A stretch of 64,000 nt of DNA from Chloroflexota bacterium. GTDB taxonomy: Bacteria > Chloroflexota > UBA6077 > SHYK01. The notes beneath the pieces are model-generated. The model was not told where the DNA came from. It made no database searches and saw only the letters and a program-made list of their open reading frames with translations. This document shows, piece after piece, positions 1-64,000 of this stretch (within the stretch, counting starts at the first letter, position 1; every line of letters begins with the position of its first letter). The position numbers and the translations under genes are program-made. Location of the stretch: assembly GCA_035652535.1 (NCBI GenBank), contig DASRDP010000013.1, positions 6,016-70,015 of the forward strand, written 5' to 3'.

Positions 1-1616
1 GAAGCGGCGGGCAGGCGGCTGGCTCTGGCGCAGAGCCGCGCAAGGTGACGATCGCGATCCGTGGCGAGCCCCGGACGTTCAGTATCAAGATCGATTCTTC
101 TCCGTCGGTTCCGGGTGGAGCCGAGGTCGAGCAGCTCGTGAACGCCGGGCTGACCGTGACCGACAACGTCGGGGCCCTCCGCCCGCAGCTCGCCGAGGCG
201 GTGCCGACCGTGGAGAATGGATTGTGGAAGCTCTTCCCGGACGGCCATATGGAGACCACGTGGCGATTGCGCGCCGGCGCCTCGTGGCATGATGGGTCCC
301 CGGTCACGTCCGATGATCTTCGGTTCACCACAAGGGTCGTGCAGGACGGGGACCTGCCCGAGTTTCGCGACGCGCAGTTCGATCTGATCGAGTCGGTGTC
401 CGCTCCGGACAGCAGGACTGTCGTGCTCCGCTGGAAGCAGCCGTTCATTCAGGCGGACGCGATGTTTTCTCAGAACCTGGTGCTGCCCATGGCCCAGCAC
501 GCCCTGGAGCCCGCCTATCTTCGCGACAAAGCCTCATTCACCGACAGCCCGGCGTGGAGCCAGGAGTTCGTCGGCTCCGGACCCTTCAGGCTGCAGGAAT
601 GGGCGCAGGGCAGCCACATGCTGCTCGCCGCGTTTGATCAGTACGTCCTTGGCAGGCCCAAGCTGGACCAGATCGAGGTGCGATTCGTCGAGGATTCGAA
701 CACCTTCGCGGCGAATATGATGGCCGGCGCCGTCGACATGAACCTCGGAGCGCGGAATCTGTCGCTGGAACAGGCGCTGCAGGTGAAAGAGCACTGGTCG
801 GGCTCGATGGAGATCCGCTACCGTCAGCGCTTCGTGGCCCACCCGCAGTTCATGGACGCCAGCCCGTTCCTCATCAGCGACGTCCGGTTCCGCCGCGCCT
901 TGTACCACGCGTTGGACCGCCAGCAGATGTCGGACACACTCCTTCCGGGCGCAACGTCACCGGTTGCCCACTTCTTCCTCGACCCCAGCGAGCCCGAATT
1001 CAAAGAGCTGCAGTCCGCGGCGATCCGGTACGACTTCGATCAGCGGCAGAGCGCTCAGCTACTCGAGTCGCTGGGCCTGTCGAAGGGACCGGACGGGATG
1101 TATCACGGAGCAAATGGGGAAAAGGTGACCGTCGAGATCCGAACCGTCTCGACCGACATCAACACGAAGATCATGTACGCCATGGCCGACTTCTGGCAGA
1201 AGGCGGGGGTCGCCGTCGACCCGGTCGTCATCCCACCCCAGCGACAGCGCGATCTCGCCTGGCGCGCGACGTTTCCCGGTTTCGACATGGAGCGCCAGCC
1301 CAGCGACACCGAGCCGTTCAAATATCTTTACGCCAGCCAGTCGCGGGTGGCCGAGACCAACTACCTGGGCCGGAACTACTCCAGGTACATGAACCCCGCG
1401 CTCGATGCGATGGTCGACGCGTACTTCACCACGATCCCCTGGGACCAGCGAATGGACATCGGCCGAGACATCGTGCATCACATCACCGACCAGGTCGTCT
1501 GGATGGATCTCTTCTACGACGCAGAGCCGATGCTCGTGAGCGGCAGAGTCAGCCACGTCACCCCCGTGTCCCAGGGCGCGGTGGCGTGGAATGCGCAAGA
1601 GTGGGATTTGAACTGA
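1..1616 (+). CDS. ABC transporter substrate-binding protein, family 5 (DppA/OppA-like); 5' end truncated by window edge
   Basis: The reading frame is open back to position 1. The product aligns along its whole length with the paralogs at 13168..14898 and 37851..39608, sharing motifs such as LRPQLA..VP, LFPDG.M.T.W..RAG..WHDG.P.TSDDL, KPFIQADAMF and DVRFRRAL. Confidence 0.8.
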   Translation, partial: SGGQAAGSGAEPRKVTIAIRGEPRTFSIKIDSSPSVPGGAEVEQLVNAGLTVTDNVGALRPQLAEAVPTVENGLWKLFPDGHMETTWRLRAGASWHDGSPVTSDDLRFTTRVVQDGDLPEFRDAQFDLIESVSAPDSRTVVLRWKQPFIQADAMFSQNLVLPMAQHALEPAYLRDKASFTDSPAWSQEFVGSGPFRLQEWAQGSHMLLAAFDQYVLGRPKLDQIEVRFVEDSNTFAANMMAGAVDMNLGARNLSLEQALQVKEHWSGSMEIRYRQRFVAHPQFMDASPFLISDVRFRRALYHALDRQQMSDTLLPGATSPVAHFFLDPSEPEFKELQSAAIRYDFDQRQSAQLLESLGLSKGPDGMYHGANGEKVTVEIRTVSTDINTKIMYAMADFWQKAGVAVDPVVIPPQRQRDLAWRATFPGFDMERQPSDTEPFKYLYASQSRVAETNYLGRNYSRYMNPALDAMVDAYFTTIPWDQRMDIGRDIVHHITDQVVWMDLFYDAEPMLVSGRVSHVTPVSQGAVAWNAQEWDLN

Positions 1617-1688
1617 AGCTGAGCAGGGCGCCGCTGGGTGCGCGATGGATGCGTCCCCAGCGGCGCACGCGCGGATTGGGGAGGAGCC

Positions 1689-2957
1689 ATGCTGACGCGA
1701 GAAGAGAACGATGCCCTGACGCGGACGGGTCCCGGCACACCCGGAGGCGATTTCCTTCGGCGCTACTGGCAGCCAGTGGCCCTTTCCGAAGAGCTACCGG
1801 ATGGCGGCGCGCCGCTGCCGATCCGATTGCTGGGGGAGGACCTTGTCCTGTTTCGCTCTGAGGGCCGGATCGGGCTCCTTGCGCTCCATTGTCCGCACCG
1901 CGGCGCCGATCTCAGCTACGGCCGTCTGGAAGATGGAGGCCTCCGATGCATCTACCACGGGTGGCTCTTCGACGTTGGGGGGCGATGTCTCGATCAGCCA
2001 GGCGAACCCGCGGGCTCGACGTTTTTCGAGCGGATTCGTCATCGCGCCTATCCGTGCGTGGAGAAGGCGGGAATCATCCTTGCCTATCTTGGCCCGGGCG
2101 AGGCGCCAATCCTCCCTGCCTATGAGTTCCTCAACGCGCCAGATGGCTTCTACACGTCTAGCAAGGTGTTCCAGGATTGCAACTATCTTCAGGGCAACGA
2201 GGGGAACGTGGACCCGCAGCACCTCTCGTTCCTCCACCGCCTGTCGGTGCCCGGCGACGTGAACCAGACGCTGAACCGGCGCGTCACCGCGCCGTACATC
2301 GAGACGGAGGACACGAATTTCGGCGTGCGGATCTACGCGGTGCGCCGGGTTGACGACGAGCGCACGTACGTCCGCGTCACGAACTTCGTGTTTCCAAACT
2401 TCAGCGCCGTCGCCGGCGACAGCGAGGGGTACAGCGTCAACTGGCACGTGCCCATCGACGACACGCACCACTGGCGCTACGGGATCCGGTTCAATCGCGG
2501 CACGCCGCTCGCGCGCGGGCGCTGGGGGCAGACGGAGGTGGACGACACCTACCACATGATGCGAAACCGCGCGAATCGCTATCTTCAGGACCGGGAATCC
2601 ATGAAGACATGGGCGTTCAGCGGTCTCGGCAAGAACTTCGTCCTGCACGACACCTGCGCGACCGAGGGCGAAGGGCCGATCTTCGATCGGACGCAGGAGC
2701 ACCTGGGCTACACGGACCAGGCGATCATCGCCATGCGCCGCCGCATGCTCGCCGCTGTGCGCGACGTGGAGGAAGGGCGAGACCCGCCCCACGTGATCCG
2801 GGACCCCGCGGCAGCCGCCGACTTCGACATCTTCGTGCGCAACGACGTGGTGCTGCCCAGCTCTCTCGATTGGCACAACTACTGGCGGGACGAATCGACC
2901 CTGCGCGCCCTTGCGAGCACGCGTGAGGGCAAGTCCTCCGCGATTGTTGGCGCGTGA
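1689..2957 (+). CDS. Rieske [2Fe-2S] non-heme-iron ring-hydroxylating oxygenase, alpha subunit (phthalate-dioxygenase-like)
   Basis: It carries the Rieske motif CPHRG...CIYHGW and the N-terminal LTREEND.LTRTGPGTP..FLRRYWQP box. A mononuclear-iron D..H....H motif (DPQHLSFLH) is present. The internal ATG at 1689 sits 3 nt after a GGAGGAG ribosome-binding site. Confidence 0.85.
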   Translation: MLTREENDALTRTGPGTPGGDFLRRYWQPVALSEELPDGGAPLPIRLLGEDLVLFRSEGRIGLLALHCPHRGADLSYGRLEDGGLRCIYHGWLFDVGGRCLDQPGEPAGSTFFERIRHRAYPCVEKAGIILAYLGPGEAPILPAYEFLNAPDGFYTSSKVFQDCNYLQGNEGNVDPQHLSFLHRLSVPGDVNQTLNRRVTAPYIETEDTNFGVRIYAVRRVDDERTYVRVTNFVFPNFSAVAGDSEGYSVNWHVPIDDTHHWRYGIRFNRGTPLARGRWGQTEVDDTYHMMRNRANRYLQDRESMKTWAFSGLGKNFVLHDTCATEGEGPIFDRTQEHLGYTDQAIIAMRRRMLAAVRDVEEGRDPPHVIRDPAAAADFDIFVRNDVVLPSSLDWHNYWRDESTLRALASTREGKSSAIVGA

Positions 2958-3047
2958 GATGCGCGGGCCGCCGTCGCGAGCAGTGGGCGCCAAGGGCGTG
3001 TAGAATGCGAGCACATGGGCGGCGCCGCCGCCTCCGGAGGTTAGGCT

Positions 3048-4055
3048 ATGGCAAAGGTCGTCTTAGGCATTGGCAGCTCCCATGCTCCGCAGCTCGCTCT
3101 GCCGCCGGAGGAGTGGTGGCGGCGCGCCGAGGCGGACAAGAACAACCCCGCGTTGTGGTTCCACGGCAAGACGTATCGGTTCGACGAGCTGGTGGAAGAG
3201 CGCGCGGCCAGCCACTTCGAACAGGAGCTTTCGCCGGAAACGGCGCAGCATCGATTCAACACGTGCCAGCAAAGCATCGAGGTCTTGGCGCGCACGCTGG
3301 AGGAGGTGAACCCGGACGTCGCGGTCATCCTGGGCGACGATCAGGAAGAATGCTTCCTCGAGGACAACATGCCCGCGCTCTGCGTGTACTGGGGAGAGAC
3401 GATTGACACGGTTCCGCCGCCCCCGAACCGGATCGGCGGCGAATACGGCGCCTCGCGCCCCGAGCTGAGCCGCTATCCCGCCCAGCGCACGGCGAATCCC
3501 TGCCAGCCGGCTCTCGGGCGCCACATTATCGACTGTCTCATCGAGGAGCATTTCGACCCGGCTCACTCGCGCCGCCTGCCCGGCGGGAAGCACGGCGATC
3601 ACGGCGTCGGCCACGCCTTCAGCTACGTGTATCGGCGTCTGATGAAGGACGAGGTCATCCCCAACGTTCCCATTTTCCTCAACACCTACTACCCACCCAA
3701 CCAGCCGACGCTGAAACGGTGCTACGCGCTCGGCAAGGCCCTGCGGCGCGCCATTGAGTCTTGGGAGGAGGACGCGACCGTCGCGCTAATCGCCTCCGGC
3801 GGGCTCAGTCACTTCGTCATCGAAGAGGACTTGGACCAGAATATCGTCGCCGCGCTGAAGGCGAAGGACGGCGATTCCCTCACGAGTTTTCCCGTCGAGT
3901 ACTTCAACTCCGGCACGTCCGAGATTCGAAATTGGATCGTGGTGGCCGGGGCGCTGGAGGAGACGGACCTCAACATGGAGCTGATCGACTACGTGCCCTG
4001 CTACCGGTCCCTGGCCGGCACGGGCTGCGCCATGGGCTTCGCCCGCTGGGTCTAA
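3048..4055 (+). CDS. class III extradiol ring-cleavage dioxygenase, LigB family (protocatechuate/gallate 4,5-dioxygenase-like)
   Basis: The N-terminus (VLGIGSSHAP) is typical of LigB catalytic subunits. A GGAGG ribosome-binding site lies 9 nt upstream, and the product is about 335 aa as expected. Confidence 0.8.
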   Translation: MAKVVLGIGSSHAPQLALPPEEWWRRAEADKNNPALWFHGKTYRFDELVEERAASHFEQELSPETAQHRFNTCQQSIEVLARTLEEVNPDVAVILGDDQEECFLEDNMPALCVYWGETIDTVPPPPNRIGGEYGASRPELSRYPAQRTANPCQPALGRHIIDCLIEEHFDPAHSRRLPGGKHGDHGVGHAFSYVYRRLMKDEVIPNVPIFLNTYYPPNQPTLKRCYALGKALRRAIESWEEDATVALIASGGLSHFVIEEDLDQNIVAALKAKDGDSLTSFPVEYFNSGTSEIRNWIVVAGALEETDLNMELIDYVPCYRSLAGTGCAMGFARWV

Positions 4056-4086
4056 CGCGCCGCAATTGAGTTTTGGTGGAGGAGTC

Positions 4087-4623
4087 GTGAGCCGCTTGCC
4101 CGCTCCAACCCGCGATTCGCTGAACGCGGATGCCCAGGCGATTTGGGACCGCATCGCCGCTGCCCGAACCGGCGGCATGCGCGGGCCCTCGTCGATCCTC
4201 ATGAACATCCCGACACTGGCGGATCGCGTCGATCGAATCGAGGAGTACTTTCGAAACCAGGCGGAGCTGCCGGCGCCCGACCGCGAGCTCATCATTCTCG
4301 CCACCGTCCGAGAGATGGGCGCCCGGTTCGCATGGGCTCGCCATGAAGTTCGCGCGCAGAACGCCGGCACGCGGAAGGAGGCGGTCGAGGTCCTCCGCCA
4401 GCAGGGGCCGACGGACGCGCTAACGCCGCGAGAGCGGGTGATCGTCGACACCGTCCGGACCCTGAGCCGGACGAAGTCGCTTCCGAAAGAGCAGTTCGAC
4501 CAGGCGCTGAAGGCGCTGGGCCAGCGCCAGCTCATCGAGCTGGTCACGCTGATGGGCCAGTACAGCCTCATCGGCTTTGTGATCCAGGCCTTCGAGATCC
4601 CCGAGGAGAGCCCGACCTTTTAG
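4087..4623 (+). CDS. carboxymuconolactone decarboxylase (CMD/AhpD-like) family protein
   Basis: It has an all-alpha CMD-like composition. A GTG start at 4087 is preceded by GGTGGAGGAG, and the gene is co-oriented directly downstream of the LigB gene. Confidence 0.7.
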   Translation: MSRLPAPTRDSLNADAQAIWDRIAAARTGGMRGPSSILMNIPTLADRVDRIEEYFRNQAELPAPDRELIILATVREMGARFAWARHEVRAQNAGTRKEAVEVLRQQGPTDALTPRERVIVDTVRTLSRTKSLPKEQFDQALKALGQRQLIELVTLMGQYSLIGFVIQAFEIPEESPTF

Positions 4624-4645
4624 GCGCGCACCGACGCGCGACGCG

Positions 4646-7600
4646 TCACGTCTTCGCGACGGGAGTGGGTGACACGCCCCGCCCAGCGCTCGATCGGGCC
4701 TCCACGTCGGATTCCGCGGCGAGATAGGCCGCCTGGAGCGCGTCGCGGAGATCGGGGGACGGGTCGCGCCAAAGACGCCGGTCCATCGCCTCGAGCAGGC
4801 GCGCCGCGATGTCCCGGAGCGCCCACGGGTTCGCGTCCCGCAAGAACCGCTGCGTCTCGCCGTCCAGCGCGTACGCCTGGGCGACGCGCGCGTACATCCA
4901 GTCGGCGACGACGCCGGCCGTCGCATCGTAACCGAAGAGATAGTCGACCGTCGCGGCCAGCTCGAGCGCGCCCTTGTAGCCATGTCGCCTCATCGACGCG
5001 ATCCACTTCGGATTCGCGACTCGCGTCCGGAAGACGCGCGCCGACTCCTCGCGAAGGTCGCGGACGCGCGGGCGCTGGGGGTCGGCGCTATCCCCGAAAT
5101 ACCGACGCGGGTTCACGCCCGACACCGCGCGGATGGCGGCGATCATGCCGCCGTGGTACTGGAAATAGTCGTCGGAGTCGAAGATGTCGTGCTCCCGGTT
5201 GTCCTGGTTCTTCACGGCGGCGTCGACCGATGCAAGGGAGGCGCGGAACTCGGCCCGCGCGTCCACCCCGTCCACGTCGACTCCATACGCGAACCCGCCC
5301 CAGTTCACGTAGACCTCGGCGAGGTCCGCGTCTGTCTGCCAGTTGCGCTCGTCGATCAACGGAAGGATGCCCGCTCCATAGGCCCCCGGAGGTGATCCGA
5401 AGACGCGGTACGCGGCCCGGCGCGCCGCCTCCTCCGGGCTGGCGCCGCCGCCCACCAGACGTTCCGTCTGCGCCAGGACGTGCCTTCGGACGGCATTCTG
5501 TTCGACCGGCTCGTCCAGCGCGGCAACCGTGCGGAACGCCCGATCCAGGAGCGCGATCAGATCGGGGAACGCGTCCCGGAAGAAGCCCGAGATCCGGCAG
5601 ACGACGTCGATGCGGGGGCGCCCCAGCTCATCGAGGGGAATCACGTCGAAGCCGACCAGGTGGCGACTCTCGGGCTGCCAGCGCGGCCGTACCCCGATGA
5701 GCGCCATGACCTCCGCGACGTCGTCGCCGTGGGTGCGCATCAGACTCGTCCCCCAGACCGAGATGCCGACCGACTCCGGGTATCGTCCCTCCTCGTCCAG
5801 ATGGCGACGGAGCAGCTCGTCGGCGAGCTGGCTCCCGACGGTCCACGCGGCGAGGCTCGGCAAGCTGCGCGGGTCCACCGTGAAGAAATTTCGGCCCGTT
5901 GGCAGGACGTGCGCCATGCCCCGGGTTGGCGCGCCGCTGGGCCCCGGGGGCACATGCTCGCCCTCCAGAGCACGAAGAAGGTTCTCGATCTCCTCATCCG
6001 TCCGTCGGAGATTGGGCACGAGCGTTTCGCACGCGAAGCGCAGCGTCGTCGCGATGGACGCCGCGGCGCTATCCGCCCCGCGAGCCTCGTCGCCGCCGAG
6101 GGCCTGGGGACGCGCGCGCATGACGCCACCAAGCGAAGCGTGCATCGTGGGCTCGATGGCGCCGGGGTTGAACTCAGCCGCGGCAAGCGCCTCGAGGAGC
6201 CGTCGCCCGATCAGATCGATCGCTTCGAGCACGTCCGCATTCGTGGGAAGGGCCCGCCCGACAGCTGCCTCGAGATCGGCAATGGGAGACGGGCTTCCAT
6301 CGCCGCGTCGACGCTGCTCGAGGTCGCCTGGGTCCGTCGCGGGGCCAGGTTGCGACGATTCGGGGCGGGGCCACGCGACTCGGGCGCCCAGGTCGCTGAG
6401 GACGTGCGCGAGGTCGAGCCCGAACCACCGGGCGACTCCGTCGCGCAAGCTCGGGACCCCTGCGTTGGGCAAACGCACCAAGGCGAGGAGGGTATCGATG
6501 AGCTGCGCGCCCGCCGGCGGCTGACCGAGGGTGTGAAGTCCGTCGCGAATCTGCGCGCTCGTCAATTCACACAGGTAGCCGTTGACGTTTTCGATGAGGT
6601 GGGCGAAGTCCCGGGCGCCCATGTCGGAGATGGTATAGGGCACGCCGTCCTCGTGGGCCTGCGGGTCCCAGGGGTGCGTGTGGGTGGCGGAGTCCCGATT
6701 CAGCAGCAGCGCCAGATCCGAATCGAGCCGCGCGCGCTTGATGAGATCCCAGATCTGCTGCTGAAGGAGCGGCAGCTTTTCGGGGTCGAGCTGCTCGAGC
6801 TGGTAGTACTCGTCGACGAGACGGCTCAGCTCCTCGACCTCGCCGTATCCTTCCGCCGTCGTCATCGGCGGCGTGAGATGGTCCACGAGCACCGCGTGGG
6901 CGCGCCGCTTCGCCTGCGCCCCCTCACCTGGGTTGTTGATGATGAAGGGATAGACGAGCGGCAGGTCGCCGAGCATGAGGTCCGGGTAGCACGCGCTGGA
7001 GAGCCCGACGCTCTTCCCCGGAAGCCATTCGAGGGTACCGTGCTTGCCCACGTGGACCATCGCATCTGCGCCCCATCCGCCGTTGTCGATGGACTCGCTC
7101 AGCCATCGATAGAGCGCGAGATAGGGATGCGGCGGGGGGAGGTCCGGCGCGTGATAAATGGCGGACGGATCCATGCCGTACCCTCGAGGAGGCTGGATCG
7201 CCACAAAGACGTTTCCGCAGACGAGGCCCGCGAGGGCAATGCGCTCGCCGTCGACGTAATACGCGCCCGGCGGTGGCCCCCACTGGTCAGTCGTCTCGGC
7301 CCGGCGATTTTCGGGTAGTTCGGCGATCCAGCGCGCGTGCGTCGCCGCGGCCACGTGAACCGGCATATGGCGGAGCTGGTCCGCGGTGAGCACCTCGCGA
7401 TCGTACGACCCCCGCTCGATGAGCTGGTGCAACAGGGCATCGCCCGATTCCGGAAGCTCGCCCACCGAATAGCCCGCCTGCCGCATCGCTTCGAGGATCC
7501 GGAGGACCGAGGCGGGCGTGTCGAGCCCCACCGCGGCGCCAACGCGCGATGCTTTGGCGTTGGCGTTCGTGATGATCACGGCGATCCGCTTTTCCTTCCT

Positions 7601-9139
7601 CGGCTTGCGCCGGAGCGCCGCGATCCGCAAAGCGAAGCCGACCGCGCGCACGACGCCGTCGTGATTGGGCCCGTAGAGCTGACCTGGTGACTCAATCGCC
7701 CCGCCGCTGAGGGTCGGTGGATGCACTTTGAAGCTCACCGGCGGGCCGATGATCCGTCCGTCTAGCTCCGGGATAGCCACGTTCATGGCCGTGTCGACCG
7801 GGGAGAGGCCGCGCGTCGAATCCTCCCACTGGTCGCGCCAGGTCGAGGCGGCGACGGCCTGTACCACCGGCGCGCCGAGCGTCGCGAATGGGTCCGCCGC
7901 GCTCGCCGTGTGATCCGCAACGCCAGCGGCGAAGCTCGTCGTCGTCAGGAGAACGTCGATGGATGCGCGCCCGTCTTCCAAGAAGTAGCGGAGCGCGGCT
8001 GGGACGCGCCCGACCTCCTCATCCGTCTCGTCTCCGTCATCCTGGAGTGAGGAGGTGAAAACGGCGATGGCGCGGGCGCCCCGCCGCTCAACCTCGCCAA
8101 TCAGCGCATCGACGAACTCGGTGTTTCCAGACAGGGCGTGGGATCGATAGAAGAGGATTCCGACCACGGGAGCGCCGGGTGTCCCGCCGTCTTCGTCCGG
8201 CGACCGGTAATAGACGCCGTGGCGTGGCTGTGGCTCCGGCGGGTCATAGCCAAAGCCCGTGGTCAACAGGTGATCGCTGAGGAAGCGGAGCATGTGCTCC
8301 GCGTTCTTCAGCCCGCCGAGCTGGAGATACGCCAGCGCTTCGTGTGCGACGGGGGCGCCGACGTTCGAGGCGGCCGTCAGCTCCGGATCGAGCGTACTGG
8401 TTCCGGGAAGGCAAACCAGCCATTGGTCGTCCTCGCCGGCCCGCTCCACCACGCGCTCGAATCCGCCCCGGAAGCTCGATCTCCCACCCAGCAGCCGAAG
8501 GATGACCACGTCGGCGCCCGGCACCACGGCATCCACGAACGCTCGCGCGTCTGCTTCATCCTTCAGATGGGCGATGTTGAACCCGCGAACCGCGGGGAAC
8601 TCGGGTCCGAGGGACGGGACGACCCGCGACAAGGCGAGAAGGTCGGTGTCCGCGTGCGTCAGGAAGACAAACCCGCCGGGGCCGTCGCCCGCCGCGTGCG
8701 ACGCCACCATGGGGTGCGCGTGGCCATCGGCGTCCCAGCCGAAGGCGTTGAACTGAAGATGGGCCAGCTCCGGCGGGGGGGGCAGATAGGCCTGCGCGGC
8801 GACCATGCTCTCGATGTAGTCGTAGAGATCCAGAACCAGCCGCTCGCTATTGAACGACTGAAACCAGATAGGCCGACCGTCGAACAGCAGCATGACGACG
8901 TTCGCCAGGGTGCAGGGCCCCAGGCAGCCACCGATGGAGAGGTGCACGTGCGGCCGGAGGCGTCGCCGCTCCCACTCGGCGTGGTACAGGTCGGTGGGGA
9001 CCGGCGCCGCGCCGTGGACCGTGTCGCCGCAGCAGCACCCCATGGCGCAAACGAAGAGCTGACCGCGCTTGCGCGCGACGTTGACGAGCTTGCCATCCGA
9101 CCGGGTGACCAGATTCCGCACGATGCGGCGCTGGGTCAA
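4646..9139 (-). CDS. cobN: cobaltochelatase subunit CobN with N-terminal fused thioredoxin-like [2Fe-2S] ferredoxin domain
   Basis: At about 1497 aa it is a CobN/Mg-chelatase-H family protein lying directly downstream of cobO. The N-terminal roughly 140 aa (QLFVCAMGCCCG ... IGGCLGPCTLANVVMLLFDGRPIWFQ) match the C-x3-C...C-x3-C thioredoxin-like ferredoxin pattern. It has a TTG start that overlaps the cobO stop (TTGA). Confidence 0.8.
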   Translation of the reverse strand: MTQRRIVRNLVTRSDGKLVNVARKRGQLFVCAMGCCCGDTVHGAAPVPTDLYHAEWERRRLRPHVHLSIGGCLGPCTLANVVMLLFDGRPIWFQSFNSERLVLDLYDYIESMVAAQAYLPPPPELAHLQFNAFGWDADGHAHPMVASHAAGDGPGGFVFLTHADTDLLALSRVVPSLGPEFPAVRGFNIAHLKDEADARAFVDAVVPGADVVILRLLGGRSSFRGGFERVVERAGEDDQWLVCLPGTSTLDPELTAASNVGAPVAHEALAYLQLGGLKNAEHMLRFLSDHLLTTGFGYDPPEPQPRHGVYYRSPDEDGGTPGAPVVGILFYRSHALSGNTEFVDALIGEVERRGARAIAVFTSSLQDDGDETDEEVGRVPAALRYFLEDGRASIDVLLTTTSFAAGVADHTASAADPFATLGAPVVQAVAASTWRDQWEDSTRGLSPVDTAMNVAIPELDGRIIGPPVSFKVHPPTLSGGAIESPGQLYGPNHDGVVRAVGFALRIAALRRKPRKEKRIAVIITNANAKASRVGAAVGLDTPASVLRILEAMRQAGYSVGELPESGDALLHQLIERGSYDREVLTADQLRHMPVHVAAATHARWIAELPENRRAETTDQWGPPPGAYYVDGERIALAGLVCGNVFVAIQPPRGYGMDPSAIYHAPDLPPPHPYLALYRWLSESIDNGGWGADAMVHVGKHGTLEWLPGKSVGLSSACYPDLMLGDLPLVYPFIINNPGEGAQAKRRAHAVLVDHLTPPMTTAEGYGEVEELSRLVDEYYQLEQLDPEKLPLLQQQIWDLIKRARLDSDLALLLNRDSATHTHPWDPQAHEDGVPYTISDMGARDFAHLIENVNGYLCELTSAQIRDGLHTLGQPPAGAQLIDTLLALVRLPNAGVPSLRDGVARWFGLDLAHVLSDLGARVAWPRPESSQPGPATDPGDLEQRRRGDGSPSPIADLEAAVGRALPTNADVLEAIDLIGRRLLEALAAAEFNPGAIEPTMHASLGGVMRARPQALGGDEARGADSAAASIATTLRFACETLVPNLRRTDEEIENLLRALEGEHVPPGPSGAPTRGMAHVLPTGRNFFTVDPRSLPSLAAWTVGSQLADELLRRHLDEEGRYPESVGISVWGTSLMRTHGDDVAEVMALIGVRPRWQPESRHLVGFDVIPLDELGRPRIDVVCRISGFFRDAFPDLIALLDRAFRTVAALDEPVEQNAVRRHVLAQTERLVGGGASPEEAARRAAYRVFGSPPGAYGAGILPLIDERNWQTDADLAEVYVNWGGFAYGVDVDGVDARAEFRASLASVDAAVKNQDNREHDIFDSDDYFQYHGGMIAAIRAVSGVNPRRYFGDSADPQRPRVRDLREESARVFRTRVANPKWIASMRRHGYKGALELAATVDYLFGYDATAGVVADWMYARVAQAYALDGETQRFLRDANPWALRDIAARLLEAMDRRLWRDPSPDLRDALQAAYLAAESDVEARSSAGRGVSPTPVAKT

Positions 9140-9765
9140 AACTCGATCCCCGGTTGCGCTTTGATCCCAGACTGGTATGGATGCTTGATCTCGCGCATCT
9201 CCGTCACCAGATCGGCAAATTCGATCAGCTCTGGCGGCGCGTCCCGGCCGGTGATGATCACGTGCTGGCCCTCTGGTCTAGTCCGGAGCACGCCGATGAC
9301 TTCCTGGACGTCGAGCCAGCCGAATTTGAAGCAGTACGTCATCTCGTCCATGATGACGATATCGTACTGCCCGCTCTCGATGCGCTCGCGGCACTGGCGC
9401 CAGCACTCCTGCGCCAGCGCGCGATCGCGATCGATGTCTTTGCTGGTCCAGGTGAAGCCGTCGCCGAGGGGGATGATCTCGACGCCCATCTTGCGCGCAG
9501 CCCGAATCTCGCCCCAATTCGCCGTCTTCGCCTTGATGAATTGGAGCATGACGACCGGCATCCCGCGCCCCCACGCGCGGAGGAGGACGCCCAAGGCGGC
9601 CGTGGTCTTTCCCTTGCCATTCCCCGTATTGACGAGCACGAGCCCTTTCGCGCGACGATTCGGATGCGCCCGGACGGCCGCTTGCTCTTCCCGTTTTCGG
9701 GCGCGGCCGGTGTCCGAGAGGTCGTCGAGAGGCGCATCCGGGCGCGCGCCGATCTCGGGGCTCAT
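9136..9765 (-). CDS. cobO: cob(I)yrinic acid a,c-diamide adenosyltransferase (CobO/BtuR)
   Basis: It contains the P-loop VNTGNGKGKTTAALG that is typical of CobO. Its ATG overlaps the upstream gene's stop as ATGA. Confidence 0.9.
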   Translation of the reverse strand: MSPEIGARPDAPLDDLSDTGRARKREEQAAVRAHPNRRAKGLVLVNTGNGKGKTTAALGVLLRAWGRGMPVVMLQFIKAKTANWGEIRAARKMGVEIIPLGDGFTWTSKDIDRDRALAQECWRQCRERIESGQYDIVIMDEMTYCFKFGWLDVQEVIGVLRTRPEGQHVIITGRDAPPELIEFADLVTEMREIKHPYQSGIKAQPGIEF

Positions 9766-11942
9766 CCCGGCGCCCCCGTCGTCGCGGGGGCTTCGGGCGC
9801 CCACGCCTGTTCTACGATCTCGATGGGGCCGTCCTGCTCGATGACTTCCCAGCGGCTGACGTCCTCCTCACGCCAGAATCGCAGGCTCACCCGCGCTTGT
9901 CCGATCCGCAACCCGCACAGCTCGAGGTCGGGAAGCCAGCGCGGCAGCGTTGGAGCGACGTAGAGCTTGCCGGCCGGCGCGTCTCCTCGCAGCCCGAGGA
10001 TCGCCTGGACCAGGTGAAAAATAGACCCCGCCGCCCAGGCCTGCGGGATGTTCGCTCCGGCGTATTGGACCGGGTAGCTGGTCGTCCGTCGTGGAAGCCC
10101 GCTATACAGCTCGGGCAGTCGATAGCTGGCATGGTAGCGCGCGGCCTCGAAGATGTCGCGGGCGACCCGGTTCGCCTCCTCCGAGAATCCATAGCGCTTG
10201 AATCCCAGCGCAATGATTCCGTTGTCGTGAGGCCAGACCGACCCACGCTGATACGAAAAAGGGTTGTAGGAGGGGTTGAGGGACGTCAGCGTGCGGATTC
10301 CCCATCCGCTGAACATGTCGTCCTGCATGAGTCGGCGCACGACGCGCTCGGCGCGCTCGGGCAGTGCGATTCCGCTCCAGAGACAATGGCCGGCGTTGGA
10401 CGCGATGGTCTTCACGGGCTGCTTCTCCGGGTCTAGGCAGAATGCGTAGAAGCCGATGTCCTCACACCAGAACGCCTGGTCGAATCGCCGCTTGAGCTCG
10501 GCGGCGTCCGCCCTGAGCCGCTCGGCCCGCTTCGGCTCGCCCAGCACGTCGAAGACCTCGGCCATGCGCCGCTTGGCGTCGAACACATATCCCTGGAGCT
10601 CGCAGAGGGCTTTCGGCTGCCTGACCATTCGCCCGTCCGGGTAGACGATGGCGTCGCCCGCGTCCTTCCATCCCACGTCTTCATATCCTTGCGGCGAGCG
10701 CGAGCGGTATTCCTGGAATCCATCGCCGTCGACGTCCCCGCAGTGATCGATCCATTCGAGGCAGCGCAGCGCGGTCTGCCGGTGCTCACGAAGCAGCGCA
10801 GTGTCCCCGATCCACTTCCACGCCTCGTGCAGCACGATGAGATAGAGGATGGTGGCGTCGGCCGTCCCGTAGTAGGGGGTGTGAGGGATTTTGTGGAAGT
10901 GGGCCAGCTCGCCGACCCTCAGCTCATGGGGAATCTTCCCGGGCTCGGCGTCGCGCCAGTCGTCGAACTCTGTCGCCTGGTATTCGGCGAGCTTCGCCAG
11001 GGCTCCGCGTGCCAGGGCGGGATAGATCAGCATATTCTGCATGCTGACAATCAGCGTGTCCCGGCCGAAAATCGTCACGAACCACGGGACGCCGGCCGCC
11101 GGGAGCCACACGTCCGGCGCAAAATCCTCGTCATAGAGTCTCAGGGCGCCCATGTCCTCGACGGACTGAGTGTAGGCGCGATACACGTGCTCGTTGCTGG
11201 AATTCAACCGCGTTGCCATCGCCCGCCAGTCAGTTTGGAGCCGGTCCATCGCGGTGTCGCCCGTGTTCGCGATCGCGTGGCAGGTATAGAGCGGTTGGCG
11301 CGCTCTGCCGCCCTCTACCAGGACGTAGTGCGCGCACGCGTGCCATGATTCCCCTGGCGATAACGTAACCTCGAATACGACCCGCCCATTCGCGTAGTCG
11401 GGCTCTGAATCGCAGTTCAACAGCCGGTAGATGAAACGCCGGTGAAAGTCGCGATTGCTGTACGACGTGACCAGCTGCGCCCGACTGGGGTACCAGCGCG
11501 TCGTGGTGCGGCCACGGCGAACAAATCGGTGTCCTTTGACCTCGAAGAGGTCCGCGAAGTCCGAGAGTAACGCCACCTGAAGCTGGAAGCGGACCTGGTG
11601 GTCGGCGAAGCTGACGAGATCGAGATCCTCGTGGATTCCATCGCCAACCGTCCGGGTCACCGTCAGTCCCACCTGGTTGGTTCCGATCTCGCCATCTTCC
11701 GTTGAGATCGGTGGGTTGGCAAAGTGCAGACGAGCGGCGTAGTAGCTCACGGGGCTCGACGTGAGGAGATTCCAGCGCTCCTCGTTGATGTACAGCTTGT
11801 AGAAGCTGACGAACCGCGTGTCCCCGGCGAAGACACCCTGCTCGCTGGCGGGCTCGATCTCGCCGCGTTCGTCGGTCACCATGAACGTGCGGTCCTGGCT
11901 GATCGTCAGCCCGGTGGTTCCGACTTTGATCTCGATCGGCAT
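9762..11942 (-). CDS. glycogen debranching enzyme-like protein (amylo-alpha-1,6-glucosidase family, GDE_N + GDE_C)
   Basis: The C-terminal region (GWGIRTLTSLNPSYNPFSYQRGSVWPHDNG) is a GDE_C signature. The start MPIEIKVGTTGL has a ribosome-binding site AAAGGG upstream. Confidence 0.8.
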   Translation of the reverse strand: MPIEIKVGTTGLTISQDRTFMVTDERGEIEPASEQGVFAGDTRFVSFYKLYINEERWNLLTSSPVSYYAARLHFANPPISTEDGEIGTNQVGLTVTRTVGDGIHEDLDLVSFADHQVRFQLQVALLSDFADLFEVKGHRFVRRGRTTTRWYPSRAQLVTSYSNRDFHRRFIYRLLNCDSEPDYANGRVVFEVTLSPGESWHACAHYVLVEGGRARQPLYTCHAIANTGDTAMDRLQTDWRAMATRLNSSNEHVYRAYTQSVEDMGALRLYDEDFAPDVWLPAAGVPWFVTIFGRDTLIVSMQNMLIYPALARGALAKLAEYQATEFDDWRDAEPGKIPHELRVGELAHFHKIPHTPYYGTADATILYLIVLHEAWKWIGDTALLREHRQTALRCLEWIDHCGDVDGDGFQEYRSRSPQGYEDVGWKDAGDAIVYPDGRMVRQPKALCELQGYVFDAKRRMAEVFDVLGEPKRAERLRADAAELKRRFDQAFWCEDIGFYAFCLDPEKQPVKTIASNAGHCLWSGIALPERAERVVRRLMQDDMFSGWGIRTLTSLNPSYNPFSYQRGSVWPHDNGIIALGFKRYGFSEEANRVARDIFEAARYHASYRLPELYSGLPRRTTSYPVQYAGANIPQAWAAGSIFHLVQAILGLRGDAPAGKLYVAPTLPRWLPDLELCGLRIGQARVSLRFWREEDVSRWEVIEQDGPIEIVEQAWAPEAPATTGAPG

Positions 11943-12112
11943 GCCTATGCCCTTTCGGCGCCGAAACGGGGCGGTAAGCCTCGCGGGTTCGCCCTGACGC
12001 ACGACCCACGCGCGTCGCGCGAACGCTGGATACTACACTGTCGGAGAATGAAGCAGAAAACGGTCACGCGGTAGAATCGCAAAGCCCCCGGTATTCGAAC
12101 TCCGGTGAAAGG

Positions 12113-12490
12113 ATGCCCATGCAGGCTACGGAAAGTCCGAACTATCGCGAGCTCGTCAAGCGGGCGATTGACGCCGGCAAGTACGACCTCCTCCCCGTTT
12201 GGTTTCGGAGCACGGTTCTCGATCGATACCGGGGGGATCCGGACTGTCGGATCCTCCGGACCGACAGCGCCGGGCGCCTACGCGGGCCAGGCGGCTGGAT
12301 GCTGAATTTCGGGATCAGTCCGGACGATGCATTGATCCATCTTTCGATCTCCACCGCCCTTGGCATTCCCGAGGGGCACCGCGAGCACTGGCTGTCCCAT
12401 CTCGTAAGTCCACCGGTGGGCGAGAACTTCCTCCGCATGGTGATGACGCCCGGCGCGTGCATCGACGACGGCCGCAGCCGCGAGTGGTGA
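12113..12490 (+). CDS. hypothetical protein
   Basis: It is an ORF with coding-like composition lying divergent from the GDE gene. I recognised no family for it. Confidence 0.4.
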   Translation: MPMQATESPNYRELVKRAIDAGKYDLLPVWFRSTVLDRYRGDPDCRILRTDSAGRLRGPGGWMLNFGISPDDALIHLSISTALGIPEGHREHWLSHLVSPPVGENFLRMVMTPGACIDDGRSREW

Positions 12491-12518
12491 CTGGGCGGCG
12501 CCGCGCGGGCGGTCGCCC

Positions 12519-13010
12519 TTAGGCGGCGAGCGCCTCGTAGACGAGCGCGGTGCTCAACCCGTAGATCAGATGGGGGACGACGTCGGCGGTCCAACCTGCC
12601 AATCCCCACTCGGATGGCTCAGTCGCGCCGAGGGTTGTGGCCGGCACCTCGCTCGCGGCCATCGCCGCGCCGCCGAGAAGGATGCCCGCGGCTGGGATGG
12701 GCACGTCCCGCACGATCGCGCGCGCTGAGCCGTAAAGAGCTCCGAGCGCAAGACCGACTCCATACCCCATCAGCGCGCCCAACCCTTCGCGACGGTTCTT
12801 CACTTTTTCCGAGCGACGTTGCTCGTGATGCGACGCCTCCTCGTCCGTCACCAGGCGCAAACCCGCTTTCCCGGCGATCTTGTCCGCGACCTTAGCGGGC
12901 ACCTCGCTGGGCGGGCGTCCCCGCCAGGCCATATCGATGGACGTGCTGACGTTCAGGGCCACCGTGCCAACCGCGCCGGCGGCTACTCCCGCGAAGACCT
13001 GTTTCACCAT
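12519..13010 (-). CDS. hypothetical membrane protein (Gly/Ala-rich TM segments)
   Basis: It has hydrophobic stretches at both ends and plausible codon usage. Confidence 0.45.
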   Translation of the reverse strand: MVKQVFAGVAAGAVGTVALNVSTSIDMAWRGRPPSEVPAKVADKIAGKAGLRLVTDEEASHHEQRRSEKVKNRREGLGALMGYGVGLALGALYGSARAIVRDVPIPAAGILLGGAAMAASEVPATTLGATEPSEWGLAGWTADVVPHLIYGLSTALVYEALAA

Positions 13011-13167
13011 TTGGTCCTCCCACCCCGTGTGGCGCTCTCGCTGCTGGGTCTCTTTTCAGCCTATCACGCGCGTCGATCGTCCGTTGACTCGGCCGGCCCG
13101 GGACCCTTACCATCAGATCGAAGGTCGACCGCGCTGCGCATGCGGGCGGGTTTTCGCTGAGGGGCCG

Positions 13168-14898
13168 ATGGAGAAGCTTCCACGTCGTCGACTCGCGCTG
13201 CTCACGAGTCTCATGTTCCTCCTCGTTGCAGGCTGCGGGACTCCGAGCAGTGTCCCGTCGACCGGCGGCGCCGCGACCGGCGCACCGGCCCAGTCGACCG
13301 GCCCAAAGCGCGTCGTCGCAGCGATCATGGGCGATCCGACCACATTCAGCTACGCGGTGAGCCGGGCCGGTTCGGGAGGAATCCCCGGGGTCGACGCCCT
13401 CGAGCAGCTTGTGAACGCTGGGCTGACCGAGCCCGACGACAAGGGCAGCCTGCGGCCACAGCTCGCTCAGGCAGTGCCGTCGATCGACAACGGGCAGTGG
13501 CAGCTCTTCCCCGACGGTCGGATGCAGACCTCGTGGAAGATCCGAGCCGGCGCACTCTGGCATGATGGCACACCCGTGACCTCCGACGACCTCGCGTTCA
13601 CCGTTCAGGTGGGGACCGATCGAGACATTCCCGCGCTGGGAAACGCCGCCTACGCCAGCATCGACGGCGTCGATACGCCTGACCCGTCAACCGTGATCGT
13701 GCGCTGGTCCAAGCCATTCATCCAGGCCGACGCGATGTTCACCTACAACTTTGCCGTGCCGCTGCCGAAGCACCTCCTGGAGCACGCCTACACGGACGAC
13801 AAGGCCAACTTCACCCAGGTGCCCTACTGGACGCAGGACTTCGTCGGAACCGGCCCGTTCAAGCTCCGCGACTTCTCCCGCAGCAGCTATGCCATCCTGG
13901 TCGCGAATCAGAACTACATCCTGGGGCGGCCGAAGATCGACGAGGTGGAGCTGCGATTCATTCCCGACCCGAACGCCATCATCGCCAGCATCCTCGCCGG
14001 CGAAGTGGAGCTGACGATGGGCCGCGGCCTTTCGCTCGAGCAGGCGACCCAGGTGCGCGATCAGTGGCCCGATGGCAAGATGGCCGTCTCTCTCAATAGC
14101 TGGCTCGCGGCCTATCCACAGATGTTGAACCCGACTCCGCCAATCGTCACGGACGTCCGATTCCGGCGCGCCCTCATCGAAGCGATCGATCGGCAGGCCA
14201 TGGTTGACACCCTTCAGGCGGGGCAGAGCGCCGTGGCGCATAGCTACGTTTCGCCAAATACGGCGGAGTTCAACGTGATTTCGACCAGCATCGTGAAGTA
14301 CGACTTCGACGTGCGCAAAGCGGGCGATGCGCTGCAGGATCTGGGCTACGCCAAGGGAGGCGATGGCTTCTTTCACGACGCTGCCGGACAGCGGCTGGGG
14401 CTCGAGATCCGAACCACGGGCGGGGACGACCTGCAGGAGAAGACCATGCTCTCGATTGCCGATAACTGGCAGCATCTGGGCGTGTCCGTCGACCCGGTCG
14501 TCGTCCCGCGCCAGCGCGCAGCAGATCGGGAGTACCGGGCCAACTTCCCCGCGTTCGAGGAGGTCCGCCAGCCCAATGACCTCACGCCCGACTCGCTGAC
14601 CCGTTACTACGGCCCGGAGTCTGCGCTGCCGGAGAACCAGTACCGCGGTGGCAACCGGATGCGCTACCAGAACCCCGAGCTGGACGCGCTGATCGAGCGT
14701 TTCTACGTCACCGTCCCCAAGGCCGATCGCGAACAGGTGCTGGCACAAATCGTCCACCACATGACGGACCAGGTGATCCCCATCGGCCTCTTCTACAATG
14801 CCGGACCCATCATGATCGGGAATCGACTCCTGAACGTCGGGGCTGGCGGGTCCCAGGCGACGCCAGCCTGGAACGCCGAGCAGTGGGACGTGCGATAG
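13168..14898 (+). CDS. ABC transporter substrate-binding lipoprotein, family 5 (DppA/OppA-like)
   Basis: It starts MEKLPRRRLALLTSLMFLLVAGCG, a signal peptide with a lipobox. It is a full-length paralog of the SBPs at 1..1616 and 37851..39608. Confidence 0.85.
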   Translation: MEKLPRRRLALLTSLMFLLVAGCGTPSSVPSTGGAATGAPAQSTGPKRVVAAIMGDPTTFSYAVSRAGSGGIPGVDALEQLVNAGLTEPDDKGSLRPQLAQAVPSIDNGQWQLFPDGRMQTSWKIRAGALWHDGTPVTSDDLAFTVQVGTDRDIPALGNAAYASIDGVDTPDPSTVIVRWSKPFIQADAMFTYNFAVPLPKHLLEHAYTDDKANFTQVPYWTQDFVGTGPFKLRDFSRSSYAILVANQNYILGRPKIDEVELRFIPDPNAIIASILAGEVELTMGRGLSLEQATQVRDQWPDGKMAVSLNSWLAAYPQMLNPTPPIVTDVRFRRALIEAIDRQAMVDTLQAGQSAVAHSYVSPNTAEFNVISTSIVKYDFDVRKAGDALQDLGYAKGGDGFFHDAAGQRLGLEIRTTGGDDLQEKTMLSIADNWQHLGVSVDPVVVPRQRAADREYRANFPAFEEVRQPNDLTPDSLTRYYGPESALPENQYRGGNRMRYQNPELDALIERFYVTVPKADREQVLAQIVHHMTDQVIPIGLFYNAGPIMIGNRLLNVGAGGSQATPAWNAEQWDVR

Positions 14899-15078
14899 CG
14901 ACGCTTGGTACAGCGATGTGACGCGTCGCGGGGCCCAGGGCCCGCGGGACTTTGCGATACTCCACCGTTACAATAGGGAACTGCCCACCTGGGCTGAACC
15001 ACGTCAGCCGCCGGCCCCGAACCGACTCCGTGGGCAGGTAATGGTACGGAATCCAAACCACTGGCTCAGGAGAACTCC

Positions 15079-15606
15079 ATGTCCTCGCCGTTCCCACGCT
15101 CACTGTCCGCTCGTCTCGCTGTCCTGGCTGGCTTGAGCGCGTTCGCCATCGGAATGTTCGCCAACGCGGTGCTGATTGCCGATCCGAGGGCGGAGGCCCA
15201 GGACGACTGCACACAGCCCTCAGACTCGGGATGCCCGATGGGCATGAACACGCCGTTTCAGGCCGCGCTGACGGACCCTTCAACGCAGCACACGTGGCTC
15301 CTCGACGTGGCGGACACGACCGACTTCACCGTCACGCTCACCAACCTGGCTGGCGACTACGAGCTGACCGTCTACGGCCCCGACGGATCTCTGTACGGCT
15401 CGTCCGACAATGGCGGGACGCAGGATGAGGTGGTTCCGGTGACGAATCTCGGCGTGGGAACGTACACCGTGGTGGTCGACAGTCTGAGCGGCGATTCCAG
15501 CGACACGCCATACACCGTCATCGCGACCCAGGCCGCTCCCCCCACGCCGATCACCTTCACAACCTACGGAACCCCGGTCCCCAAGTCGTTCTCATCCTAT
15601 CGCTAG
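15079..15606 (+). CDS. secreted protein with pre-peptidase C-terminal (PPC)-like domain
   Basis: A signal peptide is present (cleavage near AEA/QDD). It is Thr/Asp/Gly-rich, and the segment DYELTVYGPDGSL...GTYTVVVDSLSGD resembles a PPC-type beta-sandwich. Confidence 0.6.
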   Translation: MSSPFPRSLSARLAVLAGLSAFAIGMFANAVLIADPRAEAQDDCTQPSDSGCPMGMNTPFQAALTDPSTQHTWLLDVADTTDFTVTLTNLAGDYELTVYGPDGSLYGSSDNGGTQDEVVPVTNLGVGTYTVVVDSLSGDSSDTPYTVIATQAAPPTPITFTTYGTPVPKSFSSYR

Positions 15607-17732
15607 TCGCGAAAAACGAGCCGGTCGAGGACCACGAGATCGTCGACGCGCTTGAAGCGCAGCGGCGGGGGGACGGGACCATTGTCTGCAGATCGGTATC
15701 GGAGGTGGAATTCGGCGACGCGCGCCGCCGTGACCCCTGGCGGGAGCGTCGGGGTGATGCCGCCCTCCTGGACCCAGTAGATCGGCCGTCCATTCGCCGC
15801 CAGTCGTGCCATGGACGCGGAAATGGCGGGCGTCAGCGCGCCAGTCGGGAGAGCGAAGGCGTCGACGCCGAGATCGAGGTCGAGTGGGAGCGCCGCGTGG
15901 ATCCCTGTGGGACCGGCGGAGAAGACGACTACGGCGCCCGGCTCGACCGCCCTGGCAATCGCGTCGAGCGCCGCTATCGTCCCGGAAGCGTGGCGCGGAC
16001 CGACGAAGTCGCGGTCCTGAACGACGCCCATCGCCACGCCCAGCCCGAAGAGGATCGCCGCGAGCGGGCATCCGAGCACGCGCGCCCCGGTCCACCATTC
16101 GCGCGCCACGGCCGCCAGGGCGCGTGGCTGTCGGTTTGCGGAGCCCACGAGAGCGCCGCCCGTCTCAGGGGAAGAAGACCCAGCCGCGGCGTCGGACCAG
16201 CCCGGCGCGCGCCACAGAGCGGTGGCGCCGACGCTGGCCAGCATCGCGATGAGCGGCACGACGGCTGGTACCAGCCGGCGTACCATCCACGGATGGTCGC
16301 CCGTCACGAGCGGGTCCGGAAGATACAGCAGGGCCGGCAGACCGGCAATGATCAGGACGGGCATGAGCTGGCGCGGGGCGCCGCGCCAGCCGGTCACAGC
16401 AAGCCCGATGGCCGTGAGAACGAGGATCGGCCAGGGTACATACCCGGCCACCCAGGCGATGGGTGACCCGGCGCCCTCGGTTGGGTCGCGGCCTGCGTTC
16501 GGCGCCACGCCGATCAGCGCCGCGCCCAGGCCAACGACGGCGACCGCGAGCGCCACACCTCTGCGCGCTCCAAGCCACGCCCGAGCGTGGCGGGACGGGA
16601 GGTCTCTCAGCCTCCAGCCTGCCGACCGCGTAGCCACGATCGCGGCGACCAGACCCGCGGCCGCCGCGATGCCGATCGCTCCGCGAGTCGCGGTGAAGCC
16701 GCTGTAGGTGGTCGCCACGTAGATGGGCGCGACGAGCGCATAATGGGCAATCGCCGCGACGAGGCCGGCGCCGCCGATCAATGCCAACCATCGGCGCCCG
16801 TCGTTCGGACTACCCTGTGCGAGGAGCCCGACCGCGAGCACGAGAAGCACACCGTCCGCCCGAGCAAGGAGGGCCGCGGCGGCGCTGAGCGCGGCCAACC
16901 CCGCCCATCGACTCGACCCTTCAGTTCGCCACCGAATGACACTCCAGGCGCTGATCCATGTAAAGGCGCCCAGCACCGGCTCCGCCATTGGCTCGCGCGC
17001 CCACCACACCTGGGCAAACGAGGTGGCGAGGAGGACGCCAACGATAGCCCATGACGGCCGGGGGTCGGTACGACGGCCGCACGTCGCCGCGGCGGCCAAC
17101 ATCGCGTACGCGAGGGCGAGGGCCCCGAATGCGCCGGAGACGTGCAGCGCCCCCTCGACTCCGGCCACACTGGCCGCCAGCGCGATCCACACGGGGAGAA
17201 CGGGCAGAAAGCCGCCCTCCACGGTCCCGCCGTCGAGGTCGCGGATGAACAGCTGCGTCGGGAACCGGATGCGCGCGTGGTTGAGGACGTTCTCGAAGAA
17301 CCAATCGTTCACCTCGGTTGGACGCAGACCGGACGCCAGCTCGGCGAGGGCGGGATCGTGGATCGTCGTTCCACCCCAGCGCGAGATCGCGAAGCCGGTG
17401 GCGACGTACACCGCTGGATCGCGCGGCCCGACGATGTTTTCGGATCCCGGGGCGATGAGAGCGCAGCCGACCGCCAGGATTGCGGCGGCGATTGCCGCGT
17501 CGTGGCCCGGGCGAAAGCCCCGAGGATCGATCGGCGGTCGCCACCACAGCGCCGTAGCCACCGCGACAATGCTGACAGCGGCGCCAGCGAGGAGCGGACC
17601 AAACCATCCGAAGTCCGCGACGAGGACCAGCGTGAGCGAGGCGCCCGACACGGTTGCGCCGAGCCAAGCCGCCCATCGATCCAGCCCGGTAATACGCTGT
17701 CGCTCCCCGATCGTCGGCATGAGATGGGTCAT
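15603..17732 (-). CDS. large polytopic integral membrane protein (possible GT-C-type glycosyl/arabinosyl transferase-like)
   Basis: It is 709 aa with many hydrophobic segments throughout. Its function is uncertain. Confidence 0.55.
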   Translation of the reverse strand: MTHLMPTIGERQRITGLDRWAAWLGATVSGASLTLVLVADFGWFGPLLAGAAVSIVAVATALWWRPPIDPRGFRPGHDAAIAAAILAVGCALIAPGSENIVGPRDPAVYVATGFAISRWGGTTIHDPALAELASGLRPTEVNDWFFENVLNHARIRFPTQLFIRDLDGGTVEGGFLPVLPVWIALAASVAGVEGALHVSGAFGALALAYAMLAAAATCGRRTDPRPSWAIVGVLLATSFAQVWWAREPMAEPVLGAFTWISAWSVIRWRTEGSSRWAGLAALSAAAALLARADGVLLVLAVGLLAQGSPNDGRRWLALIGGAGLVAAIAHYALVAPIYVATTYSGFTATRGAIGIAAAAGLVAAIVATRSAGWRLRDLPSRHARAWLGARRGVALAVAVVGLGAALIGVAPNAGRDPTEGAGSPIAWVAGYVPWPILVLTAIGLAVTGWRGAPRQLMPVLIIAGLPALLYLPDPLVTGDHPWMVRRLVPAVVPLIAMLASVGATALWRAPGWSDAAAGSSSPETGGALVGSANRQPRALAAVAREWWTGARVLGCPLAAILFGLGVAMGVVQDRDFVGPRHASGTIAALDAIARAVEPGAVVVFSAGPTGIHAALPLDLDLGVDAFALPTGALTPAISASMARLAANGRPIYWVQEGGITPTLPPGVTAARVAEFHLRYRSADNGPVPPPLRFKRVDDLVVLDRLVFRD

Positions 17733-17800
17733 CCGTCACCGCGAAGCGGCGGGCCCACGTGTATCATCAGCCGGTCACCCTGCCGCGCGGAGTATGTCTC

Positions 17801-18016
17801 ATGAACCCCAGCCACCTGAAGCCCGGCGCGCAGTACACCCTATCGGACGGCAGCATCGCGGAAGTGCAGCGAGTGCTCCCGGGAAGTATCAACGTCCAGG
17901 TGCGCTACATCGACTCGCTGGACAATCCCGAGATCCCGGTTGGCGCCGAGCGTGAAGTCCCGTTCGAGGAGATCATCGCGGAGTACCTAGGGACCCACGC
18001 CGAGGGCTTGACGTAG
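17801..18016 (+). CDS. small hypothetical protein (71 aa)
   Basis: The ATG is preceded by GGAG and the composition is coding-like. I know of no family match. Confidence 0.35.
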   Translation: MNPSHLKPGAQYTLSDGSIAEVQRVLPGSINVQVRYIDSLDNPEIPVGAEREVPFEEIIAEYLGTHAEGLT

Positions 18017-18028
18017 CCCCGCATCCCG

Positions 18029-20242
18029 CTACCCGACGAGGGCCTCCCGCACCTTCTGCGAAAGCGCCAGGTCCGTGAAGGGCTTAGCGAGGAACACTTT
18101 GCCATACGGCACAGCGCGCTGACCGATGCGTGTTTCGGGATCGAACCCCGACATGAAGAGGACCCGGATCGCGGGGCGCTGCGCTGTCACTTTCTCTGCG
18201 AGCTCGCGCCCGCCCATCCCGGGCATCACCAGGTCCGTGATCAAGAGGTCGATCGAGTCCTGGCGACGGGACAGGATGGCGAGCGCGTCCATGGCATTCG
18301 ACGCTACATACACGTGGTAGCCGAGAGACTGCAGGACCGTCGTGGCGAACGTCCGCACGATCTTGTCATCTTCGACGAGGAGGACGGTCTCGGTTCCTTC
18401 GGGTAGCCGCTCCGGGGCCCCCTGCCGTCCGGCCATGGTGACCGGCCGGTCGACCCGGGGCAGGTAGATGCGAAACGTGGTGCCGTGGCCGGGCTCGCTG
18501 TAGACCCAGATCGTCCCGCCGCTCTGCTTGACGATGCCGTACGCCGTCGAGAGCCCCAGGCCGGTCCCCTTCCCCGGCTCCTTGGTGGTAAAGAAGGGCT
18601 CGAAGATTCGCTTCTGCGTCTCAGCGTCCATCCCGATTCCGGTATCCGTGACGGCGAGCATCACATGATGGCCCACCTGCGCGCCTTCATGCTGGCGCAC
18701 GTACTCCTCGCTGAGGACCGCGGTCCCCGTCTTGATGGTGATCTTCCCACCCTGGGGCATGGCGTCGCGGGCATTCACGGCGAGGTTCACGAGCACCTGT
18801 TCGATCTGGCCGCGATCCGCCTCGATGTTGCCGATCTCGGGGTCGAGTTGCGTGACCAGCTCGATGTCCTCGCCGATCGCGCGGCGCAGCAGGTGCTCCA
18901 GCTCAGCGACGACCGTGTTGAGGTCGAGCACCTGGGGCTCGAGGGGCTGCCGGCGGCTGAACGCGAGGAGCTGGCGAGTAAGGTTTGCCGCGCGCTCACC
19001 CGCCGCCTGGATCTGGTCGACAAACGTGTGGAGCGGGTCATCGCTTGGGAGCTTGGCGAGAACGAGGCCGCTGAATCCGATGATGCCGGTGACCAGATTG
19101 TTAAAGTCGTGAGCGATGCCCCCCGCGAGGAGGCCGAGGGCCTCCAGCTTTTGCGTCTGGCGCATCTGCTCGCTCTGGTCTTTCAGCTCCTCGGCCGCTT
19201 GGTCAAAGGCCTGCGCCAGCTCTCCCAGCTCGCCGAGGCTGTAGGGGATCCCACTTCGGGCACCCAGGTCGCCGCTGCCCAGGCGTCGCGCCGCACTCAC
19301 CAGGGACCGAACGGGACGCAAGATCGCAAGCTCGGCAATAAGCCAGGAGGCGGCAATGGCCACCACCCCCACAGCCGCGACGGCGAGGAACCCCGTGAGG
19401 AGGATGCGCGCGGCCCCGCTCGTTGCCCCCGCCGCGGGAATCGCGACGCTGATGTACGCGGACCCATTCGTGGTGGGAACGGCGCCGATCAGCTGTTCGG
19501 TGCCGTTCGGCCCGATGCCCTCGAGCTTTGCCCGGTTTTGGTTCGCGAGGAGCGCGAAAGTTGCGTCAGCTCGGGCGTCCTGCTCCCCCACGATGCCCTC
19601 TGGGTCGGGGTATCGCGCGAGAATCACGCCGCGTCGGTCGACGATGCTCAGCGTCGCATCGTCCGGAAGCGAAGATTTGGCGGCAGCGCCGCCGAGCCAC
19701 GTGAGGTTCATCGTGGCGAAGAGAATCATGCTCGTTGCGCCGTCTGAATCGAGCAGCGGATACGCATAGGTCAGTGACGGTTGTCCGGTGAACCGACTCA
19801 CGCGATATTCGCCGACCGAGAACTGCCCAGTCGTCGCGGCCCGCTGGAAGTACTCGAGATCCGCCACGCTGACGTCGCGCCCCGCGTCGACGGCGCTACA
19901 GATGACTGCGCCAGAAGGATCGGCAACACCGAAGTTTCCGTAGGGCAGGGTCTCTAGCGCCAGGATTCGCGCCAGCGTGGCGGCGCATCCGTCCCGATCC
20001 TCGCTTCGCACGGCCGGGAGCTGCGCGAGGACCGCGAGCGTTTCTCGGGCCGAGTCTTGAAGGCGGGCCTGTTCCCCGGCAACGAACTGGGCCTCACGCA
20101 GCGCCTGATCGTGGATCTGCTGGAAGGCAACCTGGCGTTGTGTAGCGCCCGTCACGAGAACGAACAAGATCATCGGGGCCATTGCCCCTGCAATGAGCAG
20201 GAGCAGGCGTGCCCTGAGACTCGCGAACCGCGGGCTCTTCAT
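18029..20242 (-). CDS. hybrid sensor histidine kinase (periplasmic sensor domain, HAMP, HisKA, HATPase_c, C-terminal REC)
   Basis: It has an H-box (HDFNNLLTGIIGF), N and G boxes, and a C-terminal receiver (LLVEDD...DLLITDLVMPGMGG). Confidence 0.85.
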   Translation of the reverse strand: MKSPRFASLRARLLLLIAGAMAPMILFVLVTGATQRQVAFQQIHDQALREAQFVAGEQARLQDSARETLAVLAQLPAVRSEDRDGCAATLARILALETLPYGNFGVADPSGAVICSAVDAGRDVSVADLEYFQRAATTGQFSVGEYRVSRFTGQPSLTYAYPLLDSDGATSMILFATMNLTWLGGAAAKSSLPDDATLSIVDRRGVILARYPDPEGIVGEQDARADATFALLANQNRAKLEGIGPNGTEQLIGAVPTTNGSAYISVAIPAAGATSGAARILLTGFLAVAAVGVVAIAASWLIAELAILRPVRSLVSAARRLGSGDLGARSGIPYSLGELGELAQAFDQAAEELKDQSEQMRQTQKLEALGLLAGGIAHDFNNLVTGIIGFSGLVLAKLPSDDPLHTFVDQIQAAGERAANLTRQLLAFSRRQPLEPQVLDLNTVVAELEHLLRRAIGEDIELVTQLDPEIGNIEADRGQIEQVLVNLAVNARDAMPQGGKITIKTGTAVLSEEYVRQHEGAQVGHHVMLAVTDTGIGMDAETQKRIFEPFFTTKEPGKGTGLGLSTAYGIVKQSGGTIWVYSEPGHGTTFRIYLPRVDRPVTMAGRQGAPERLPEGTETVLLVEDDKIVRTFATTVLQSLGYHVYVASNAMDALAILSRRQDSIDLLITDLVMPGMGGRELAEKVTAQRPAIRVLFMSGFDPETRIGQRAVPYGKVFLAKPFTDLALSQKVREALVG

Positions 20243-20360
20243 CCGGTCAGCGTCTGGTGCCCGAAGCTGGGATGCAACGTAATGGGCGTGACCACGACGT
20301 GTCGCTCCATCCACGGGTTCGGCGACGCCAAGCCGGCCGCTCGGCCCGCCGCGAGAGTCG

Positions 20361-20681
20361 CTACCCGGTCGACTCGTCCGTGAGCCGGCGCTGCTGGACG
20401 AGCCAGCGAGCGAACTCGAGGCGGTCGGGGTCCAGCGGACGGACCGCGGAGACCAGTGGGGGCCGTGGCACGGGGATCGGGTCGCCTCGGCCCAGCATCT
20501 CCACGATCAGACGCCTGCGCAATTCGTCGACCTGCTCGATCGCCTCGATCGGGGTATCCGCTTCGGCGACACAATCGGGCAGCTCCGGATAGCTCGCCCG
20601 CCGCACCCACTCGCCGTCCGCTCTACACACGGATTCCATCGTCAGCAGGTACGGGACAGCGAGATACTCATCCAGCGTCAT
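20361..20681 (-). CDS. HicB-like antitoxin-fold protein (UPF0150 family)
   Basis: The segment YLLTMESVCRADGEWVRRASYPELPDCVAEADTPIEAIEQVDELRRRLIVEMLGRGDPIPVP matches the HicB/UPF0150 pattern (YPELPGC.A.GDT.EEA...). Confidence 0.55.
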   Translation of the reverse strand: MTLDEYLAVPYLLTMESVCRADGEWVRRASYPELPDCVAEADTPIEAIEQVDELRRRLIVEMLGRGDPIPVPRPPLVSAVRPLDPDRLEFARWLVQQRRLTDESTG

Positions 20682-20716
20682 GGTGGGTATTCTACTTTGT
20701 GGACGAGGTCTTGGAA

Positions 20717-21313
20717 ATGAGCATCGCGGACGCGCAACAGCTGTGGAGCGAGCCGGATCCCGAGCGCTGGACCGCGGCGCTCGAGCAATACCCTTCCGTC
20801 GTCGCGGCACAGCACATTGCCGGATTGATTGAGCTGGACGACTGGTATCGCGGCGAGCTGCCCCGGTCCATCGCCGACCGGTCGCCGCCGTTCCTGGAGC
20901 GCGCGGAGTTGGTTCGCCTCACACGATGGAAGATGACGCGCGGCGAATGGCGCGCCCGAAATCTGGCGCTCGTCCAGAGCAATCGCGATGCCGACGTTCG
21001 CACCGCGACCATGGAGGCGTTCGAGATGGCCCCGGACCCCCGCCTCCCCGTTGTGCGGTTGGCGAAGCTGGCTGGAGTTGGGGCGGCCACCGCCTCCGCC
21101 GCGCTGGCCGCCTTTTGCCCAGACCTCTACCCCTTCCTCGACGAGCTGGTGGGCGCGGCGGTCCGTCAGCTTGGCGAGCCCAAGTTCACCGTCCCCTACT
21201 ATGTTCGATACGCCGAGGCGCTACGCGAGCGGGCGGCTGTCCTGGGCGCAGACTGGAAGGCTCAGGCAGTCGGACTGGCCCTCTGGTCGGCGGCTGGCGG
21301 GAAGTTCGGCTGA
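20717..21313 (+). CDS. hypothetical protein with helix-hairpin-helix-like motif
   Basis: It contains LAKLAGVGAATASAALAAF, a GhG-type hairpin, and has a coding-like composition. Confidence 0.5.
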   Translation: MSIADAQQLWSEPDPERWTAALEQYPSVVAAQHIAGLIELDDWYRGELPRSIADRSPPFLERAELVRLTRWKMTRGEWRARNLALVQSNRDADVRTATMEAFEMAPDPRLPVVRLAKLAGVGAATASAALAAFCPDLYPFLDELVGAAVRQLGEPKFTVPYYVRYAEALRERAAVLGADWKAQAVGLALWSAAGGKFG

Positions 21314-21360
21314 AAGAACAAGCGCGAACACGCTCCCGCCCCACGGTTCCGCCGGGCAGC

Positions 21361-22203
21361 CTACTCGCCGAACGCGGACTTGGTCGCGTCAAAGGCGATC
21401 TCCAGGGTTAGCCGCTTATCGACGCTCACGACGTTGGGCGCGACGGGAAGCGGCAGACTGAAATCGTCAAAGGACACGACTGCGCGAGCGCTGCCCTGCA
21501 CGACGTCGCCGTTGACATCGCCGGTCACGATCCACGACATCGGGTGGCTCACGCCGCGAATCGTGAGATCGCCGCCGAGCTGGAAGTTGACCGGACCCTC
21601 CGTGGGGAGGGGGCTCTTGATGCCGTTCGCGATCCGTGGGGCAAAGATCACCTCTGGAAATTGGTCGGTCTGCAGCGTATTCGCCTTCACGTAGTCGTCG
21701 ATGCGGGGGTCGTTACTTGCAAGGGACTGGAGATTCACCACGATCCTGGACTGATCGGGGGCGATGTTGCCGTCCGGCCGAATGACGAGCGAGCCGCTGA
21801 CGTCGCGGGTCTCGCCGATGATCTCGGTGGGGAACGAGCGACCGATGATGACAGCCTGCGCACGGTACCGCGCGGCCGTCTGCTCGGTCACGATCGTGAC
21901 GCGCACGGAGCCGGGAGGTGGGGGGATGGGGGAGCGCGACGGCACCGGAGATGCCGCGGCGCGGTCGCTCAATCCCCCGTTCGGCCTACCGGGGCCAGCG
22001 GGGGAGCTGCCCAGGGAACACGCCGCCGACGCGAGCAGGACCGCGAGCCCGAAGGCCACCGGCCTCCAGATCCGTGACGGCGCACGACGCACCAAGGCGC
22101 CATCTCCAGGGAGTTTGTCGCCGAAAGGATACAGCCCCGGACGTGCAATCGGCGGCCCGGCCCAGGCAGGCTGCTCAAGAACCGCTCGCCCTGATCCAGT
22201 CAA
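21361..22203 (-). CDS. YceI-like family lipoprotein
   Basis: It has a signal peptide with lipobox (LLASAAC) and a C-terminal YceI-like beta-barrel segment (DDYVKANTLQTDQFPEVIF). Confidence 0.65.
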   Translation of the reverse strand: MTGSGRAVLEQPAWAGPPIARPGLYPFGDKLPGDGALVRRAPSRIWRPVAFGLAVLLASAACSLGSSPAGPGRPNGGLSDRAAASPVPSRSPIPPPPGSVRVTIVTEQTAARYRAQAVIIGRSFPTEIIGETRDVSGSLVIRPDGNIAPDQSRIVVNLQSLASNDPRIDDYVKANTLQTDQFPEVIFAPRIANGIKSPLPTEGPVNFQLGGDLTIRGVSHPMSWIVTGDVNGDVVQGSARAVVSFDDFSLPLPVAPNVVSVDKRLTLEIAFDATKSAFGE

Positions 22204-22934
22204 AGGGCGCGGCGTGCTTCAATTGGCCTGCCTTGAGTGAAACCGAAGGGCTCAGCACGAACGGCTCCCGCACGTTCTTCTGCATCCTGCTCGCGCCGGA
22301 GGGGGCGGATCGCGGCGCGCGCAGGCGCGCCGTCGCTTGCGGCGATCCGGAGAGGGAGGCAGACGAGGTCGTACGGGCCCGGCTGGACGTGCGAGAGATT
22401 GAGGCCCTCGAGGATCCAAACACCGGCCTCCAGCAGCGCCCGGTGCGTCGCGGCCCCGTCGGCGTGGTACCCGCCCACCGACAGATAGTCGATCCCGACC
22501 AGCAAGACGTGGGCCCGCGCGAGCGCGCGTGCGGCCTCCGGCGTAATGTAGACGTAGTCTTCCACGAACGCGTCGTCCGCCCAGCACCACGTCGAGTTGT
22601 GCGTTTTGAAGAGGATCCGCTCTCCCGGTTGCACCGTGTGCCGAGCCAGCTCGTCCGGGGTAATGGCGACGCGGTCGGCGATCTCGATCACCCGCGCGGG
22701 GCCGATGCCGACGTGGAGCGGCATCTGGTCCAGGCTGGCCGTCGACGGGACGTAGTGAAGAGGCGGATCCATGTGGGTCCCCGTGTGGGTCCCGATGGTC
22801 ATGGACGAGACGTTCGCTTCGGCGCCGCCACGACCGATGTGCTGAACGCGCGTTATGCGCACCGGCGGGTCCCCCGGCCAGTGGACCATGCCGTCGTGGA
22901 GCGGGACCGAGATATCGATCCAGTTCGCATCCAT
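22200..22934 (-). CDS. cyclase family protein / kynurenine formamidase-like (PF04199)
   Basis: It carries the metal-binding motif GTHTGTHMDPPLH. Its stop overlaps the YceI gene start by 4 bp. Confidence 0.8.
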   Translation of the reverse strand: MDANWIDISVPLHDGMVHWPGDPPVRITRVQHIGRGGAEANVSSMTIGTHTGTHMDPPLHYVPSTASLDQMPLHVGIGPARVIEIADRVAITPDELARHTVQPGERILFKTHNSTWCWADDAFVEDYVYITPEAARALARAHVLLVGIDYLSVGGYHADGAATHRALLEAGVWILEGLNLSHVQPGPYDLVCLPLRIAASDGAPARAAIRPLRREQDAEERAGAVRAEPFGFTQGRPIEARRAL

Positions 22935-23092
22935 CTCACGCGCCTCCCTGTCTCCGGTAACTATCCGGGATTCGATCCGTCCCGCCAAACCCGTTCGCCC
23001 TGAGACCCACCGCTTCGCTCAGGTCAGGCCCGTCGAAGGGCGGCCGCCCGTTCCCCAACTGTCGACGCTGGCCGATGGTACACTGGCCAACG

Positions 23093-24337
23093 ATGCGGAG
23101 CATTTTGAGCCCTCGCGGGCTCCCCGTTTTCGCCGTTTTCTTTCTATGGAGCTTCGGCACCGGCGCCAACAACCTGGCCCGCCCCCTCTTCGCTGCCTCA
23201 TTCGGTGTTCCTGTTCTCTTTGTTACCCTGATCACGTCCACCAACTCCGTCTCGCACCTGATCTCTGGCCCAATCACCGGCTACCTGATGGACCGATTCG
23301 GACGAAAGCCGATGCTGATCGCGGGTCTGACGATTCGCGGCGCCTCCCTTTTTGCCGAGTACTTTGCCGACAGCTACACGGCCTATCTGCTCCTCGAGTT
23401 CGTGGGCGGCCTGGGCGTCGCGGTCTGGACCACTGGCGCATCGATCCTGGTCGCCGACCTGACCGTTCAGACGAATCGCGGGCGGGCGGTCGCCCTGCGG
23501 TCGATGTCGACACGCCTGGGATTCGTCCTCGGGCCTGTCGTGGGAGCCGCGCTCGCGTCCGCGTTCGGCCTTCGCTCGATCTTCGTCTTCAATGCGCTGA
23601 CGAAGGTCGTGATCATCGTGGCGATGGGGCTCCTCATCGGCGAGACCCGGCCCGAGGCCGCGGCTGCCATGCAGCGGGCGCCCGCCGCGGAGCGCGAACG
23701 GTTGCCGCTTCGAATCTTCCTGACCCGCCAATTCGTCATCATCAGCCTCGTGACCTTCGCGGTCGCGATGATGAGCCAGGGGATCTTCGCTTCGCTGTTC
23801 CCCCTCTACCTGAAGACGACCCGGGGCTTCACGACGGGCGAGATCGGCGCCCTGATCACGGTGGCGGGCGTATCGTCCCTGGCCGTATCGTTTCCGAACG
23901 GCATGCTCGTCGATCGGTTTGGGCGCAAGAGCACGCTCGTGCCCGGCCTTGTGGGGTACGGGGTGGCGTCGGCGCTCCTGGCCCTTGGGGGCGATTTCGG
24001 CCACCTCGCACCGATCGTCGTCCTGTACGGGCTTGGCGAGAGCGTGTGCACGGGCGTCTCGCAGGTCTACGCGATGGATCTTGCGCCAGAGAACCGCCGT
24101 GGGGCGTTTCTCGGCGTATGGTCGCTGCTGGCAGAGGCGGGAACCGCCGCGGCCCCCCTCGTCGTGGGATTCACCGCGGAGCGGCTCGGATTTGGCTTCA
24201 CGTTTGTTGCGGTGGGCGTGGCGCTGGGCACGGTCGCGACAATCATGGGCACGCTCGGGCCCGACACGAGGCGCCGCGCCATCGCGGTGGGCCCCGCGGG
24301 GGAGCGCGCGCAGCCCCCGGCCGCGCTTGCCAGGTAG
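23093..24337 (+). CDS. MFS transporter
   Basis: About 12 TM segments and the motif GYLMDRFGRKPMLIAG (MFS motif A) are present. Confidence 0.8.
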   Translation: MRSILSPRGLPVFAVFFLWSFGTGANNLARPLFAASFGVPVLFVTLITSTNSVSHLISGPITGYLMDRFGRKPMLIAGLTIRGASLFAEYFADSYTAYLLLEFVGGLGVAVWTTGASILVADLTVQTNRGRAVALRSMSTRLGFVLGPVVGAALASAFGLRSIFVFNALTKVVIIVAMGLLIGETRPEAAAAMQRAPAAERERLPLRIFLTRQFVIISLVTFAVAMMSQGIFASLFPLYLKTTRGFTTGEIGALITVAGVSSLAVSFPNGMLVDRFGRKSTLVPGLVGYGVASALLALGGDFGHLAPIVVLYGLGESVCTGVSQVYAMDLAPENRRGAFLGVWSLLAEAGTAAAPLVVGFTAERLGFGFTFVAVGVALGTVATIMGTLGPDTRRRAIAVGPAGERAQPPAALAR

Positions 24338-24398
24338 TCGCGCTCTCTGATGGCGTGGCGCACCGACGCCGCTCAGAGAGTGCACCGTGCGGGATGGC

Positions 24399-24629
24399 TC
24401 AGACCGGCCGGCAGACCTTACAGGGGCGGTAGCCGGCGCCGAGCGCGGCGTCGGCGTCTGTGAAGACGACCCGGTTCCGATCCAGGACCCGCGTATCGTA
24501 GCGGCACGTCGGCAGGCAGAAGATCCGGGTCGAGCGGCAACCGTGCAGCGGAGCGCATGCCGTGGGCACCGGCTCACCCGAGGTGGACGCTGGGCTCGAC
24601 GAATTCGCCACAGCGGAACTCTTCGGCAT
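24399..24629 (-). CDS. stand-alone Ada-type zinc-binding domain protein (Ada_Zn_binding)
   Basis: The segment IFCLPTCRYDTRVLDRNRVVFTDADAALGAGYRPCKVCRP matches the Ada N-terminal C-x3-C...C-x2-C Zn site, including the methyl-acceptor PCK.C context. No AraC HTH or MGMT domain is attached. Confidence 0.55.
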   Translation of the reverse strand: MPKSSAVANSSSPASTSGEPVPTACAPLHGCRSTRIFCLPTCRYDTRVLDRNRVVFTDADAALGAGYRPCKVCRPV

Positions 24630-24633
24630 CAGG

Positions 24634-25062
24634 TCACGCACCATCGCGTCGGGCGACCGCTGCCGCGGCCTGGGCCCCGTCGCCTGCGAAGTCGTGATCG
24701 ACGCGCCGTGGGCCCTCGCGGACTCGGTAGTTCACCCGAAGGATCTCGAGGGGCTCGTCATCTACTCCCTCGAACCAGTACTTGGTACCGGCGGGGATCA
24801 GCACGCCTTCGTACTTTCCCAGCTCCGCGATGATGGTGTCCCCCTCGCCGTGGAACCGGGCGCGGCCGCCGAGGACGAGCCAGTAGCCGTCCTCCACCAA
24901 GTGGAGATGGAGGTTGTTGTGGACGCCCTTCTGGAAGATCTGCACCGTGCTGACCACGTTATCTGTCTCGCACATGGGAAACGATTTGCGCCCCGGCGCG
25001 CTGTCGCGACCGCCCTCGGCATTCGGGCCCCGGTACCGGAATCGCTGAATTGGCTCGGGCAT
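24634..25062 (-). CDS. cupin domain protein
   Basis: It has a two-His cupin motif region (NLHLHLVEDGYWLVLGG ... GVLIPAGTKYWFE). Confidence 0.6.
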   Translation of the reverse strand: MPEPIQRFRYRGPNAEGGRDSAPGRKSFPMCETDNVVSTVQIFQKGVHNNLHLHLVEDGYWLVLGGRARFHGEGDTIIAELGKYEGVLIPAGTKYWFEGVDDEPLEILRVNYRVREGPRRVDHDFAGDGAQAAAAVARRDGA

Positions 25063-25191
25063 GTCCGCCCACCTCCATCAATCGCGCAATCGCGTCACTC
25101 GCGCGGAGAACGCGCGGGGTCGCCACTCGGGCCTTGTAACACCGGAGGGGCCAGCCGGTCAACATGCGCAGCCAGGAACGGGCGCGGTGTC

Positions 25192-25221
25192 TTGACCGCT
25201 CCGCCGGCGCGCCACTATGAT
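25192..25221 (+). promoter_or_regulatory. putative sigma70-like promoter (TTGACC-18 bp-TATGAT) upstream of the amidase gene
   Basis: These are sequence matches to the -35 and -10 consensus in the divergent intergenic region between the cupin and amidase genes. Confidence 0.35.
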
Positions 25222-25258
25222 CGGTTCCCGGCCAAGGCCCACCCCGTCAGGAACGCGG

Positions 25259-26752
25259 ATGCTCGACGCGACGATCGACTCCATTCTTCGCGCCCTGCGC
25301 GACCGCAAGATTACCTCTCGTGAGGTCGTTCAGTGGCACATGGACCGGATCGCCGCGTACGATCGGTCGGGCCCGTGCCTCACGGCCGTTGAGACCCTGA
25401 ACCCGGCGGCTCTCGACGAGGCGGACCGCCTCGACGCGCTTCTCCGCCGGTCCGGGCCGGCCGGCCCGCTCCACGGCATCCCCACCATGCTGAAGGACCA
25501 GGTCGAGACGGCCGACATGCCCACCACATTTGGCTCCGCCCTCTTTAAGCACTATCGATCCGGCCGCGATGCCACTGTCGTGGCCCGGCTCCGCGCGGCA
25601 GGGGCGATCATTCTCGCCAAGAACACCATGAGCGAATTCGCACAGCCTGGCTATCACGGCTCCGCCTTCGGCTACACCCGCAATGCGTACGACACGCGTC
25701 GCGCGCCGGGTGGCTCCTCGTGCGGAACGGGCGCCGCCGTGGGGGCGCGTTTTGGGGTGGTTGGAATCGGGGAGGACACGGGCGGTTCGATTCGAAATCC
25801 CGCCTCCCACAACGCGCTCGTCGGCCTTCGACCGACGGTCGGGCTCGTGAGTCGATTCGGAATGCTGCCCGGCACGCCGTCGCGCGATACGCTCGGCCCA
25901 ATGACCCGCACGGTCCGCGACGCCGCCGTCCTGCTGGACGTTATCGCGGGCTACGATCCGAACGACTCGACGACCGCGTACAGCGTGGGGCGAGTCCCCC
26001 CGAGCTACACGGCGCTGCTCGACGACGTCCCCGCCGAGGTCAGGATCGGCGTGGTGCGCGAGCGGCTCAGCGCCAACAGCGATCCGTCCGCCGACGACTA
26101 CGGACAGGTGCGTTCAGCCTTCGACCGTGCCATCGGCGCCATGATCGAGGCCGGGATGAAGATCGTCGATCCGGTCGCCATGGGCCGCGTCGTGGAGCTG
26201 CTACAGCAGGCGAGTGGCGTCGGGGAGTCGGAGGCGGCAGTGGACCGGTACCTCACCGAGATACCGGACGCGCCCGTCCGCTCCTTACGGGAGATCGTAC
26301 TGGCGCCGGACGGTCTGGTGATGCCGAGCCAACGAGCCCTCCTGGCCGACGCCATCGGCCATACGACCAACAGCCCCGCCTACCTTGCCGCGCTCGTCAA
26401 CCGCAGAGAGCTGCGCCGCGAAGTGCTGAAGGTCATGGCCGACGCGGGCGTGGACGCGCTCATGTTTCCGACCGCTGACCACTTTCCGCCCCTCGTGCCC
26501 GACGACATCCTGACGTCGGCCGAGTCTCGGCGCGGCCGCGGGTCCAACAATGGGCTCAGCTCCGCCACCGCTTTTCCGTCCCTCACCGTCCCGATGGGGC
26601 TCGCAGGTGGGATCCCCCTCGGCCTGAGCATTCTGGGGCGGCCGTTCTCCGAGGGGCTGCTTCTTCGCATCGCGCACGCGTATGAGGGGCTTCGAGGCCC
26701 TATCCCGCCCCCCGCGAGCGCGCCGGACCTGGCTACTCCGGCCAGAGAATGA
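25259..26752 (+). CDS. amidase (amidase-signature family)
   Basis: The AS signature GGSSCGTGAAVGARFGVVGIGEDTGGSIRNPA is present. Confidence 0.85.
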   Translation: MLDATIDSILRALRDRKITSREVVQWHMDRIAAYDRSGPCLTAVETLNPAALDEADRLDALLRRSGPAGPLHGIPTMLKDQVETADMPTTFGSALFKHYRSGRDATVVARLRAAGAIILAKNTMSEFAQPGYHGSAFGYTRNAYDTRRAPGGSSCGTGAAVGARFGVVGIGEDTGGSIRNPASHNALVGLRPTVGLVSRFGMLPGTPSRDTLGPMTRTVRDAAVLLDVIAGYDPNDSTTAYSVGRVPPSYTALLDDVPAEVRIGVVRERLSANSDPSADDYGQVRSAFDRAIGAMIEAGMKIVDPVAMGRVVELLQQASGVGESEAAVDRYLTEIPDAPVRSLREIVLAPDGLVMPSQRALLADAIGHTTNSPAYLAALVNRRELRREVLKVMADAGVDALMFPTADHFPPLVPDDILTSAESRRGRGSNNGLSSATAFPSLTVPMGLAGGIPLGLSILGRPFSEGLLLRIAHAYEGLRGPIPPPASAPDLATPARE

Positions 26753-27887
26753 GCCGATCCGCCGGGAACGCGAGGGCGACTTCCTGCTCCTGGCGCCACT
26801 CCTCGCTGGCGGGCAGGTACGCGCTGACGCTCTGGCCGGACGGAAGGGCCACTCTCGCCTCGAACCGCTCGCCGACGAAGAGCAGCGCTTCGATGCGGCC
26901 GATGACGCGGTTGGCCTCGCCGTCGAGCGCGTCGGTCGACGGTCGGACCGACACGTGCTCCGGTCGGATAGCCAGCGTACACGGCTCGCCGGCGCGCAGG
27001 TCGCCGCCCGCCGAGCGTCCGGTCAGGACCACACCCGACGTGCCATTCGAACCGAGGCGGGCCGTGACCGTCCCGGCGGCGTCCGCGCTCACGACCCGCC
27101 CCTTGACCATGACGGTCTGACCAAGAAAATCGCGCACGCGCGGCGTGGCCGGGCGACGATACAGATCGAGCGGCGCCCCGATCTGCTCGATACGACCGGC
27201 ATCCATGACCGCGATGCGATCCGAGAGACTGAGGGCCTCGATCTGGTCGTGGGTCACGAACAGCACGGTGATCCCCAGGCGGCGCTGAAGGAGCCGAAGC
27301 TCGACCCGCATCTGCTCGCGCAGCCGCGCGTCCAGGTTGCTGAAGGGCTCGTCAAGGAGCAGGATGTCGGGCTCGAAAACGAGGCTCCGAGCGATGGCGA
27401 CGCGCTGCTGCTGGCCGCCGCTCAGCATCGTCGCCGGCCGGTCGCCCAGGCTTCCGAGCCCGACGAGCCCCAGGGCCTGCGTCACCCGCGACCGGACCTC
27501 TGCGCCCCGAATCCTACGAACGCGAAGCGGATACGCCACGTTCTCGAACACGGACATGTGGGGCCAGATGGCGTAGCTCTGGAACACCATCCCCATGTTC
27601 CGCTTGTGGGGCGGGACGAAGATCCGCCGTTCCCGTGAATCGACGACGCGGCCCATGCACTCGATCTCACCAGCCGTGCACCGCTCCAGCCCAATGACCA
27701 TGCGGAGCGTGGTGGTCTTGCCGCAGCCGCTCGGCCCGAGCAGCGTGAGGAGCTCGCCCTGTTCGAGCGTGAGGGATATCCCGTCCACGGCGCGGACGTT
27801 GCCAAACGTCTTCGCCACGTCGCGCAGCGTGAGGACCGAATTCGTGCTCGCATGCGGCTGCGGGCGCGGCGGCGCGTTCACGCTCAT
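26733..27887 (-). CDS. ABC transporter ATP-binding protein (MalK/PotA-type importer ATPase with C-terminal TOBE-like domain)
   Basis: It has Walker A (GPSGCGKTT), the LSGGQQQRVAIAR signature and Walker B (LLLDEP). Confidence 0.85.
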   Translation of the reverse strand: MSVNAPPRPQPHASTNSVLTLRDVAKTFGNVRAVDGISLTLEQGELLTLLGPSGCGKTTTLRMVIGLERCTAGEIECMGRVVDSRERRIFVPPHKRNMGMVFQSYAIWPHMSVFENVAYPLRVRRIRGAEVRSRVTQALGLVGLGSLGDRPATMLSGGQQQRVAIARSLVFEPDILLLDEPFSNLDARLREQMRVELRLLQRRLGITVLFVTHDQIEALSLSDRIAVMDAGRIEQIGAPLDLYRRPATPRVRDFLGQTVMVKGRVVSADAAGTVTARLGSNGTSGVVLTGRSAGGDLRAGEPCTLAIRPEHVSVRPSTDALDGEANRVIGRIEALLFVGERFEARVALPSGQSVSAYLPASEEWRQEQEVALAFPADRLILWPE

Positions 27888-28098
27888 TCGTACCCCAGGG
27901 TGCCGAGATCCACACGCACTGCCACGGCGTCGCGTTCAGTGTCCTCGCACCATTGCTCGGACCCAGCCGGCGCACCGCGCGCCCTCATCGTTACCGGGTG
28001 GGCTGGCAGAGAGCGACGCCGGCAGACTATAACCCCGCCCGGATCGCGCCCACCATACCTCGGGCAGCCGTCCGCAGCCGCGTGGAGGTGAGGCGCGC

Positions 28099-28767
28099 GT
28101 GGCCGAGATCGTCCAGGCCGTGAAGCTGTTTACCCGGGAGTGGTCTGCCGCGCGGGTTGCATGGCGGACACAGGACCCCGGTCTCTATGCCGTCGCACCG
28201 GCCGAGCCGGTCGACCGCATTATCGAGGTCATGGCGACGCCCTTTGGGGCGCTTGTTCGCACGATTCTTCACCAGCAGGTCTCCATCTACGCCGGTCGGT
28301 CCATCGTGAGCAAGCTCTCCGACGCATGCGGCGGCGAGATCCACCCAGAGCGCGTGCTCGCCTTGACGCCGGACGACCTCAGGGCCGCTGGGCTCTCCCA
28401 GGCGAAGATTCGGTACGTGCGCGCCCTCGCCGAAGCGGCGATACACGGCGCGCTGGATGATGTCGAGGAACTCACCGACGACGAGATTGAGCACCGCCTG
28501 GTGGCCCTGCCCGGCGTTGGCGTCTGGACGGTAAGAATGTTCCAGCTGTTTCACCTGGGCCGGCCCGACGTCTTCTCCGGTGGCGACCTCGGGCTCCGTG
28601 AAGCGATCCGCGTGCTGGACCGTGTGACGGAGGCCCCTTCGCCGTCCGAGGCCGAGCGACGCGCGGAGGTCTGGCGTCCCTATCGGAGCATCGCCTCGGT
28701 GATCCTCTGGGACTTCCTTCGGCAAACGCGCGAGGCCCAACGCGCGCTCCGTCCCGCACGCGCGTAG
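28099..28767 (+). CDS. DNA-3-methyladenine glycosylase II (AlkA-like, HhH-GPD superfamily)
   Basis: The HhH-GPD segment LVALPGVGVWTVRMFQLFHLGRPDVFSGGDLGLREAI, including the catalytic Asp context, is present. Confidence 0.75.
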   Translation: MAEIVQAVKLFTREWSAARVAWRTQDPGLYAVAPAEPVDRIIEVMATPFGALVRTILHQQVSIYAGRSIVSKLSDACGGEIHPERVLALTPDDLRAAGLSQAKIRYVRALAEAAIHGALDDVEELTDDEIEHRLVALPGVGVWTVRMFQLFHLGRPDVFSGGDLGLREAIRVLDRVTEAPSPSEAERRAEVWRPYRSIASVILWDFLRQTREAQRALRPARA

Positions 28768-28868
28768 ACGCTCGACCGCGGGGCTGGCGCGTTCGGGCCG
28801 CTCAACTCGGGCCGGCATGGCGGAAGCGGGCTAGAATGGCGTGAGCCGAGTCCGATCCGGAGGTCTTC

Positions 28869-29528
28869 GTGCCGGTCACCTCTGTCTGTTTCCCGCCCAC
28901 GGGCCATGACGCGCTCCTTCTCGAGGGCGAGCTGTGGCTTCCGGACGGAGCGCAAGTCACCGCGGGCGTCGTGGTCGCGCACCCCAATCCGGACATGGGC
29001 GGAAGCATGCACAACAATGTCGTGGCGGCGATATGCCAGGGCTTGCACGAGGCGAACCTCGCCTCTCTGCGATTCAACTTCCGCGGCGTGGGTGGAAGCA
29101 CAGGTCGGCGCACCAACGGCGCCGACGAGCCCAAGGATCTGCTCGGCGCCCTCGCGTTCCTCGCCGCGCAACCCGGAATCACCCGGGTGGGCCTGGCAGG
29201 ATACTCGTTTGGCGGCCGGGTGGCCCTCGCGGCCGTCCGCGAAGCGCCGGACATCGCGGCGCTCCTGTGCGTCGCGCCGCCCCTTCGCGACGGACTGCCG
29301 ACCCGCGATCCATTTGCCTGTCCGATGCTCGTCGTCGTCGGGGACCGCGATCGCCTGGTCGAGGGCGACGCTGAGGCGTACGCCGGCCGCCTCCCGGACC
29401 CGAGTTGCCTCCGCATTGTGCCTGGGGCCGATCACTTCTGGCTCGGCTTCGAGCCGGTCCTGATCGAGATCGCCCGAGATTTCTTTGGGCGTGCCCTCCC
29501 GTCTCCCGACGCCGCCGCGGCCCAGTGA
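28869..29528 (+). CDS. alpha/beta hydrolase (dienelactone-hydrolase-like)
   Basis: It has a GYSFGG nucleophile elbow and is about 219 aa. Confidence 0.7.
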   Translation: MPVTSVCFPPTGHDALLLEGELWLPDGAQVTAGVVVAHPNPDMGGSMHNNVVAAICQGLHEANLASLRFNFRGVGGSTGRRTNGADEPKDLLGALAFLAAQPGITRVGLAGYSFGGRVALAAVREAPDIAALLCVAPPLRDGLPTRDPFACPMLVVVGDRDRLVEGDAEAYAGRLPDPSCLRIVPGADHFWLGFEPVLIEIARDFFGRALPSPDAAAAQ

Positions 29529-29539
29529 TCGGAGGGATT

Positions 29540-31003
29540 GTGGCTTCCGCTGCCACCTTCACGAAGGCCATCCGGTCCTTTCGCTCCGTCGTCGGCCCGC
29601 GGGGCATCCTGACGGCGACCGAGGACCTTCGGGCCTACGAGTGCGACGGCCTGACGAACTTTCGCGCCATCCCTCGCGCGGTCCTGCTCCCTCGGTCTAC
29701 CGCGGAGGTCCAAGGGATCCTGCGCGTGTGCTGCCGGGAACGGATCCCGTTCGTGGCGCGCGGCGCCGGCACGGGCTTGAGTGGCGGCGCACTTCCCGTC
29801 GCGGACGGCATCGTCGTCAGCCTGGCGAGGATGAACCGGATTCTCGAGGTGGACTTCGAGAATGCCCGGGTCGTCGTCGAGCCGGGCGTGGTCAACCTCG
29901 ACGTCACGGGTCGTGTCGCCGGGCGGGACTATTTCTACGCCCCCGATCCGTCGTCACAGTCGGTCTGCACCATCGGCGGTAACGTCGCGGAGAACTCGGG
30001 AGGAGCGCATTGCCTGAGGTATGGGTTCACCACAACCCACGTGCTGGGCCTGGAGGTTGTGCTGCCCGATGGGTCACTGGCTCACCTCGGGGGAAAGGCC
30101 CTTGACCGACCGGGCTACGACCTAACGGGTGTGTTCGTCGGGTCCGAGGGAACGCTCGGCATCGCGACAAAGATCACGTTGCGTATCGTGCGGCGCCCGC
30201 CCTGCACGCGCGCGATCCTCGCGGCCTTCGCTTCGACGAGCCACGCCGGCGCCGCCGTGAGCGCCATTATCGCGGCGGGTGTGCTCCCGGCCGCGATCGA
30301 GATGATGGACCGGCTGGCGATCGAGGCGGCCGAAGCCGCGGTCCACGCCGGTTATCCGGACTGTGGGGCGCTGCTGCTGGTGGAGGTGGACGGGCCGGAG
30401 CGGGAAGCGCACGCCCACGTCGCTCGCGTCGCGGAGTTATGTCGGCAGCAGGGCTCCGTCGAGATCCGCGTGGCCCAGACAGACGACGAGCGCGCCCTGT
30501 TTTGGAAAGGCCGGAAGGCGGCCTTCGCTTCGGTCGGGCGGATCTCTCCCAACTACATCGTGCAGGACGGCGTCATCCCCCGCACGTCGCTCCCCGCATT
30601 GCTCGACGAAATCGCGCGCTTGAGCGCGGAGGCGGGGCTCCGGGTCGCGAACGTGTTTCACGCCGGCGACGGCAACCTCCACCCGCTGGTGCTGTACGAC
30701 GCGCGCGTCCCCGGCCAGCTCGGCGCTGCTGAGGAGCTCTCCCGACGAATCCTCCTGCTGTGCATCGCACAAGGAGGCTCCATCACCGGCGAACACGGCG
30801 TGGGCGAGGAGAAGAAGGAGATGATGGCGCAGATGTTCGCGGAGCCGGACCTCGACGTGATGCAGCGCGTGCGCTGCGCCTTCGACCCGCTTCGTCTCGC
30901 GAACCCGACGAAGGTCTTCCCCCGCCCCCGCCTCTGCGGTGAGGCGCCGGGCGAGTTCCGGCCGCACCCATTGGAGATGGCCGGCGTGGCCGAGCGCTTC
31001 TGA
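29540..31003 (+). CDS. glcD: glycolate oxidase subunit GlcD (FAD-linked oxidase)
   Basis: An FAD-binding PCMH domain (RGAGTGLSGGALPV) plus a C-terminal FAD-oxidase_C domain are present. It is followed by glcE and glcF. Confidence 0.85.
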   Translation: MASAATFTKAIRSFRSVVGPRGILTATEDLRAYECDGLTNFRAIPRAVLLPRSTAEVQGILRVCCRERIPFVARGAGTGLSGGALPVADGIVVSLARMNRILEVDFENARVVVEPGVVNLDVTGRVAGRDYFYAPDPSSQSVCTIGGNVAENSGGAHCLRYGFTTTHVLGLEVVLPDGSLAHLGGKALDRPGYDLTGVFVGSEGTLGIATKITLRIVRRPPCTRAILAAFASTSHAGAAVSAIIAAGVLPAAIEMMDRLAIEAAEAAVHAGYPDCGALLLVEVDGPEREAHAHVARVAELCRQQGSVEIRVAQTDDERALFWKGRKAAFASVGRISPNYIVQDGVIPRTSLPALLDEIARLSAEAGLRVANVFHAGDGNLHPLVLYDARVPGQLGAAEELSRRILLLCIAQGGSITGEHGVGEEKKEMMAQMFAEPDLDVMQRVRCAFDPLRLANPTKVFPRPRLCGEAPGEFRPHPLEMAGVAERF

Positions 31004-31006
31004 GCC

Positions 31007-32296
31007 ATGGGCGCCGCCGGTCCCTCTCGCATGGCTCTCGCCGACTTCGAAAGACGCTGCCGTGAGGTCCTCGGCTCGGCCCATTGCCGCGAGCGAGGCG
31101 CCCTGGACCTCGAAGCTGGGCCGGGAGTCCTCCTCGATCCAGCGGACGAGACACAGGTCGCGGCCGTGCTGCGTCTCGCCGAAGAGCGCGACCTCGCCGT
31201 CGTTCCGCGCGGCGGAGGAACGAAGCTGGAGTGGGGAAACGCGCCCCAGCGCGTCGACGCGGTCCTGTCAACGGCACGACTATCGCAGGTCCTCGAGCAC
31301 GCCTGGTCCGACCTGACGGTGACCGTCGAGGCCGGCTGTACCGTCGAGAACCTCCAGCGACGACTGGCCCAGCATCGCCAGCGGCTGGCCGTGGACGTGC
31401 TGTGGCCGAGGACGGCGACGGTGGGCGGCATCCTCTCCGCGAACGACTCCGGCGCTCTTCGTCTGCGCTACGGAGGACTTCGAGATCTCGTCATCGGCGC
31501 CACCGTCGTGCTCGCGGACGGGACCGTCGCGAAAAGCGGCGGCAAGGTGGTGAAGAACGTCGCGGGCTACGATATCCCGAAGCTCGTGACTGGCGCCTTC
31601 GGAACGCTGGGGGTGATCACGCGCGCGACATTTCGCCTGCACCCGCTTCCCCACGAGACGCGGACCCTCACCATTGGCCCCGCTTCGGCGGCCGAGATAG
31701 CCGATATCGCAGCCCGTATTCGCGCCTCGCCGCTGACGCCGTCGGCCGTCCAGATCCGCCTCGCAACCGGCGCCGGGGCAGAAGCTGACGTCTTGCTGGA
31801 GGGCACGACCGAGGGCGTCGGGGAGCAAGAAGAAGAGATCTCCGGACTGTGCGGCGCGATACGCGCGGCAGCCGGTCCGACGCACGCGTGGCAGGCGCGC
31901 GAGCGCCTGTGGGACCAGAACGCCGAAGGGGCGATCCAGGACCCGGCCATCGTCAAGATCTCGGTGCTTCCGACGGACATCTCCATCGTGGCGTCCATCC
32001 TGGGCAAGATCGAGCGGGAATACAGCGCAACGTGGCGCGCGGTGATCCAGGCGCATGGGCTCGGCTTGGTCGCAGTTCGTGCGGAAGGATCGAGGATCGT
32101 TCCCCTTCTGGCGGCCCTTCGGAGCGCAGTCGAGGAGCGCGGTGGATCTCTCGTGATTCTGCGCCGACCACCGGAGGCCCGGGGCGTCGACGCCTGGGGC
32201 GCACCGGGCGATGCCCTGCCCCTCATGCGGGCGGTCAAGGCGCAGCTCGACCCGCGCGGCGTCCTCAGTCCGGGCCGTTTTGTTGGCGGGATTTGA
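31007..32296 (+). CDS. glcE: glycolate oxidase FAD-binding subunit GlcE
   Basis: It has an FAD_binding_4-like domain and sits between glcD and glcF. Confidence 0.8.
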   Translation: MGAAGPSRMALADFERRCREVLGSAHCRERGALDLEAGPGVLLDPADETQVAAVLRLAEERDLAVVPRGGGTKLEWGNAPQRVDAVLSTARLSQVLEHAWSDLTVTVEAGCTVENLQRRLAQHRQRLAVDVLWPRTATVGGILSANDSGALRLRYGGLRDLVIGATVVLADGTVAKSGGKVVKNVAGYDIPKLVTGAFGTLGVITRATFRLHPLPHETRTLTIGPASAAEIADIAARIRASPLTPSAVQIRLATGAGAEADVLLEGTTEGVGEQEEEISGLCGAIRAAAGPTHAWQARERLWDQNAEGAIQDPAIVKISVLPTDISIVASILGKIEREYSATWRAVIQAHGLGLVAVRAEGSRIVPLLAALRSAVEERGGSLVILRRPPEARGVDAWGAPGDALPLMRAVKAQLDPRGVLSPGRFVGGI

Positions 32297-33651
32297 TGAC
32301 GGCGCCAGACCGACCGTCGACCGGTCCCCGAGCGCTGATCGACACGTGCGTTCACTGCGGGTTCTGTCTGTCGGCGTGCCCGACCTACCGGCTCTGGGGC
32401 CAGGAGGCCGACTCGCCGCGAGGTCGCATCTTCCTCCTGAAGCTCGCCGACGACGGCGAAGCGGCCATCACGCCACGGTGGGCCCACCATTTCGACACCT
32501 GCCTCGGCTGCATGGCCTGCATGACGGCGTGCCCTTCCGGCGTCGACTACGAGCAGCTTCTCGAGTTCGCGCGCGGCGCAGTTGCGCGCGGGGTGCGGCG
32601 GTCGTGGCGTGAGCGCGTTGTTCGGCGCGTGATCTTCAGTCTGTTTCCGCGGCCGGACCGACTTCGCGCGCTCCGCCCGCTCCTCGTGCTCTACGCTCGC
32701 GGGGGCATTCGGGCGGCTGCCAAGCGGATGCGCATCCTGGAGATGCTCCCGGGCACGGTCCGCGCGCTGGATGCCCTCCTGCCCCCCCTGACCAGGCCAG
32801 TCCCGACACCGGAGGTCACGCCCGCGAAGGGCGAGCGTCGTGGACGGGTCGGTCTCCTGTTGGGGTGCGTCCAGCGGGAGTACCTCTCTGAAGTCAACGC
32901 GGCCACCATCCGCGTGCTGGCGGCGGAGGGGTGCGAGGTCGTCGCGCCGGCGCGGCAGCCCTGCTGTGGCGCGCTGCTTCTCCACGCCGGAGAAGAGGAA
33001 CGTGGACGCGCCATGGCGCGCGCCATGATCGACGCGTTCGAGGGACTTCAGGTCGACGCCGTCGTCAGCAACGCGGCCGGTTGCGGCTCGGCGGTCAAGG
33101 CCTATGCCCGACTGCTTGAGGACGATCCGCGCTACGCGGAGCGCGCGCAGCGGTTCGCCGCGGCCTGCCGCGACGTCACGGAGCTGCTCGTGGAGCTTGG
33201 GCCTCGTGCCCCCCGGCACCCAATCGCGGCGCGCGTCGCCTACCACGACGCATGCCATCTGCAGCACGCGCAGCGTGTACGCGATCAGCCGCGCGCCCTG
33301 CTGGGTGGCATTCCGGACCTCGATCTGGTCGAGGTCCCGGACCCAGCGATCTGCTGCGGTTCGGCCGGCGTCTACAACCTGTTGCAGCCGATGGCCGCGC
33401 GCCTGCTGGGGGACCGAAAGGCTCGCGACGTTCTCTCCGTCAGACCGGACGCGGTCGCCACCGGGAATTCAGGATGTATATTCCAGCTCCGCGCTGCCCT
33501 GGACCGGGTCCGCGCGGATCCGCCCGTGCTCCACTCGATCCAGATTCTGGACGCGTCCATCCGCGGCGGCCGTCTTGAGAAACGTCGGAACGCGACGGGA
33601 GGCCTCCCACGGGGGGAGGCCTCCCAAGAAACAAGCCCACGGACTTATTGA
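32296..33651 (+). CDS. glcF: glycolate oxidase iron-sulfur subunit GlcF
   Basis: Two 4Fe-4S motifs (CVHCGFCLSACP and CLGCMACMTACP) and C-terminal CCG domains are present. Its ATG overlaps the glcE stop (ATGA). Confidence 0.8.
   Translation: MTAPDRPSTGPRALIDTCVHCGFCLSACPTYRLWGQEADSPRGRIFLLKLADDGEAAITPRWAHHFDTCLGCMACMTACPSGVDYEQLLEFARGAVARGVRRSWRERVVRRVIFSLFPRPDRLRALRPLLVLYARGGIRAAAKRMRILEMLPGTVRALDALLPPLTRPVPTPEVTPAKGERRGRVGLLLGCVQREYLSEVNAATIRVLAAEGCEVVAPARQPCCGALLLHAGEEERGRAMARAMIDAFEGLQVDAVVSNAAGCGSAVKAYARLLEDDPRYAERAQRFAAACRDVTELLVELGPRAPRHPIAARVAYHDACHLQHAQRVRDQPRALLGGIPDLDLVEVPDPAICCGSAGVYNLLQPMAARLLGDRKARDVLSVRPDAVATGNSGCIFQLRAALDRVRADPPVLHSIQILDASIRGGRLEKRRNATGGLPRGEASQETSPRTY
33597..33625. 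repeat. tandem pair of the 12-bp palindrome GGGAGGCCTCCC (spacer ACGG), potential hairpin/bidirectional terminator at the convergent glcF/lipoprotein junction
   Basis: The two palindrome copies are GGGAGGCCTCCC ACGG GGGAGGCCTCCC. They lie inside the last about 55 nt of the glcF coding sequence, 20-25 bp before the overlapping convergent stops. Confidence 0.35.
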
Positions 33652-34082
33652 CCGGCGAGCTGCACCACGGCCCAGGTTCCGCCAAAAGCGTTGATTCCGT
33701 TCCCGGTGACGTCGCCGGGAGCTGCGTCGCGCGAGAAACGATAGAGGGGCATGCCGCCCCAGGTGAGCTGGTTTCCGCCGCCGTCGTCGCGTAGGAAGCT
33801 GCTCAGGTCCAGCCAATCGGCGGGCGCACCCTGGCGAAGCGTGTCGGCAGTCGCATCGTCCACGGTGGCGGCCGGCCAGAGTCCAAGGCAGCCGCCGGCG
33901 CACGTGCTGACGCTCGGCTGATCCGATGACAGCGTGTAGAGGGTCATTCCGTGTTGATCGACGAGGATGGTCCCCAGGGCGGAATTTCCTGACGCGACCG
34001 GCGCCCCCTGCGCCGTCGCAAGCGACGTGGGAACAGCGAGCACCAACAGTCCCAAGACAGAGCCGAGTACCCTGCTCAACAT
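33645..34082 (-). CDS. secreted tandem-repeat lipoprotein (PF03640-like Y..D..C..W repeats)
   Basis: It has a signal peptide and two repeats (GTILVDQHGMTLYTLSSDQ...C / GGMPLYRFSRD). Confidence 0.55.
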   Translation of the reverse strand: MLSRVLGSVLGLLVLAVPTSLATAQGAPVASGNSALGTILVDQHGMTLYTLSSDQPSVSTCAGGCLGLWPAATVDDATADTLRQGAPADWLDLSSFLRDDGGGNQLTWGGMPLYRFSRDAAPGDVTGNGINAFGGTWAVVQLAGQ

Positions 34083-34140
34083 GGCGAAGCTCCCTCCTTT
34101 CGTTGCCTCCGACATTGTGCGCCAACCGGCAACGTTCTAC

Positions 34141-35349
34141 CTACCCGCTCGTCCAGGAGTCCTCGAACGCGCGGTCGTAGGCGAGGCCCCACGGCGGGCG
34201 AAGAAACCCGAGCGCGCGCACATCCTCGAACCAGAACCCGAAGGGGGACTGGCGCGCATACACGCCTCCCCCGAAGACGCGGCAGATGCGGCGAAGGGCC
34301 GACTCCGCCAGCTCCGCGACCGCGAGCTTGCCGAAGTTCACGCTTTCGGGCGCTGCTCCGCGCGCCTCCATCGCCCGCAGCATCCCTTCGTACGCCTGTT
34401 CGACGAGCCATGCCTCGACGGACGCTCGGGCCCACTCGACGCGCTCGACAGCGCGAAGAGATGCTCGCCTCGCCTCCAGACGCCGCCGTGCAAGACCGAG
34501 CGCCGCGTCGACGATGCCCACGATGACGGCCGTGAAGCAACAGCCGACGAAACCGCCGGTCGCTTCCATGACCGATCGCCAGGCGCCCCGCCATGCGAAC
34601 CGCGTGGCCGGGAACTTGGTGAACTCGAAGGCGTGACTTTGCGTCGCCGTCATCCCGTGTCCATCCCACGGCGCCACCAGCCGCATCCCGGTCGACCCAT
34701 CCCACGACCGGCCTTGGACGTCGAGATAGAACCAATCGGGCTCCGTCTCACCCTGGGGAACGGCGCTGGTGAGTACGTAGCTGGTGATGCCGGATCCGCT
34801 CCCGAAGTGCTTTTGGCCCGTGAGAAGATATTCCGATCCGTTATCAGCCAGCTCGGCGATGGCCTTCGTTTCGGCCACGTCTCCGCCGCTCCCCGGCTCC
34901 GACGTGATGGTCCCCCACCATGCGCCGTCCCGCGCTAGCTCTGCTGTCATCTGGCGCTGGTGAGCCCACGCCTCTGCGAAGGGCTCCGGCGCGCGACTCG
35001 TGGAGAGCCAGAAGGAGAGCACGGCCGGATGCATCGCCGACACCAGGGCGACCGACGAGTCGCCCCGGGCGAGCGAACGGAGGATTTCGCAAACCGGTCG
35101 CGTTGAGCGCGACGCGCCGTCCCAAATGCCGCCAAGCTCGAGGGGAACGCCGACGAGCAGGAAGCCCGCCGAGGCCAGACGGTCGAAGTCGCTCCGGTCC
35201 AGATCGCGTCGAAGCTGCCGACTCGACCGATCGCGCGCGAACTCGTCGGCGATCGACCCCACGTTTTGCAAGACTGTTTGGGCGTCCACGACGGCAACCC
35301 CCAATCTCTGAGGTAACGAATCTGTGAAAGCTGCATCGAGTGATTCCAT
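34141..35349 (-). CDS. acyl-CoA dehydrogenase-fold flavin-dependent monooxygenase (group D, HsaA/DszC/SfnB-like)
   Basis: It has the typical ACAD type-2 topology and the motif ITSEPGSGGDVAETKA...YLLTGQKHFGSGSG. Confidence 0.75.
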   Translation of the reverse strand: MESLDAAFTDSLPQRLGVAVVDAQTVLQNVGSIADEFARDRSSRQLRRDLDRSDFDRLASAGFLLVGVPLELGGIWDGASRSTRPVCEILRSLARGDSSVALVSAMHPAVLSFWLSTSRAPEPFAEAWAHQRQMTAELARDGAWWGTITSEPGSGGDVAETKAIAELADNGSEYLLTGQKHFGSGSGITSYVLTSAVPQGETEPDWFYLDVQGRSWDGSTGMRLVAPWDGHGMTATQSHAFEFTKFPATRFAWRGAWRSVMEATGGFVGCCFTAVIVGIVDAALGLARRRLEARRASLRAVERVEWARASVEAWLVEQAYEGMLRAMEARGAAPESVNFGKLAVAELAESALRRICRVFGGGVYARQSPFGFWFEDVRALGFLRPPWGLAYDRAFEDSWTSG

Positions 35350-35434
35350 TCGCCTGGAACCGGTGGAGCATTCATCGTATCCTATCGCTCCATTGCGGCT
35401 GGAACGTCCGCCATCGGAGAGAAAGGGAACGATC

Positions 35435-36613
35435 ATGCCACCGCCGAAAGCCGAGATCCTGAGCGATCAGATGCTGACACGGTTTGCCGAGCGGGCGCCC
35501 ATCTACGACCGGGAGAACCGATTCTTTCAGGAGGACTTCGACGAGCTGCGGGCAGCCGACTACCTGCGCATCGCGGTCCCAGAGAAGTTTGGCGGAAAAG
35601 GGTTGTCGCTCGCCCAGGTGTGCAAGGAGCAGCGCGCGCTGGCTTACCATGCCGCGCCGACGGCGCTCGCCATGAACATGCACATCTACTGGACCGGCGT
35701 GTTCGCCGACGTGTTGCGCATGGGCGACCAATCCATGGAACCCTTCTTGCAGGAAGCGGGCAACGGGGAGGTCTTCGCGGCCGGCCACGCGGAATCGGGC
35801 AACGACCTGCCAGTCCTCCTGTCCACCAGCACGGCCGAACGGACCGATGGCGGCTATCGGATCACTGGGCACAAGTCGTTTGGTAGCCTGACGCCTGTCT
35901 GGACGCGACTCGGGGTCCATGCGATGGACGCCAGCGACCCGAAGGCCCCCAAGATCGTCCACGCCTTCGTCCCTCGTGACACCGCCGGCCTGACGATTCG
36001 CGAGACGTGGGACACGCTCGGAATGCGGGCGACGAAGAGCGACGACACCATCCTCACAGACGCGTTCGTTCCCGACCGATACATCGCCCGGGTCGTGCCC
36101 GCGGGGGGCGCCGGGATCGACCAATTCGTCGGTGCGTTGTTCGCGTGGGCGCTCCTCGGCTTCGCCAACGTGTATTACGGTTTGGCCCAGCGGATGTTCG
36201 ACATGACCATCGAAGGCGTGAGCAAGCGCACGTCCATCGGGCTATCGCGTCCGCTGCACTATCACGCGGAAGTCCAGCACAACGTCGCGGAGATGGCGAT
36301 CGAGCTCGAGGGAATCGGTCCGCACCTCGACCGCATCGCGGACGACTGGTCGAACGGCGTCGACCACGGACCGATGTGGGGAGCGAAGATCGTGGCCGCG
36401 AAGTACGACGCCGTGGAGTCGAGCTGGCGGGTCGTGGACCAGGCCCTTGAGCTGGCCGGTGGCTTCGGCATCTTCCGCCAGGCGCCCTTCGAGCGACTGT
36501 GGCGCGATGCGCGGCTGGGCCGAATCCACCCGGCGAACTCCGCGCTCACCCACGAGCTGGTCGCCAAAACCTACCTGGGCATCAATCCCGACGAGCAGCC
36601 TCGGTGGGGCTAG
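35435..36613 (+). CDS. acyl-CoA dehydrogenase-fold flavin-dependent monooxygenase/dehydrogenase
   Basis: The ACAD N/M/C domains are present. A ribosome-binding site GGAGAGAAAGGG lies upstream, and the gene is divergent from the paralogous-fold gene at 34141..35349. Confidence 0.8.
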   Translation: MPPPKAEILSDQMLTRFAERAPIYDRENRFFQEDFDELRAADYLRIAVPEKFGGKGLSLAQVCKEQRALAYHAAPTALAMNMHIYWTGVFADVLRMGDQSMEPFLQEAGNGEVFAAGHAESGNDLPVLLSTSTAERTDGGYRITGHKSFGSLTPVWTRLGVHAMDASDPKAPKIVHAFVPRDTAGLTIRETWDTLGMRATKSDDTILTDAFVPDRYIARVVPAGGAGIDQFVGALFAWALLGFANVYYGLAQRMFDMTIEGVSKRTSIGLSRPLHYHAEVQHNVAEMAIELEGIGPHLDRIADDWSNGVDHGPMWGAKIVAAKYDAVESSWRVVDQALELAGGFGIFRQAPFERLWRDARLGRIHPANSALTHELVAKTYLGINPDEQPRWG

Positions 36614-37640
36614 CCGGGGCCATCCCGAACGCTTCCGCCACCAGCCGGTAGGAACGTTCGCGGTCGGCGAACGCGAAGCAGTTGGTGACGACCCCAATGT
36701 CGGTCGTTCCATAGCGCTCGGCGACGTCGAGGAGCTGGCGGCGAACCTGCTCGCCCGTGCCCTCGATGGTACCGCGGGCGGATTCTTCCATCGCCTGGCG
36801 CACTTCGTCCGGCAGCGGGTAGGCCGCGGCTTCCTCGGGCGGGAGCATCCCCCCGCGGATCCCGAGCATGCGCGCTGCTCGGGTGAATCGCCGGGTCCAC
36901 CCGATGAAGTGCGCCGCCTCTTCCGTGGGCGCGCACACGACGTGCACGGTGACGTTCAAGCGCGGCTGATCGCCGAACATGGTGGGTCGGAACTTCTCGC
37001 GGTACAGGGCCGCGACTCGCGGACCGATCGCCGCGGTGTGTCCGAAGAAGTCGGCGAATGCGAAGGGAAGGCCGAGCAACGCGGCGAGCTGAGCGCTGTA
37101 GTCGCTCGAGCCGAGAAGCCAAACCTCGGGGACCGAATCTGGCGTTCCGCCAGGCTGAACGCGGATCCTGGCGAACGGGTGCGCCGGATCCGCCACCCCG
37201 TGGAGAAAACCGAGCAGATCGGCCACCTGCTCGGGGAAGTACTGGATGTCGACCTGCGGACGTGGATACGACAGCGCCGCGGCCGTGAGCTGATCGCTTC
37301 CCGGCGCGCGCCCGATGCCCAGGTCAATCCGTCCGGGAAAAAGCGTCTCCAGCATGCGAAACTGCTCCGCGACCTTGAGGGCGGAATAGTGGGAGAGCAT
37401 GACTCCGCCGCTGCCGACGCGGATGCGGTGCGTGGCCGCGGCGATCTGGCCGACCAGGATCTCGGGGCTCGTGCCCGCGAATGCGCCGCTGTTGTGGTGC
37501 TCCGCGACCCAGTAGCGCGCGTAGCCCAGCTCGTCCGCCACCTGGGCCAGGCGAATGGTCTCGCGGAGGGCGTCCGCGGCCGTTCCGCCCTTGCGCACGG
37601 GCGACTGGTCGACCGCGCTCAGCGTGAGATCTCCAGTCAT
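36582..37640 (-). CDS. LLM-class (luciferase-like) FMN-dependent oxidoreductase
   Basis: TIM-barrel LLM motifs are present (YWVAEHH, LGIGRAPG). Confidence 0.8.
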   Translation of the reverse strand: MTGDLTLSAVDQSPVRKGGTAADALRETIRLAQVADELGYARYWVAEHHNSGAFAGTSPEILVGQIAAATHRIRVGSGGVMLSHYSALKVAEQFRMLETLFPGRIDLGIGRAPGSDQLTAAALSYPRPQVDIQYFPEQVADLLGFLHGVADPAHPFARIRVQPGGTPDSVPEVWLLGSSDYSAQLAALLGLPFAFADFFGHTAAIGPRVAALYREKFRPTMFGDQPRLNVTVHVVCAPTEEAAHFIGWTRRFTRAARMLGIRGGMLPPEEAAAYPLPDEVRQAMEESARGTIEGTGEQVRRQLLDVAERYGTTDIGVVTNCFAFADRERSYRLVAEAFGMAPASPTEAARRD

Positions 37641-37850
37641 GGCCGCCTCGATCCGACGCTGCTCATTGACGTTCCAAAGGTAGCAGGTTCGCCTGCACGA
37701 GCCAAAGGGGATCGCGGGCACGATGGCGTCGGCCCTCGATGTCGTCGAGCGCGCGCACGCCGCTGCGCACTGCGATCAGGTCGGCCGTGAAGTAGGTGGG
37801 GAGGATCGGCAGCTCGCCAACCAACGTCGCGGCCCCGCCGCCACGCCGGG

Positions 37851-39608
37851 TCAGTCGCGGATCTCCCATTCGTGGATGTTCCACCCGACGTAGCCGGTTG
37901 AGTCGGGCGTTGTTGGGACGGGACCGGTCAGTCGAGCGAGGAACGGGGCCGGATTCAGGTTGTAGTACAGCATGATCGCTGGCAGCTCATCGCTCAGGAC
38001 GCGCGCCATGCTGGCGCGCTGCTGGATCCGCTCGGTCGGATCGAGCGTGGTATTGAAGCTCTCGACGAGCCGATCGTACTCGGGGTCGGACCATGCGCCG
38101 CGATTGATCCCGTTCCAGCGGTTCTCCGGCCGCGCGATCTGAGGCGTGGTGAAGGCCGCGGACATGGTGGTGTCGGTGGCGCTCTGCGCTGCCGTGCTGA
38201 TCGCGGGAAAGCTTGCGCGCTCCTGCGCGTCGAGGGCCAGCGCCGCGGCCAGGGTGCCTTCCTGTGCATCGAAGCCGGCTTGCCGCCATCCGCTGGCGGC
38301 GACCGACCGCTCGGTGTCGGACGTTCCACCGCCGGTCGACCGGACTTCCAGCACCAACCGAGCGCCGCTCGCGTCGGTATACACGCCATCGGGACCTTTG
38401 CGAAACCCGGCCTCGGTCATGAATCCGTCAGCCGCCGACAAACTGTACGGGTATTTTGTCACGGCTCCATCGATGGCCGGGTAATACTCGACGCGGGGCG
38501 AGAAAATAGAGTCGAGGAGAATCCCCTCGCCGCCCCAGAGGGCGTCGTTCAGGGCCGAGCGGTCCAGGGAGTGAATGAGCGCCTTTCGAACGCGAAGGTC
38601 CAGGAGAGCCGATGGGCTCACCAGCTCGGGGCGAAACTGGAACACGAAGTGGCGGATCGACGCCGCCGTCCACAGGAACGTGCCAGCGTGGCTCGACGCC
38701 CACTCGCGCTTCAACTCCAGGGCTTGCTCGAACGTGAGTGATCCCTCCGTTGCGAGATCCACGGTACCGGCGCGGACGTTGGCGACCGCGGCATTGGCAT
38801 CCGCGATGAACACGATGTGGATGCGATCGATCCGCGGCCGCCCGAGCACGTGCCCGTCGAAGGCGACGCCCTCGATGAATGATCCCTGCTCCCACCGGTC
38901 GAGACGAAATGGGCCGAGCCCGACAAACCCCACCGTCCAATACGCGTGATTGGCGAGCGTGGTCCACTGGCTGTCGGCGTACAGGTCGCCCAAGAGGTGC
39001 CTGGGGACGGGTGGGAGCCCCAGATTGGTCGAGCCGCCGACCTGAAGGACCCCCGCGCCCGGGTATGAGCGCTTCCACCGAATCACCAGCGTCGAATCGT
39101 CCGGCGCCTCCACATCTTCCATCGCGGAGATCGGCACGGTCGAGGCGGCCGCAAAGCCCAGCTCGGGGGTCGTGTACAGGCGATAGGCGAATACGAGGTC
39201 CGCGGCGCTGAAGGGCGCGCCGTCGTGCCAGACGACATTCGGCTTGAGACGATAGGTCGTCTGCATTCGCCCGTCCGGATACACAACCCACGAGTCCGTT
39301 CCGAGCTTCGGGAGGCTCTCGGCCAGATACGGATGCGCCGCCGCGCGATCGTCCACCAGCTCGAGAAATGCGTTGAAGGGCCGGACCGGAAACGCGGTGG
39401 AGAGTCCGCTTGCCGCGGGACTGAAGGCCGCGAGCGACGCTGGCTCCTTGTTGACAGAAACGACGAGCGTGTGCTGCGGGGGTGTCGTGGTGACCGGACC
39501 CGCGCCTTCCGGTCCTGGGGTTGCGGGACCTACCGTGCCGCAGCCAGCGAAAATCCCAAGAATCAGCGATGCGGCCAGACGACCCGGACACCCGCGCAGA
39601 GGACGCAA
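37851..39608 (-). CDS. ABC transporter substrate-binding lipoprotein, family 5 (third paralog)
   Basis: It is homologous along its length to the other two SBPs. A likely TTG start gives the signal peptide RPLRGCPGRLAASLILGIFAGCG. Confidence 0.8.
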   Translation of the reverse strand: MRPLRGCPGRLAASLILGIFAGCGTVGPATPGPEGAGPVTTTPPQHTLVVSVNKEPASLAAFSPAASGLSTAFPVRPFNAFLELVDDRAAAHPYLAESLPKLGTDSWVVYPDGRMQTTYRLKPNVVWHDGAPFSAADLVFAYRLYTTPELGFAAASTVPISAMEDVEAPDDSTLVIRWKRSYPGAGVLQVGGSTNLGLPPVPRHLLGDLYADSQWTTLANHAYWTVGFVGLGPFRLDRWEQGSFIEGVAFDGHVLGRPRIDRIHIVFIADANAAVANVRAGTVDLATEGSLTFEQALELKREWASSHAGTFLWTAASIRHFVFQFRPELVSPSALLDLRVRKALIHSLDRSALNDALWGGEGILLDSIFSPRVEYYPAIDGAVTKYPYSLSAADGFMTEAGFRKGPDGVYTDASGARLVLEVRSTGGGTSDTERSVAASGWRQAGFDAQEGTLAAALALDAQERASFPAISTAAQSATDTTMSAAFTTPQIARPENRWNGINRGAWSDPEYDRLVESFNTTLDPTERIQQRASMARVLSDELPAIMLYYNLNPAPFLARLTGPVPTTPDSTGYVGWNIHEWEIRD

Positions 39609-39695
39609 TGCGATACCCCCGGGCGATGAGAGAATTGGACAGGGAACTATATCCCATCGGTCCGGCGCGTCGTCGCCGCCGCTTCCGCGCCCTGC

Positions 39696-39701
39696 TATAA
39701 T
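39696..39701 (+). promoter_or_regulatory. putative -10 box TATAAT upstream of the coxM-like gene
   Basis: A perfect TATAAT lies about 60 bp upstream of the coxM start in the divergent intergenic region. The -35 is poor. Confidence 0.3.
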
Positions 39702-39762
39702 GCCCGCGCCTTCGCGCCAGCGCCCTTCCCCAAGCCCGTGCCTCGGGCCATCTGGAGCAGCA

Positions 39763-40647
39763 ATGAAGCCTGCCCGATTCGAATACCACGCACCCGAGTC
39801 GGTAGACCAAGCCCTCGGCCTCCTCAACGATCTCCGCGAGGACGACGTGAAGATCCTGGCGGGTGGCCAAAGCCTCATGCCGCTGCTCAACATGCGCCTC
39901 GCCCGGCCGCGTCACCTCGTCGACATCAACGGCCTCCGAGAGCTGGCGTACGTGAAGGCGGACACGGCGGGCGGGCTCGCTATCGGCGCCATGACCCGCC
40001 ACCGTGCCCTTGAGCGCTCGCCCGACGTGGCGCGCGCGGCGCCCCTCCTGGCCGAGGCAGTTCCGCTGATCGGCGATCGACAGATTCGATTTCGCGGGAC
40101 GATCGGCGGCAGCCTCGCCCACGCCGATCCCGTTGCCGAGATCCCCACCGTGGCCGCCGCGCTCGATGCTGAGCTGGTACTCGCAAGCGCGCACAGGAGG
40201 AGGACCGTTCAAGCCGTGGACTTCCCTCTCGGCGTCCTGACGACCGTTTTGGAGCCGAACGAGATGGTCATCGAGATACGAATTCCTCCTCCGTCGCCGG
40301 GCACCGGATTCGCCTTCCTCGAGCTGACTCGACAGCACGGCGCATTTGCCATCGTATCGGCTGCCGTTGCGCTGACCCTCGAACGCCGCACGATTGCGGC
40401 CAGCCGGATCTGTTTGGGCGGCATCGCGCCGACGCCGCTGCGCGCGTCAAGGGCGGAGACGCTCCTCGTTGGGGCGCAGCCATCTGCCTCGCTCTTCGCC
40501 GAGGCCGGGCGGCTGGCGGCGGCCGACAGTGACCCCGAGGGGGACGTGCATGGAAGTGCCGCGTACCGTCGCGAGATGGCGGAGGTTTTTACGCGTCGGG
40601 CGCTCCATCTCGCCCGCGATCGAGCCCAGGGTGGAGGCGTTCGATGA
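39763..40647 (+). CDS. molybdo-hydroxylase FAD-binding (medium) subunit, CoxM/CutB-like
   Basis: It carries the FAD-binding motif ILAGGQSLMPLLNMRLARP and a C-terminal CO-dehydrogenase flavoprotein domain. Confidence 0.85.
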   Translation: MKPARFEYHAPESVDQALGLLNDLREDDVKILAGGQSLMPLLNMRLARPRHLVDINGLRELAYVKADTAGGLAIGAMTRHRALERSPDVARAAPLLAEAVPLIGDRQIRFRGTIGGSLAHADPVAEIPTVAAALDAELVLASAHRRRTVQAVDFPLGVLTTVLEPNEMVIEIRIPPPSPGTGFAFLELTRQHGAFAIVSAAVALTLERRTIAASRICLGGIAPTPLRASRAETLLVGAQPSASLFAEAGRLAAADSDPEGDVHGSAAYRREMAEVFTRRALHLARDRAQGGGVR

Positions 40648-41159
40648 CCCAGCTCGTGACGTCGGTCCCGCGTGTGCCCGTGCAGCTTCGGGTCAACGGG
40701 CTCCTATACGAACGGATCGTCGAGCCGCGAAAGCTGCTCTCCGATTTCATCCGCCAGGATATCGGGCTTACCGGCACCCACGTTGGGTGCGAGCACGGCG
40801 TCTGCGGCGCATGCACCGTGGTGGTGAACGGCGAGCCCATCAAGTCGTGCCTCATGCTCGCGGTCCAGGCCCGCGGGGCGGAGATCCTGACCGTCGAGGG
40901 CTTGGCGAGGGGCGGAAAGCTCCATCCCGTTCAGGAGGCCTTTCACGAGCACCACGGTCTCCAGTGCGGGTTCTGCACGCCGGGGATGCTCCTCGCGGCG
41001 GTAACGCTCCTCGAGGAGAACCCGGACCCGACCGACGAGGAGATCAAGCTCGGGATGGACGGCAACCTTTGCCGCTGCACCGGCTACTACAACATCGTCG
41101 ACGCCATCCGGGCGGCAGCGAAAGCGCTGCGGTCAACCACCTCGCCCCCCGCGCGCTAG
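40644..41159 (+). CDS. molybdo-hydroxylase (2Fe-2S) small subunit, CoxS/CutC-like
   Basis: It has the plant-type motif CEHGVCGACTV and a second cluster C..C...CGFCTPGM. It overlaps the previous gene as ATGA. Confidence 0.9.
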   Translation: MTQLVTSVPRVPVQLRVNGLLYERIVEPRKLLSDFIRQDIGLTGTHVGCEHGVCGACTVVVNGEPIKSCLMLAVQARGAEILTVEGLARGGKLHPVQEAFHEHHGLQCGFCTPGMLLAAVTLLEENPDPTDEEIKLGMDGNLCRCTGYYNIVDAIRAAAKALRSTTSPPAR

Positions 41160-41401
41160 CGTCGCGGCCGGCCCGATAACGTCGCCGGGGATGCCCGCGA
41201 TCCCGCGCTTCGACCCGCACTCCCACGAAGTGCTCGATCTCCGAGTCATCGCGCGACGGTGATCGGTGGGTCGGCGTACTCGGTCCAACTCACCGGAGGG
41301 ACGATCCGAATCACCGACGGCGCCTTCGGCTTCTCATCGCCTGGCGTTGGGTCCGGGAGCCCCGTAGAATGCGACAGTTGGAGCCAGCGAAGGAGCGACA
41401 G

Positions 41402-42808
41402 GTGAAGGACTTCCGCACCTTTCTCATCGACTACGAAGAGGCGTTCCCGGACCAGGTCATCCACATTCACCAGGAAGTGAGCGCGCAGTGGGAGGCCGCG
41501 GCCATCGCGGTGAAGACGCAGAAAGAGATGCGGGAGCCTCCCGTCCTCGTCTTTCACAAGGTCCGCACTGTCGACGGGGCGCTCTCGCCGTGGCCGGTGG
41601 TCATGAACGTGTTCGCCACCCGAAAGCGATGCGCGTACGCGGTCGGGCTGGACTGCGAGCGGCTTGGGCGCGAGATGCACGAACGGCGCGAGGAACGAGT
41701 CAAGCCCATCGTGGTCAGCCGAGAAGATGCACCGGTGAAGGAGGTTGTGAAGACCGGCGAAGCCATCAACGTGCGCGAGCTGCCGGGGCTCGTTCACGCC
41801 GGATGGGACCCGGGCCCGTACATTCCCATGGGCTTCCTCACGACCTACGATCCGGACTCTGGCATCGACAACTGCGCGCTCCAACGGGGCTGGCTCTACG
41901 GCCCACAGGAGATCCGAGTCTTCCCCAACGCCTCGAGCCACAACGCGATGAACCTGAAAAAGTACGAGGACCGGGGTGAGGACATGCGGGTGGCCTACTG
42001 GATCGGCCACCATCCGGCTATGTATCTCGGGGCAGGCGTCAAGCTCCGCTATCCCGAGAGTCACTGGGACGCGACCGGCGGGCTCATCGGCGAGCCTCTC
42101 CGCCTCGTACCGTCAGAGACGCTGGGCGACGATTTCCTCGTGCCCGCCGACGCTGAGTTCGTGATCGAGGGAGTCATCCCGCGCGGCGAACGGCGGCCTG
42201 AGGGACCGTTCGGCGAGTACACCCGGTACTACGGCGGCCAGCGCCTCAACCCCTATATGAGAGTCACCTGCGTGACGCATCGGCGGAACCCGCACTGGTT
42301 CTCAGAGATCATCGGCGGCATGGACGAGGGCGCCGGGCTCGGCGCGCTCCGCCGCGAGGGCGCCGTTTATGAAGTCGTGAGCCGCTGCGTTCCGCAGGTG
42401 CTCAACGTGTATCGCCCGCCTTCGTCGCCGCCGCACATGTACGTCCAAATGCGCAAGACCCACGATTCGCAGCCCCGCTCGGCCATCCTGGCCACCCTCG
42501 CGGCGGCAAACGGGTCGATCAAGCACGTATTCGTGTTCGACGAAGACGTCGACATCTTCGACGAGCAAGAGGTGCTCTGGGCAATCGGCAGCCGCACCGA
42601 TTGGTCGCGCGACGTCATCGTCGTACCGACCATGCCAGCCACGTCCCTCGACCCCACCGCGACCGGCTACGCGACCGGCACCAGCGCGGGGCTCGACTGC
42701 ACCAAACCGTGCGCGCCGGCCGTTTACGAGCAGCGAGCGTTCGTGCCGCCCGAGGTTATGAACCGCGTCAACCTGGCAGACTTCCTGCCGCCGGCCGCCC
42801 GCCGATAG
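41402..42808 (+). CDS. UbiD-family (prFMN-dependent) aromatic acid decarboxylase
   Basis: The UbiD N-terminus (KDFRTFL...) is present. A GTG start is preceded by AAGGAG, and the product is about 470 aa. Confidence 0.8.
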   Translation: MKDFRTFLIDYEEAFPDQVIHIHQEVSAQWEAAAIAVKTQKEMREPPVLVFHKVRTVDGALSPWPVVMNVFATRKRCAYAVGLDCERLGREMHERREERVKPIVVSREDAPVKEVVKTGEAINVRELPGLVHAGWDPGPYIPMGFLTTYDPDSGIDNCALQRGWLYGPQEIRVFPNASSHNAMNLKKYEDRGEDMRVAYWIGHHPAMYLGAGVKLRYPESHWDATGGLIGEPLRLVPSETLGDDFLVPADAEFVIEGVIPRGERRPEGPFGEYTRYYGGQRLNPYMRVTCVTHRRNPHWFSEIIGGMDEGAGLGALRREGAVYEVVSRCVPQVLNVYRPPSSPPHMYVQMRKTHDSQPRSAILATLAAANGSIKHVFVFDEDVDIFDEQEVLWAIGSRTDWSRDVIVVPTMPATSLDPTATGYATGTSAGLDCTKPCAPAVYEQRAFVPPEVMNRVNLADFLPPAARR

Positions 42809-42895
42809 CAGGCGGCGCTCGCCACTGTCATACTGAAGGGACAAGCCCATCCGTTCCGACGCCTTGCCGCCAAGACGGATGGGGCGGAGAAGGAT

Positions 42896-45454
42896 ATGGC
42901 GATTGGCAACAAGAAGGATTTTCGCCTGGCCAAGGACGTGCGCCCGTCGCACTACGCGCTCCACTTCGAGCTGGACCTCGAAACCTGGGATGTGAGCGGG
43001 CGCGAGCAGATCGACCTCGTCCTCGACCGCCCGTCCCATTCGGTCACGCTCCACAGCGATGGCCTCGACATCACCGCCGTTCGCCTGGCGGGCGGACCCG
43101 ACTGGACCGGCGTCGAGTACGACGCCGAGGCCGAGACAGCGACCTTGCGCTTCGCCGATGAGATTTCCGCGGGCGAGCATGCCCTCGCCATCGAGTGGCG
43201 AGGCGAGATCCGGGACGCGCTGCGCGGCCTTTACCGCGCGACCCACGGTGGTCAGCGCTACGCGTCGACCCAGTTCGAGCCCACGGACGCGCGGCGGGCC
43301 TTTCCCTGCTTCGACGAGCCCGAGTTCAAGGCCCGGTTCACCCTGGAGCTGGTGCACGATCCAGCCCTCACGGCCGTCGCCAACGCGCCGATCCAGCGCT
43401 CCGAACGGCTCCCGGACGGTCGCCAGCTCACCTGCTTCGCGCCGCTGCCGAAGATCTCGACCTATCTCGTCGCCTTCACCGTTGGCCCCTATGCCAGCAC
43501 CGACGAGGCGCGCACGCGCACCGGGCTGCCGGTACGCGTGTGGCTGCCGCCAGGGCTCGTGGACAAAGGCACGTACGCCCGCGACAGCCACGTCCGGTCC
43601 GTCCAGTGGCTGGAGGAGTACACCGACATCCCCTACCCGTATCAAAAGCTAGACGCCATCGGGGTTCCCGATTTCGAGGCCGGCGCGATGGAGAACCCCG
43701 GCGCGATCACCTATCGCACGCAGCTCCTCGCGGCAGACCCATCGACGGCATCGACAGCGGCGTTGAAGCGGACGTTCAGCGTCATCTCCCACGAGCTGAC
43801 CCACATGTGGTGGGGGGATTTGGTGACGATGGCGTGGTGGAACGATCTCTGGTTGAACGAATCGTTCGCGTCGTTCGTGGGTGAAAAGACCACGGCGGCC
43901 CTGAACCCAGACTGGGGGTACGGCCGCGACATCGCTGCCGAGGCCACGCCGGCGTACAACCTCGACCAGCTCGTATCGACCCACCCGATCTCGATGGAAG
44001 TCCGCAATGCCGAAGAGGCTGCCCAGCGGTTCGATGCCATCACCTACCTCAAGGGTCAGGCCGTGCTGCGCATGATCGAGAGCTTCATCGGCGAGGAAGC
44101 CTTCCGCGACGGCGTACGCGCGTACCTCCGCCGCCACGCCGAGTCGAACGCCACGGCCGACGACTTCTGGCGAGCGCTGGACGAAGCCTCAGGCCGCGAC
44201 GTCTCGGCTATCGCCAACGCGTGGATCCGCGAGCCGGGCCACCCGCTGGTCTCGTGCACCGTGCAAGCAAGTGGGGATGGGCTGGACGTCGCGCTCCACC
44301 AAACGCGGTTCTTCGCCGATCCGGCGGCGCAGCCCACAACGCAGCGGTGGCTCGTCCCCGTCGTCTTCAAATATGGGACGCGCGATGGGATTCACGAACA
44401 CCGGATCCTCATGGACGGCGAGCGTGCGCGCGTGCAGCTTCCCGGCGCGACCTGGTACCACCCGAACGCCGGCGCCCGTGGCTTCTATCGCTACGCCATG
44501 GACGACCGGTCGCTCGAGCTGCTCGCCGGCTCGATTCGCCAGCTCGACGCGGGGGAGCGGCTGATGCTGGTCGACAACCAATGGGCCCTCACCCGCGCCG
44601 GCAAGGCGCCCTTGCGCCAGCTTTTCGGGCTCTTCGAGGCGCTGCGAGGCGAGGAGGATCGCGCGGTGCTCGACGCCATCGCCGGCCCCATCGGCTGGCT
44701 CTTCACCCACGCGGTCGACGACCAGGACCGCCCCGCCTTCCAGCGCTTCGTACGAGGGTTTTTCACCCCCGTTTTCGAAGCGCTGGGATGGGACCCGCGG
44801 CCGTCGGACACCACGGAAGATCGCGAGAAGCGCGCCTCGGCCATCAGCATGCTTGGCCGTGTCGCGGGCGACGCCGAAGTCCTCGCGGAGGCTCGTCGAC
44901 GCGTAGATGCCCACCTGGACGGTCGCTCGCGGCTCGACCCTGACGTCGCCGCGGCGGCCATTCGCGTTGCCGCGGCGGGTGGCGACGCCAGCCTGTACGA
45001 GCGGTTCGTCGAGCGGATGCGCACGTCCGCCGCGTCCGACGCGCAGGAAGAGCAACGTTTCCGTGACGGCCTCACCGCGTTCGAGGCCCCGAGCATCGTC
45101 GCGCGCACGGCGGAGGGCTGCTTCACCGGGCTCATTCGCACGCAGGACCTGGGGCTCATGCTCGCGAGCCTCCTCGGGGCTCGGCACGCGCGGGCGACGG
45201 CGTGGCCCATCGTGCGAGACCGGTGGGACTCGGACATCGCCCCGCTCGAGGCGCTCCTGAAAGGGCGGATCATCAACGGCATCGCGCAGCTGACGCCGCG
45301 GCCGCTGGCGTCCGAAGCGGACGGGTTCCTCCGCGCGAAGGAGGCGTCCGACACCCACGAGATCACGCAGCAAGCGCTGGAGCGGCTGCGGCTGGACTCA
45401 GCGTCCGCGGAACGGCTCGCGGCGCAACTGGGCGAGGCTCTCGCGCGGCGTTAG
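42896..45454 (+). CDS. pepN: aminopeptidase N (M1 family metallopeptidase)
   Basis: It has the zinc motifs HELTHMWWGDLVT and WLNESFAS plus the GAMEN substrate motif (GAMENPG). Confidence 0.9.
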   Translation: MAIGNKKDFRLAKDVRPSHYALHFELDLETWDVSGREQIDLVLDRPSHSVTLHSDGLDITAVRLAGGPDWTGVEYDAEAETATLRFADEISAGEHALAIEWRGEIRDALRGLYRATHGGQRYASTQFEPTDARRAFPCFDEPEFKARFTLELVHDPALTAVANAPIQRSERLPDGRQLTCFAPLPKISTYLVAFTVGPYASTDEARTRTGLPVRVWLPPGLVDKGTYARDSHVRSVQWLEEYTDIPYPYQKLDAIGVPDFEAGAMENPGAITYRTQLLAADPSTASTAALKRTFSVISHELTHMWWGDLVTMAWWNDLWLNESFASFVGEKTTAALNPDWGYGRDIAAEATPAYNLDQLVSTHPISMEVRNAEEAAQRFDAITYLKGQAVLRMIESFIGEEAFRDGVRAYLRRHAESNATADDFWRALDEASGRDVSAIANAWIREPGHPLVSCTVQASGDGLDVALHQTRFFADPAAQPTTQRWLVPVVFKYGTRDGIHEHRILMDGERARVQLPGATWYHPNAGARGFYRYAMDDRSLELLAGSIRQLDAGERLMLVDNQWALTRAGKAPLRQLFGLFEALRGEEDRAVLDAIAGPIGWLFTHAVDDQDRPAFQRFVRGFFTPVFEALGWDPRPSDTTEDREKRASAISMLGRVAGDAEVLAEARRRVDAHLDGRSRLDPDVAAAAIRVAAAGGDASLYERFVERMRTSAASDAQEEQRFRDGLTAFEAPSIVARTAEGCFTGLIRTQDLGLMLASLLGARHARATAWPIVRDRWDSDIAPLEALLKGRIINGIAQLTPRPLASEADGFLRAKEASDTHEITQQALERLRLDSASAERLAAQLGEALARR

Positions 45455-45512
45455 CGGTTGGACCCCGGAGGCGATGAGCCTGCCGCCAGGGTGAATCCTG
45501 GTTCGCCAAGCG

Positions 45513-46664
45513 TCAGGTGGGAACGATTTCTGCCGTCGGATCCAGCGCGCCGACCACGTTGTACGCCGATACGCTCCGGTGAAAGCCCTTCAGCTCGAAG
45601 TCGCCCACATGCTCGCAGTTCACGAGCTGTTCCACGTCGGTGAGCACGCGCTGGGTGATCAGAATCTGCCCGGGGCCGGCCTCCGCGCAGAGGCGCGATG
45701 CCTGGTTCACCACTGAGCCGATAGCCGTGTAGTCGAAGCGGCCCTCGAAGCCCACCTTGCCCAGGGTGGCGTACCCCATGGCAATGCCCGCGCCGAAACC
45801 GAGATCGTATTCGCGCTTGTGCCACGAGGCCGCCAGCGCTTGCAGCTCCCGTCGCATTCCGACGGCCATACGAACGGCCCGCGCGGCGGGATCCGGACAG
45901 GGCACTGGATCGTTGAAGAACACCATCAGTCCATCGCCGGCGAAAAATCCCACCGTGCCCTCGAAGAGACGAACCTGCGCCCCCGCCGCCTCGTGGTATT
46001 CCCGCAGCACGGCCATCAGCTCCTCCGGCTCCGCGGTCTCGGAGAAGGCGGTGAACCCGCGCAGGTCCGCGAAGACGACGGCGATGTGCCGGCGATGGTC
46101 CTCCAAGAGCGATTGGTCATTCGCGCTCATGATCGCTTCGGCTAACGGTGGCGAGAGGAAGCGGCGAAGCTGATTCAGCCGCTCCAGCTCCGTGACTTGC
46201 TCGGTCACCCGCTGCTCCAGCGTTCGATTGATCTCGGCCAGCTCCAGGCTCTTCGCCTTGAGCTGGTCCTGATAGTCCTTGACCCGCAGCAACGAGCGGA
46301 CCCGGGCGAGCAGCTCGGCGCGGTTGAGGGGCTTGACGATGAAGTCATCCGCGCCGGCATCGATCGTGTTCAGCTTCTCCTGCTCGCCGCTGGCCGTGAT
46401 CATGATGACGGGAAGCAGACGGGTCGTCTCAGCACTGCGCAGCTTCCGACACAGGTCGTACCCGTCCATGATGGGCATGACGATGTCGGTGAGGACCAGG
46501 TCGGGCATATCGCTCGTGATACGGTCGAGCGCCTCTCGTCCGTTGGTCGCCGTCGAGATCGCGTAGCCGCGGGGCTCGAGAATCCCCTCCAGCATGCGGA
46601 TGTTGGCGGGAACGTCGTCGACGATGAGAATCTTCGCCCGAGGTGATTCCGTCTCGGCCATCAC
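45513..46664 (-). CDS. response regulator with class III adenylate/guanylate cyclase output domain
   Basis: An N-terminal REC domain (ILIVDDVPAN...DLVLTDIVMP) is followed by a coiled coil and a CYCc domain (VVFADLRGFT...). Confidence 0.85.
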   Translation of the reverse strand: MMAETESPRAKILIVDDVPANIRMLEGILEPRGYAISTATNGREALDRITSDMPDLVLTDIVMPIMDGYDLCRKLRSAETTRLLPVIMITASGEQEKLNTIDAGADDFIVKPLNRAELLARVRSLLRVKDYQDQLKAKSLELAEINRTLEQRVTEQVTELERLNQLRRFLSPPLAEAIMSANDQSLLEDHRRHIAVVFADLRGFTAFSETAEPEELMAVLREYHEAAGAQVRLFEGTVGFFAGDGLMVFFNDPVPCPDPAARAVRMAVGMRRELQALAASWHKREYDLGFGAGIAMGYATLGKVGFEGRFDYTAIGSVVNQASRLCAEAGPGQILITQRVLTDVEQLVNCEHVGDFELKGFHRSVSAYNVVGALDPTAEIVPT

Positions 46665-46665
46665 G

Positions 46666-48618
46666 TCATCCGACCGGCCGCGGGCTGCTGCACAGCTCTC
46701 GGACCTGAACCGGGAACTCCTTGATGTTCAGCGGCTTCGTGAGATACCCGTCAAAGCCTGCGGAGGCGATCCGCTCCTGCTCGTCCTTCATGGCAAAGGC
46801 GGTTAGGGCGACGACCTTGACGTCCGCCGTCGCGCGATCGGCCCTGAGGTGCATGACCGCGGCGATGCCGTTCATCCCCGGGAGCTGGATGTCCATGAGC
46901 ACCAGATCGGGCAGGTGCCTCCGCGTGAGGGCGATCCCGTCTTCGGCGGTCTCGGCGGCCAGCGTGCGGAAGCCATGCACCTCGAGTGCGTCGCGCGCCA
47001 GGCGCACGTTCCGCTCATCGTCGTCGACGATCAAGACGAGGTGCGACCCCGGGTGCGTTTCCCGGGCGACCTCTTTGGTGACATCTCGCGCAAGCGGAGG
47101 AGGCTCCACGGCAACCGCTGGCTCGTCCACCGACGCCCGACGGACGAGGGGCAGGGTGAACGAGAACGTGCTGCCTTTGCCGAGCTGGCTTTCCAGCCAC
47201 ATCACGCCCCCATGGAGCTCGACGAAGTGCTTCGCCAGCGGAAGGCCGAGACCGGTCCCCTCGTGCTTGACGTGTGAGGAGGTGCCGACCTGCTGGAATT
47301 CTTCAAAGACCCGCGGCTGATCGGCTTCCGCGATTCCCACGCCGGTGTCCCTGACGGAGATCCGGAGATAGTCCCCGTCCGGTTGCGCTTCGACTGTGAT
47401 GGCCCCGGCGTCCGGAGTGAATTTCACGGCGTTGGAGAGGAGGTTGAACATGATCTGCTTGAACTTGCGCTCGTCGGCCTCGACGAGGTCCACTTGGGGC
47501 GAGACGTTCATCGACAGGGTGATGGCGTGGTTGGCGGCGCGCTCGCGCACGATCGACAGCGCGGATTGGAGCGCCTCCACCACCGAAAATGACGTCCGAT
47601 CCAGCTCCATCTTGCCCGCCTCGACCTTGGCCAGGTCGAGGATGTCGTTGATCAACGCGAGGAGGTGATTTCCCGAGTTCAGCACGTCGCGAAGATAGAC
47701 TTCTTGCTTCTCATTGAGCTGGCCGAAGCTCTTCTCGAGCAACAGCTCCGAGAATCCAATGATGGCGTTCAGCGGCGTGCGAAGCTCGTGGGACATGTTG
47801 GCGAGAAATTCCGACTTGTGCTGGTTCGCCAGCTCGAGCTGGCGGCTCTTTTCGGCGAGGTCCCGCGTGCGGTCCTGCACGCGGCGGTCCAGCTCGTCGC
47901 GAGATTGCCGAAGCGCCTCGAGGGAGCGACGCCATCCCGCCTCGGTCGTGCCCATGCGCTGGAGAATCCGCGCGAGGGTGCCGATCTCGTTGGGCCGCTT
48001 GGCGAGATCGTTCACGCTGTCAGGCTTGAACGTGTACGCGTCCAGCGCCTCTCCGGCCTTCCCGATTCGGACGACGGGCTCGCTGAGGAACCGGGCCACG
48101 AAGAGCGAGACGACGCCGCCGACGATAATCATGAGGACCGTCGGCCCGCCGGCCAGCTCGACCTGGTGGACGAAGGCCGCGGCCACGCGGCCCAGCGAAA
48201 GGGTCGCGAGCACGGCCCCCAGCGGCTCCCCTCGGACGCTCAGCAGCGGCGCCGCCGCCTTGACAGTGCCGCCATCGAACCGGCTCACCGGCGCCCGACG
48301 CGTGATCGCGTCGTTGAGACTCCGGGCATCCGAGTCGCTCAGGGGGCTGAGGCTCGCCTGTGGCCCGCTCATCGCGGTCGTGGTGGCGTCGGCGTCCACC
48401 ACGCGAATCGCGGTCACCGCACCGGTCGCCACGACGTTATTCAGGTAGCTCGCCACGTCCGCCTCGTCCGTGAGCTGCGCGACCGCCGCCGACACCACGA
48501 CGGCGTCCTGCTCGACCTGGGCTCTCGTCCCGTTCCACATGAGGGCGGCCGCGGTGAGCAGCATGGCGACGACCGTGAGCGAGGGGATGGTAATCGCCAT
48601 TTGGGCTCTAATGCGCAC
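46666..48618 (-). CDS. hybrid sensor histidine kinase (2 TM, periplasmic domain, HAMP, HisKA, HATPase_c, C-terminal REC)
   Basis: It has an H-box [14 protein letters not shown] and a C-terminal receiver [11 protein letters not shown]...[14 protein letters not shown]. Its stop lies 2 bp from the response-regulator-cyclase start. Confidence 0.85.
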
Positions 48619-48784
48619 GAAACGTCCTTTCGCAGCGCCGCGCGAGGGGCCGCCGGTCTGGCAGCTGGCTTGGCGGGCGGGCGACGGGTGAGGCTGGCGG
48701 CGTCAAACCGTCACCCCTCCTTCCGCACGCTGGTGACTATCGTCGGAACATGCTGCGTCGTTGGCACCGTATTGCGTGGGCAAT

Positions 48785-48860
48785 GTTATTACAAAATCGT
48801 AAACACCTCAATTGTCGCGTGACGATAGCATTACGAACTCATGCAATGAGACGTATGTGT
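48785..48860. promoter_or_regulatory. conserved bipartite AT-rich intergenic element, copy A
   Basis: It contains TTACAAAATCGTA, then TAGCATTACGAACTC exactly 37 bp later. It lies in a roughly 130-bp AT-rich island unusual for this genome, about 50 bp past the stop of the methyltransferase gene and about 170 bp upstream of the hybrid histidine kinase start. Confidence 0.5.
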
Positions 48861-48915
48861 GCCATAAGAACGAGTTAAGAACGCAGGCGATACATGTCCG
48901 CATCAAGTCTCAGCC

Positions 48916-49641
48916 CTATGCGCGCCGATATCCTCCGAGCAGCGTCATGCCAAGCCTCTTCCAGAAGCAATCGACGGCTTCGAAGCCGGCATCCCGCAAG
49001 AACCCGAGGTGCTCGCCGACCGTGTCCCAGTAGTGGCCAGGCGTGGGCGCGCGGCTCCCCCGATCGGGGTCGGCGTCCACGGGCTCCCCTCTCAGGATCC
49101 GCCCCGCGTCGCGGTACCGCGCGCGCAGATACGGGTCGCTCGGGAGGATTCCGTCCAGATTCAAAAAGCAGCCGCCTGGCGTAAGGGCGCCGTAGATCGC
49201 CGCGTAAAGCCGCCGCTTCTTTTCGGCCGGCAGGTGGTGGATCGCCCGCGACGACACCACGGCTTCGAACGACGAGCGGAACTCGGCGGGCAGATCTCCA
49301 TCGATGAAATCCCCGAGCTGGTAGCGAAATCGCTCTCCGTAGGCCGCCATTCGCTCGTTCGCGATATCGCGCATTGGCTCGGAAACGTCCAGCCCGACGG
49401 CGCGTGCGTTCGGAAACGCGTCCAGCACCAGGGCGGCGACCGCGCCCTGACCCGTCCCCACGTCCAGGACACGAATGGATCCTTCTCGCGCGAACGGGAT
49501 CAGGCTCACCATCACCCGAAAGCCGTCCGCCCGCTGCATTGCGTCTCGATCGGTCCGCTCCACGTATTCCCGGGCGAGGGACGGGTCGTTCCACGCGTGG
49601 CCGTAGCGTTCCACATAGGCCTGCCCCGTGAGCTGCTGCAT
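48916..49641 (-). CDS. class I SAM-dependent methyltransferase
   Basis: Motif I VLDVGTGQG is present. Confidence 0.8.
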   Translation of the reverse strand: MQQLTGQAYVERYGHAWNDPSLAREYVERTDRDAMQRADGFRVMVSLIPFAREGSIRVLDVGTGQGAVAALVLDAFPNARAVGLDVSEPMRDIANERMAAYGERFRYQLGDFIDGDLPAEFRSSFEAVVSSRAIHHLPAEKKRRLYAAIYGALTPGGCFLNLDGILPSDPYLRARYRDAGRILRGEPVDADPDRGSRAPTPGHYWDTVGEHLGFLRDAGFEAVDCFWKRLGMTLLGGYRRA

Positions 49642-49763
49642 CTGAACCTCCGTTCCAGTCCTTTTGGTCGCCGATCATATCCCATGGAGTCCGAACGCGC
49701 CGGCGCCGCCGGACACGGTGGTACACTGCGCATGACTCGTCCGTTCGATCCCGGAGGTCAGCC

Positions 49764-50954
49764 GTGCGCTTCTACATGTTCCACCTCATGCCGTGGCCAT
49801 ACTTGCCCGACGACTTCGGGCAGACGCACGATACCGCCTGGGTGATCTGCGAGAACACCCTCTACGACGCCGAGCGCGGACACGACCTCTACAACCGCTA
49901 CCTGGACGAGCTCGCGCTGACCGACACCCTCGGCTTCGATGGCGTTTGTGTCAACGAGCACCACCAGAACGCGTACGGCCTGATGCCGTCGCCCAACATC
50001 ATCGCGGCCTGCCTGAGTCAGCGCACCACCCGCGTCAAGATCGTCATCCTCGGCAACGTGCTCAGCATCTACGACCATCCGCTTCGGGTTGCCGAAGAGG
50101 TCGCCATGCTGGATGTGATCAGTGGCGGGCGCGTGGTCTCCGGCCAAGTCGTCGGCACGGGAAACGAGTTCTTCTCTTACAACGTCAACCCCACCTACGC
50201 GCGCGAGCGCTACCACGAGGCGCACGACCTGATCCTGAAAGCCTGGGCGGAGCCGGGCCCGTTCGCCTGGGAGGGCAAGCACTACCGGTTCCGGTACGTG
50301 AACGTCTGGCCGCGGCCCCTGCAGCGACCACACCCGCCGGTCTGGATTCCGGGCTCGGGCTCCTACGAGACGATCGACTGGGTGGCGAAGCAGCGCTATA
50401 CGTACATGGTGCTGCCAACCCTCGCGCCGTACGCGCTGCGCGCACGAACGGCCGAGCTGTTTCGGGAGGCGTGCCAGCGTGAGGGCTATACGGCGCGGCA
50501 CGAGCAGATTGGCTGGGGCGTGGGCATCTACGTCGCGGAGTCGGATGCGCGCGCCGTCGAGGAGTACGAGCCGCACTTCTGGTACTACGCCAAGAACCTG
50601 CTCCGAAATCGGGAGACCTTCAATCATCCCCCCGGCCACTCCTCGGTCGCATCCATGCTCGGGCTGCTCGAGGCGCGGCGCAAGGGGCGGCCGGGCAACT
50701 TCTCGACGTGGGAGGAGATTCAAAAGGAGGGCTTTGTCATCGTGGGCAGCCCCGCTACTGTCCGTGACCGGATTAAAGAGATCGCCAGCCACACCGGGCT
50801 GGGGACGCTCCTCCCCAACTTTTCCGTGGGCAACCAGCCATACGCGATGACGCGCACGAGCATGGAGCTATTCGCCAGCGAGGTCATGCCCGCGCTGCGC
50901 GACGTCAACGTCGATACCCCGATCGAGCCCGCGCTGGCACGAGCCACGGCGTGA
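49764..50954 (+). CDS. LLM-class flavin-dependent oxidoreductase
   Basis: It has a luciferase-like TIM-barrel (NEHHQNAYG, LGNV). Confidence 0.85.
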   Translation: MRFYMFHLMPWPYLPDDFGQTHDTAWVICENTLYDAERGHDLYNRYLDELALTDTLGFDGVCVNEHHQNAYGLMPSPNIIAACLSQRTTRVKIVILGNVLSIYDHPLRVAEEVAMLDVISGGRVVSGQVVGTGNEFFSYNVNPTYARERYHEAHDLILKAWAEPGPFAWEGKHYRFRYVNVWPRPLQRPHPPVWIPGSGSYETIDWVAKQRYTYMVLPTLAPYALRARTAELFREACQREGYTARHEQIGWGVGIYVAESDARAVEEYEPHFWYYAKNLLRNRETFNHPPGHSSVASMLGLLEARRKGRPGNFSTWEEIQKEGFVIVGSPATVRDRIKEIASHTGLGTLLPNFSVGNQPYAMTRTSMELFASEVMPALRDVNVDTPIEPALARATA

Positions 50955-51718
50955 CGGAGGAGACGGTCCGGGAGATCGGCGGCTACTCCACCCGGCTCCT
51001 GCAAGCGGGCCTGGGCCCCGACGTCATCTGGCTGCATGACACGCTGGGAAACCTGTGGACGCCTGGCCACGAGGCCCTCTCGCGCGGCGCGCACGTGATC
51101 GCGCCGACCCTCCCCGGATTCGACGACTCGACGAATCTCGATGGCATCGATGAGCCCGAGGACGTGGTTTTCTGGCTGCTCGATCTCCTGTCGGAGCTAC
51201 GGCTCGATCGTCCGGCGGTGCTCGGTTGCGGGCTGGGCGGGTGGATGGCAGCCGAGCTGGCCGTTCGCTACCCGGAGCGCGTCGGCCGCCTGATCCTCGT
51301 CGACGCATATGGCCTCCACGTCGACGGTGCGCTGCCGGCAGACGAATTCGCGCTTCCGACTCCTGCGCTTCGCCCGCTCCTGTTCCGTGAGCCAGACGGC
51401 GCGCTGGCGCTCCAGTGGCTCCCCAATGTCGTTCCTCCGGAACGCGCGGCGGGCGTTCTCCACGCGCGTGTGGCCGCCGCGCGCCTGGCGTGGCAGTTTC
51501 CCTACTCCCCGAAGCTCCGGGGCAGGCTCCGGCGCGCGAATATGCCGTCGCTGATCCTCTGGGGCGCCCACGATGGCCTGGTGTCCACCGCGCACGCCCG
51601 CGCCTATGCGGACGAGCTGCCACGCTCGCGCAGCGTCGTGGTTGAGTCCGCGGCCCACTACCCCTACATCGAGGAACCGGACCGCTTCGCCGACGAAGTT
51701 CGGCGCTTCATCAGCTAA
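50951..51718 (+). CDS. alpha/beta-hydrolase-fold protein with nucleophile Ser replaced (G-C-G-L-G-G elbow)
   Basis: It has an MhpC/BphD-like alpha/beta fold and a GTG start overlapping the LLM stop. Catalytic Asp (WGAHDG) and His (SAAHYP) are retained, but the elbow reads LGCGLGG instead of G-x-S-x-G. Confidence 0.7.
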   Translation: MTEETVREIGGYSTRLLQAGLGPDVIWLHDTLGNLWTPGHEALSRGAHVIAPTLPGFDDSTNLDGIDEPEDVVFWLLDLLSELRLDRPAVLGCGLGGWMAAELAVRYPERVGRLILVDAYGLHVDGALPADEFALPTPALRPLLFREPDGALALQWLPNVVPPERAAGVLHARVAAARLAWQFPYSPKLRGRLRRANMPSLILWGAHDGLVSTAHARAYADELPRSRSVVVESAAHYPYIEEPDRFADEVRRFIS

Positions 51719-51740
51719 CGGGGCGGGTCCGCGACGGATT

Positions 51741-52256
51741 CTAGAATCGGTCCCAGTGCACGAACTGTTCGATGGGCTTGCGGGGCTGGGGGTTCTTCGG
51801 GCGGGCGCGCCGAACGGCCTCGTCCACGTGACCCACCGCTACGACGGAAAACGACCGTCGGTCGGGTGGGATCCCGAAGTACTCGCGGGCGGCGGCGATC
51901 CCGTCCCCTTTCAGCGTGGCGACGGTCGATCCAAGCCCGTGCGCGGCCGCGGCCAGGTTGAGCCGCTCCGCCAGCCGCCCTTCGTCGAAGGCGGCGGCAT
52001 CGCTGTTGCTGACGATCAAGAACACCGCGGCAGCCGTCGGGGCGGGATTGGCGCCCCATTCCCCCATCTTGCGCTTGGCCTCTGGGTCGCGCACCACGAT
52101 CACTTCCCAGGGCTGCCGGTTGCTCGCGCTTCCGGTCCAGCGCCCGACCGTGATGATGTCGTCGATGACGGCGTCCGGCACCGGCTCCGGCGTGAACGCC
52201 TTCGTCGAGCGGAGGCGCCGCAGGAATTCGATGCGCTCACGGGCTGACTCCGTCAT
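51741..52256 (-). CDS. nitroreductase family protein
   Basis: It has a nitroreductase fold and is about 171 aa. Confidence 0.8.
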   Translation of the reverse strand: MTESARERIEFLRRLRSTKAFTPEPVPDAVIDDIITVGRWTGSASNRQPWEVIVVRDPEAKRKMGEWGANPAPTAAAVFLIVSNSDAAAFDEGRLAERLNLAAAAHGLGSTVATLKGDGIAAAREYFGIPPDRRSFSVVAVGHVDEAVRRARPKNPQPRKPIEQFVHWDRF

Positions 52257-52292
52257 CCCCCATACCTCGATCGATGTCGCACAGACACGAAT

Positions 52293-52769
52293 TCAGTCCC
52301 GCTTGTGGTAAACACGGTCGTCCTTCTCGCTGATGCCACCCACCTTGGCTGATATTCGGTACATCACGAGGGGCTCGGAGCCAGAGTTCTCAAACCAGTA
52401 CATGGTGTTCCGTGGCACCAGCACGGCCTGGGTTCGACCGGCTCGCGCGAGGATCCCATCATCAGCGCCGTGAAAGGTGACCTCTCCTTCGACGACGACC
52501 CACACCGCGTCCCCGTCGGTGTGGTGGTGAAGGGCAACTTCTCCGCCCTCGTCCCAGTGGTGAAGCAGGACGCTGAGCAGCTCGCTGCGCGCCAGCCGCT
52601 TTACGTTGCGCTCACTGGGATTCCAGTCGGTGTTGACGACCTCAACCGGGCTTTTTGGCACTGGCCTTGCGTTCGATAGCTCCACCACCGGTATTACCTC
52701 CAACGGTAACATCCGCAAATTTGTCCCAGCACATTCAACCCGGGACCCGGGGGGCATGTCAACCATCAT
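52293..52769 (-). CDS. cupin domain protein
   Basis: Only the 3' roughly 477 nt of the long ORF 52293..53657 is cupin-like (HHHTDGDAVWVVVEGEV...). The 5' part is the antisense frame of the aldolase gene. Confidence 0.5.
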   Translation of the reverse strand: MMVDMPPGSRVECAGTNLRMLPLEVIPVVELSNARPVPKSPVEVVNTDWNPSERNVKRLARSELLSVLLHHWDEGGEVALHHHTDGDAVWVVVEGEVTFHGADDGILARAGRTQAVLVPRNTMYWFENSGSEPLVMYRISAKVGGISEKDDRVYHKRD

Positions 52770-52916
52770 CGTTCGGTAACCGTTTCTCCGTGGGCACCAC
52801 GCCCGGCGCGTTGGCTTTCCTGCATCGGGCTCGCCCGTCGTTCGTCTCACCGAGCCTCGCGCTACAATCGCGGAACGCCGTCGGCACACGTCGGCCGGAA
52901 TGGATCGAGGGAGGCG

Positions 52917-53633
52917 ATGATGACCAGTGCGGAAGAGGAAGCGCGGGAGAAGCTGGCCCAATGCGCGCGGGCCCTCGCCCGGATCGATTGTCTCGGCCTT
53001 GGGGGCCACGTCAGTCTCCGGATTCCGAAGAGCGACCTCATCTTGATCACGCCTGGTGGCGGGCTTGACAAGACCCGGCTGCGCGCCGGCGACATGTCGG
53101 TCATGGATGCGACCGGCAAGCACGTGGGCGGGCCGTATCCACCACCGCTCGAGTGGCCGATCCATACCGCGGTCCACGCCGCGCGCCCTGAGCTGGACTC
53201 CGTCGCGCACCTCCATCCGCACTGGTCGACGATCTTCGGCGTGCTGGACAGACCCATGGACGCGGTCCTGCTCGGGGCGGCGCGCCTCGGCGATCGGATT
53301 CCCTGGTTCGAGGTGCCCAAGCTCGTCACGTCGCCGGCGCTCGGCGAAGAGCTGCGAGCGGCGCTCGCCGACGCCCCGGCCGTGCTCATGCGTTGGCACG
53401 GAAGCACGGTGGTTGGCGACACCATCGAGGAGATGTTCGAGCGGGCCAGGGTCATCGAAGACAACGCTCGCCTCCTCTGGGAAGCGAGCCTCATCGGAAA
53501 GGTCGTGCCCGTGCCTCGATCCATCGGCGGGCCGCAGGTTCGTGGCGCCTCTCGAACCCTCGGCTACTACGCCAATTTGGAGCGCCCCACCGACGATCAG
53601 CAATGGATCGGAACCGAGCGGCTCGAACCCTGA
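52917..53633 (+). CDS. class II aldolase/adducin-family protein (possible decarboxylase/aldolase)
   Basis: It has the Aldolase_II fold (LGLGGHVSLRIP... HLHPHWSTIF). A GGAGG ribosome-binding site lies upstream. Confidence 0.8.
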   Translation: MMTSAEEEAREKLAQCARALARIDCLGLGGHVSLRIPKSDLILITPGGGLDKTRLRAGDMSVMDATGKHVGGPYPPPLEWPIHTAVHAARPELDSVAHLHPHWSTIFGVLDRPMDAVLLGAARLGDRIPWFEVPKLVTSPALGEELRAALADAPAVLMRWHGSTVVGDTIEEMFERARVIEDNARLLWEASLIGKVVPVPRSIGGPQVRGASRTLGYYANLERPTDDQQWIGTERLEP

Positions 53634-53686
53634 CTCTGGGGTGATAGAATCGCGCAATCGTCCACAGCGATCGGGAGGAGGACGCG

Positions 53687-54694
53687 ATGCTCGACGATCA
53701 GCGACCGGGAACCGTCCATTGGATCGATCACTACGCGGTCGGTACGAACGACCTGGAGCGGTGGGTTGAGTTTCACGAGCGGGTTCTCGGCGCCCGAACG
53801 ATTCGCCCCAACCGCCCCAACCCGATCAACATCTTTCAGGAGTTCACGGGCGGACGGCACGGCGGATTCGTGCAGCAGGCGACGCTTCCTCCGAGCGCCG
53901 GTCCCGGCAAGGGGCTGCCGCGCTACGGCTTTTTCGTCCGACAGGCGGACATCGACGAGCATCTGCGGCGTCTCGACGACTGCCGCGCGGCGCATACCGG
54001 CGCCATTCGCACGTCCAGCGACGGGGAAGAGGGGATCGCCGTCTACTGGGAAGACCCAGACGGGAATCAGTTCGAATTCTGGGCCCCGAACACCCTGCCG
54101 GAGGGCGCCATGGACGGCTGCGGACCGCTGAAGATCGGCCGCATCAGCCACGGGGTGTTCGAGTCACGCGACCTCCAGCGCACCGCCGCGTTCTTCGATA
54201 AATACTGCGCCCTCGAGCCGATGTCGAGCGCCGATCTGGCTCCCGATACCCTGGTGCTGCCCCTGGCCGCGGGCGGTCGGCTGGTATTTAAGAAGACCGA
54301 CATGCCTGGGGAGCGCACGACTGGCCGTGGGATCCTGCGCGACGTTCACACGGCTCTAGTGCTCCGGCCCGAGGACTTCTGGCCGGCCTACGAGCGCATG
54401 TGGGCAGACTTGCCCGAGTGGGACTTCGACGCCGAGCGCGACGGGGTGTTCGCTGGCGACTGGCAGAGCCTTCCCGCGCGCACAGCCGTCCATCCGAGTC
54501 CTGCCGGGCGAGCGTGGCACGCCGCGTACGGCCGGGGTGACGACTGGTACGATCCGGACACCAACCTGTTCCACTTCTTCGGGGGAACGCCCATCGACGG
54601 AAGCATGGCCCGATACGAGCCGCATTCCATCGAGGACTATGCGCAGGAGTACCTCGAGGCTCACGGCTTGCGCTACGACAAGCCCAAGTATTAG
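53687..54694 (+). CDS. two-domain VOC (glyoxalase/extradiol dioxygenase) family protein
   Basis: Two babbb VOC modules (HYAVGTNDLERWVEFHERVLGA and ISHGVFESRDLQRTAAFF) are present. Confidence 0.7.
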   Translation: MLDDQRPGTVHWIDHYAVGTNDLERWVEFHERVLGARTIRPNRPNPINIFQEFTGGRHGGFVQQATLPPSAGPGKGLPRYGFFVRQADIDEHLRRLDDCRAAHTGAIRTSSDGEEGIAVYWEDPDGNQFEFWAPNTLPEGAMDGCGPLKIGRISHGVFESRDLQRTAAFFDKYCALEPMSSADLAPDTLVLPLAAGGRLVFKKTDMPGERTTGRGILRDVHTALVLRPEDFWPAYERMWADLPEWDFDAERDGVFAGDWQSLPARTAVHPSPAGRAWHAAYGRGDDWYDPDTNLFHFFGGTPIDGSMARYEPHSIEDYAQEYLEAHGLRYDKPKY

Positions 54695-54762
54695 CGGGTC
54701 AGCTCGAGGTGGCGGCGGGGGGAAAAGCCCCGGCTACTAGATTGTGCCCGAGAAGTGGCCCA

Positions 54763-55200
54763 CTAGCGGTGCGACGCCGGCGGGCCGAGTTGAATGACCT
54801 CGCCCTCCGCGGGAGGACGTGCTAACCGCGCTTCGTCGGAGCAGGCGGGCCACAGATCGCGCAGCTCGCCGGCGAGCCGATCGGCATAGCCGCGCAGGGA
54901 CTCGACGAATCGAAGTGTGACATCCGTCCGGTCTGGACTCTGGCCACGGACCTCGTACGTCACGAGGGGCCAGGCGGCGGCGTTTTGCCCATCCCCCCGT
55001 CGCGCCGCGTACCATCCCGAGAACCATGGGGTCGCATAACGCCGGGTTCCCGGCGGCGACGCGTGGCGGAACACCACGACCATGTTGGCGTCCGGAGGCG
55101 ACGGGCGCCGGCCCCACACGGTGAAATCAAGCCATTCCAGGACGTACTGCTCGCGCCCGCCGAGAGAGACCTCGATGTGACCATCTGACGAATCGGCCAT
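54763..55200 (-). CDS. hypothetical protein
   Basis: I chose the internal ATG (MADSSDG..., AGGA 9 nt upstream) over the full ORF start at 55308. The longer version would run through the conserved non-coding AT-rich element. Confidence 0.45.
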   Translation of the reverse strand: MADSSDGHIEVSLGGREQYVLEWLDFTVWGRRPSPPDANMVVVFRHASPPGTRRYATPWFSGWYAARRGDGQNAAAWPLVTYEVRGQSPDRTDVTLRFVESLRGYADRLAGELRDLWPACSDEARLARPPAEGEVIQLGPPASHR

Positions 55201-55227
55201 CGGCGTGTTCCTAGACAACCGGGTAAC

Positions 55228-55303
55228 AACGTTACAAAAACGTACGCTTTGCGCTTTCTCCCTTATTCTAGCATTACAAATTCCTGAAACGAGAAGAGTG
55301 GCG
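55228..55303. promoter_or_regulatory. conserved bipartite AT-rich intergenic element, copy B
   Basis: It contains TTACAAAAACGTA, then TAGCATTACAAATTC exactly 37 bp later, start to start. It matches copy A in motif identity, spacing and flank. Confidence 0.5.
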
Positions 55304-55354
55304 TGCACCGCGCTGCATTGAGCGACGCGTTATGCTGCGATCCGGCACGAGCAA

Positions 55355-55840
55355 TTAGCACGCTTCATCCGCCTGCGGCGCCAACACTTGCGCGGACTCG
55401 GGTGCGTCCGTCACCTGTTGCTCGGCCAAGCGCATCTCGTGGTACTGCTGGGCCCTCGCCACCAGGTCGGCGTAACCGTACGTCCGCGACATCTCGCCGC
55501 CTTTCACAGACGCCTTCACGGAGAACCCCTCCGCGTCCTCGCGGATACTCACGTTGGTGGCCTTCATCTCGTCCAGGTCGCGGCCCAGCGTCCGCAGCAG
55601 CTCCGCTGGGCTGAACCGATGCATGCTGTTCTCGATGCCGCGGTGCATGGCCGCGGCCTTTCGCAGTGCCCAGACGTCCTGCGGCTGGTACCGCTTGTCC
55701 ATCCGGTGTCCGTGGCGATCCGTCCACGTGAGCTGGAGATGCAGCTCTCGGTCCTGGATCCGCACGTTGAGGGCCCGGATCTCCTCCAGGAATCGCCCGA
55801 GGGCCCGTAACGTATCCGAGTAGTCGCCTGGAGCGAGCAT
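55355..55840 (-). CDS. hypothetical protein with internal tandem duplication of a ~60-aa domain (paralog 1)
   Basis: It holds two repeats, LRALGRFLEEIRALNVRIQD... and LRTLGRDLDEMKATNVSIRE.... A paralog at 57630..58067 has the same two-repeat layout and a conserved (E/D)YSD.LRALGRFL.E N-terminus. Confidence 0.6.
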   Translation of the reverse strand: MLAPGDYSDTLRALGRFLEEIRALNVRIQDRELHLQLTWTDRHGHRMDKRYQPQDVWALRKAAAMHRGIENSMHRFSPAELLRTLGRDLDEMKATNVSIREDAEGFSVKASVKGGEMSRTYGYADLVARAQQYHEMRLAEQQVTDAPESAQVLAPQADEAC

Positions 55841-55930
55841 TCCACAGCCCCCAATTTGACCTGGCGCGTGAGGATGGTACACGAAGGCGTGACCCGGCCG
55901 CAGCGCAGCGCTCTGGCAATCGGACCCTGC

Positions 55931-56329
55931 TCAGCGGGTCGACGCTGGACTGGGCGCCCTCCGTTGCATAGCCATGTGCGCGGCCAACGCGATGAGGAGC
56001 GCCGCCTCGATCGCCTTCGAAGCATATCCGAGCCCCCTGGGGTTGGGAAGGCCGTAGACGACCCAGCCGACGATCGCGGCGGCCGCGAAGAGCGCCAGCC
56101 CCGCGTCGACCACCCACGCCCATGGGCGCGGGTGGCGAGCGGTGATCAGGACCGCTCCAACCAGGATGACATAGCCGATCGCGTTCAAAACGAAGAGCTG
56201 GTTGAGCGGCAGGAACAGCCTGGGCGGGGGCCCGGGCACCGGGCCGAAGAGGTTACCCCTGAACAGGATGAAATCGAGCGCGAAATGAAGCACGCCGTCG
56301 GCCAGCGCGAGCGCGACGATGACCCACAT
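55931..56329 (-). CDS. small hypothetical membrane protein (~4 TM)
   Basis: It has hydrophobic helices (MWVIVALALADGVLHFALDFILF...). The start is uncertain (56329 or 56368). Confidence 0.5.
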   Translation of the reverse strand: MWVIVALALADGVLHFALDFILFRGNLFGPVPGPPPRLFLPLNQLFVLNAIGYVILVGAVLITARHPRPWAWVVDAGLALFAAAAIVGWVVYGLPNPRGLGYASKAIEAALLIALAAHMAMQRRAPSPASTR

Positions 56330-56461
56330 CAACAAGCGCGATTGGTCGGGGGAGGGTGAGGTGCGCACGGGACCGGGCTCCGAAGATGGTCGAGTATGGC
56401 CGTCCCGGAAATTTTCTCAAACGCGTAGCCTACTGTCAGGTCGCCGAACGGTTAAAGCCCC

Positions 56462-57421
56462 TCACGACTTCTGTTCAAACGCTGGCGGATGGCCGAACGT
56501 ATGCTCGTAGTCTCGCTGCAGCTCATCAGGAATGAAGCGCTGCTCGATCTCGCGGACGAAATCGGCGTTTACGAGCTTCGAGGACGATGCGGGACCCCAA
56601 CGACTAGATCGAAACTGTTTGGCCCAATCGTCGATGGCGGGGGATCCGCGCTCCTTCAAGTCGTTCAGGACCTGCCACGCGGCCTGAACAGCGGCGGTTG
56701 CCGCGATCGTCGGATACAGCGCGATTCGCGCGCCAAGGGACCGGAGCTCCTCGGTGTTCGGTCCTGGCTGTGGTCCACCCCATAGCGGAAGCACCGGGGC
56801 CGGAATCCGCTGGCAGGCCTCGCGCAGCTCATCACGCGTGGTAACGTTGTTCAGCCATACGAAATCAGCGCCCCCGTCGGTGACGTAGGCGATCGACCGA
56901 TCGAGGGCCTCGGAAAAGTTTCCGCCCTCGGACCCCATCACGTCGCACCGAGCGCAGATGACGAAATCCGGATCGATCTCGTTCTTGGCCGCGACCGCCG
57001 CTTGAATCTTGCCAATCGCCTCTTGTTTGGAGATGCAGCGTCGACCCGAGACCGTGCCGGACTTCTTCGGCGCCTCCTGGTCCTCGATGTTGACCGCAGC
57101 CACGCCTGCCCGCACAAACTCCTGAACCGCGTAGTAGACGTTCACGGCGTTGCCGTAACCCGTGTCGGCGTCGACCTGGATCGGAATCGTGCATCGAGCC
57201 GCTACGTGCCGCGCGTGGTCCACCATGTCGCGAAGGCCGATGATACCGACGTCCGGCACGCCGTAGAGAAAGCCAGACGTCTGCGAGCCGGCGATGAAAT
57301 ACGCTTCGAAGCCAACGACCTCGGCCATCTTGGCGAGAAGTGGGCTGAAGCCGCCGGGCATGACAAACAGCTCGGGCCGATTGATGCGCTCGCGAAAGCG
57401 AGTCGTCGCCTTCGTCGCCAC
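56462..57421 (-). CDS. isocitrate lyase / PEP mutase superfamily protein with non-canonical active-site loop
   Basis: The family core (VMPGGFSPLLAKMAE, IQVDADTGYGN, NIEDQ) is present. A GTG start is preceded by GGAAGGAG. The loop after EDQ reads APKKSGTVSGRRC in place of the K(K/R)CGH of ICL/methylisocitrate lyase. Confidence 0.75.
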   Translation of the reverse strand: MATKATTRFRERINRPELFVMPGGFSPLLAKMAEVVGFEAYFIAGSQTSGFLYGVPDVGIIGLRDMVDHARHVAARCTIPIQVDADTGYGNAVNVYYAVQEFVRAGVAAVNIEDQEAPKKSGTVSGRRCISKQEAIGKIQAAVAAKNEIDPDFVICARCDVMGSEGGNFSEALDRSIAYVTDGGADFVWLNNVTTRDELREACQRIPAPVLPLWGGPQPGPNTEELRSLGARIALYPTIAATAAVQAAWQVLNDLKERGSPAIDDWAKQFRSSRWGPASSSKLVNADFVREIEQRFIPDELQRDYEHTFGHPPAFEQKS

Positions 57422-57629
57422 TCGCTTCTCCTTCCAGGGACGGGATGTTCCATATCCGGGACGCAGAAGATGGGCAATTGTAGCCCGTTCGGTCGGACGG
57501 GAGGCTTTCGGTCGGATGAGGACGGCGGCGCGCCGCCGCCCTCCGGCGCCGGAAACGCTGGACCGGCCGAATCGCAAGCCAGTACAGTCACGCGAGTTGG
57601 TGCGGGCGGACTCAATCACGCCGTCGGCA

Positions 57630-58067
57630 ATGCGCGCGGAAGTCGCCCGCGAGCGGAGGTGGAGCTTGGCAGGCGCCCCAGAATACTCGGACGTGCTTCG
57701 AGCACTGGGCCGCTTTCTGGACGAGGTCCAAGCCTTTGGCATCGAGATCGTCGACGAGGGCGATGAATGGATCGTGGCTTGGAACGGGCCGGGGCTCCAG
57801 AGGCTCGAGCGCTTCCACTTGGAGGCCCTCCGGGAAGTCGCCCGGATGAACCGGGGGCTTGAGGGGGACATCCCCCGCTTTACGACGTCGCAGATGCTTC
57901 GCGTGCTGGGGACCGTGCTCGAAGACCTGCGCGCCACCCAGTTCTCGATCAAAGAGATCGAGGATGGGTATCGACTGAGCGCGCTCGTCGACGGGAAACA
58001 GGTCGTCCAGGCCTATACCCTCGATCAGCTCCAGCTGCTGGCCGCGGAGCGCCTGCAGCAGCGTTGA
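57630..58067 (+). CDS. hypothetical protein with internal tandem duplication of a ~60-aa domain (paralog 2)
   Basis: Its N-terminus PEYSDVLRALGRFLDEVQAFGIEIVDE matches DYSDTLRALGRFLEEIRALNVRIQD of paralog 1. It has a second repeat, LRVLGTVLEDLRATQFSIKE. Confidence 0.6.
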   Translation: MRAEVARERRWSLAGAPEYSDVLRALGRFLDEVQAFGIEIVDEGDEWIVAWNGPGLQRLERFHLEALREVARMNRGLEGDIPRFTTSQMLRVLGTVLEDLRATQFSIKEIEDGYRLSALVDGKQVVQAYTLDQLQLLAAERLQQR

Positions 58068-58073
58068 GAGCGG

Positions 58074-59705
58074 TCAGTCGACGATGGCGGTTGACACGGC
58101 CGGCCGCTCCACAAAGGTCTCATCGGCGCCAAAGGTACGGCGAAGCGGTACGTCTCGCAGCAGGAAGGATAGCGCGGTCGCGATGGCCAGCACGACCGCC
58201 CCGGTTAGGAATACGTGCTGCAGCGAGGTGGCGAGGGCAAACCGGATCGCCTCCAGCACCGTATCCGTCAAATTCGGCCCCGATGGCCCCAGCTGATCGA
58301 GGACCCCGTGGAGCTCCCGCGCCGCTCCAGGGTTGAGGAGCGCCTCGGGGTTGCTGAATATCGCGGCCTGGGACCCTCCGAGCGCTGAACGAACCTCGGG
58401 CGGGAGCGCCTGGGCCAGGGCGGGCGCGTAACCGTTCGCCAGCATGCTGCCCAGGAGCGCAGCGAACACCGTGGCTCCGATGGACCGCAGGAATTGCACC
58501 AGCGCGGTCGCGACGCCGATTTGGTGAAGGCCGACGGCGTTCTGCGCCGCGAGGTTGAAGCACGGGAAGGTCGCGCCGACGCCAGCCCCAAGAATCACCA
58601 TGTTGCGCACGACGACTCCGTAGTCCGTATCCACGCCCATCGCACTCAGGAGGTACATCCCCACGGTGGCTGCGACAATGCCGCCGATCGCCACCGACTT
58701 GTAGCGTCCGACCCGGCCAATGACCTGCCCGCAGACGACGCTGGAAACGACCATCGCTACCATCATCGGGGCCAGAACAGTTCCGCTCTGGGAGGCCGAC
58801 GTGCCGATGACGGCCTGAATGAACAGAGGTACGAAGAGGGACGCGGCGAAGCTCCCCGCCATCGAGAGGCAGGCCAGAACCGAGCAGACGGTCACCTCCC
58901 GATTTCTGAAGAGGTCCAACGGCAAGATCGGCTCCGGGGCATGGCGTTCCGCCGCGATGAACGCCGCCAGCGTTGCCGACGCGACGGCGAAGAGCCCCGC
59001 GATGACCGGGGAAGACCACGGGTAGTCTCGTCCGCCCCAGGTCAGCGCGAGCATCAACGAGACCACGCTCGCAATGAGGAGCGCTGCGCCGAGATAGTCC
59101 AGGGAGTGCCGCCGTCCCGCCATGCGCGCGTCCGTGAAGGCGGACCAGAGGACGGCGATGGCAATCGCCCCGACCGGCACGTTGACGTAGAAGACCGATC
59201 GCCAGGTGAAGGCGTCGGTAAGGTAGCCGCCGAGGAGCGGGCCAGCGATGCTGGCCACGCCAAACGTCGCGCTGAAAATCCCCTGGACTTTCGCTCGCTG
59301 CGCGGGTGGGAAGAGGGCCGACGCCACTGCCATGGTGACGGCGAACAGGATGCCCCCACCGATTCCCTGGAGCCCCCGAAATATCGCGAGCTGCGTCATG
59401 TCCTGCGAGAGGCCGCAAAACATGGAGGTCACCACGAAGAACGTCGCGCCCCCGACGAGAAATCGCTTGCTGCCGTACATGTCCGACAGCCGTCCCACGA
59501 TCGGCACCACCGCGGTGCTGGTCAGCAGGTACGCGGTCGTCGCCCAGGCGTAGTGGTCGAAGCCCTGCAGGTCGGCCACGATGCGCGGCATCGCCGTGCC
59601 GACGATCGTTTGATCGAGGGCCGCGAGGAGGATCGTGACCATCAGGCCCGCCATCGTCGCGTAGACCTGTGGCCGGGAGAGATTCTGATACGGGTTCTGA
59701 ATCAA
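58074..59705 (-). CDS. MFS transporter, DHA2 (14-TMS drug:H+ antiporter) family
   Basis: It has 14 TM segments and the N-terminal motifs GTAMPRIVADL and GRLSDMYGSKR. Confidence 0.85.
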   Translation of the reverse strand: MIQNPYQNLSRPQVYATMAGLMVTILLAALDQTIVGTAMPRIVADLQGFDHYAWATTAYLLTSTAVVPIVGRLSDMYGSKRFLVGGATFFVVTSMFCGLSQDMTQLAIFRGLQGIGGGILFAVTMAVASALFPPAQRAKVQGIFSATFGVASIAGPLLGGYLTDAFTWRSVFYVNVPVGAIAIAVLWSAFTDARMAGRRHSLDYLGAALLIASVVSLMLALTWGGRDYPWSSPVIAGLFAVASATLAAFIAAERHAPEPILPLDLFRNREVTVCSVLACLSMAGSFAASLFVPLFIQAVIGTSASQSGTVLAPMMVAMVVSSVVCGQVIGRVGRYKSVAIGGIVAATVGMYLLSAMGVDTDYGVVVRNMVILGAGVGATFPCFNLAAQNAVGLHQIGVATALVQFLRSIGATVFAALLGSMLANGYAPALAQALPPEVRSALGGSQAAIFSNPEALLNPGAARELHGVLDQLGPSGPNLTDTVLEAIRFALATSLQHVFLTGAVVLAIATALSFLLRDVPLRRTFGADETFVERPAVSTAIVD

Positions 59706-59856
59706 CGTCGCTGCACAGGAAATGAAAATCGCCGGTCCGGGAAGCGAGGCCGCGTCAGGCTCGAATCCAGACCGACGTTGGAAAGGCAGTCAGCACGATG
59801 CGTCAGTCAACGCAACACGCAAGAACTGTACCGATCCGTGGAGGCGCGTGTCAAAG

Positions 59857-60543
59857 CTACGAGAGCAGCGCGGCGATGAGCCCCGCGTAGAAGATGCCGT
59901 CGTGCACGCCGGCGCCGCCAATACTGAGAAGCCGCACGTCAAATCGCTCGAGATCACGAAGGTGCAGGAGGTCCGCGCCGATCAGGGTTCCCAAGGTCCC
60001 GCTGATGTACGCGACAGGCGGCGCTACGCTCGGGGCCGCGATCATCGCCAGCACCGCCGCCGCGACGGGCGGCACGAAGGCGGGGACGACAATGCCGACG
60101 GGCCACGCCGGACGCGCCAGGGCATAGCACAGCGCCGCCACACCCGCGGTCGCCAGGAGCGCTGAGCCCAGTGGGACGCGCGGGAGCAGGTAGGCGCACA
60201 TGATGAGGGGAATCACGGCGCCTCCCAGATTGATGGCGATCACCTGCTCCTGAACGACCGGCGGCTGGTAGAAGAACAACCGATAGGGGATAGGGGCGCC
60301 GCCCCACGCGCGTCGGCTCGCCATGGCCCACGGCCACACCGACGTCCCGACGTTCCGAGCCACCGGTCTCCGCCAGACCGGAATGTTGAACCAGCCACCC
60401 AGGAGCGATCCGAGGTACACGAGGAGCGCGCCACTGGGGGAGAGGCCGAGCTTGGCGAAGGAGATGGTGATGACCTGGAGAAAGAGGAAGGCGATGAGAA
60501 AGGGCAGGAGCAGCGCCGCGGCGACGATCCACCGCCAGTTCAT
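59857..60543 (-). CDS. DUF1614-like integral membrane protein
   Basis: It is a polytopic protein with the C-terminal motif LLSIGGAGVHDGIFYAGL. Start candidates are 60549, 60543 and 60654. Confidence 0.55.
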   Translation of the reverse strand: MNWRWIVAAALLLPFLIAFLFLQVITISFAKLGLSPSGALLVYLGSLLGGWFNIPVWRRPVARNVGTSVWPWAMASRRAWGGAPIPYRLFFYQPPVVQEQVIAINLGGAVIPLIMCAYLLPRVPLGSALLATAGVAALCYALARPAWPVGIVVPAFVPPVAAAVLAMIAAPSVAPPVAYISGTLGTLIGADLLHLRDLERFDVRLLSIGGAGVHDGIFYAGLIAALLS

Positions 60544-60652
60544 CGACATCCCCCTCCGGTAACCGTTATACGCCCACTGGGAACTTTCGACACCGGTCCG
60601 TCGTCTCTGTTGCTGATGGGCTCGCCGAACGAGTCCACGGAAAGGAGACGAC

Positions 60653-61690
60653 ATGCGTCACGTCGGAACACTCGTCGCAACCGCTATCGCGTTGATCACG
60701 TCCTTCGCCGCGACTGTCGCCCCGACCCTTGCGTGCGCCGGCCTGATCGGCTCGAACGGGGCCGTTAACCTCGGCCGCACGACTACCCTCGCAGCCTACC
60801 ACGATGGGGTGGAGCATTACGTCACGGCGTTCGAGTTTCTGGGCGGCGGCGGGCAATTCGGCACGCTGATCCCCCTGCCGGGCATCCCCTCCAGCGTGGA
60901 GAAGGGTGGATCGTGGACCCTCCAGCGGCTGGCGCTGGAGACGGCCCCGCGGCGCCGCGCGTTCGATGCCGCGCTCGAGGCGGCGCCGGCCGCGTCGGGC
61001 GTGCAGGTACTCCTCGAGACCCGCGTCGACGCGCTCGATCTCACCGTCCTCAAGGGCGGCGCGCGGGATGTCGCGGCTTGGGCCATCGACCACGGGTTCA
61101 GCCTCTCCCCAGACGCTCCAGAGGTTCTGGACTTTTACGCGCGAAGGAGCCCGATCTTCCTCGCCGCTGTGTTCGATGGCGACGCGGCCGCGGCCCGCGG
61201 CCAGCGCGTGGGCGACGGGACGCCGGTCCAAATCACCATCCCAACGCCGAACCCATGGGTTCCGCTGCGCATCCTGGGACTCGGCAAACAGCCGAGCGAC
61301 CGCGTGGACGCGGACGTATTTCTGCTCACCGACGATCGCCCAGCGCTCCTCCCCGTAGACGGAAGCACGCTGCGCCTCGAACACGACGCGGTCGCTTCCC
61401 AGCAACTGCTCGACGACCTGCGATCGGATGAGCGGATGGAATGGGTCCCCACGTCGGCCTGGCTCACGAAGCTGCGTGTCGATTCCCGAGTTTCCGACCT
61501 CACGTACGATCTCGCCGTCGACGCGACGGGCCAGGGATCGCCGTCCCGCCACGCGGCGGGCCTGGACCTGGCGCCCCGGCCGGCTCCGGCGCTGCTGGAG
61601 GGACTGATGGACGCTCCCAGCCTGCCGCTCATCTTCTTCGCCGCCGCGCCTGCCGCGCTCGCCATCTGGCGCCGCCGAGGGGCGCGGTGA
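60653..61690 (+). CDS. secreted hypothetical protein with C-terminal TM anchor (DUF2330-like)
   Basis: It has an N-terminal signal peptide, a C-terminal hydrophobic anchor followed by RRRGAR, and a motif AAYHDGVEHYVTAFEF. Confidence 0.55.
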   Translation: MRHVGTLVATAIALITSFAATVAPTLACAGLIGSNGAVNLGRTTTLAAYHDGVEHYVTAFEFLGGGGQFGTLIPLPGIPSSVEKGGSWTLQRLALETAPRRRAFDAALEAAPAASGVQVLLETRVDALDLTVLKGGARDVAAWAIDHGFSLSPDAPEVLDFYARRSPIFLAAVFDGDAAAARGQRVGDGTPVQITIPTPNPWVPLRILGLGKQPSDRVDADVFLLTDDRPALLPVDGSTLRLEHDAVASQQLLDDLRSDERMEWVPTSAWLTKLRVDSRVSDLTYDLAVDATGQGSPSRHAAGLDLAPRPAPALLEGLMDAPSLPLIFFAAAPAALAIWRRRGAR

Positions 61691-62112
61691 CGCCTCGCCG
61701 CTGGATTGGCGCGCTGCTGCTCACGGTCCTCGTGGGCGGCTGCGCGCCAACCCGCGCGCCGACCGACCAAGTTACCATCACGTTCCACTTCTCGCATTTC
61801 ACGCCGGATCGTGTCACCGTACCGGCTGGAGTACCGGTCTCGTTCACCCTCGAGAACGACGACCCGATCGCCCATGAATGGATCGTCGGCCCGCCGGCGC
61901 TTCACCAGGTCCACAGAACGGGCACCGAGGCCTGGCATGCGGGTCGGCCCAACGAGGTGAGCCTCGCGCCATTCTCCACGCGAGCCACCACTGTCGTTTT
62001 CGACCAGCTCGGCGAAATCGACTACATCTGCCATCTCCCGGGCCACGAGGAATACGGGATGAAGGGTACCGTCACGGTGGTACCCAATGACGGGAGGTTC
62101 GCCACGCGCTGA
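61687..62112 (+). CDS. cupredoxin-fold blue copper lipoprotein
   Basis: The lipobox LVGGC and type-1 Cu ligands H (IAHEW) and C-x4-H-x4-M (CHLPGHEEYGM) are present. Its GTG overlaps the upstream stop (GTGA). Confidence 0.75.
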   Translation: MTPRRWIGALLLTVLVGGCAPTRAPTDQVTITFHFSHFTPDRVTVPAGVPVSFTLENDDPIAHEWIVGPPALHQVHRTGTEAWHAGRPNEVSLAPFSTRATTVVFDQLGEIDYICHLPGHEEYGMKGTVTVVPNDGRFATR

Positions 62113-62210
62113 TCGACGGCGAATCGAAGGGAGCCACTCCTGCTCGCCAGCTCCCCGCCTCGCTATACTGGGGACGATCCCAAGGAGGCGATTGGCGCGC
62201 GTGAAGTGCG

Positions 62211-63032
62211 TTGAGTGAGTGGCTTCTGATACCGATCGGCGTAGCCGTGGGCGCCTACGGAACGCTGATTGGTGCGGGCGGCGGTTTCGTTCTCGTCCCG
62301 GTCCTCTTGTTCCTCTACCCCCAGGCGAAGCCATCGACGATCACGTCGATCTCGCTCGCGGTTGTGTTTTTCAATGCGACGTCGGGCTCAGTCGCCTACG
62401 GTCGTCAACGGCGCATTGACTTCCGCACCGGGATCGTCTTCGCGGCCGCGACGGTGCCGGGCGCGGTCCTGGGCGCCATCGTCGTGGGGTATATCCCTCG
62501 GGGGATTTTCGACGTCTTGTTCGGCATCGTCCTGGTCGTGCTGGCTCTTATCATCATCATGCGACCCGTCGCGCGGCCCGCGGATCAACCTCGACGGCCC
62601 AACGGCAGCGTGACGCGCGTCATCACCGACGCCACGGGGACGCGCCATGAGTACTCGTTCAACATTGCGCTGGGCGTCGCCCTCTCGGTCGGCGTCGGGT
62701 TCCTCTCGAGTCTGCTCGGCATCGGGGGTGGCATCATCCACGTGCCGGCGATGGTGCTGCTCCTGAATTTCCCCGCCCACATCGCCACTGCCACGAGCCA
62801 CTTCGTGCTGGCGATCATGTCGCTTGCCGGCAGCATCGTTCACCTCATCGCGGGAGAGCTGGCGCCTGGCTCCGGGCTGATGCGCGCGCTCTTCCTGGCG
62901 ATCGGCGTGATTCCGGGCGCTCAGGTCGGCGCGGTCCTCTCGCACCGCGTGCACGGGACCTGGATCATCCGGCTCCTCGGCGTCGCGCTCCTGCTGGTGG
63001 GGGTCCGACTCCTCGGAACGGTGTTCGTCTGA
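62211..63032 (+). CDS. sulfite exporter TauE/SafE family membrane protein
   Basis: It has two 4-TM repeats with GxGGG motifs (GAGGGFVLVP and GIGGGIIHVP). Confidence 0.8.
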   Translation: MSEWLLIPIGVAVGAYGTLIGAGGGFVLVPVLLFLYPQAKPSTITSISLAVVFFNATSGSVAYGRQRRIDFRTGIVFAAATVPGAVLGAIVVGYIPRGIFDVLFGIVLVVLALIIIMRPVARPADQPRRPNGSVTRVITDATGTRHEYSFNIALGVALSVGVGFLSSLLGIGGGIIHVPAMVLLLNFPAHIATATSHFVLAIMSLAGSIVHLIAGELAPGSGLMRALFLAIGVIPGAQVGAVLSHRVHGTWIIRLLGVALLLVGVRLLGTVFV

Positions 63033-63116
63033 GACGGGCTGGACGCATAATAGGTCCCCGAACACCGGTCACCGGCGACCGGGCGCGGGCTCACCACAAC
63101 GGGGAAGGAGCAAGCC

Positions 63117-63740
63117 GTGATCTTCGAGATTCGCACGTACAACCTCAGGCCTGGCGCGGTCGCCGAATACGAATCGCGGTTTGGCGCGGCATACCCGTCT
63201 CGAGAAGGATACTCGCGGCTCTACGGCTTCTGGCACACTGAGATCGGGCCGCTGAACCAGGTCGTCCACATCTGGCCGTACGAGAGCTTGCAGCATCGAG
63301 CCGACGTGCGCGCGGCCGCTGCCAAGGATCCGAGTGGCAAATGGCCGCCGCCCCCGGGCGATCTGATCTTGAGCCAGGAGTCCGACATCCTCGTGCCCAT
63401 CAGCACGATGGCGCCTTTGGAGGGCGCGCAAGCCCTGGGGACCGTGTACGAGCTGCGGATGTACACCTATCCGGCGGGGGAGGTCGCGAAAGTCGGCCGG
63501 ACGTTCGCCGAGAAGTACGAGGCGCGGAACGCCCTGTACCCGGTGGCGGGAATCTGGACGAGCGATCTCGGAAACCTGAACCGTCTCTATCAGCTTTTCC
63601 CCTACAAGAGCTGGGCGCACCGGGAAGAGGTACGCGCAGAGGCCCGGACGAAGGGAATCTGGCCACCCGAGGCCGAGGCCCGTCCGATAACCCAGCTCGT
63701 GCGCCATATGGCGCCAGCGGCGTTTTCACCCCTTCACTAA
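63117..63740 (+). CDS. NIPSNAP family protein (two NIPSNAP domains)
   Basis: Tandem NIPSNAP signatures are present (IFEIRTYNLRPG and VYELRMYTYPAG). Confidence 0.75.
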   Translation: MIFEIRTYNLRPGAVAEYESRFGAAYPSREGYSRLYGFWHTEIGPLNQVVHIWPYESLQHRADVRAAAAKDPSGKWPPPPGDLILSQESDILVPISTMAPLEGAQALGTVYELRMYTYPAGEVAKVGRTFAEKYEARNALYPVAGIWTSDLGNLNRLYQLFPYKSWAHREEVRAEARTKGIWPPEAEARPITQLVRHMAPAAFSPLH

Positions 63741-63775
63741 GGACGGAGCCAACTCCCAAACGGACGAGTGAGCGA

Positions 63776-64000
63776 ATGCCGATCGACGTGCCCCAGCGCG
63801 ACCGCTGCCCGTTCTGCAACTTCGTCGTCGACCTTTCGCGTTTTGCCGTCGTGGAGGAGATGCCCGATACGCTGGCATTTCTGCCACCGCGTCAGTCAGG
63901 CAGGGGCCACGTGCTGGTGATCCCGAAGCGGCACGCGCCGACGATCCTGGACCTGGCCCATGCTGAGGCGCTGGCCATCATGCAGCACGTCCACCGCGTT
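63776..64000 (+). CDS. HIT family protein (histidine triad); 3' end truncated by window edge
   Basis: The segment HVLVIPKRH is present. Confidence 0.6.
   Translation, partial: MPIDVPQRDRCPFCNFVVDLSRFAVVEEMPDTLAFLPPRQSGRGHVLVIPKRHAPTILDLAHAEALAIMQHVHRV

Follow-up and report, generated by a model that had tools for sequence, protein, structure and literature searches.

The gal OE/OI–GalR system and the lac operators O1, O2 and O3 illustrate how a promoter may be bracketed by operators lying on the same face of the helix, from which repression is exerted cooperatively or by looping. The arrangement described here, present twice in a 64,000-nucleotide stretch of a Chloroflexota genome (hereafter the window), resembles these systems in that two similar sites are separated by a whole number of helical turns (42 bp in the present case), one of them just before a −10 hexamer and the other just after the predicted transcription start. 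It departs from them in its much shorter spacing, in half-sites that form direct repeats instead of full palindromes, and in that the operator is a putative one deduced from sequence. Like the targets of transcription-factor regulons, two transcription units unrelated to each other have one and the same bipartite sequence ahead of them, with predicted leaders of different length (58 and 215 nt); unlike them, only two sites are seen, both within 6.4 kb. As for the promoter itself, the closest parallel is provided by extended −10 (TGn) promoters of the sigma-70 type. In the high-GC bacterium Mycobacterium smegmatis, mapping of transcription starts has yielded TANNNT promoters devoid of a −35 consensus (PMC6448022). 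The likeness resides in a TG located one base before TAnnnT, the absence of a recognisable −35 element, the location upstream of a gene on the same strand, and a hexamer that is recurrent and conserved at orthologues. The differences are that the hexamer of one of our two copies is weak and that the starts considered here are predicted ones. The pair is a further example of an already familiar type of element, from a lineage about which little is known, and not a new class of element; most likely it consists of two copies of one regulated promoter design.

The window comes from a soil setting, its proteins matching records of soil Chloroflexota, and has a GC content of 66.9%, somewhat below the approximately 69% given by an earlier sequence-only reading of the same DNA. 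When the 64 kb were surveyed in 60-nt segments with a cut-off of ≤45% GC, only two strongly AT-rich islands emerged (48746–48898 and 55206–55308), as that reading had proposed. Each island contains one copy of the element, copy A at 48778..48857 and copy B at 55221..55300, both oriented on the minus strand. The two copies can be aligned without gaps over 80 bp, and conservation is bipartite: two blocks, approximately 70–78% identical between the copies and including exact runs of 8 and 9 bases (the latter being the longest identical run), surround a spacer of 24 bp in which identity drops to chance level (6/24), in line with the original description of the spacer as unconserved. Identities amount to 17/24 in the left block and to approximately 24/32 in the motif 2 block; since only two copies are available, both from one strain, conserved positions in these counts are inseparable from chance identities. 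Within the narrower columns delimited at first (48785–48860 and 55228–55303), 43 of the 76 positions are identical. Conservation reaches about 11 bp further to the left (GGGYAAY-NNN-RTTAC), which brings the length of the element to about 80 bp. Because the whole alignment is free of gaps, the start-to-start distance between the two motifs is 37 bp in each copy, and the equal spacing claimed for them is thus confirmed.

Motif 1 follows the pattern TTACAAAA-N-CGTA and begins at 48789 in copy A and at 55232 in copy B. It reads TTACAAAATCGTA (reverse complement TACGATTTTGTAA) at 48789..48801 and TTACAAAAACGTA (reverse complement TACGTTTTTGTAA) at 55232..55244; both sequences are where they had been placed, and the agreement at 12 of 13 positions was borne out. 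On the minus strand it would occupy approximately +15 to +27 relative to the predicted start, and in copy A it includes the proximal TTYGTAA half-site as well as a second −10-like hexamer, TACGAT. Motif 2 (48826..48857 in copy A, 55269..55300 in copy B, minus strand, about −42 to −11) corresponds in both copies to the patchy pattern TAGCATTAC-R-AA-Y-TC-N-TG-N-AA-N-GAGA, opening with TAGCATTAC at 48826 and 55269; the motif is present as reported, with about 24 matching positions in place of the 25 that had been counted. In copy A, the TG/TA of the extended −10 falls within it, as does the distal half-site, TTCGTAA.

The half-site TTACRAANNCNT occurs twice in each copy, 42 bp apart. This equals 4.0 helical turns, so that the two half-sites face the same side of the double helix; the earlier figure of 37 bp, or about 3.5 turns, stemmed from a counting error. 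A repeated half-site of the form ATTAC(A/G)AA in both motifs is indeed found, except that the first one of copy B reads GTTAC instead of ATTAC, and the inverted repeat TTAC...GTAA ascribed to motif 1 exists in copy A but not in copy B. Overlapping the left end of motif 1 is a 13-bp palindrome, imperfect in copy A (GCAAT-GTT-ATTAC, 48780..48792) and perfect in copy B (GTAAC-AAC-GTTAC, 55223..55235), which would lie at about +24 to +36 and whose symmetry is kept between the copies through one double change.

The gene order around the two copies was established from codon-position GC and Pfam domains. Both copies are situated between two minus-strand genes, about 55 bp from the stop codon of the upstream one (48916 and 55355, respectively), in agreement with the sequence-only reading. 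Upstream of copy A lies a methyltransferase gene (48916–49641, minus strand). Downstream, 185 bp from the element to the ATG at 48600 as called in public assemblies, begins a gene for a hybrid histidine kinase with HisKA, HATPase_c and receiver domains (46666..48600, minus strand; 644 aa on record), presumed to be the first gene transcribed from copy A; it is followed by a gene for a response regulator/nucleotidyl cyclase (45513–46664, minus strand). Beyond the methyltransferase gene come, in this order, genes for a luciferase-like monooxygenase and a hydrolase (both plus strand), a nitroreductase and a cupin (both minus strand), and an aldolase and a glyoxalase (both plus strand, the latter at 53687–54694). 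Copy B is presumed to drive a gene for an orphan protein of 145 aa (54763..55200, minus strand), the sole match of which among 5.8 billion proteins is itself and which has no match in Pfam, NCBIfam or the PDB; GC content at its three codon positions is 0.73/0.56/0.77. The upstream neighbour of copy B is the gene P1 (55355–55840, minus strand), followed by P2 and by a gene of the methylisocitrate-lyase/PEP-mutase family, both also on the minus strand.

Copy B is non-coding, as had been surmised: five independent assemblies agree in starting the orphan gene at the ATG at 55200, which gives 145 aa. A small plus-strand open reading frame over copy A (48812–49033) is absent from copy B, again as first described; being devoid of a family match and not conserved, it was discarded as a gene. 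A short upstream open reading frame starting at the ATG within GTAATGCTA was likewise rejected: the peptides differ (MLE* in copy B, MLSSRDN* in copy A) and, under a promoter reading, the ATG would overlap the −10 and remain untranscribed. The element is most likely, as proposed, one recognised in DNA by protein and not a coding sequence.

Read on the minus strand, motif 2 has as its core GTAA-TGC-TAGAAT in copy B and GTAA-TGC-TATCGT in copy A. The sequence TGnTAnnnT thus falls in the same alignment column of both copies and points at the downstream minus-strand genes. These candidate extended −10 elements are located at 48822..48830 (TGC-TATCGT, copy A) and 55265..55273 (TGC-TAGAAT, copy B). 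Recognition of both by the housekeeping sigma factor would be expected to start transcription about 7 nt past the hexamer, near 48815 and 55258, and to yield leaders of about 215 and 58 nt; the conserved 80 bp would then span approximately −42 to +37. Copy A would drive the operon of the hybrid histidine kinase and the response regulator/cyclase, and copy B the orphan gene. The hexamers lie 221 nt (copy A) and 64 nt (copy B) from the start codons, as compared with 31–41 nt for typical promoters of this DNA, which implies longer leaders for both copies.

The hexamer TAGAAT is a recurrent upstream sequence of this genome. It occurs nine times in the window against 4.0 expected, a number attained by one of 100 shuffles; eight of the nine occurrences are in non-coding DNA, which makes up only about 13% of the window, and five of them (3001, 12072, 28832, 53645 and 55265) are 31–64 nt upstream of a start codon on the same strand. 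TACAAT occupies the equivalent upstream position of three more genes. Furthermore, the glyoxalase gene of the window and its orthologues in two relatives (L062 and L063; 77–78% amino-acid identity) all have GGTGATAGAATCGCG upstream without a single change, while the flanks diverge, TGATAGAAT being likewise invariant upstream of the three orthologues. Judged by this comparison, the conservation upstream of the glyoxalase gene is a phylogenetic footprint, one that points to the use of this −10 in the lineage. It is the overrepresentation of TAGAAT, its mostly non-coding location upstream of start codons and its invariance before the glyoxalase orthologues that argue for its being the −10 hexamer of the organism. 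By contrast, TGnTAnnnT is not enriched in non-coding DNA (5–6 occurrences against about 5 expected, by our own estimate), so that it is TAGAAT, and not the TG extension, on which the promoter case is built.

In none of the promoter candidates of the window can a −35 consensus be made out. The hexamer of copy A, TATCGT, matches TATAAT at four of six positions and is therefore a weak −10, one to which the recurrence of TAGAAT lends no support. In both copies a second −10-like hexamer is found within motif 1 (TACGAT in copy A, TACGTT in copy B), and the true start could lie 26 bp further downstream if this one were used. The promoter part of the explanation appears probable. The idea of a promoter had already been raised; it fits a housekeeping-type extended −10, but neither the alternative-sigma type nor the strand to which the motifs had been assigned.

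Other promoter candidates of the window carry the hexamer in GC-rich surroundings, and AT-rich conserved flanks occur only in copies A and B, adding about 60 bp of conserved sequence not seen at the ordinary promoters of this genome. For this reason the flanking blocks call for a separate explanation. The upstream block specific to the two copies reads TCTCnTTnCAnGAnTTYGTAA and the downstream one TACGnTTTTGTAAY-nnn-RTTRCCC, with TTYGTAA half-sites at about −22 to −16 and +21 to +27. It seems a reasonable inference from these sequences that the blocks constitute an operator for a shared regulator. A single putative regulator would bind the AT-rich blocks flanking the −10, sitting on the two TTYGTAA-type half-sites four turns apart, and would thereby place the two transcription units under common control. 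Such a regulator is more likely to be a repressor, given that the half-sites bracket the −10 and the start. The full model, in which a promoter combined with a shared operator drives the adjacent minus-strand genes, is one that we favour at slightly better than even odds.

Domain searches among the neighbouring genes examined revealed no gene for a DNA-binding regulator, and the structure predictions for P1 and the orphan protein (mean pLDDT of 50 and 34, respectively) were too low for a search for DNA-binding folds. Known operators were also compared by their consensus sequences, those of CRP/FNR (TGTGA-N6-TCACA) and NtcA (GTA-N8-TAC) as well as CIRCE, LexA, BirA, CodY, Rex and ARG box sites; none of them fits both copies. 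A literature search for the motifs returned primer sequences only.

Further copies were sought in the same genome and elsewhere. An nhmmer profile built from copies A and B matched only A, B and the counterpart of copy B in the sequence L020, with no third copy in the window, in its 10-kb extensions (about 74 kb of genome in total) or in about 46 kb of DNA from relatives. The sequence TGTTACCGT upstream of the cupin gene (52703) was considered as a diverged third member and rejected, as it overlaps a ribosome-binding site and was undetected by nhmmer. Among 185,579 species genomes, the pattern TTACAAAANCGTA-N22-26-TAGCATTAC was found only in orthologous coding sequence of two Nostoc genomes. 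A looser pattern gave 11 matches in viral contigs, all in DNA of 27–49% GC, and TTACAAAANCNT-N24-26-TAGCATTAC gave 38 matches in JGI metagenomes, on contigs of 26–57% GC and with no similarity beyond the pattern. These are fortuitous matches in DNA of low GC content; as the source locus itself was returned neither from the genomes nor from the metagenomes, the two scans say little on copy number in the source genome. Five other assemblies of the strain carry copy B with 100% identity and are for this reason uninformative on variation. The nearest full-length homologues of the kinase are 51–53% identical.

Alternatively, the two copies may be related by descent without being regulated in common, one promoter region having been copied and, for example, recruited before the orphan gene. 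Their proximity (6.4 kb) and identical orientation, as well as the absence of insertions and deletions across the 80-bp alignment, would be consistent with such a history, and the gene downstream of copy B is an orphan with the weaker codon-position GC signal expected of a young gene. However, neutral decay should have scattered mismatches evenly, at odds with the contrast between the spacer and the two blocks with their exact runs, and nothing similar is found outside the element. Flanking DNA and flanking proteins of the two copies are unrelated, on which ground a segmental duplication was rejected. Descent from a common ancestor is compatible with, and not exclusive of, a shared promoter and operator, but alone it does not explain the block pattern, and as a sufficient account we consider it unlikely. 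In a more speculative vein, the 80-bp module might combine promoter and operator for a regulator peculiar to the lineage, by which an operon for cyclic-nucleotide signalling and an orphan gene restricted to the strain would be linked; in a stronger version, the orphan might have captured a copy of the kinase promoter. We would attach little weight to this proposal; if it were true, promoter capture by the orphan would represent a visible step by which a new gene is born or domesticated in an uncultured lineage of Chloroflexota.

A fortuitous resemblance between two AT-rich promoters, in which any shared motif beyond the −10 would be meaningless, has also to be considered. Low-complexity AT-rich DNA inflates matches, the −10 by itself accounts for TAGCA plus one A within the strongest block, and there are just two copies, with no third in the DNA searched. 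The statistical comparisons speak against this. Local alignment of the two intergenic regions gives a best score of 17, as compared with 9.5 ± 1.3 for dinucleotide shuffles, one of 2000 of which reaches 17; the similarity thus survives local alignment against shuffled controls. Shuffling the AT-rich cores only gave the same result, from which it follows that AT-richness is not the explanation. Anchored on the −10, the two copies share 47 of 90 flanking positions, as compared with 24 ± 4.3 (maximum 34) for the 65 remaining pairs of promoters in the window, and none of 20,000 shuffles reaches 47, although this comparison is partly circular in that the register of copy A was taken from the A/B alignment itself. 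When the TGC extension is left out, 44 flanking positions are still shared against 22 ± 4.1, and again none of 20,000 shuffles attains this number. The burden of multiple testing is small, because the pair had been chosen beforehand as the only two AT-rich islands. The resemblance is hence real and statistically sound, as had been claimed, and chance is an improbable source of it.

The conserved sequence might alternatively act at the level of RNA, either as hairpins or a U-rich tract in a 5′ leader, bound by a protein or affecting translation, or as a small non-coding RNA. Motif 1 would indeed be transcribed (about +15 to +37), and on the minus strand RNAalifold predicts two hairpins of 5 bp each, in which pairing is preserved through two compensatory and two one-sided changes. 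One of the hairpins pairs columns 74–86, which correspond to the 13-bp palindrome, with one compensatory and one G-U change, a pattern no more than suggestive with two sequences; this GUAAY-NNN-RUURC hairpin tolerates the difference between the copies as a G-U pair on the minus strand only. The consensus energy is −3.95 kcal/mol on the minus strand and −1.25 kcal/mol on the plus strand; the hairpins are too weak, and two sequences too few, for any claim to be based on them. Against an RNA element, the consensus folding term amounts to only −1.95 kcal/mol, folds of the single sequences are no better than those of shuffled ones (z = +0.2 to +0.65, both strands), the minimum-energy folds of copies A and B use different hairpins, and motif 2, which makes up half of the conserved sequence, lies before the predicted start. 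A search of the entire window against Rfam at gathering score was negative, as was one of 48000–56500 at E ≤ 10 as far as the elements are concerned. An intrinsic terminator of the upstream gene was likewise not apparent, no terminator-like site being present at either element (48400–55700). The structured non-coding RNA entertained by the sequence-only reading is accordingly unsupported, and an RNA-level role is quite improbable.

Equally doubtful is a promoter for an alternative sigma factor, of the ECF type or sigma-54, with the two motifs as −35/−10 or −24/−12 elements. Two blocks at fixed spacing are reminiscent of a two-element promoter, and a signalling operon and an orphan gene are kinds of genes often so controlled. 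Yet the blocks are 37–42 bp apart, instead of the 16–18 bp of a −35/−10 pair or the 12 bp of a −24/−12 pair, and neither a GGAAC/CGT-type ECF pair nor GG-N10-GC is common to both copies. The one sigma-54-like sequence, TGGCAC-N4-TTGC (48762–48775, plus strand), is one base short and found in copy A only, while copy B has a consensus housekeeping hexamer. This part of the original proposal is unsupported.

The least credible alternative is that the copies are recombination or mobile-element sites, att-like direct repeats or element ends, around the 6.4-kb block of metabolic genes: they do form direct repeats bracketing 48860–55220, and relatives with a 66–78% identical glyoxalase show no synteny around the locus, but the genes between or next to the copies encode no integrase, transposase or recombinase domain, the GC content of the bracketed block is like that of the rest of the window, att repeats normally share one contiguous identical core and not two blocks with an unconserved spacer, and the pattern is absent from viral contigs save for the chance matches mentioned above.

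If the reading of the two copies as regulated promoters is right, it would give a first outline of how promoters are built in an uncultured, high-GC lineage of soil Chloroflexota, with TAGAAT or TACAAT as the −10 in a GC-rich context and no −35 consensus. It would also offer a testable candidate pair of regulated promoters through which an orphan gene would be coupled to a two-component/cyclase operon, helpful for annotation, for the design of expression tools and for reporter tests in such organisms. The pair does not bear on any long-standing question.

Copy A has a further feature of its own. On its minus strand, at about −67 to −50, the repeat GTTCTTA-ACTC-GTTCTTA resembles PhoB/OmpR boxes, which consist of 7-bp repeats with an 11-bp period; it lies outside the common element and is absent from copy B. 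The chance occurrence of a repeated 7-mer with this offset within AT-rich DNA is only mildly unlikely (about 0.03 by our own estimate).

Lastly, a third AT-rich island of the same genome is located 7 kb to the left of the window (6682–6774 of the adjoining sequence L066). It is intergenic, between divergently oriented genes, and carries an inverted repeat of its own that is unrelated to copies A and B. Taken with this third case, the AT-rich islands of the genome have the look of regulated promoters.

The housekeeping -10 hexamer of this genome is apparently TAGAAT or TACAAT. Candidates of the first form lie in the window at 3001, 12072, 28832, 41365 and 53645 on the plus strand and at 20689 and 55265 on the minus strand, and those of the second at 14969 and 52863 (plus) and 57477 (minus). 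Start codons follow about 31-41 nt downstream of these hexamers, whose surroundings are GC-rich, and no -35 consensus is visible at any of the candidates in the window. Upstream of the glyoxalase orthologues, GGTGATAGAATCGCG is invariant in the window and in contigs L062 and L063 from relatives. The perfect palindrome ATTCTAGAAT, which occupies window 51738-51747 and reads TAGAAT on both strands, falls within the 22-bp gap separating the convergent hydrolase and nitroreductase genes, a location that is not that of a promoter.

Two sites are private to copy A of the AT-rich element. A direct repeat on the minus strand, GTTCTTA-ACTC-GTTCTTA (window 48865-48882, period 11 bp), lies at about -67 to -50 relative to the predicted start of copy A, and its layout resembles that of a PhoB/OmpR-type box. 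A DNA-binding response regulator might bind this repeat and thereby act on the kinase operon, or the repeat might be due to chance. Immediately to the left of copy A, a sigma-54-like sequence, TGGCAC-N4-TTGC, is found on the plus strand (window 48762-48775), with a GG-to-GC distance one base short of that in a canonical site. Copy B carries no such sequence.

Contigs from two further assemblies of this strain end on either side of copy A: L019 starts at window 48745, and L003 ends at about 49002. Of the indexed contigs, five span copy B and none spans copy A. The breaks may reflect low coverage or local heterogeneity, in assemblies whose contigs are generally short.

Downstream of copy B, the gene for a 145-aa protein (window 54763-55200, minus strand) is a true orphan, the sole match to its product among 5.8 billion proteins being its own sequence, and no match was found in Pfam, NCBIfam or PDB. 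Third-position GC is weaker in this gene than in its neighbours (0.77 versus 0.81-0.87), and the single-sequence AlphaFold model of the protein, with a pLDDT of 34, is unusable.

The search pattern for the element also matches seven Nostoc-like cyanobacterial contigs (L001, L002, L028, L034, L037, L040 and L061). These incidental matches are unrelated to the element and fall in conserved coding sequence (…LRDYILQNR…ALALH…). A third AT-rich island of the same genome, about 300 bp to the left of the window start (contig L066, 6682-6774; minimum 40% GC), is likewise unrelated to copies A and B. It contains the inverted repeat ATTAGTC-N25-GACTAAT and lies between genes for a multicopper oxidase and a solute-binding protein, the latter divergently oriented.

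ARAGORN called a tRNA-Met at window 32189-32264 (plus strand), within the 3′ end of ORF 31007-32296, and Rfam at gathering score found no tRNA in the whole window; the call is probably false, or else the ORF is over-extended. Two family-5 solute-binding-protein paralogues on the plus strand (window 45-1616 and 12880-14898) are spaced by exactly 13,273 bp and share patches of 71-83% DNA identity, and several further SBP_bac_5 genes are present in the window and its extensions. About 2.9-3.7 kb to the right of the window end, and some 20 kb from the response-regulator/cyclase gene, the same genome encodes a 270-aa protein (contig L020, 12895-13707) with cyclic-nucleotide-binding and YozE SAM-like domains. 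No classical HTH domain was detected in this protein, which may serve to read the signal made by the cyclase.

Follow-up and report, generated by a model that had tools for sequence, protein, structure and literature searches.

A Ser-loop clade of the ICL/PEP-mutase superfamily with a candidate role in aromatic-acid catabolism

The window analysed is a 64,000-nucleotide stretch of a Chloroflexota bacterium (GenBank assembly GCA_035652535.1, contig DASRDP010000013.1, positions 6,016 to 70,015). Positions 56462-57421 on the minus strand hold an intact ORF whose translation is a 319-aa protein of the ICL/PEP-mutase superfamily, and the gene was assigned to what is called here the Ser-loop clade using its translation, Pfam PF13714, AF2, and Foldseek. 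The stop codon is at 56462-56464 and the GTG start at 57421-57419, with a Shine-Dalgarno-like GGAAGGAG (57428..57435, minus strand) read from the sequence 6 nt upstream. The GTG at 57421 was favoured over the start of a longer TTG ORF because codon-position GC from the GTG is 0.65/0.47/0.76, typical of coding sequence, and that of the upstream extension is an atypical 0.52/0.69/0.76. The sequence cluster of the protein includes HZT05839.1 from a Chloroflexota MAG. As first described, the gene is flanked by P1 and P2, which are paralogues with 36% identity; neither has a Pfam or NCBIfam match, and neither occurs in the neighbourhood of any of 21 other clade loci, so a functional partnership is unsupported. 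The neighbouring genes on this strand encode a small membrane protein and an unknown protein, and this copy lies in no obvious catabolic operon. The window also contains a VOC dioxygenase, a class II aldolase/PhtC-like gene, a cupin, and an alpha/beta hydrolase, with a LigXa-like Rieske gene and LigB at its far end.

The match to Pfam PF13714 (PEP_mutase) covers residues 9-253, the full barrel (E=1.2e-41; 143.3 bits against a cut-off of 31.5). The AF2 model, a monomer with a mean pLDDT of 93.1, is predicted to have the TIM-barrel fold of the solved superfamily members, and Foldseek searches with it gave TM values of 0.76-0.80 to 9hhy, 1mum, 3fa3, 3m0j, and 5unc, which are MICL, DML, OAH, and PEPM structures. 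The best sequence and structure matches were PrpB (TIGR02317; 1mum, 9hgk), dimethylmalate lyase (3fa3), and the YqiQ-type 4iqd, with E about 1e-37, about 30-38% core identity, and TM 0.76-0.79. All NCBIfam equivalog models scored far under their cut-offs, at 206.4 bits against 354.4 for TIGR02317 (prpB), 171.9 against 353 for NF008455, 163.6 against 420.05 for TIGR02319 (carboxy-PEP mutase), 103.2 against 374.4 for TIGR02321 (phosphonopyruvate hydrolase, PPH), and 82.6 against 319.55 for TIGR02320 (PEPM). The ranking is thus prpB > CPEP mutase > PPH > PEPM, with the protein claimed by no characterised family. Tree placement, proposed as a check in the initial annotation, put it outside any characterised lyase clade.

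The superfamily core reported earlier is in place, with DADTGYGN at residues 84-91 (57149..57172, minus strand) and NIEDQ at residues 111-115. DADTGYGN is invariant in the clade, and its Mg2+-binding D84 and D86 align to D85 and D87 of PrpB. Asp57 (57251-57253, minus strand) is a third conserved acidic residue. All 75 sequences of the clade alignment have D57, D84, D86, E113, and R158, which correspond to D58, D85, D87, and E115 of PrpB and to the Arg of the A-R-x-D motif. The protein has in common with the PrpB-type lyases the barrel, the Mg2+ ligands, EDQ, Arg158, and a VREIE-like C-terminal motif, as well as the length and register of the gating loop with its pattern P/A-K-K/R-x-G-x.

The loop itself, EAPKKSGTVSGRRCISKQEA, spans residues 116-135. 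In the segment formed by EDQ and the gating loop, IEDQEAPKKSGTVSGRR (residues 112-128; 57038..57088, minus strand), Lys119 is kept and two positions are replaced. Ser121 (57059-57061) stands at the position of the catalytic Cys and Thr123 (57053-57055) at that of the loop His, both on the minus strand and both in the phmmer and hhalign alignments. The phmmer search against the PDB aligned the loop without gaps, placing PKKSGT opposite PKKCGH of 4iqd and AKRCGH of E. coli PrpB (1mum); the hhalign profile alignment gave the identical register, which rules out a hidden canonical loop. An alternative Cys/His pair that would rebuild the motif was also sought, as had been suggested, and none was found, the only nearby Cys being C129 (GRRC), 8 residues downstream. 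The original claim that the lyase loop is absent, with Cys replaced by Ser and His by Thr at the PK(K/R)CGH position, is upheld. The protein thus lacks the K(K/R)CGH gating loop with its catalytic Cys, the hallmark of (methyl)isocitrate lyase, DML, OAH, and PDP. Over residues 121-130 the pLDDT of the AF2 model drops to 80, as would fit a mobile loop.

The initial annotation had placed this loop nearer to the P-K-x-N-S loop of PEPM and PPH, and comparison with those enzymes goes against that placement. EDKX5NS is the Ppm motif (PMC8942020), and the loops checked against the PDB read EDKLFPKTNSL in PEPM 1m1b, EDKRFPKVNSF in 5unc, and EDKTFPKDTSL in PPH 2dua. The window protein, with EDQEAPKKSG, fails the motif because it has Q for K, Ser for Asn122, and Gly for Ser123. 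What it has in common with PEPM (1m1b, 5unc) and PPH (2dua) is the fold, the Mg2+ site, the Pro-Lys that opens the loop, and Ser121 at the PPH Thr118 / PEPM Asn122 position, a hydroxyl side chain as in PPH. The Pro-Lys is not specific to PEPM, as it is also found in Cys-loop lyase-like proteins, for example in PKKCGH of 4iqd and in many representatives. A PEPM/PPH-like loop was accordingly rejected, since the likeness goes no further than Pro-Lys and a single hydroxyl residue, and the alignments describe a loop of the lyase type in which two residues are substituted. The idea of a phosphonate enzyme that forms or breaks P-C bonds, in the manner of either PEP mutase or phosphonopyruvate hydrolase, would find its arguments in the Pro-Lys and the hydroxyl, and is very improbable given the motif broken at K, N, and S, Asn191 in place of PEPM His190, the low scores to both models (rounded, 83 bits against 320 for TIGR02320 and 103 against 374 for TIGR02321), and the genomic context. 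No phosphonate families were found among 147 neighbour ORFs within ~5 kb of 20 clade members, no TPP motif in 351 ORFs, and no phosphonate genes among ~40 window ORFs scanned with Pfam. The search for phosphonopyruvate decarboxylase (of the TPP type) or other phosphonate genes, which had been recommended, was thus negative in the window and within ~5 kb of 20 clade members. Of the activities first suggested, the phosphonate one is not supported by the loop, the HMMs, or the context; the decarboxylase one is possible.

At least 116 homologues with 55-88% identity carry the EDQEAPKKS(G/A)T loop; they come from Chloroflexota, Binatia, Actinomycetota, and Alpha- and Betaproteobacteria. Ser121 and Phe42 are invariant in the alignment of 75 clade sequences (mean column identity 66%), and Thr123, Asn191, and Ala44 are conserved in at least 90%. 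Identity within the clade is 50-61% in species genomes of several phyla and about 72% between the most distant protein-match members, and the nearest Cys-loop relatives have at most about 42%. With PA4872 as the outgroup, the clade was monophyletic in 50/50 NJ bootstraps; support was 60% with the chimeric fragment P0144 in the tree and 100% after its removal. Over 24 loci Ser121 is encoded by TCC, TCG, TCT, and TCA, four synonymous codons and therefore a sign of synonymous drift under amino-acid conservation, and the change from Cys to Ser is beyond chance. Selection on a specific active site is indicated because the metal ligands, Arg158, Lys119, Ser121, and Phe42 are invariant and Thr123, Asn191, and Ala44 at least 90% conserved. 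The same pattern bears on the idea of a dead pseudoenzyme or ligand-binding protein, which the loss of the canonical catalytic Cys, Glu, and His would favour; with metal ligands, Arg158, and Lys119 invariant, the substituted positions invariant or at least 90% conserved, and the gene often inside catabolic operons, this is highly unlikely. The Ser-loop clade forms a discrete group with a wide distribution; it is experimentally uncharacterised, and no characterised member was found in the open-access text searched. Soil and groundwater metagenomes contain it in abundance. It covers several phyla, and a cultured carrier is Pigmentiphaga daeguensis JCM 14330, with the orthologue at 10001-10951 of locus L009.

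A set of sister lineages (P0125, P0181, P0134, P0126, P0129, and P0146), also uncharacterised, branches together with the clade. Several of them lack the Cys or the His, with loops reading PPKSGPRRRC, PKKAGN, PKKSGGG, PKRTGG, and PKRCGF. They are at most 46% identical to the clade and none has its full F42/A44/S46/Q47/S121/T123/W189/N191 signature; among relatives, Asn191 was seen only in the clade and in P0125.

Replacements relative to PrpB extend beyond the loop. The oxyanion-hole segment F-I-A-G-S-Q (residues 42-47; 57281..57298, minus strand) aligns to Y43-L-S45-G46-G47-G of PrpB, and the changes from Tyr43 to Phe42 and from Ser45 to Ala44 are fixed in the clade. W189-L190-N191 (56849..56857, minus strand; conserved in at least 90% of clade members) puts Trp189 at the place of Phe186 and Asn191 at that of E. 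coli PrpB Glu188 (Glu182 in Coxiella PrpB), a residue essential for lyase activity. PrpB Arg241 binds the distal carboxylate, and this residue is not conserved, position 242 of the clade being T, S, or A. The differences from PrpB are thus Cys123 to Ser, His125 to Thr, Glu188 to Asn, Tyr43 to Phe, and Ser45 to Ala, together with the loss of Arg241. In Coxiella PrpB, the mutants C118S and E182Q abolished activity, Y40F and H120Q strongly reduced it, and K116Q, E110Q, R152Q, D54N, and D81N were dead (bioRxiv 10.1101/2025.01.06.631558). The residues matching K116, E110, R152, D54, and D81 are all kept in the window protein, and the loop Lys119 is retained throughout the clade like the Mg2+ ligands and Arg158. 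By analogy with these PrpB mutants we infer that lyase chemistry has been lost in the clade, with the qualification that what holds for a Cys-to-Ser mutant of PrpB may transfer poorly to a co-evolved active site. Pipelines annotate clade proteins as '2-methylisocitrate lyase-like', '2,3-dimethylmalate lyase', or 'oxaloacetate decarboxylase'; on the active-site evidence both lyase labels would be wrong, and the decarboxylase label is unproven.

Confident alignment of the protein to PrpB ends at residue 261, and the C-terminal region (residues 262-319; 56465..56638, minus strand) is not alignable to PrpB. It contains a conserved VREIE..F.P motif, and in the clade alignment R303-D304-Y305..T308.G310 is invariant and followed in most members by H311 (together 56489-56515, minus strand). 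The C-terminal extension originally put at about 30 aa is roughly right, at 23 aa relative to PrpB (296 aa) and 32 aa relative to PA4872 (287 aa). The tail was ruled out as a clade-specific feature, as Cys-loop sister lineages have YLPxE..(R/K)(D/K)Y in common with the clade.

Like the window protein, PA4872, the oxaloacetate decarboxylase of Pseudomonas aeruginosa (3b8i), belongs to the superfamily and has no loop Cys; its sequence was checked against the PDB. It decarboxylates via a Mg2+-bound pyruvate enolate and is a precedent for a Cys-less decarboxylase in the superfamily. Its identity to the window protein is 31% over 270 residues, and both proteins have an R-D-Y tripeptide near the C-terminus. 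Tyr212 and His235 of PA4872 have reportedly been implicated, by Narayanan et al. in 2008. Tyr212 aligns to Trp214 of the window protein, a position with Trp or Tyr in the clade, and His235 to Thr238, which is variable. The loop of PA4872 (IEDTLLPAQFGRKST) is unrelated to that of the window protein (IEDQEAPKKSGTVSG) and has no Lys. Orthology was ruled out, and the analogy between the two is mechanistic, because identity is 31%, the loops differ, and there is no equivalent of His235.

Around 20 clade members, the ORF counts among neighbours were 10 for Rieske (LigXa_C in 8), 9 for TctC, 8 for MFS, 7 for Amidohydro_2, 5 for NMT1, and 4 each for aromatic-ring hydroxylase and cupin. The recurrent neighbours are LigXa-type Rieske oxygenases, Amidohydro_2 proteins (LigY/LigJ/LigW-like), ring-cleavage dioxygenases, and carboxylate transporters. 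In two distinct contexts (loci L004/L005 and L006/L007) an Amidohydro_2 gene resembling LigY/LigJ or LigW/ACMSD is translationally coupled to the clade gene, and at other loci LigB, a bicupin, or a DHDPS-like aldolase immediately adjoins it. No single conserved operon partner was found at the clade loci, where the gene families recur as a theme, and for this reason the neighbourhoods indicate a general theme and not a substrate. The most likely role is in aromatic-acid breakdown and not in phosphonate chemistry.

Two kinds of C-C bond cleavage were weighed against this background. The protein could be a lyase or retro-aldolase acting on a substrate whose leaving carbanion is pre-stabilised and needs no Cys acid, an analogue of LigK/GalC that would take, for example, 4-hydroxy-4-methyl-2-oxoglutarate or 4-carboxy-4-hydroxy-2-oxoadipate to pyruvate enolate. 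The lyase set is represented by the loop architecture, by Lys119, Arg158, and Glu113, and by the Mg2+ site, and the neighbours include LigJ/LigY-like hydratases or hydrolases, which yield oxo acids of this kind, as well as DHDPS-type pyruvate aldolases; set against the replacement of four residues that are needed or contribute strongly in PrpB and the non-conservation of PrpB Arg241, the proposal is rather doubtful. Less probable still, and unlikely overall, is a C-C hydrolase of the oxaloacetate acetylhydrolase kind, for which a ring-cleavage pathway would provide a 2,4-dioxo or oxalyl-type acid as substrate. Both the phmmer search against the PDB (3lye, E=2.3e-33) and Foldseek (3m0j) place OAH among the nearest solved relatives, and ring-cleavage and meta-cleavage-type genes lie nearby, but an acetate-type leaving group would also need Cys-dependent protonation, and the OAH family keeps the KRCGH loop.

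The reading we prefer, at a probability of roughly 55%, is that the clade consists of uncharacterised Mg2+-dependent 2-oxo-acid enzymes that work through an enolate in aromatic-acid catabolism and are neither lyases of a known type nor phosphonate enzymes. The clade would have arisen inside the methylisocitrate-lyase-like branch, with a functional gene product. The superfamily machinery, comprising the TIM barrel, the Mg2+ site (D57, D84, D86, E113), Arg158, Lys119, and the oxyanion hole, would have been kept to bind a 2-oxo- or 2-hydroxy-carboxylate and to stabilise its enol(ate), and the lyase proton-transfer set would have been swapped, from Cys to Ser121, Glu to Asn191, His to Thr123, and Tyr to Phe42. 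An enzyme with that set replaced would not be a (methyl)isocitrate, dimethylmalate, or oxaloacetate-hydrolase-type lyase of known mechanism, and its reaction, on a 2-oxo acid, probably differs from the lyase reaction of its relatives. Decarboxylation or a Cys-independent C-C cleavage is the most likely chemistry. More speculatively, a 2-oxo acid from lower aromatic-carboxylate catabolism may be the substrate, converted without the help of a thiol acid; by analogy with PA4872, the foremost candidate would be an oxaloacetate-like (beta- or vinylogous beta-keto) acid that is decarboxylated to a Mg2+-bound enolate. A more far-reaching version, which we put forward tentatively and hold clearly less probable than the preferred reading, is a new catalytic type, a Cys-independent decarboxylase/retro-aldolase for a so far unrecognised lower-pathway step in the use of lignin-derived or other aromatic carboxylates, in which the invariant R-D-Y..T-x-G tail (usually followed by His), possibly that of a neighbouring subunit, would supply acid/base groups. 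The hosts of such pathways would be Chloroflexota, Binatia, Actinomycetota, and Proteobacteria.

As a target for enzyme discovery the clade is of moderate interest, and its function is directly testable in the cultured Pigmentiphaga daeguensis JCM 14330. Once defined, its reaction would bring a new chemistry to a superfamily that is a textbook case of mechanistic diversity. It could also close a gap in the pathways by which poorly cultured bacteria use aromatic and lignin-derived carbon, since the clade is abundant, spans several phyla, and has LigXa-type O-demethylase oxygenases, LigY/LigJ/LigW-like amidohydrolases, and ring-cleavage dioxygenases as recurrent neighbours.

The gene of the ICL/PEP-mutase superfamily protein (window protein) is an ORF of 319 residues at 56462-57421 on the minus strand, with a GTG start codon at 57421 (minus strand) that lies 6 nt 3' of GGAAGGAG. 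This start was supported by codon-position GC, which was 0.65/0.47/0.76 within the gene and an atypical 0.52/0.69/0.76 in the longer upstream ORF extension. The protein was assigned to PEP_mutase (PF13714) in Pfam at 143 bits and shares a 90% cluster with HZT05839.1 (NCBI; Chloroflexota MAG), which makes Chloroflexota the probable origin of the window. The residues quoted in the initial annotation were all located (DADTGYGN at 84-91, NIEDQ at 111-115, and EAPKKSGTVSGRRCISKQEA at 116-135). In phmmer searches of the PDB, methylisocitrate lyases, 2,3-dimethylmalate lyase, and the YqiQ-type 4iqd matched the window protein at ~1e-37, with the loop region aligned without gaps (PKKSGT versus PKKCGH in 4iqd and AKRCGH in E. 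coli PrpB). The same loop register was obtained when 75 members of the Ser-loop clade (homologues sharing the EDQEAPKKS(G/A)T loop) were compared to PrpB by profile-profile alignment. The proposed Cys-to-Ser and His-to-Thr changes in the gating loop are therefore real, and no other Cys/His pair able to restore the lyase motif was present in the protein in either alignment.

The best 120 protein-database matches were 60-100% identical to the window protein, and EDQE(A/S)PK(K/R)S(G/A/S)T.AGRR was present in essentially all of them. In the 75-sequence alignment (mean column identity of 66%), Ser121 was invariant and Thr123 was found in at least 90% of members. Ser121 was encoded by TCC, TCG, TCT, and TCA over 24 loci, indicating that synonymous codons have turned over while the amino acid was preserved. 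Judged from these alignments, the Cys/His replacement is a signature of the clade and not accidental. One clade gene in an alphaproteobacterial MAG (L024:10001-10931) reads EDQEAPKKSRHRGRPS inside the gating loop; this looks like a frameshift and would be a pseudogene or an assembly error.

Other active-site positions were compared using E. coli PrpB numbering after verification of the PrpB sequence. PrpB Tyr43, Gly47, and Phe186 are replaced by Phe42, Ser46, and Trp189, all invariant in the clade; Ser45 and Glu188 are replaced by Ala44 and Asn191 (each in ≥90% of members), and Arg241 by a variable Thr, Ser, or Ala. The residues D57, D84, D86, E113, D114, Q115, K119, K120, R158, and D160 are kept and invariant in the clade, so that all residues predicted to bind Mg2+ and the alpha-oxo/alpha-hydroxy acid are retained. 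In Coxiella PrpB, the mutants C118S, E182Q, K116Q, E110Q, R152Q, D54N, and D81N were without activity, and activity was strongly lowered in Y40F and H120Q (bioRxiv 10.1101/2025.01.06.631558). By analogy, the window protein carries natural equivalents of two inactivating changes, C to S and E to N (the mutant tested was E to Q), and is altered at two positions where change would be crippling, Y to F and H to T (the mutant tested was H to Q). From the sequence, we speculate that Ser121, Thr123, Asn191, Gln47, Trp189, Trp214, and Phe42, as neutral or aromatic substitutes for the succinate-binding and acid/base residues, may give a distal pocket that is less anionic and of another shape.

All curated NCBIfam equivalog models scored well under cut-off for the window protein: prpB TIGR02317 (206 bits, cut-off 354), CPEP mutase TIGR02319 (164 bits, cut-off 420), PPH TIGR02321 (103 bits, cut-off 374), PEPM TIGR02320 (83 bits, cut-off 320), and ICL TIGR01346 (50 bits, cut-off 276). 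With one genome per species, loop-Ser members at 50-61% identity were found in Stellaceae, Beijerinckiaceae, Xanthobacteraceae, and Pigmentiphaga daeguensis JCM 14330, a cultured carrier of the clade gene, and in MAGs of Actinomycetota, Binatia, Dehalococcoidia, and Chloroflexota; identity then fell to 41% for a PKKSGS variant and to ≤40% for Cys-loop proteins. When 50%-identity representatives were searched exhaustively, 8071 superfamily members were obtained, among which the clade comprised one full-length entry (P0121) plus fragments. A neighbor-joining tree was built from 103 full-length representatives, using PA4872 as the outgroup; in it, the clade was monophyletic in 50/50 bootstraps, and P0125 (loop PPKSGPRRRC) was its sister in 49/50; one chimeric fragment had lowered support in the first bootstrap run. 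Within the ICL/PEPM superfamily, the window protein is a member of a separate clade that is strongly conserved. Outside the clade and P0125, a weakly supported wider branch contained the non-canonical loops PKKAGN, PKKSGGG, PKRTGG, and PKRCGF.

Across the same superfamily branch, the representatives P0125, P0175, P0126, P0134, P0138, P0181, P0233, P0237, and P0245 have non-canonical gating loops (PPKSGPRRRC, PKRTGG, PKKSGGG, PKLTGD, PKKAGN, PKKGGI, and PKKSST), and PKRCGF/PKRCGQ/PKRCGS loops lacking the His are numerous; uncharacterised lineages have thus repeatedly given up the Cys or the His of the lyases. In other branches, two Cys-loop paralogues each were found in tandem or divergent arrangement at loci L028, L038, L041, L043, L048, L053, and L059, mostly 1-2.5 kb apart (~6 kb in L043), which suggests heteromeric or sequentially acting pairs.

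The AF2 monomer model of the window protein had a pLDDT of 93.1, falling to ~80 over residues 121-130, a dip compatible with a mobile gating loop. Foldseek matched the model to MICL, DML, OAH, and a PEPM at TM 0.76-0.80, and the fold is thus ordinary for the superfamily. Residue 261 was the last aligned confidently to PrpB, with 58 residues beyond it versus 36 in PrpB. This C-terminal region contains a VREIE..F(L/I)P motif and an invariant R303-D304-Y305..T308.G310, followed in most members by H311. A YLPxE..(R/K)(D/K)Y motif was common to the clade and sister lineages, some of which keep the Cys, so the tail belongs to the wider branch and not to the Ser clade. In solved superfamily members, the C-terminal segment crosses into the neighbouring subunit.

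The initial annotation had placed the loop nearer to the PEP mutase or PPH type, a reading that was not upheld. The corresponding PDB loops are CLEDKLFPKTNSLHDGR (PEPM 1m1b), EDKRFPKVNSF (PEPM 5unc), and MEDKTFPKDTSLR (PPH 2dua), and EDKX5NS is in use as a Ppm-specific motif (PMC8942020), from which EDQEAPKKSG of the window protein departs at K, N, and S. The shared Pro-Lys is not PEPM-specific since many Cys-loop proteins have PK(K/R)CGH. PEPM His190 corresponds to Asn191, and the sole likeness was a hydroxyl side chain at the position of PPH Thr118. No phosphonate genes were detected in 147 Pfam-scanned ORFs within ~5 kb of 20 clade members or in ~40 Pfam-scanned window ORFs, and no TPP-binding motif was present in 351 neighbour ORFs. 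We infer that the window protein is neither a PEP mutase nor a PPH.

PA4872 of Pseudomonas aeruginosa (sequence 100% matched to 3b8i) is a Cys-less superfamily member that decarboxylates oxaloacetate through an Mg2+-bound enolate. It shared 31% identity with the window protein over 270 residues; it has an unrelated loop (IEDTLLPAQFGRKST) without the Lys, its His235 lies opposite a variable Thr, and its Tyr212 lies opposite Trp214 (Trp or Tyr across the clade). Orthology was ruled out by the low identity, the differing loop, and the His235 position, and PA4872 therefore serves as a mechanistic precedent.

Recurrent families among ORFs near 20 other clade loci were Rieske (10 ORFs, 8 with a LigXa_C domain), TctC (9), MFS (8), Amidohydro_2 (7), NMT1 binding proteins (5), FAD aromatic-ring hydroxylases (4), LysR (4), cupins (4), and aldehyde dehydrogenases (3). 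In two distinct genomic contexts (L004/L005 and L006/L007), an Amidohydro_2 gene and the clade gene had a 4-nt overlap suggestive of translational coupling; one Amidohydro_2 gene was LigY/LigJ-like (5vn5, 2e-49; 2gwg, 3.5e-39) and the other LigW/ACMSD-type decarboxylase-like. Immediately beside the clade gene were a LigB-type dioxygenase (L010), a gentisate-dioxygenase-like bicupin (L008), DHDPS-type aldolases (L009, L015), Rieske LigXa-like genes (L004, L012, L015), and TctC (L009, L014, L019). The shared theme is the import and breakdown of aromatic or other carboxylates, with enzymes that produce or use 2-oxo acids and 2-hydroxydienoates; no single obligate partner gene was found across the clade loci examined. 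In the alphaproteobacterial-type locus L001, the start of a gene for a 588-aa protein without a Pfam match (8993-10759, plus strand) overlaps the clade-gene stop (ATGA-type), making it a possible specific partner. In a Chloroflexota-type contig (L002:9979-16963), a clade member directly adjoins a type I CRISPR-Cas operon (Cas2, Cas4-Cas1 fusion, Cas5d, Cas8b-like, and Cas3), an adjacency that is probably coincidental.

In the window, the next genes on the minus strand after the clade gene encode a small membrane protein resembling DUF7475 (55931-56368) and then P1 (55355-55882); P2 (~57630-58067, plus strand) is divergent from it and is followed by an MFS transporter gene (58074-59705, minus strand). 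P1 and P2 are paralogues (36% identity over 116 aa) without Pfam or NCBIfam matches, each apparently built of two similar ~55-aa modules (xxLRxLGRxL(D/E)E..A....I). They do flank the clade gene here, in opposite orientation, but were missing from the surroundings of 21 other clade loci. Upstream of this group are VOC dioxygenase-like, class II aldolase (sub-threshold likeness to PhtC decarboxylase), cupin, nitroreductase, alpha/beta hydrolase, luciferase-like monooxygenase, and methyltransferase genes. A small aromatic ring-cleavage cluster at 1638-4623 (plus strand) follows an SBP_bac_5 binding protein gene (45-1616) and encodes a LigXa-like Rieske oxygenase (1638-2957), a LigB-type extradiol dioxygenase (3048-4055), and a CMD-family protein (4066-4623); these gene families are those recurring beside clade members in other genomes. 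CobN (1497 aa) adjoins the corrinoid adenosyltransferase CobO at 4646-9804 (minus strand); both belong to the aerobic cobalamin pathway. A 709-aa ORF without a Pfam match and with a high GC3 of 0.81 (15603-17732, minus strand) coincides with the strongest AT skew of the window (+0.234, 2-kb bin 16001-18000). A 181-aa ORF at 54763-55308 (minus strand), with no Pfam/NCBIfam match and a GC3 (0.70) that is rather weak for coding sequence, may be spurious.

By sequence comparison, the metal and oxo-acid site is intact and the lyase acid/base set is replaced; the clade neighbourhoods are aromatic-catabolic, not phosphonate. We infer that the canonical Cys-dependent lyase reaction is not catalysed. 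Three candidate reactions are proposed. In the most likely, a beta-keto or vinylogous beta-keto 2-oxo acid would be decarboxylated; in the next, a 4-hydroxy-2-oxo acid would undergo retro-aldol cleavage with pyruvate enolate as the leaving group; the least likely is OAH-like C-C hydrolysis. No characterised clade member was found in the open-access literature, and database names of clade proteins are generic or borrowed from other families. The clade is a departure within a well-known, mechanistically diverse superfamily in which several subfamilies are already of unknown function; it is no categorical surprise but a well-defined function-discovery target with a cultured host.
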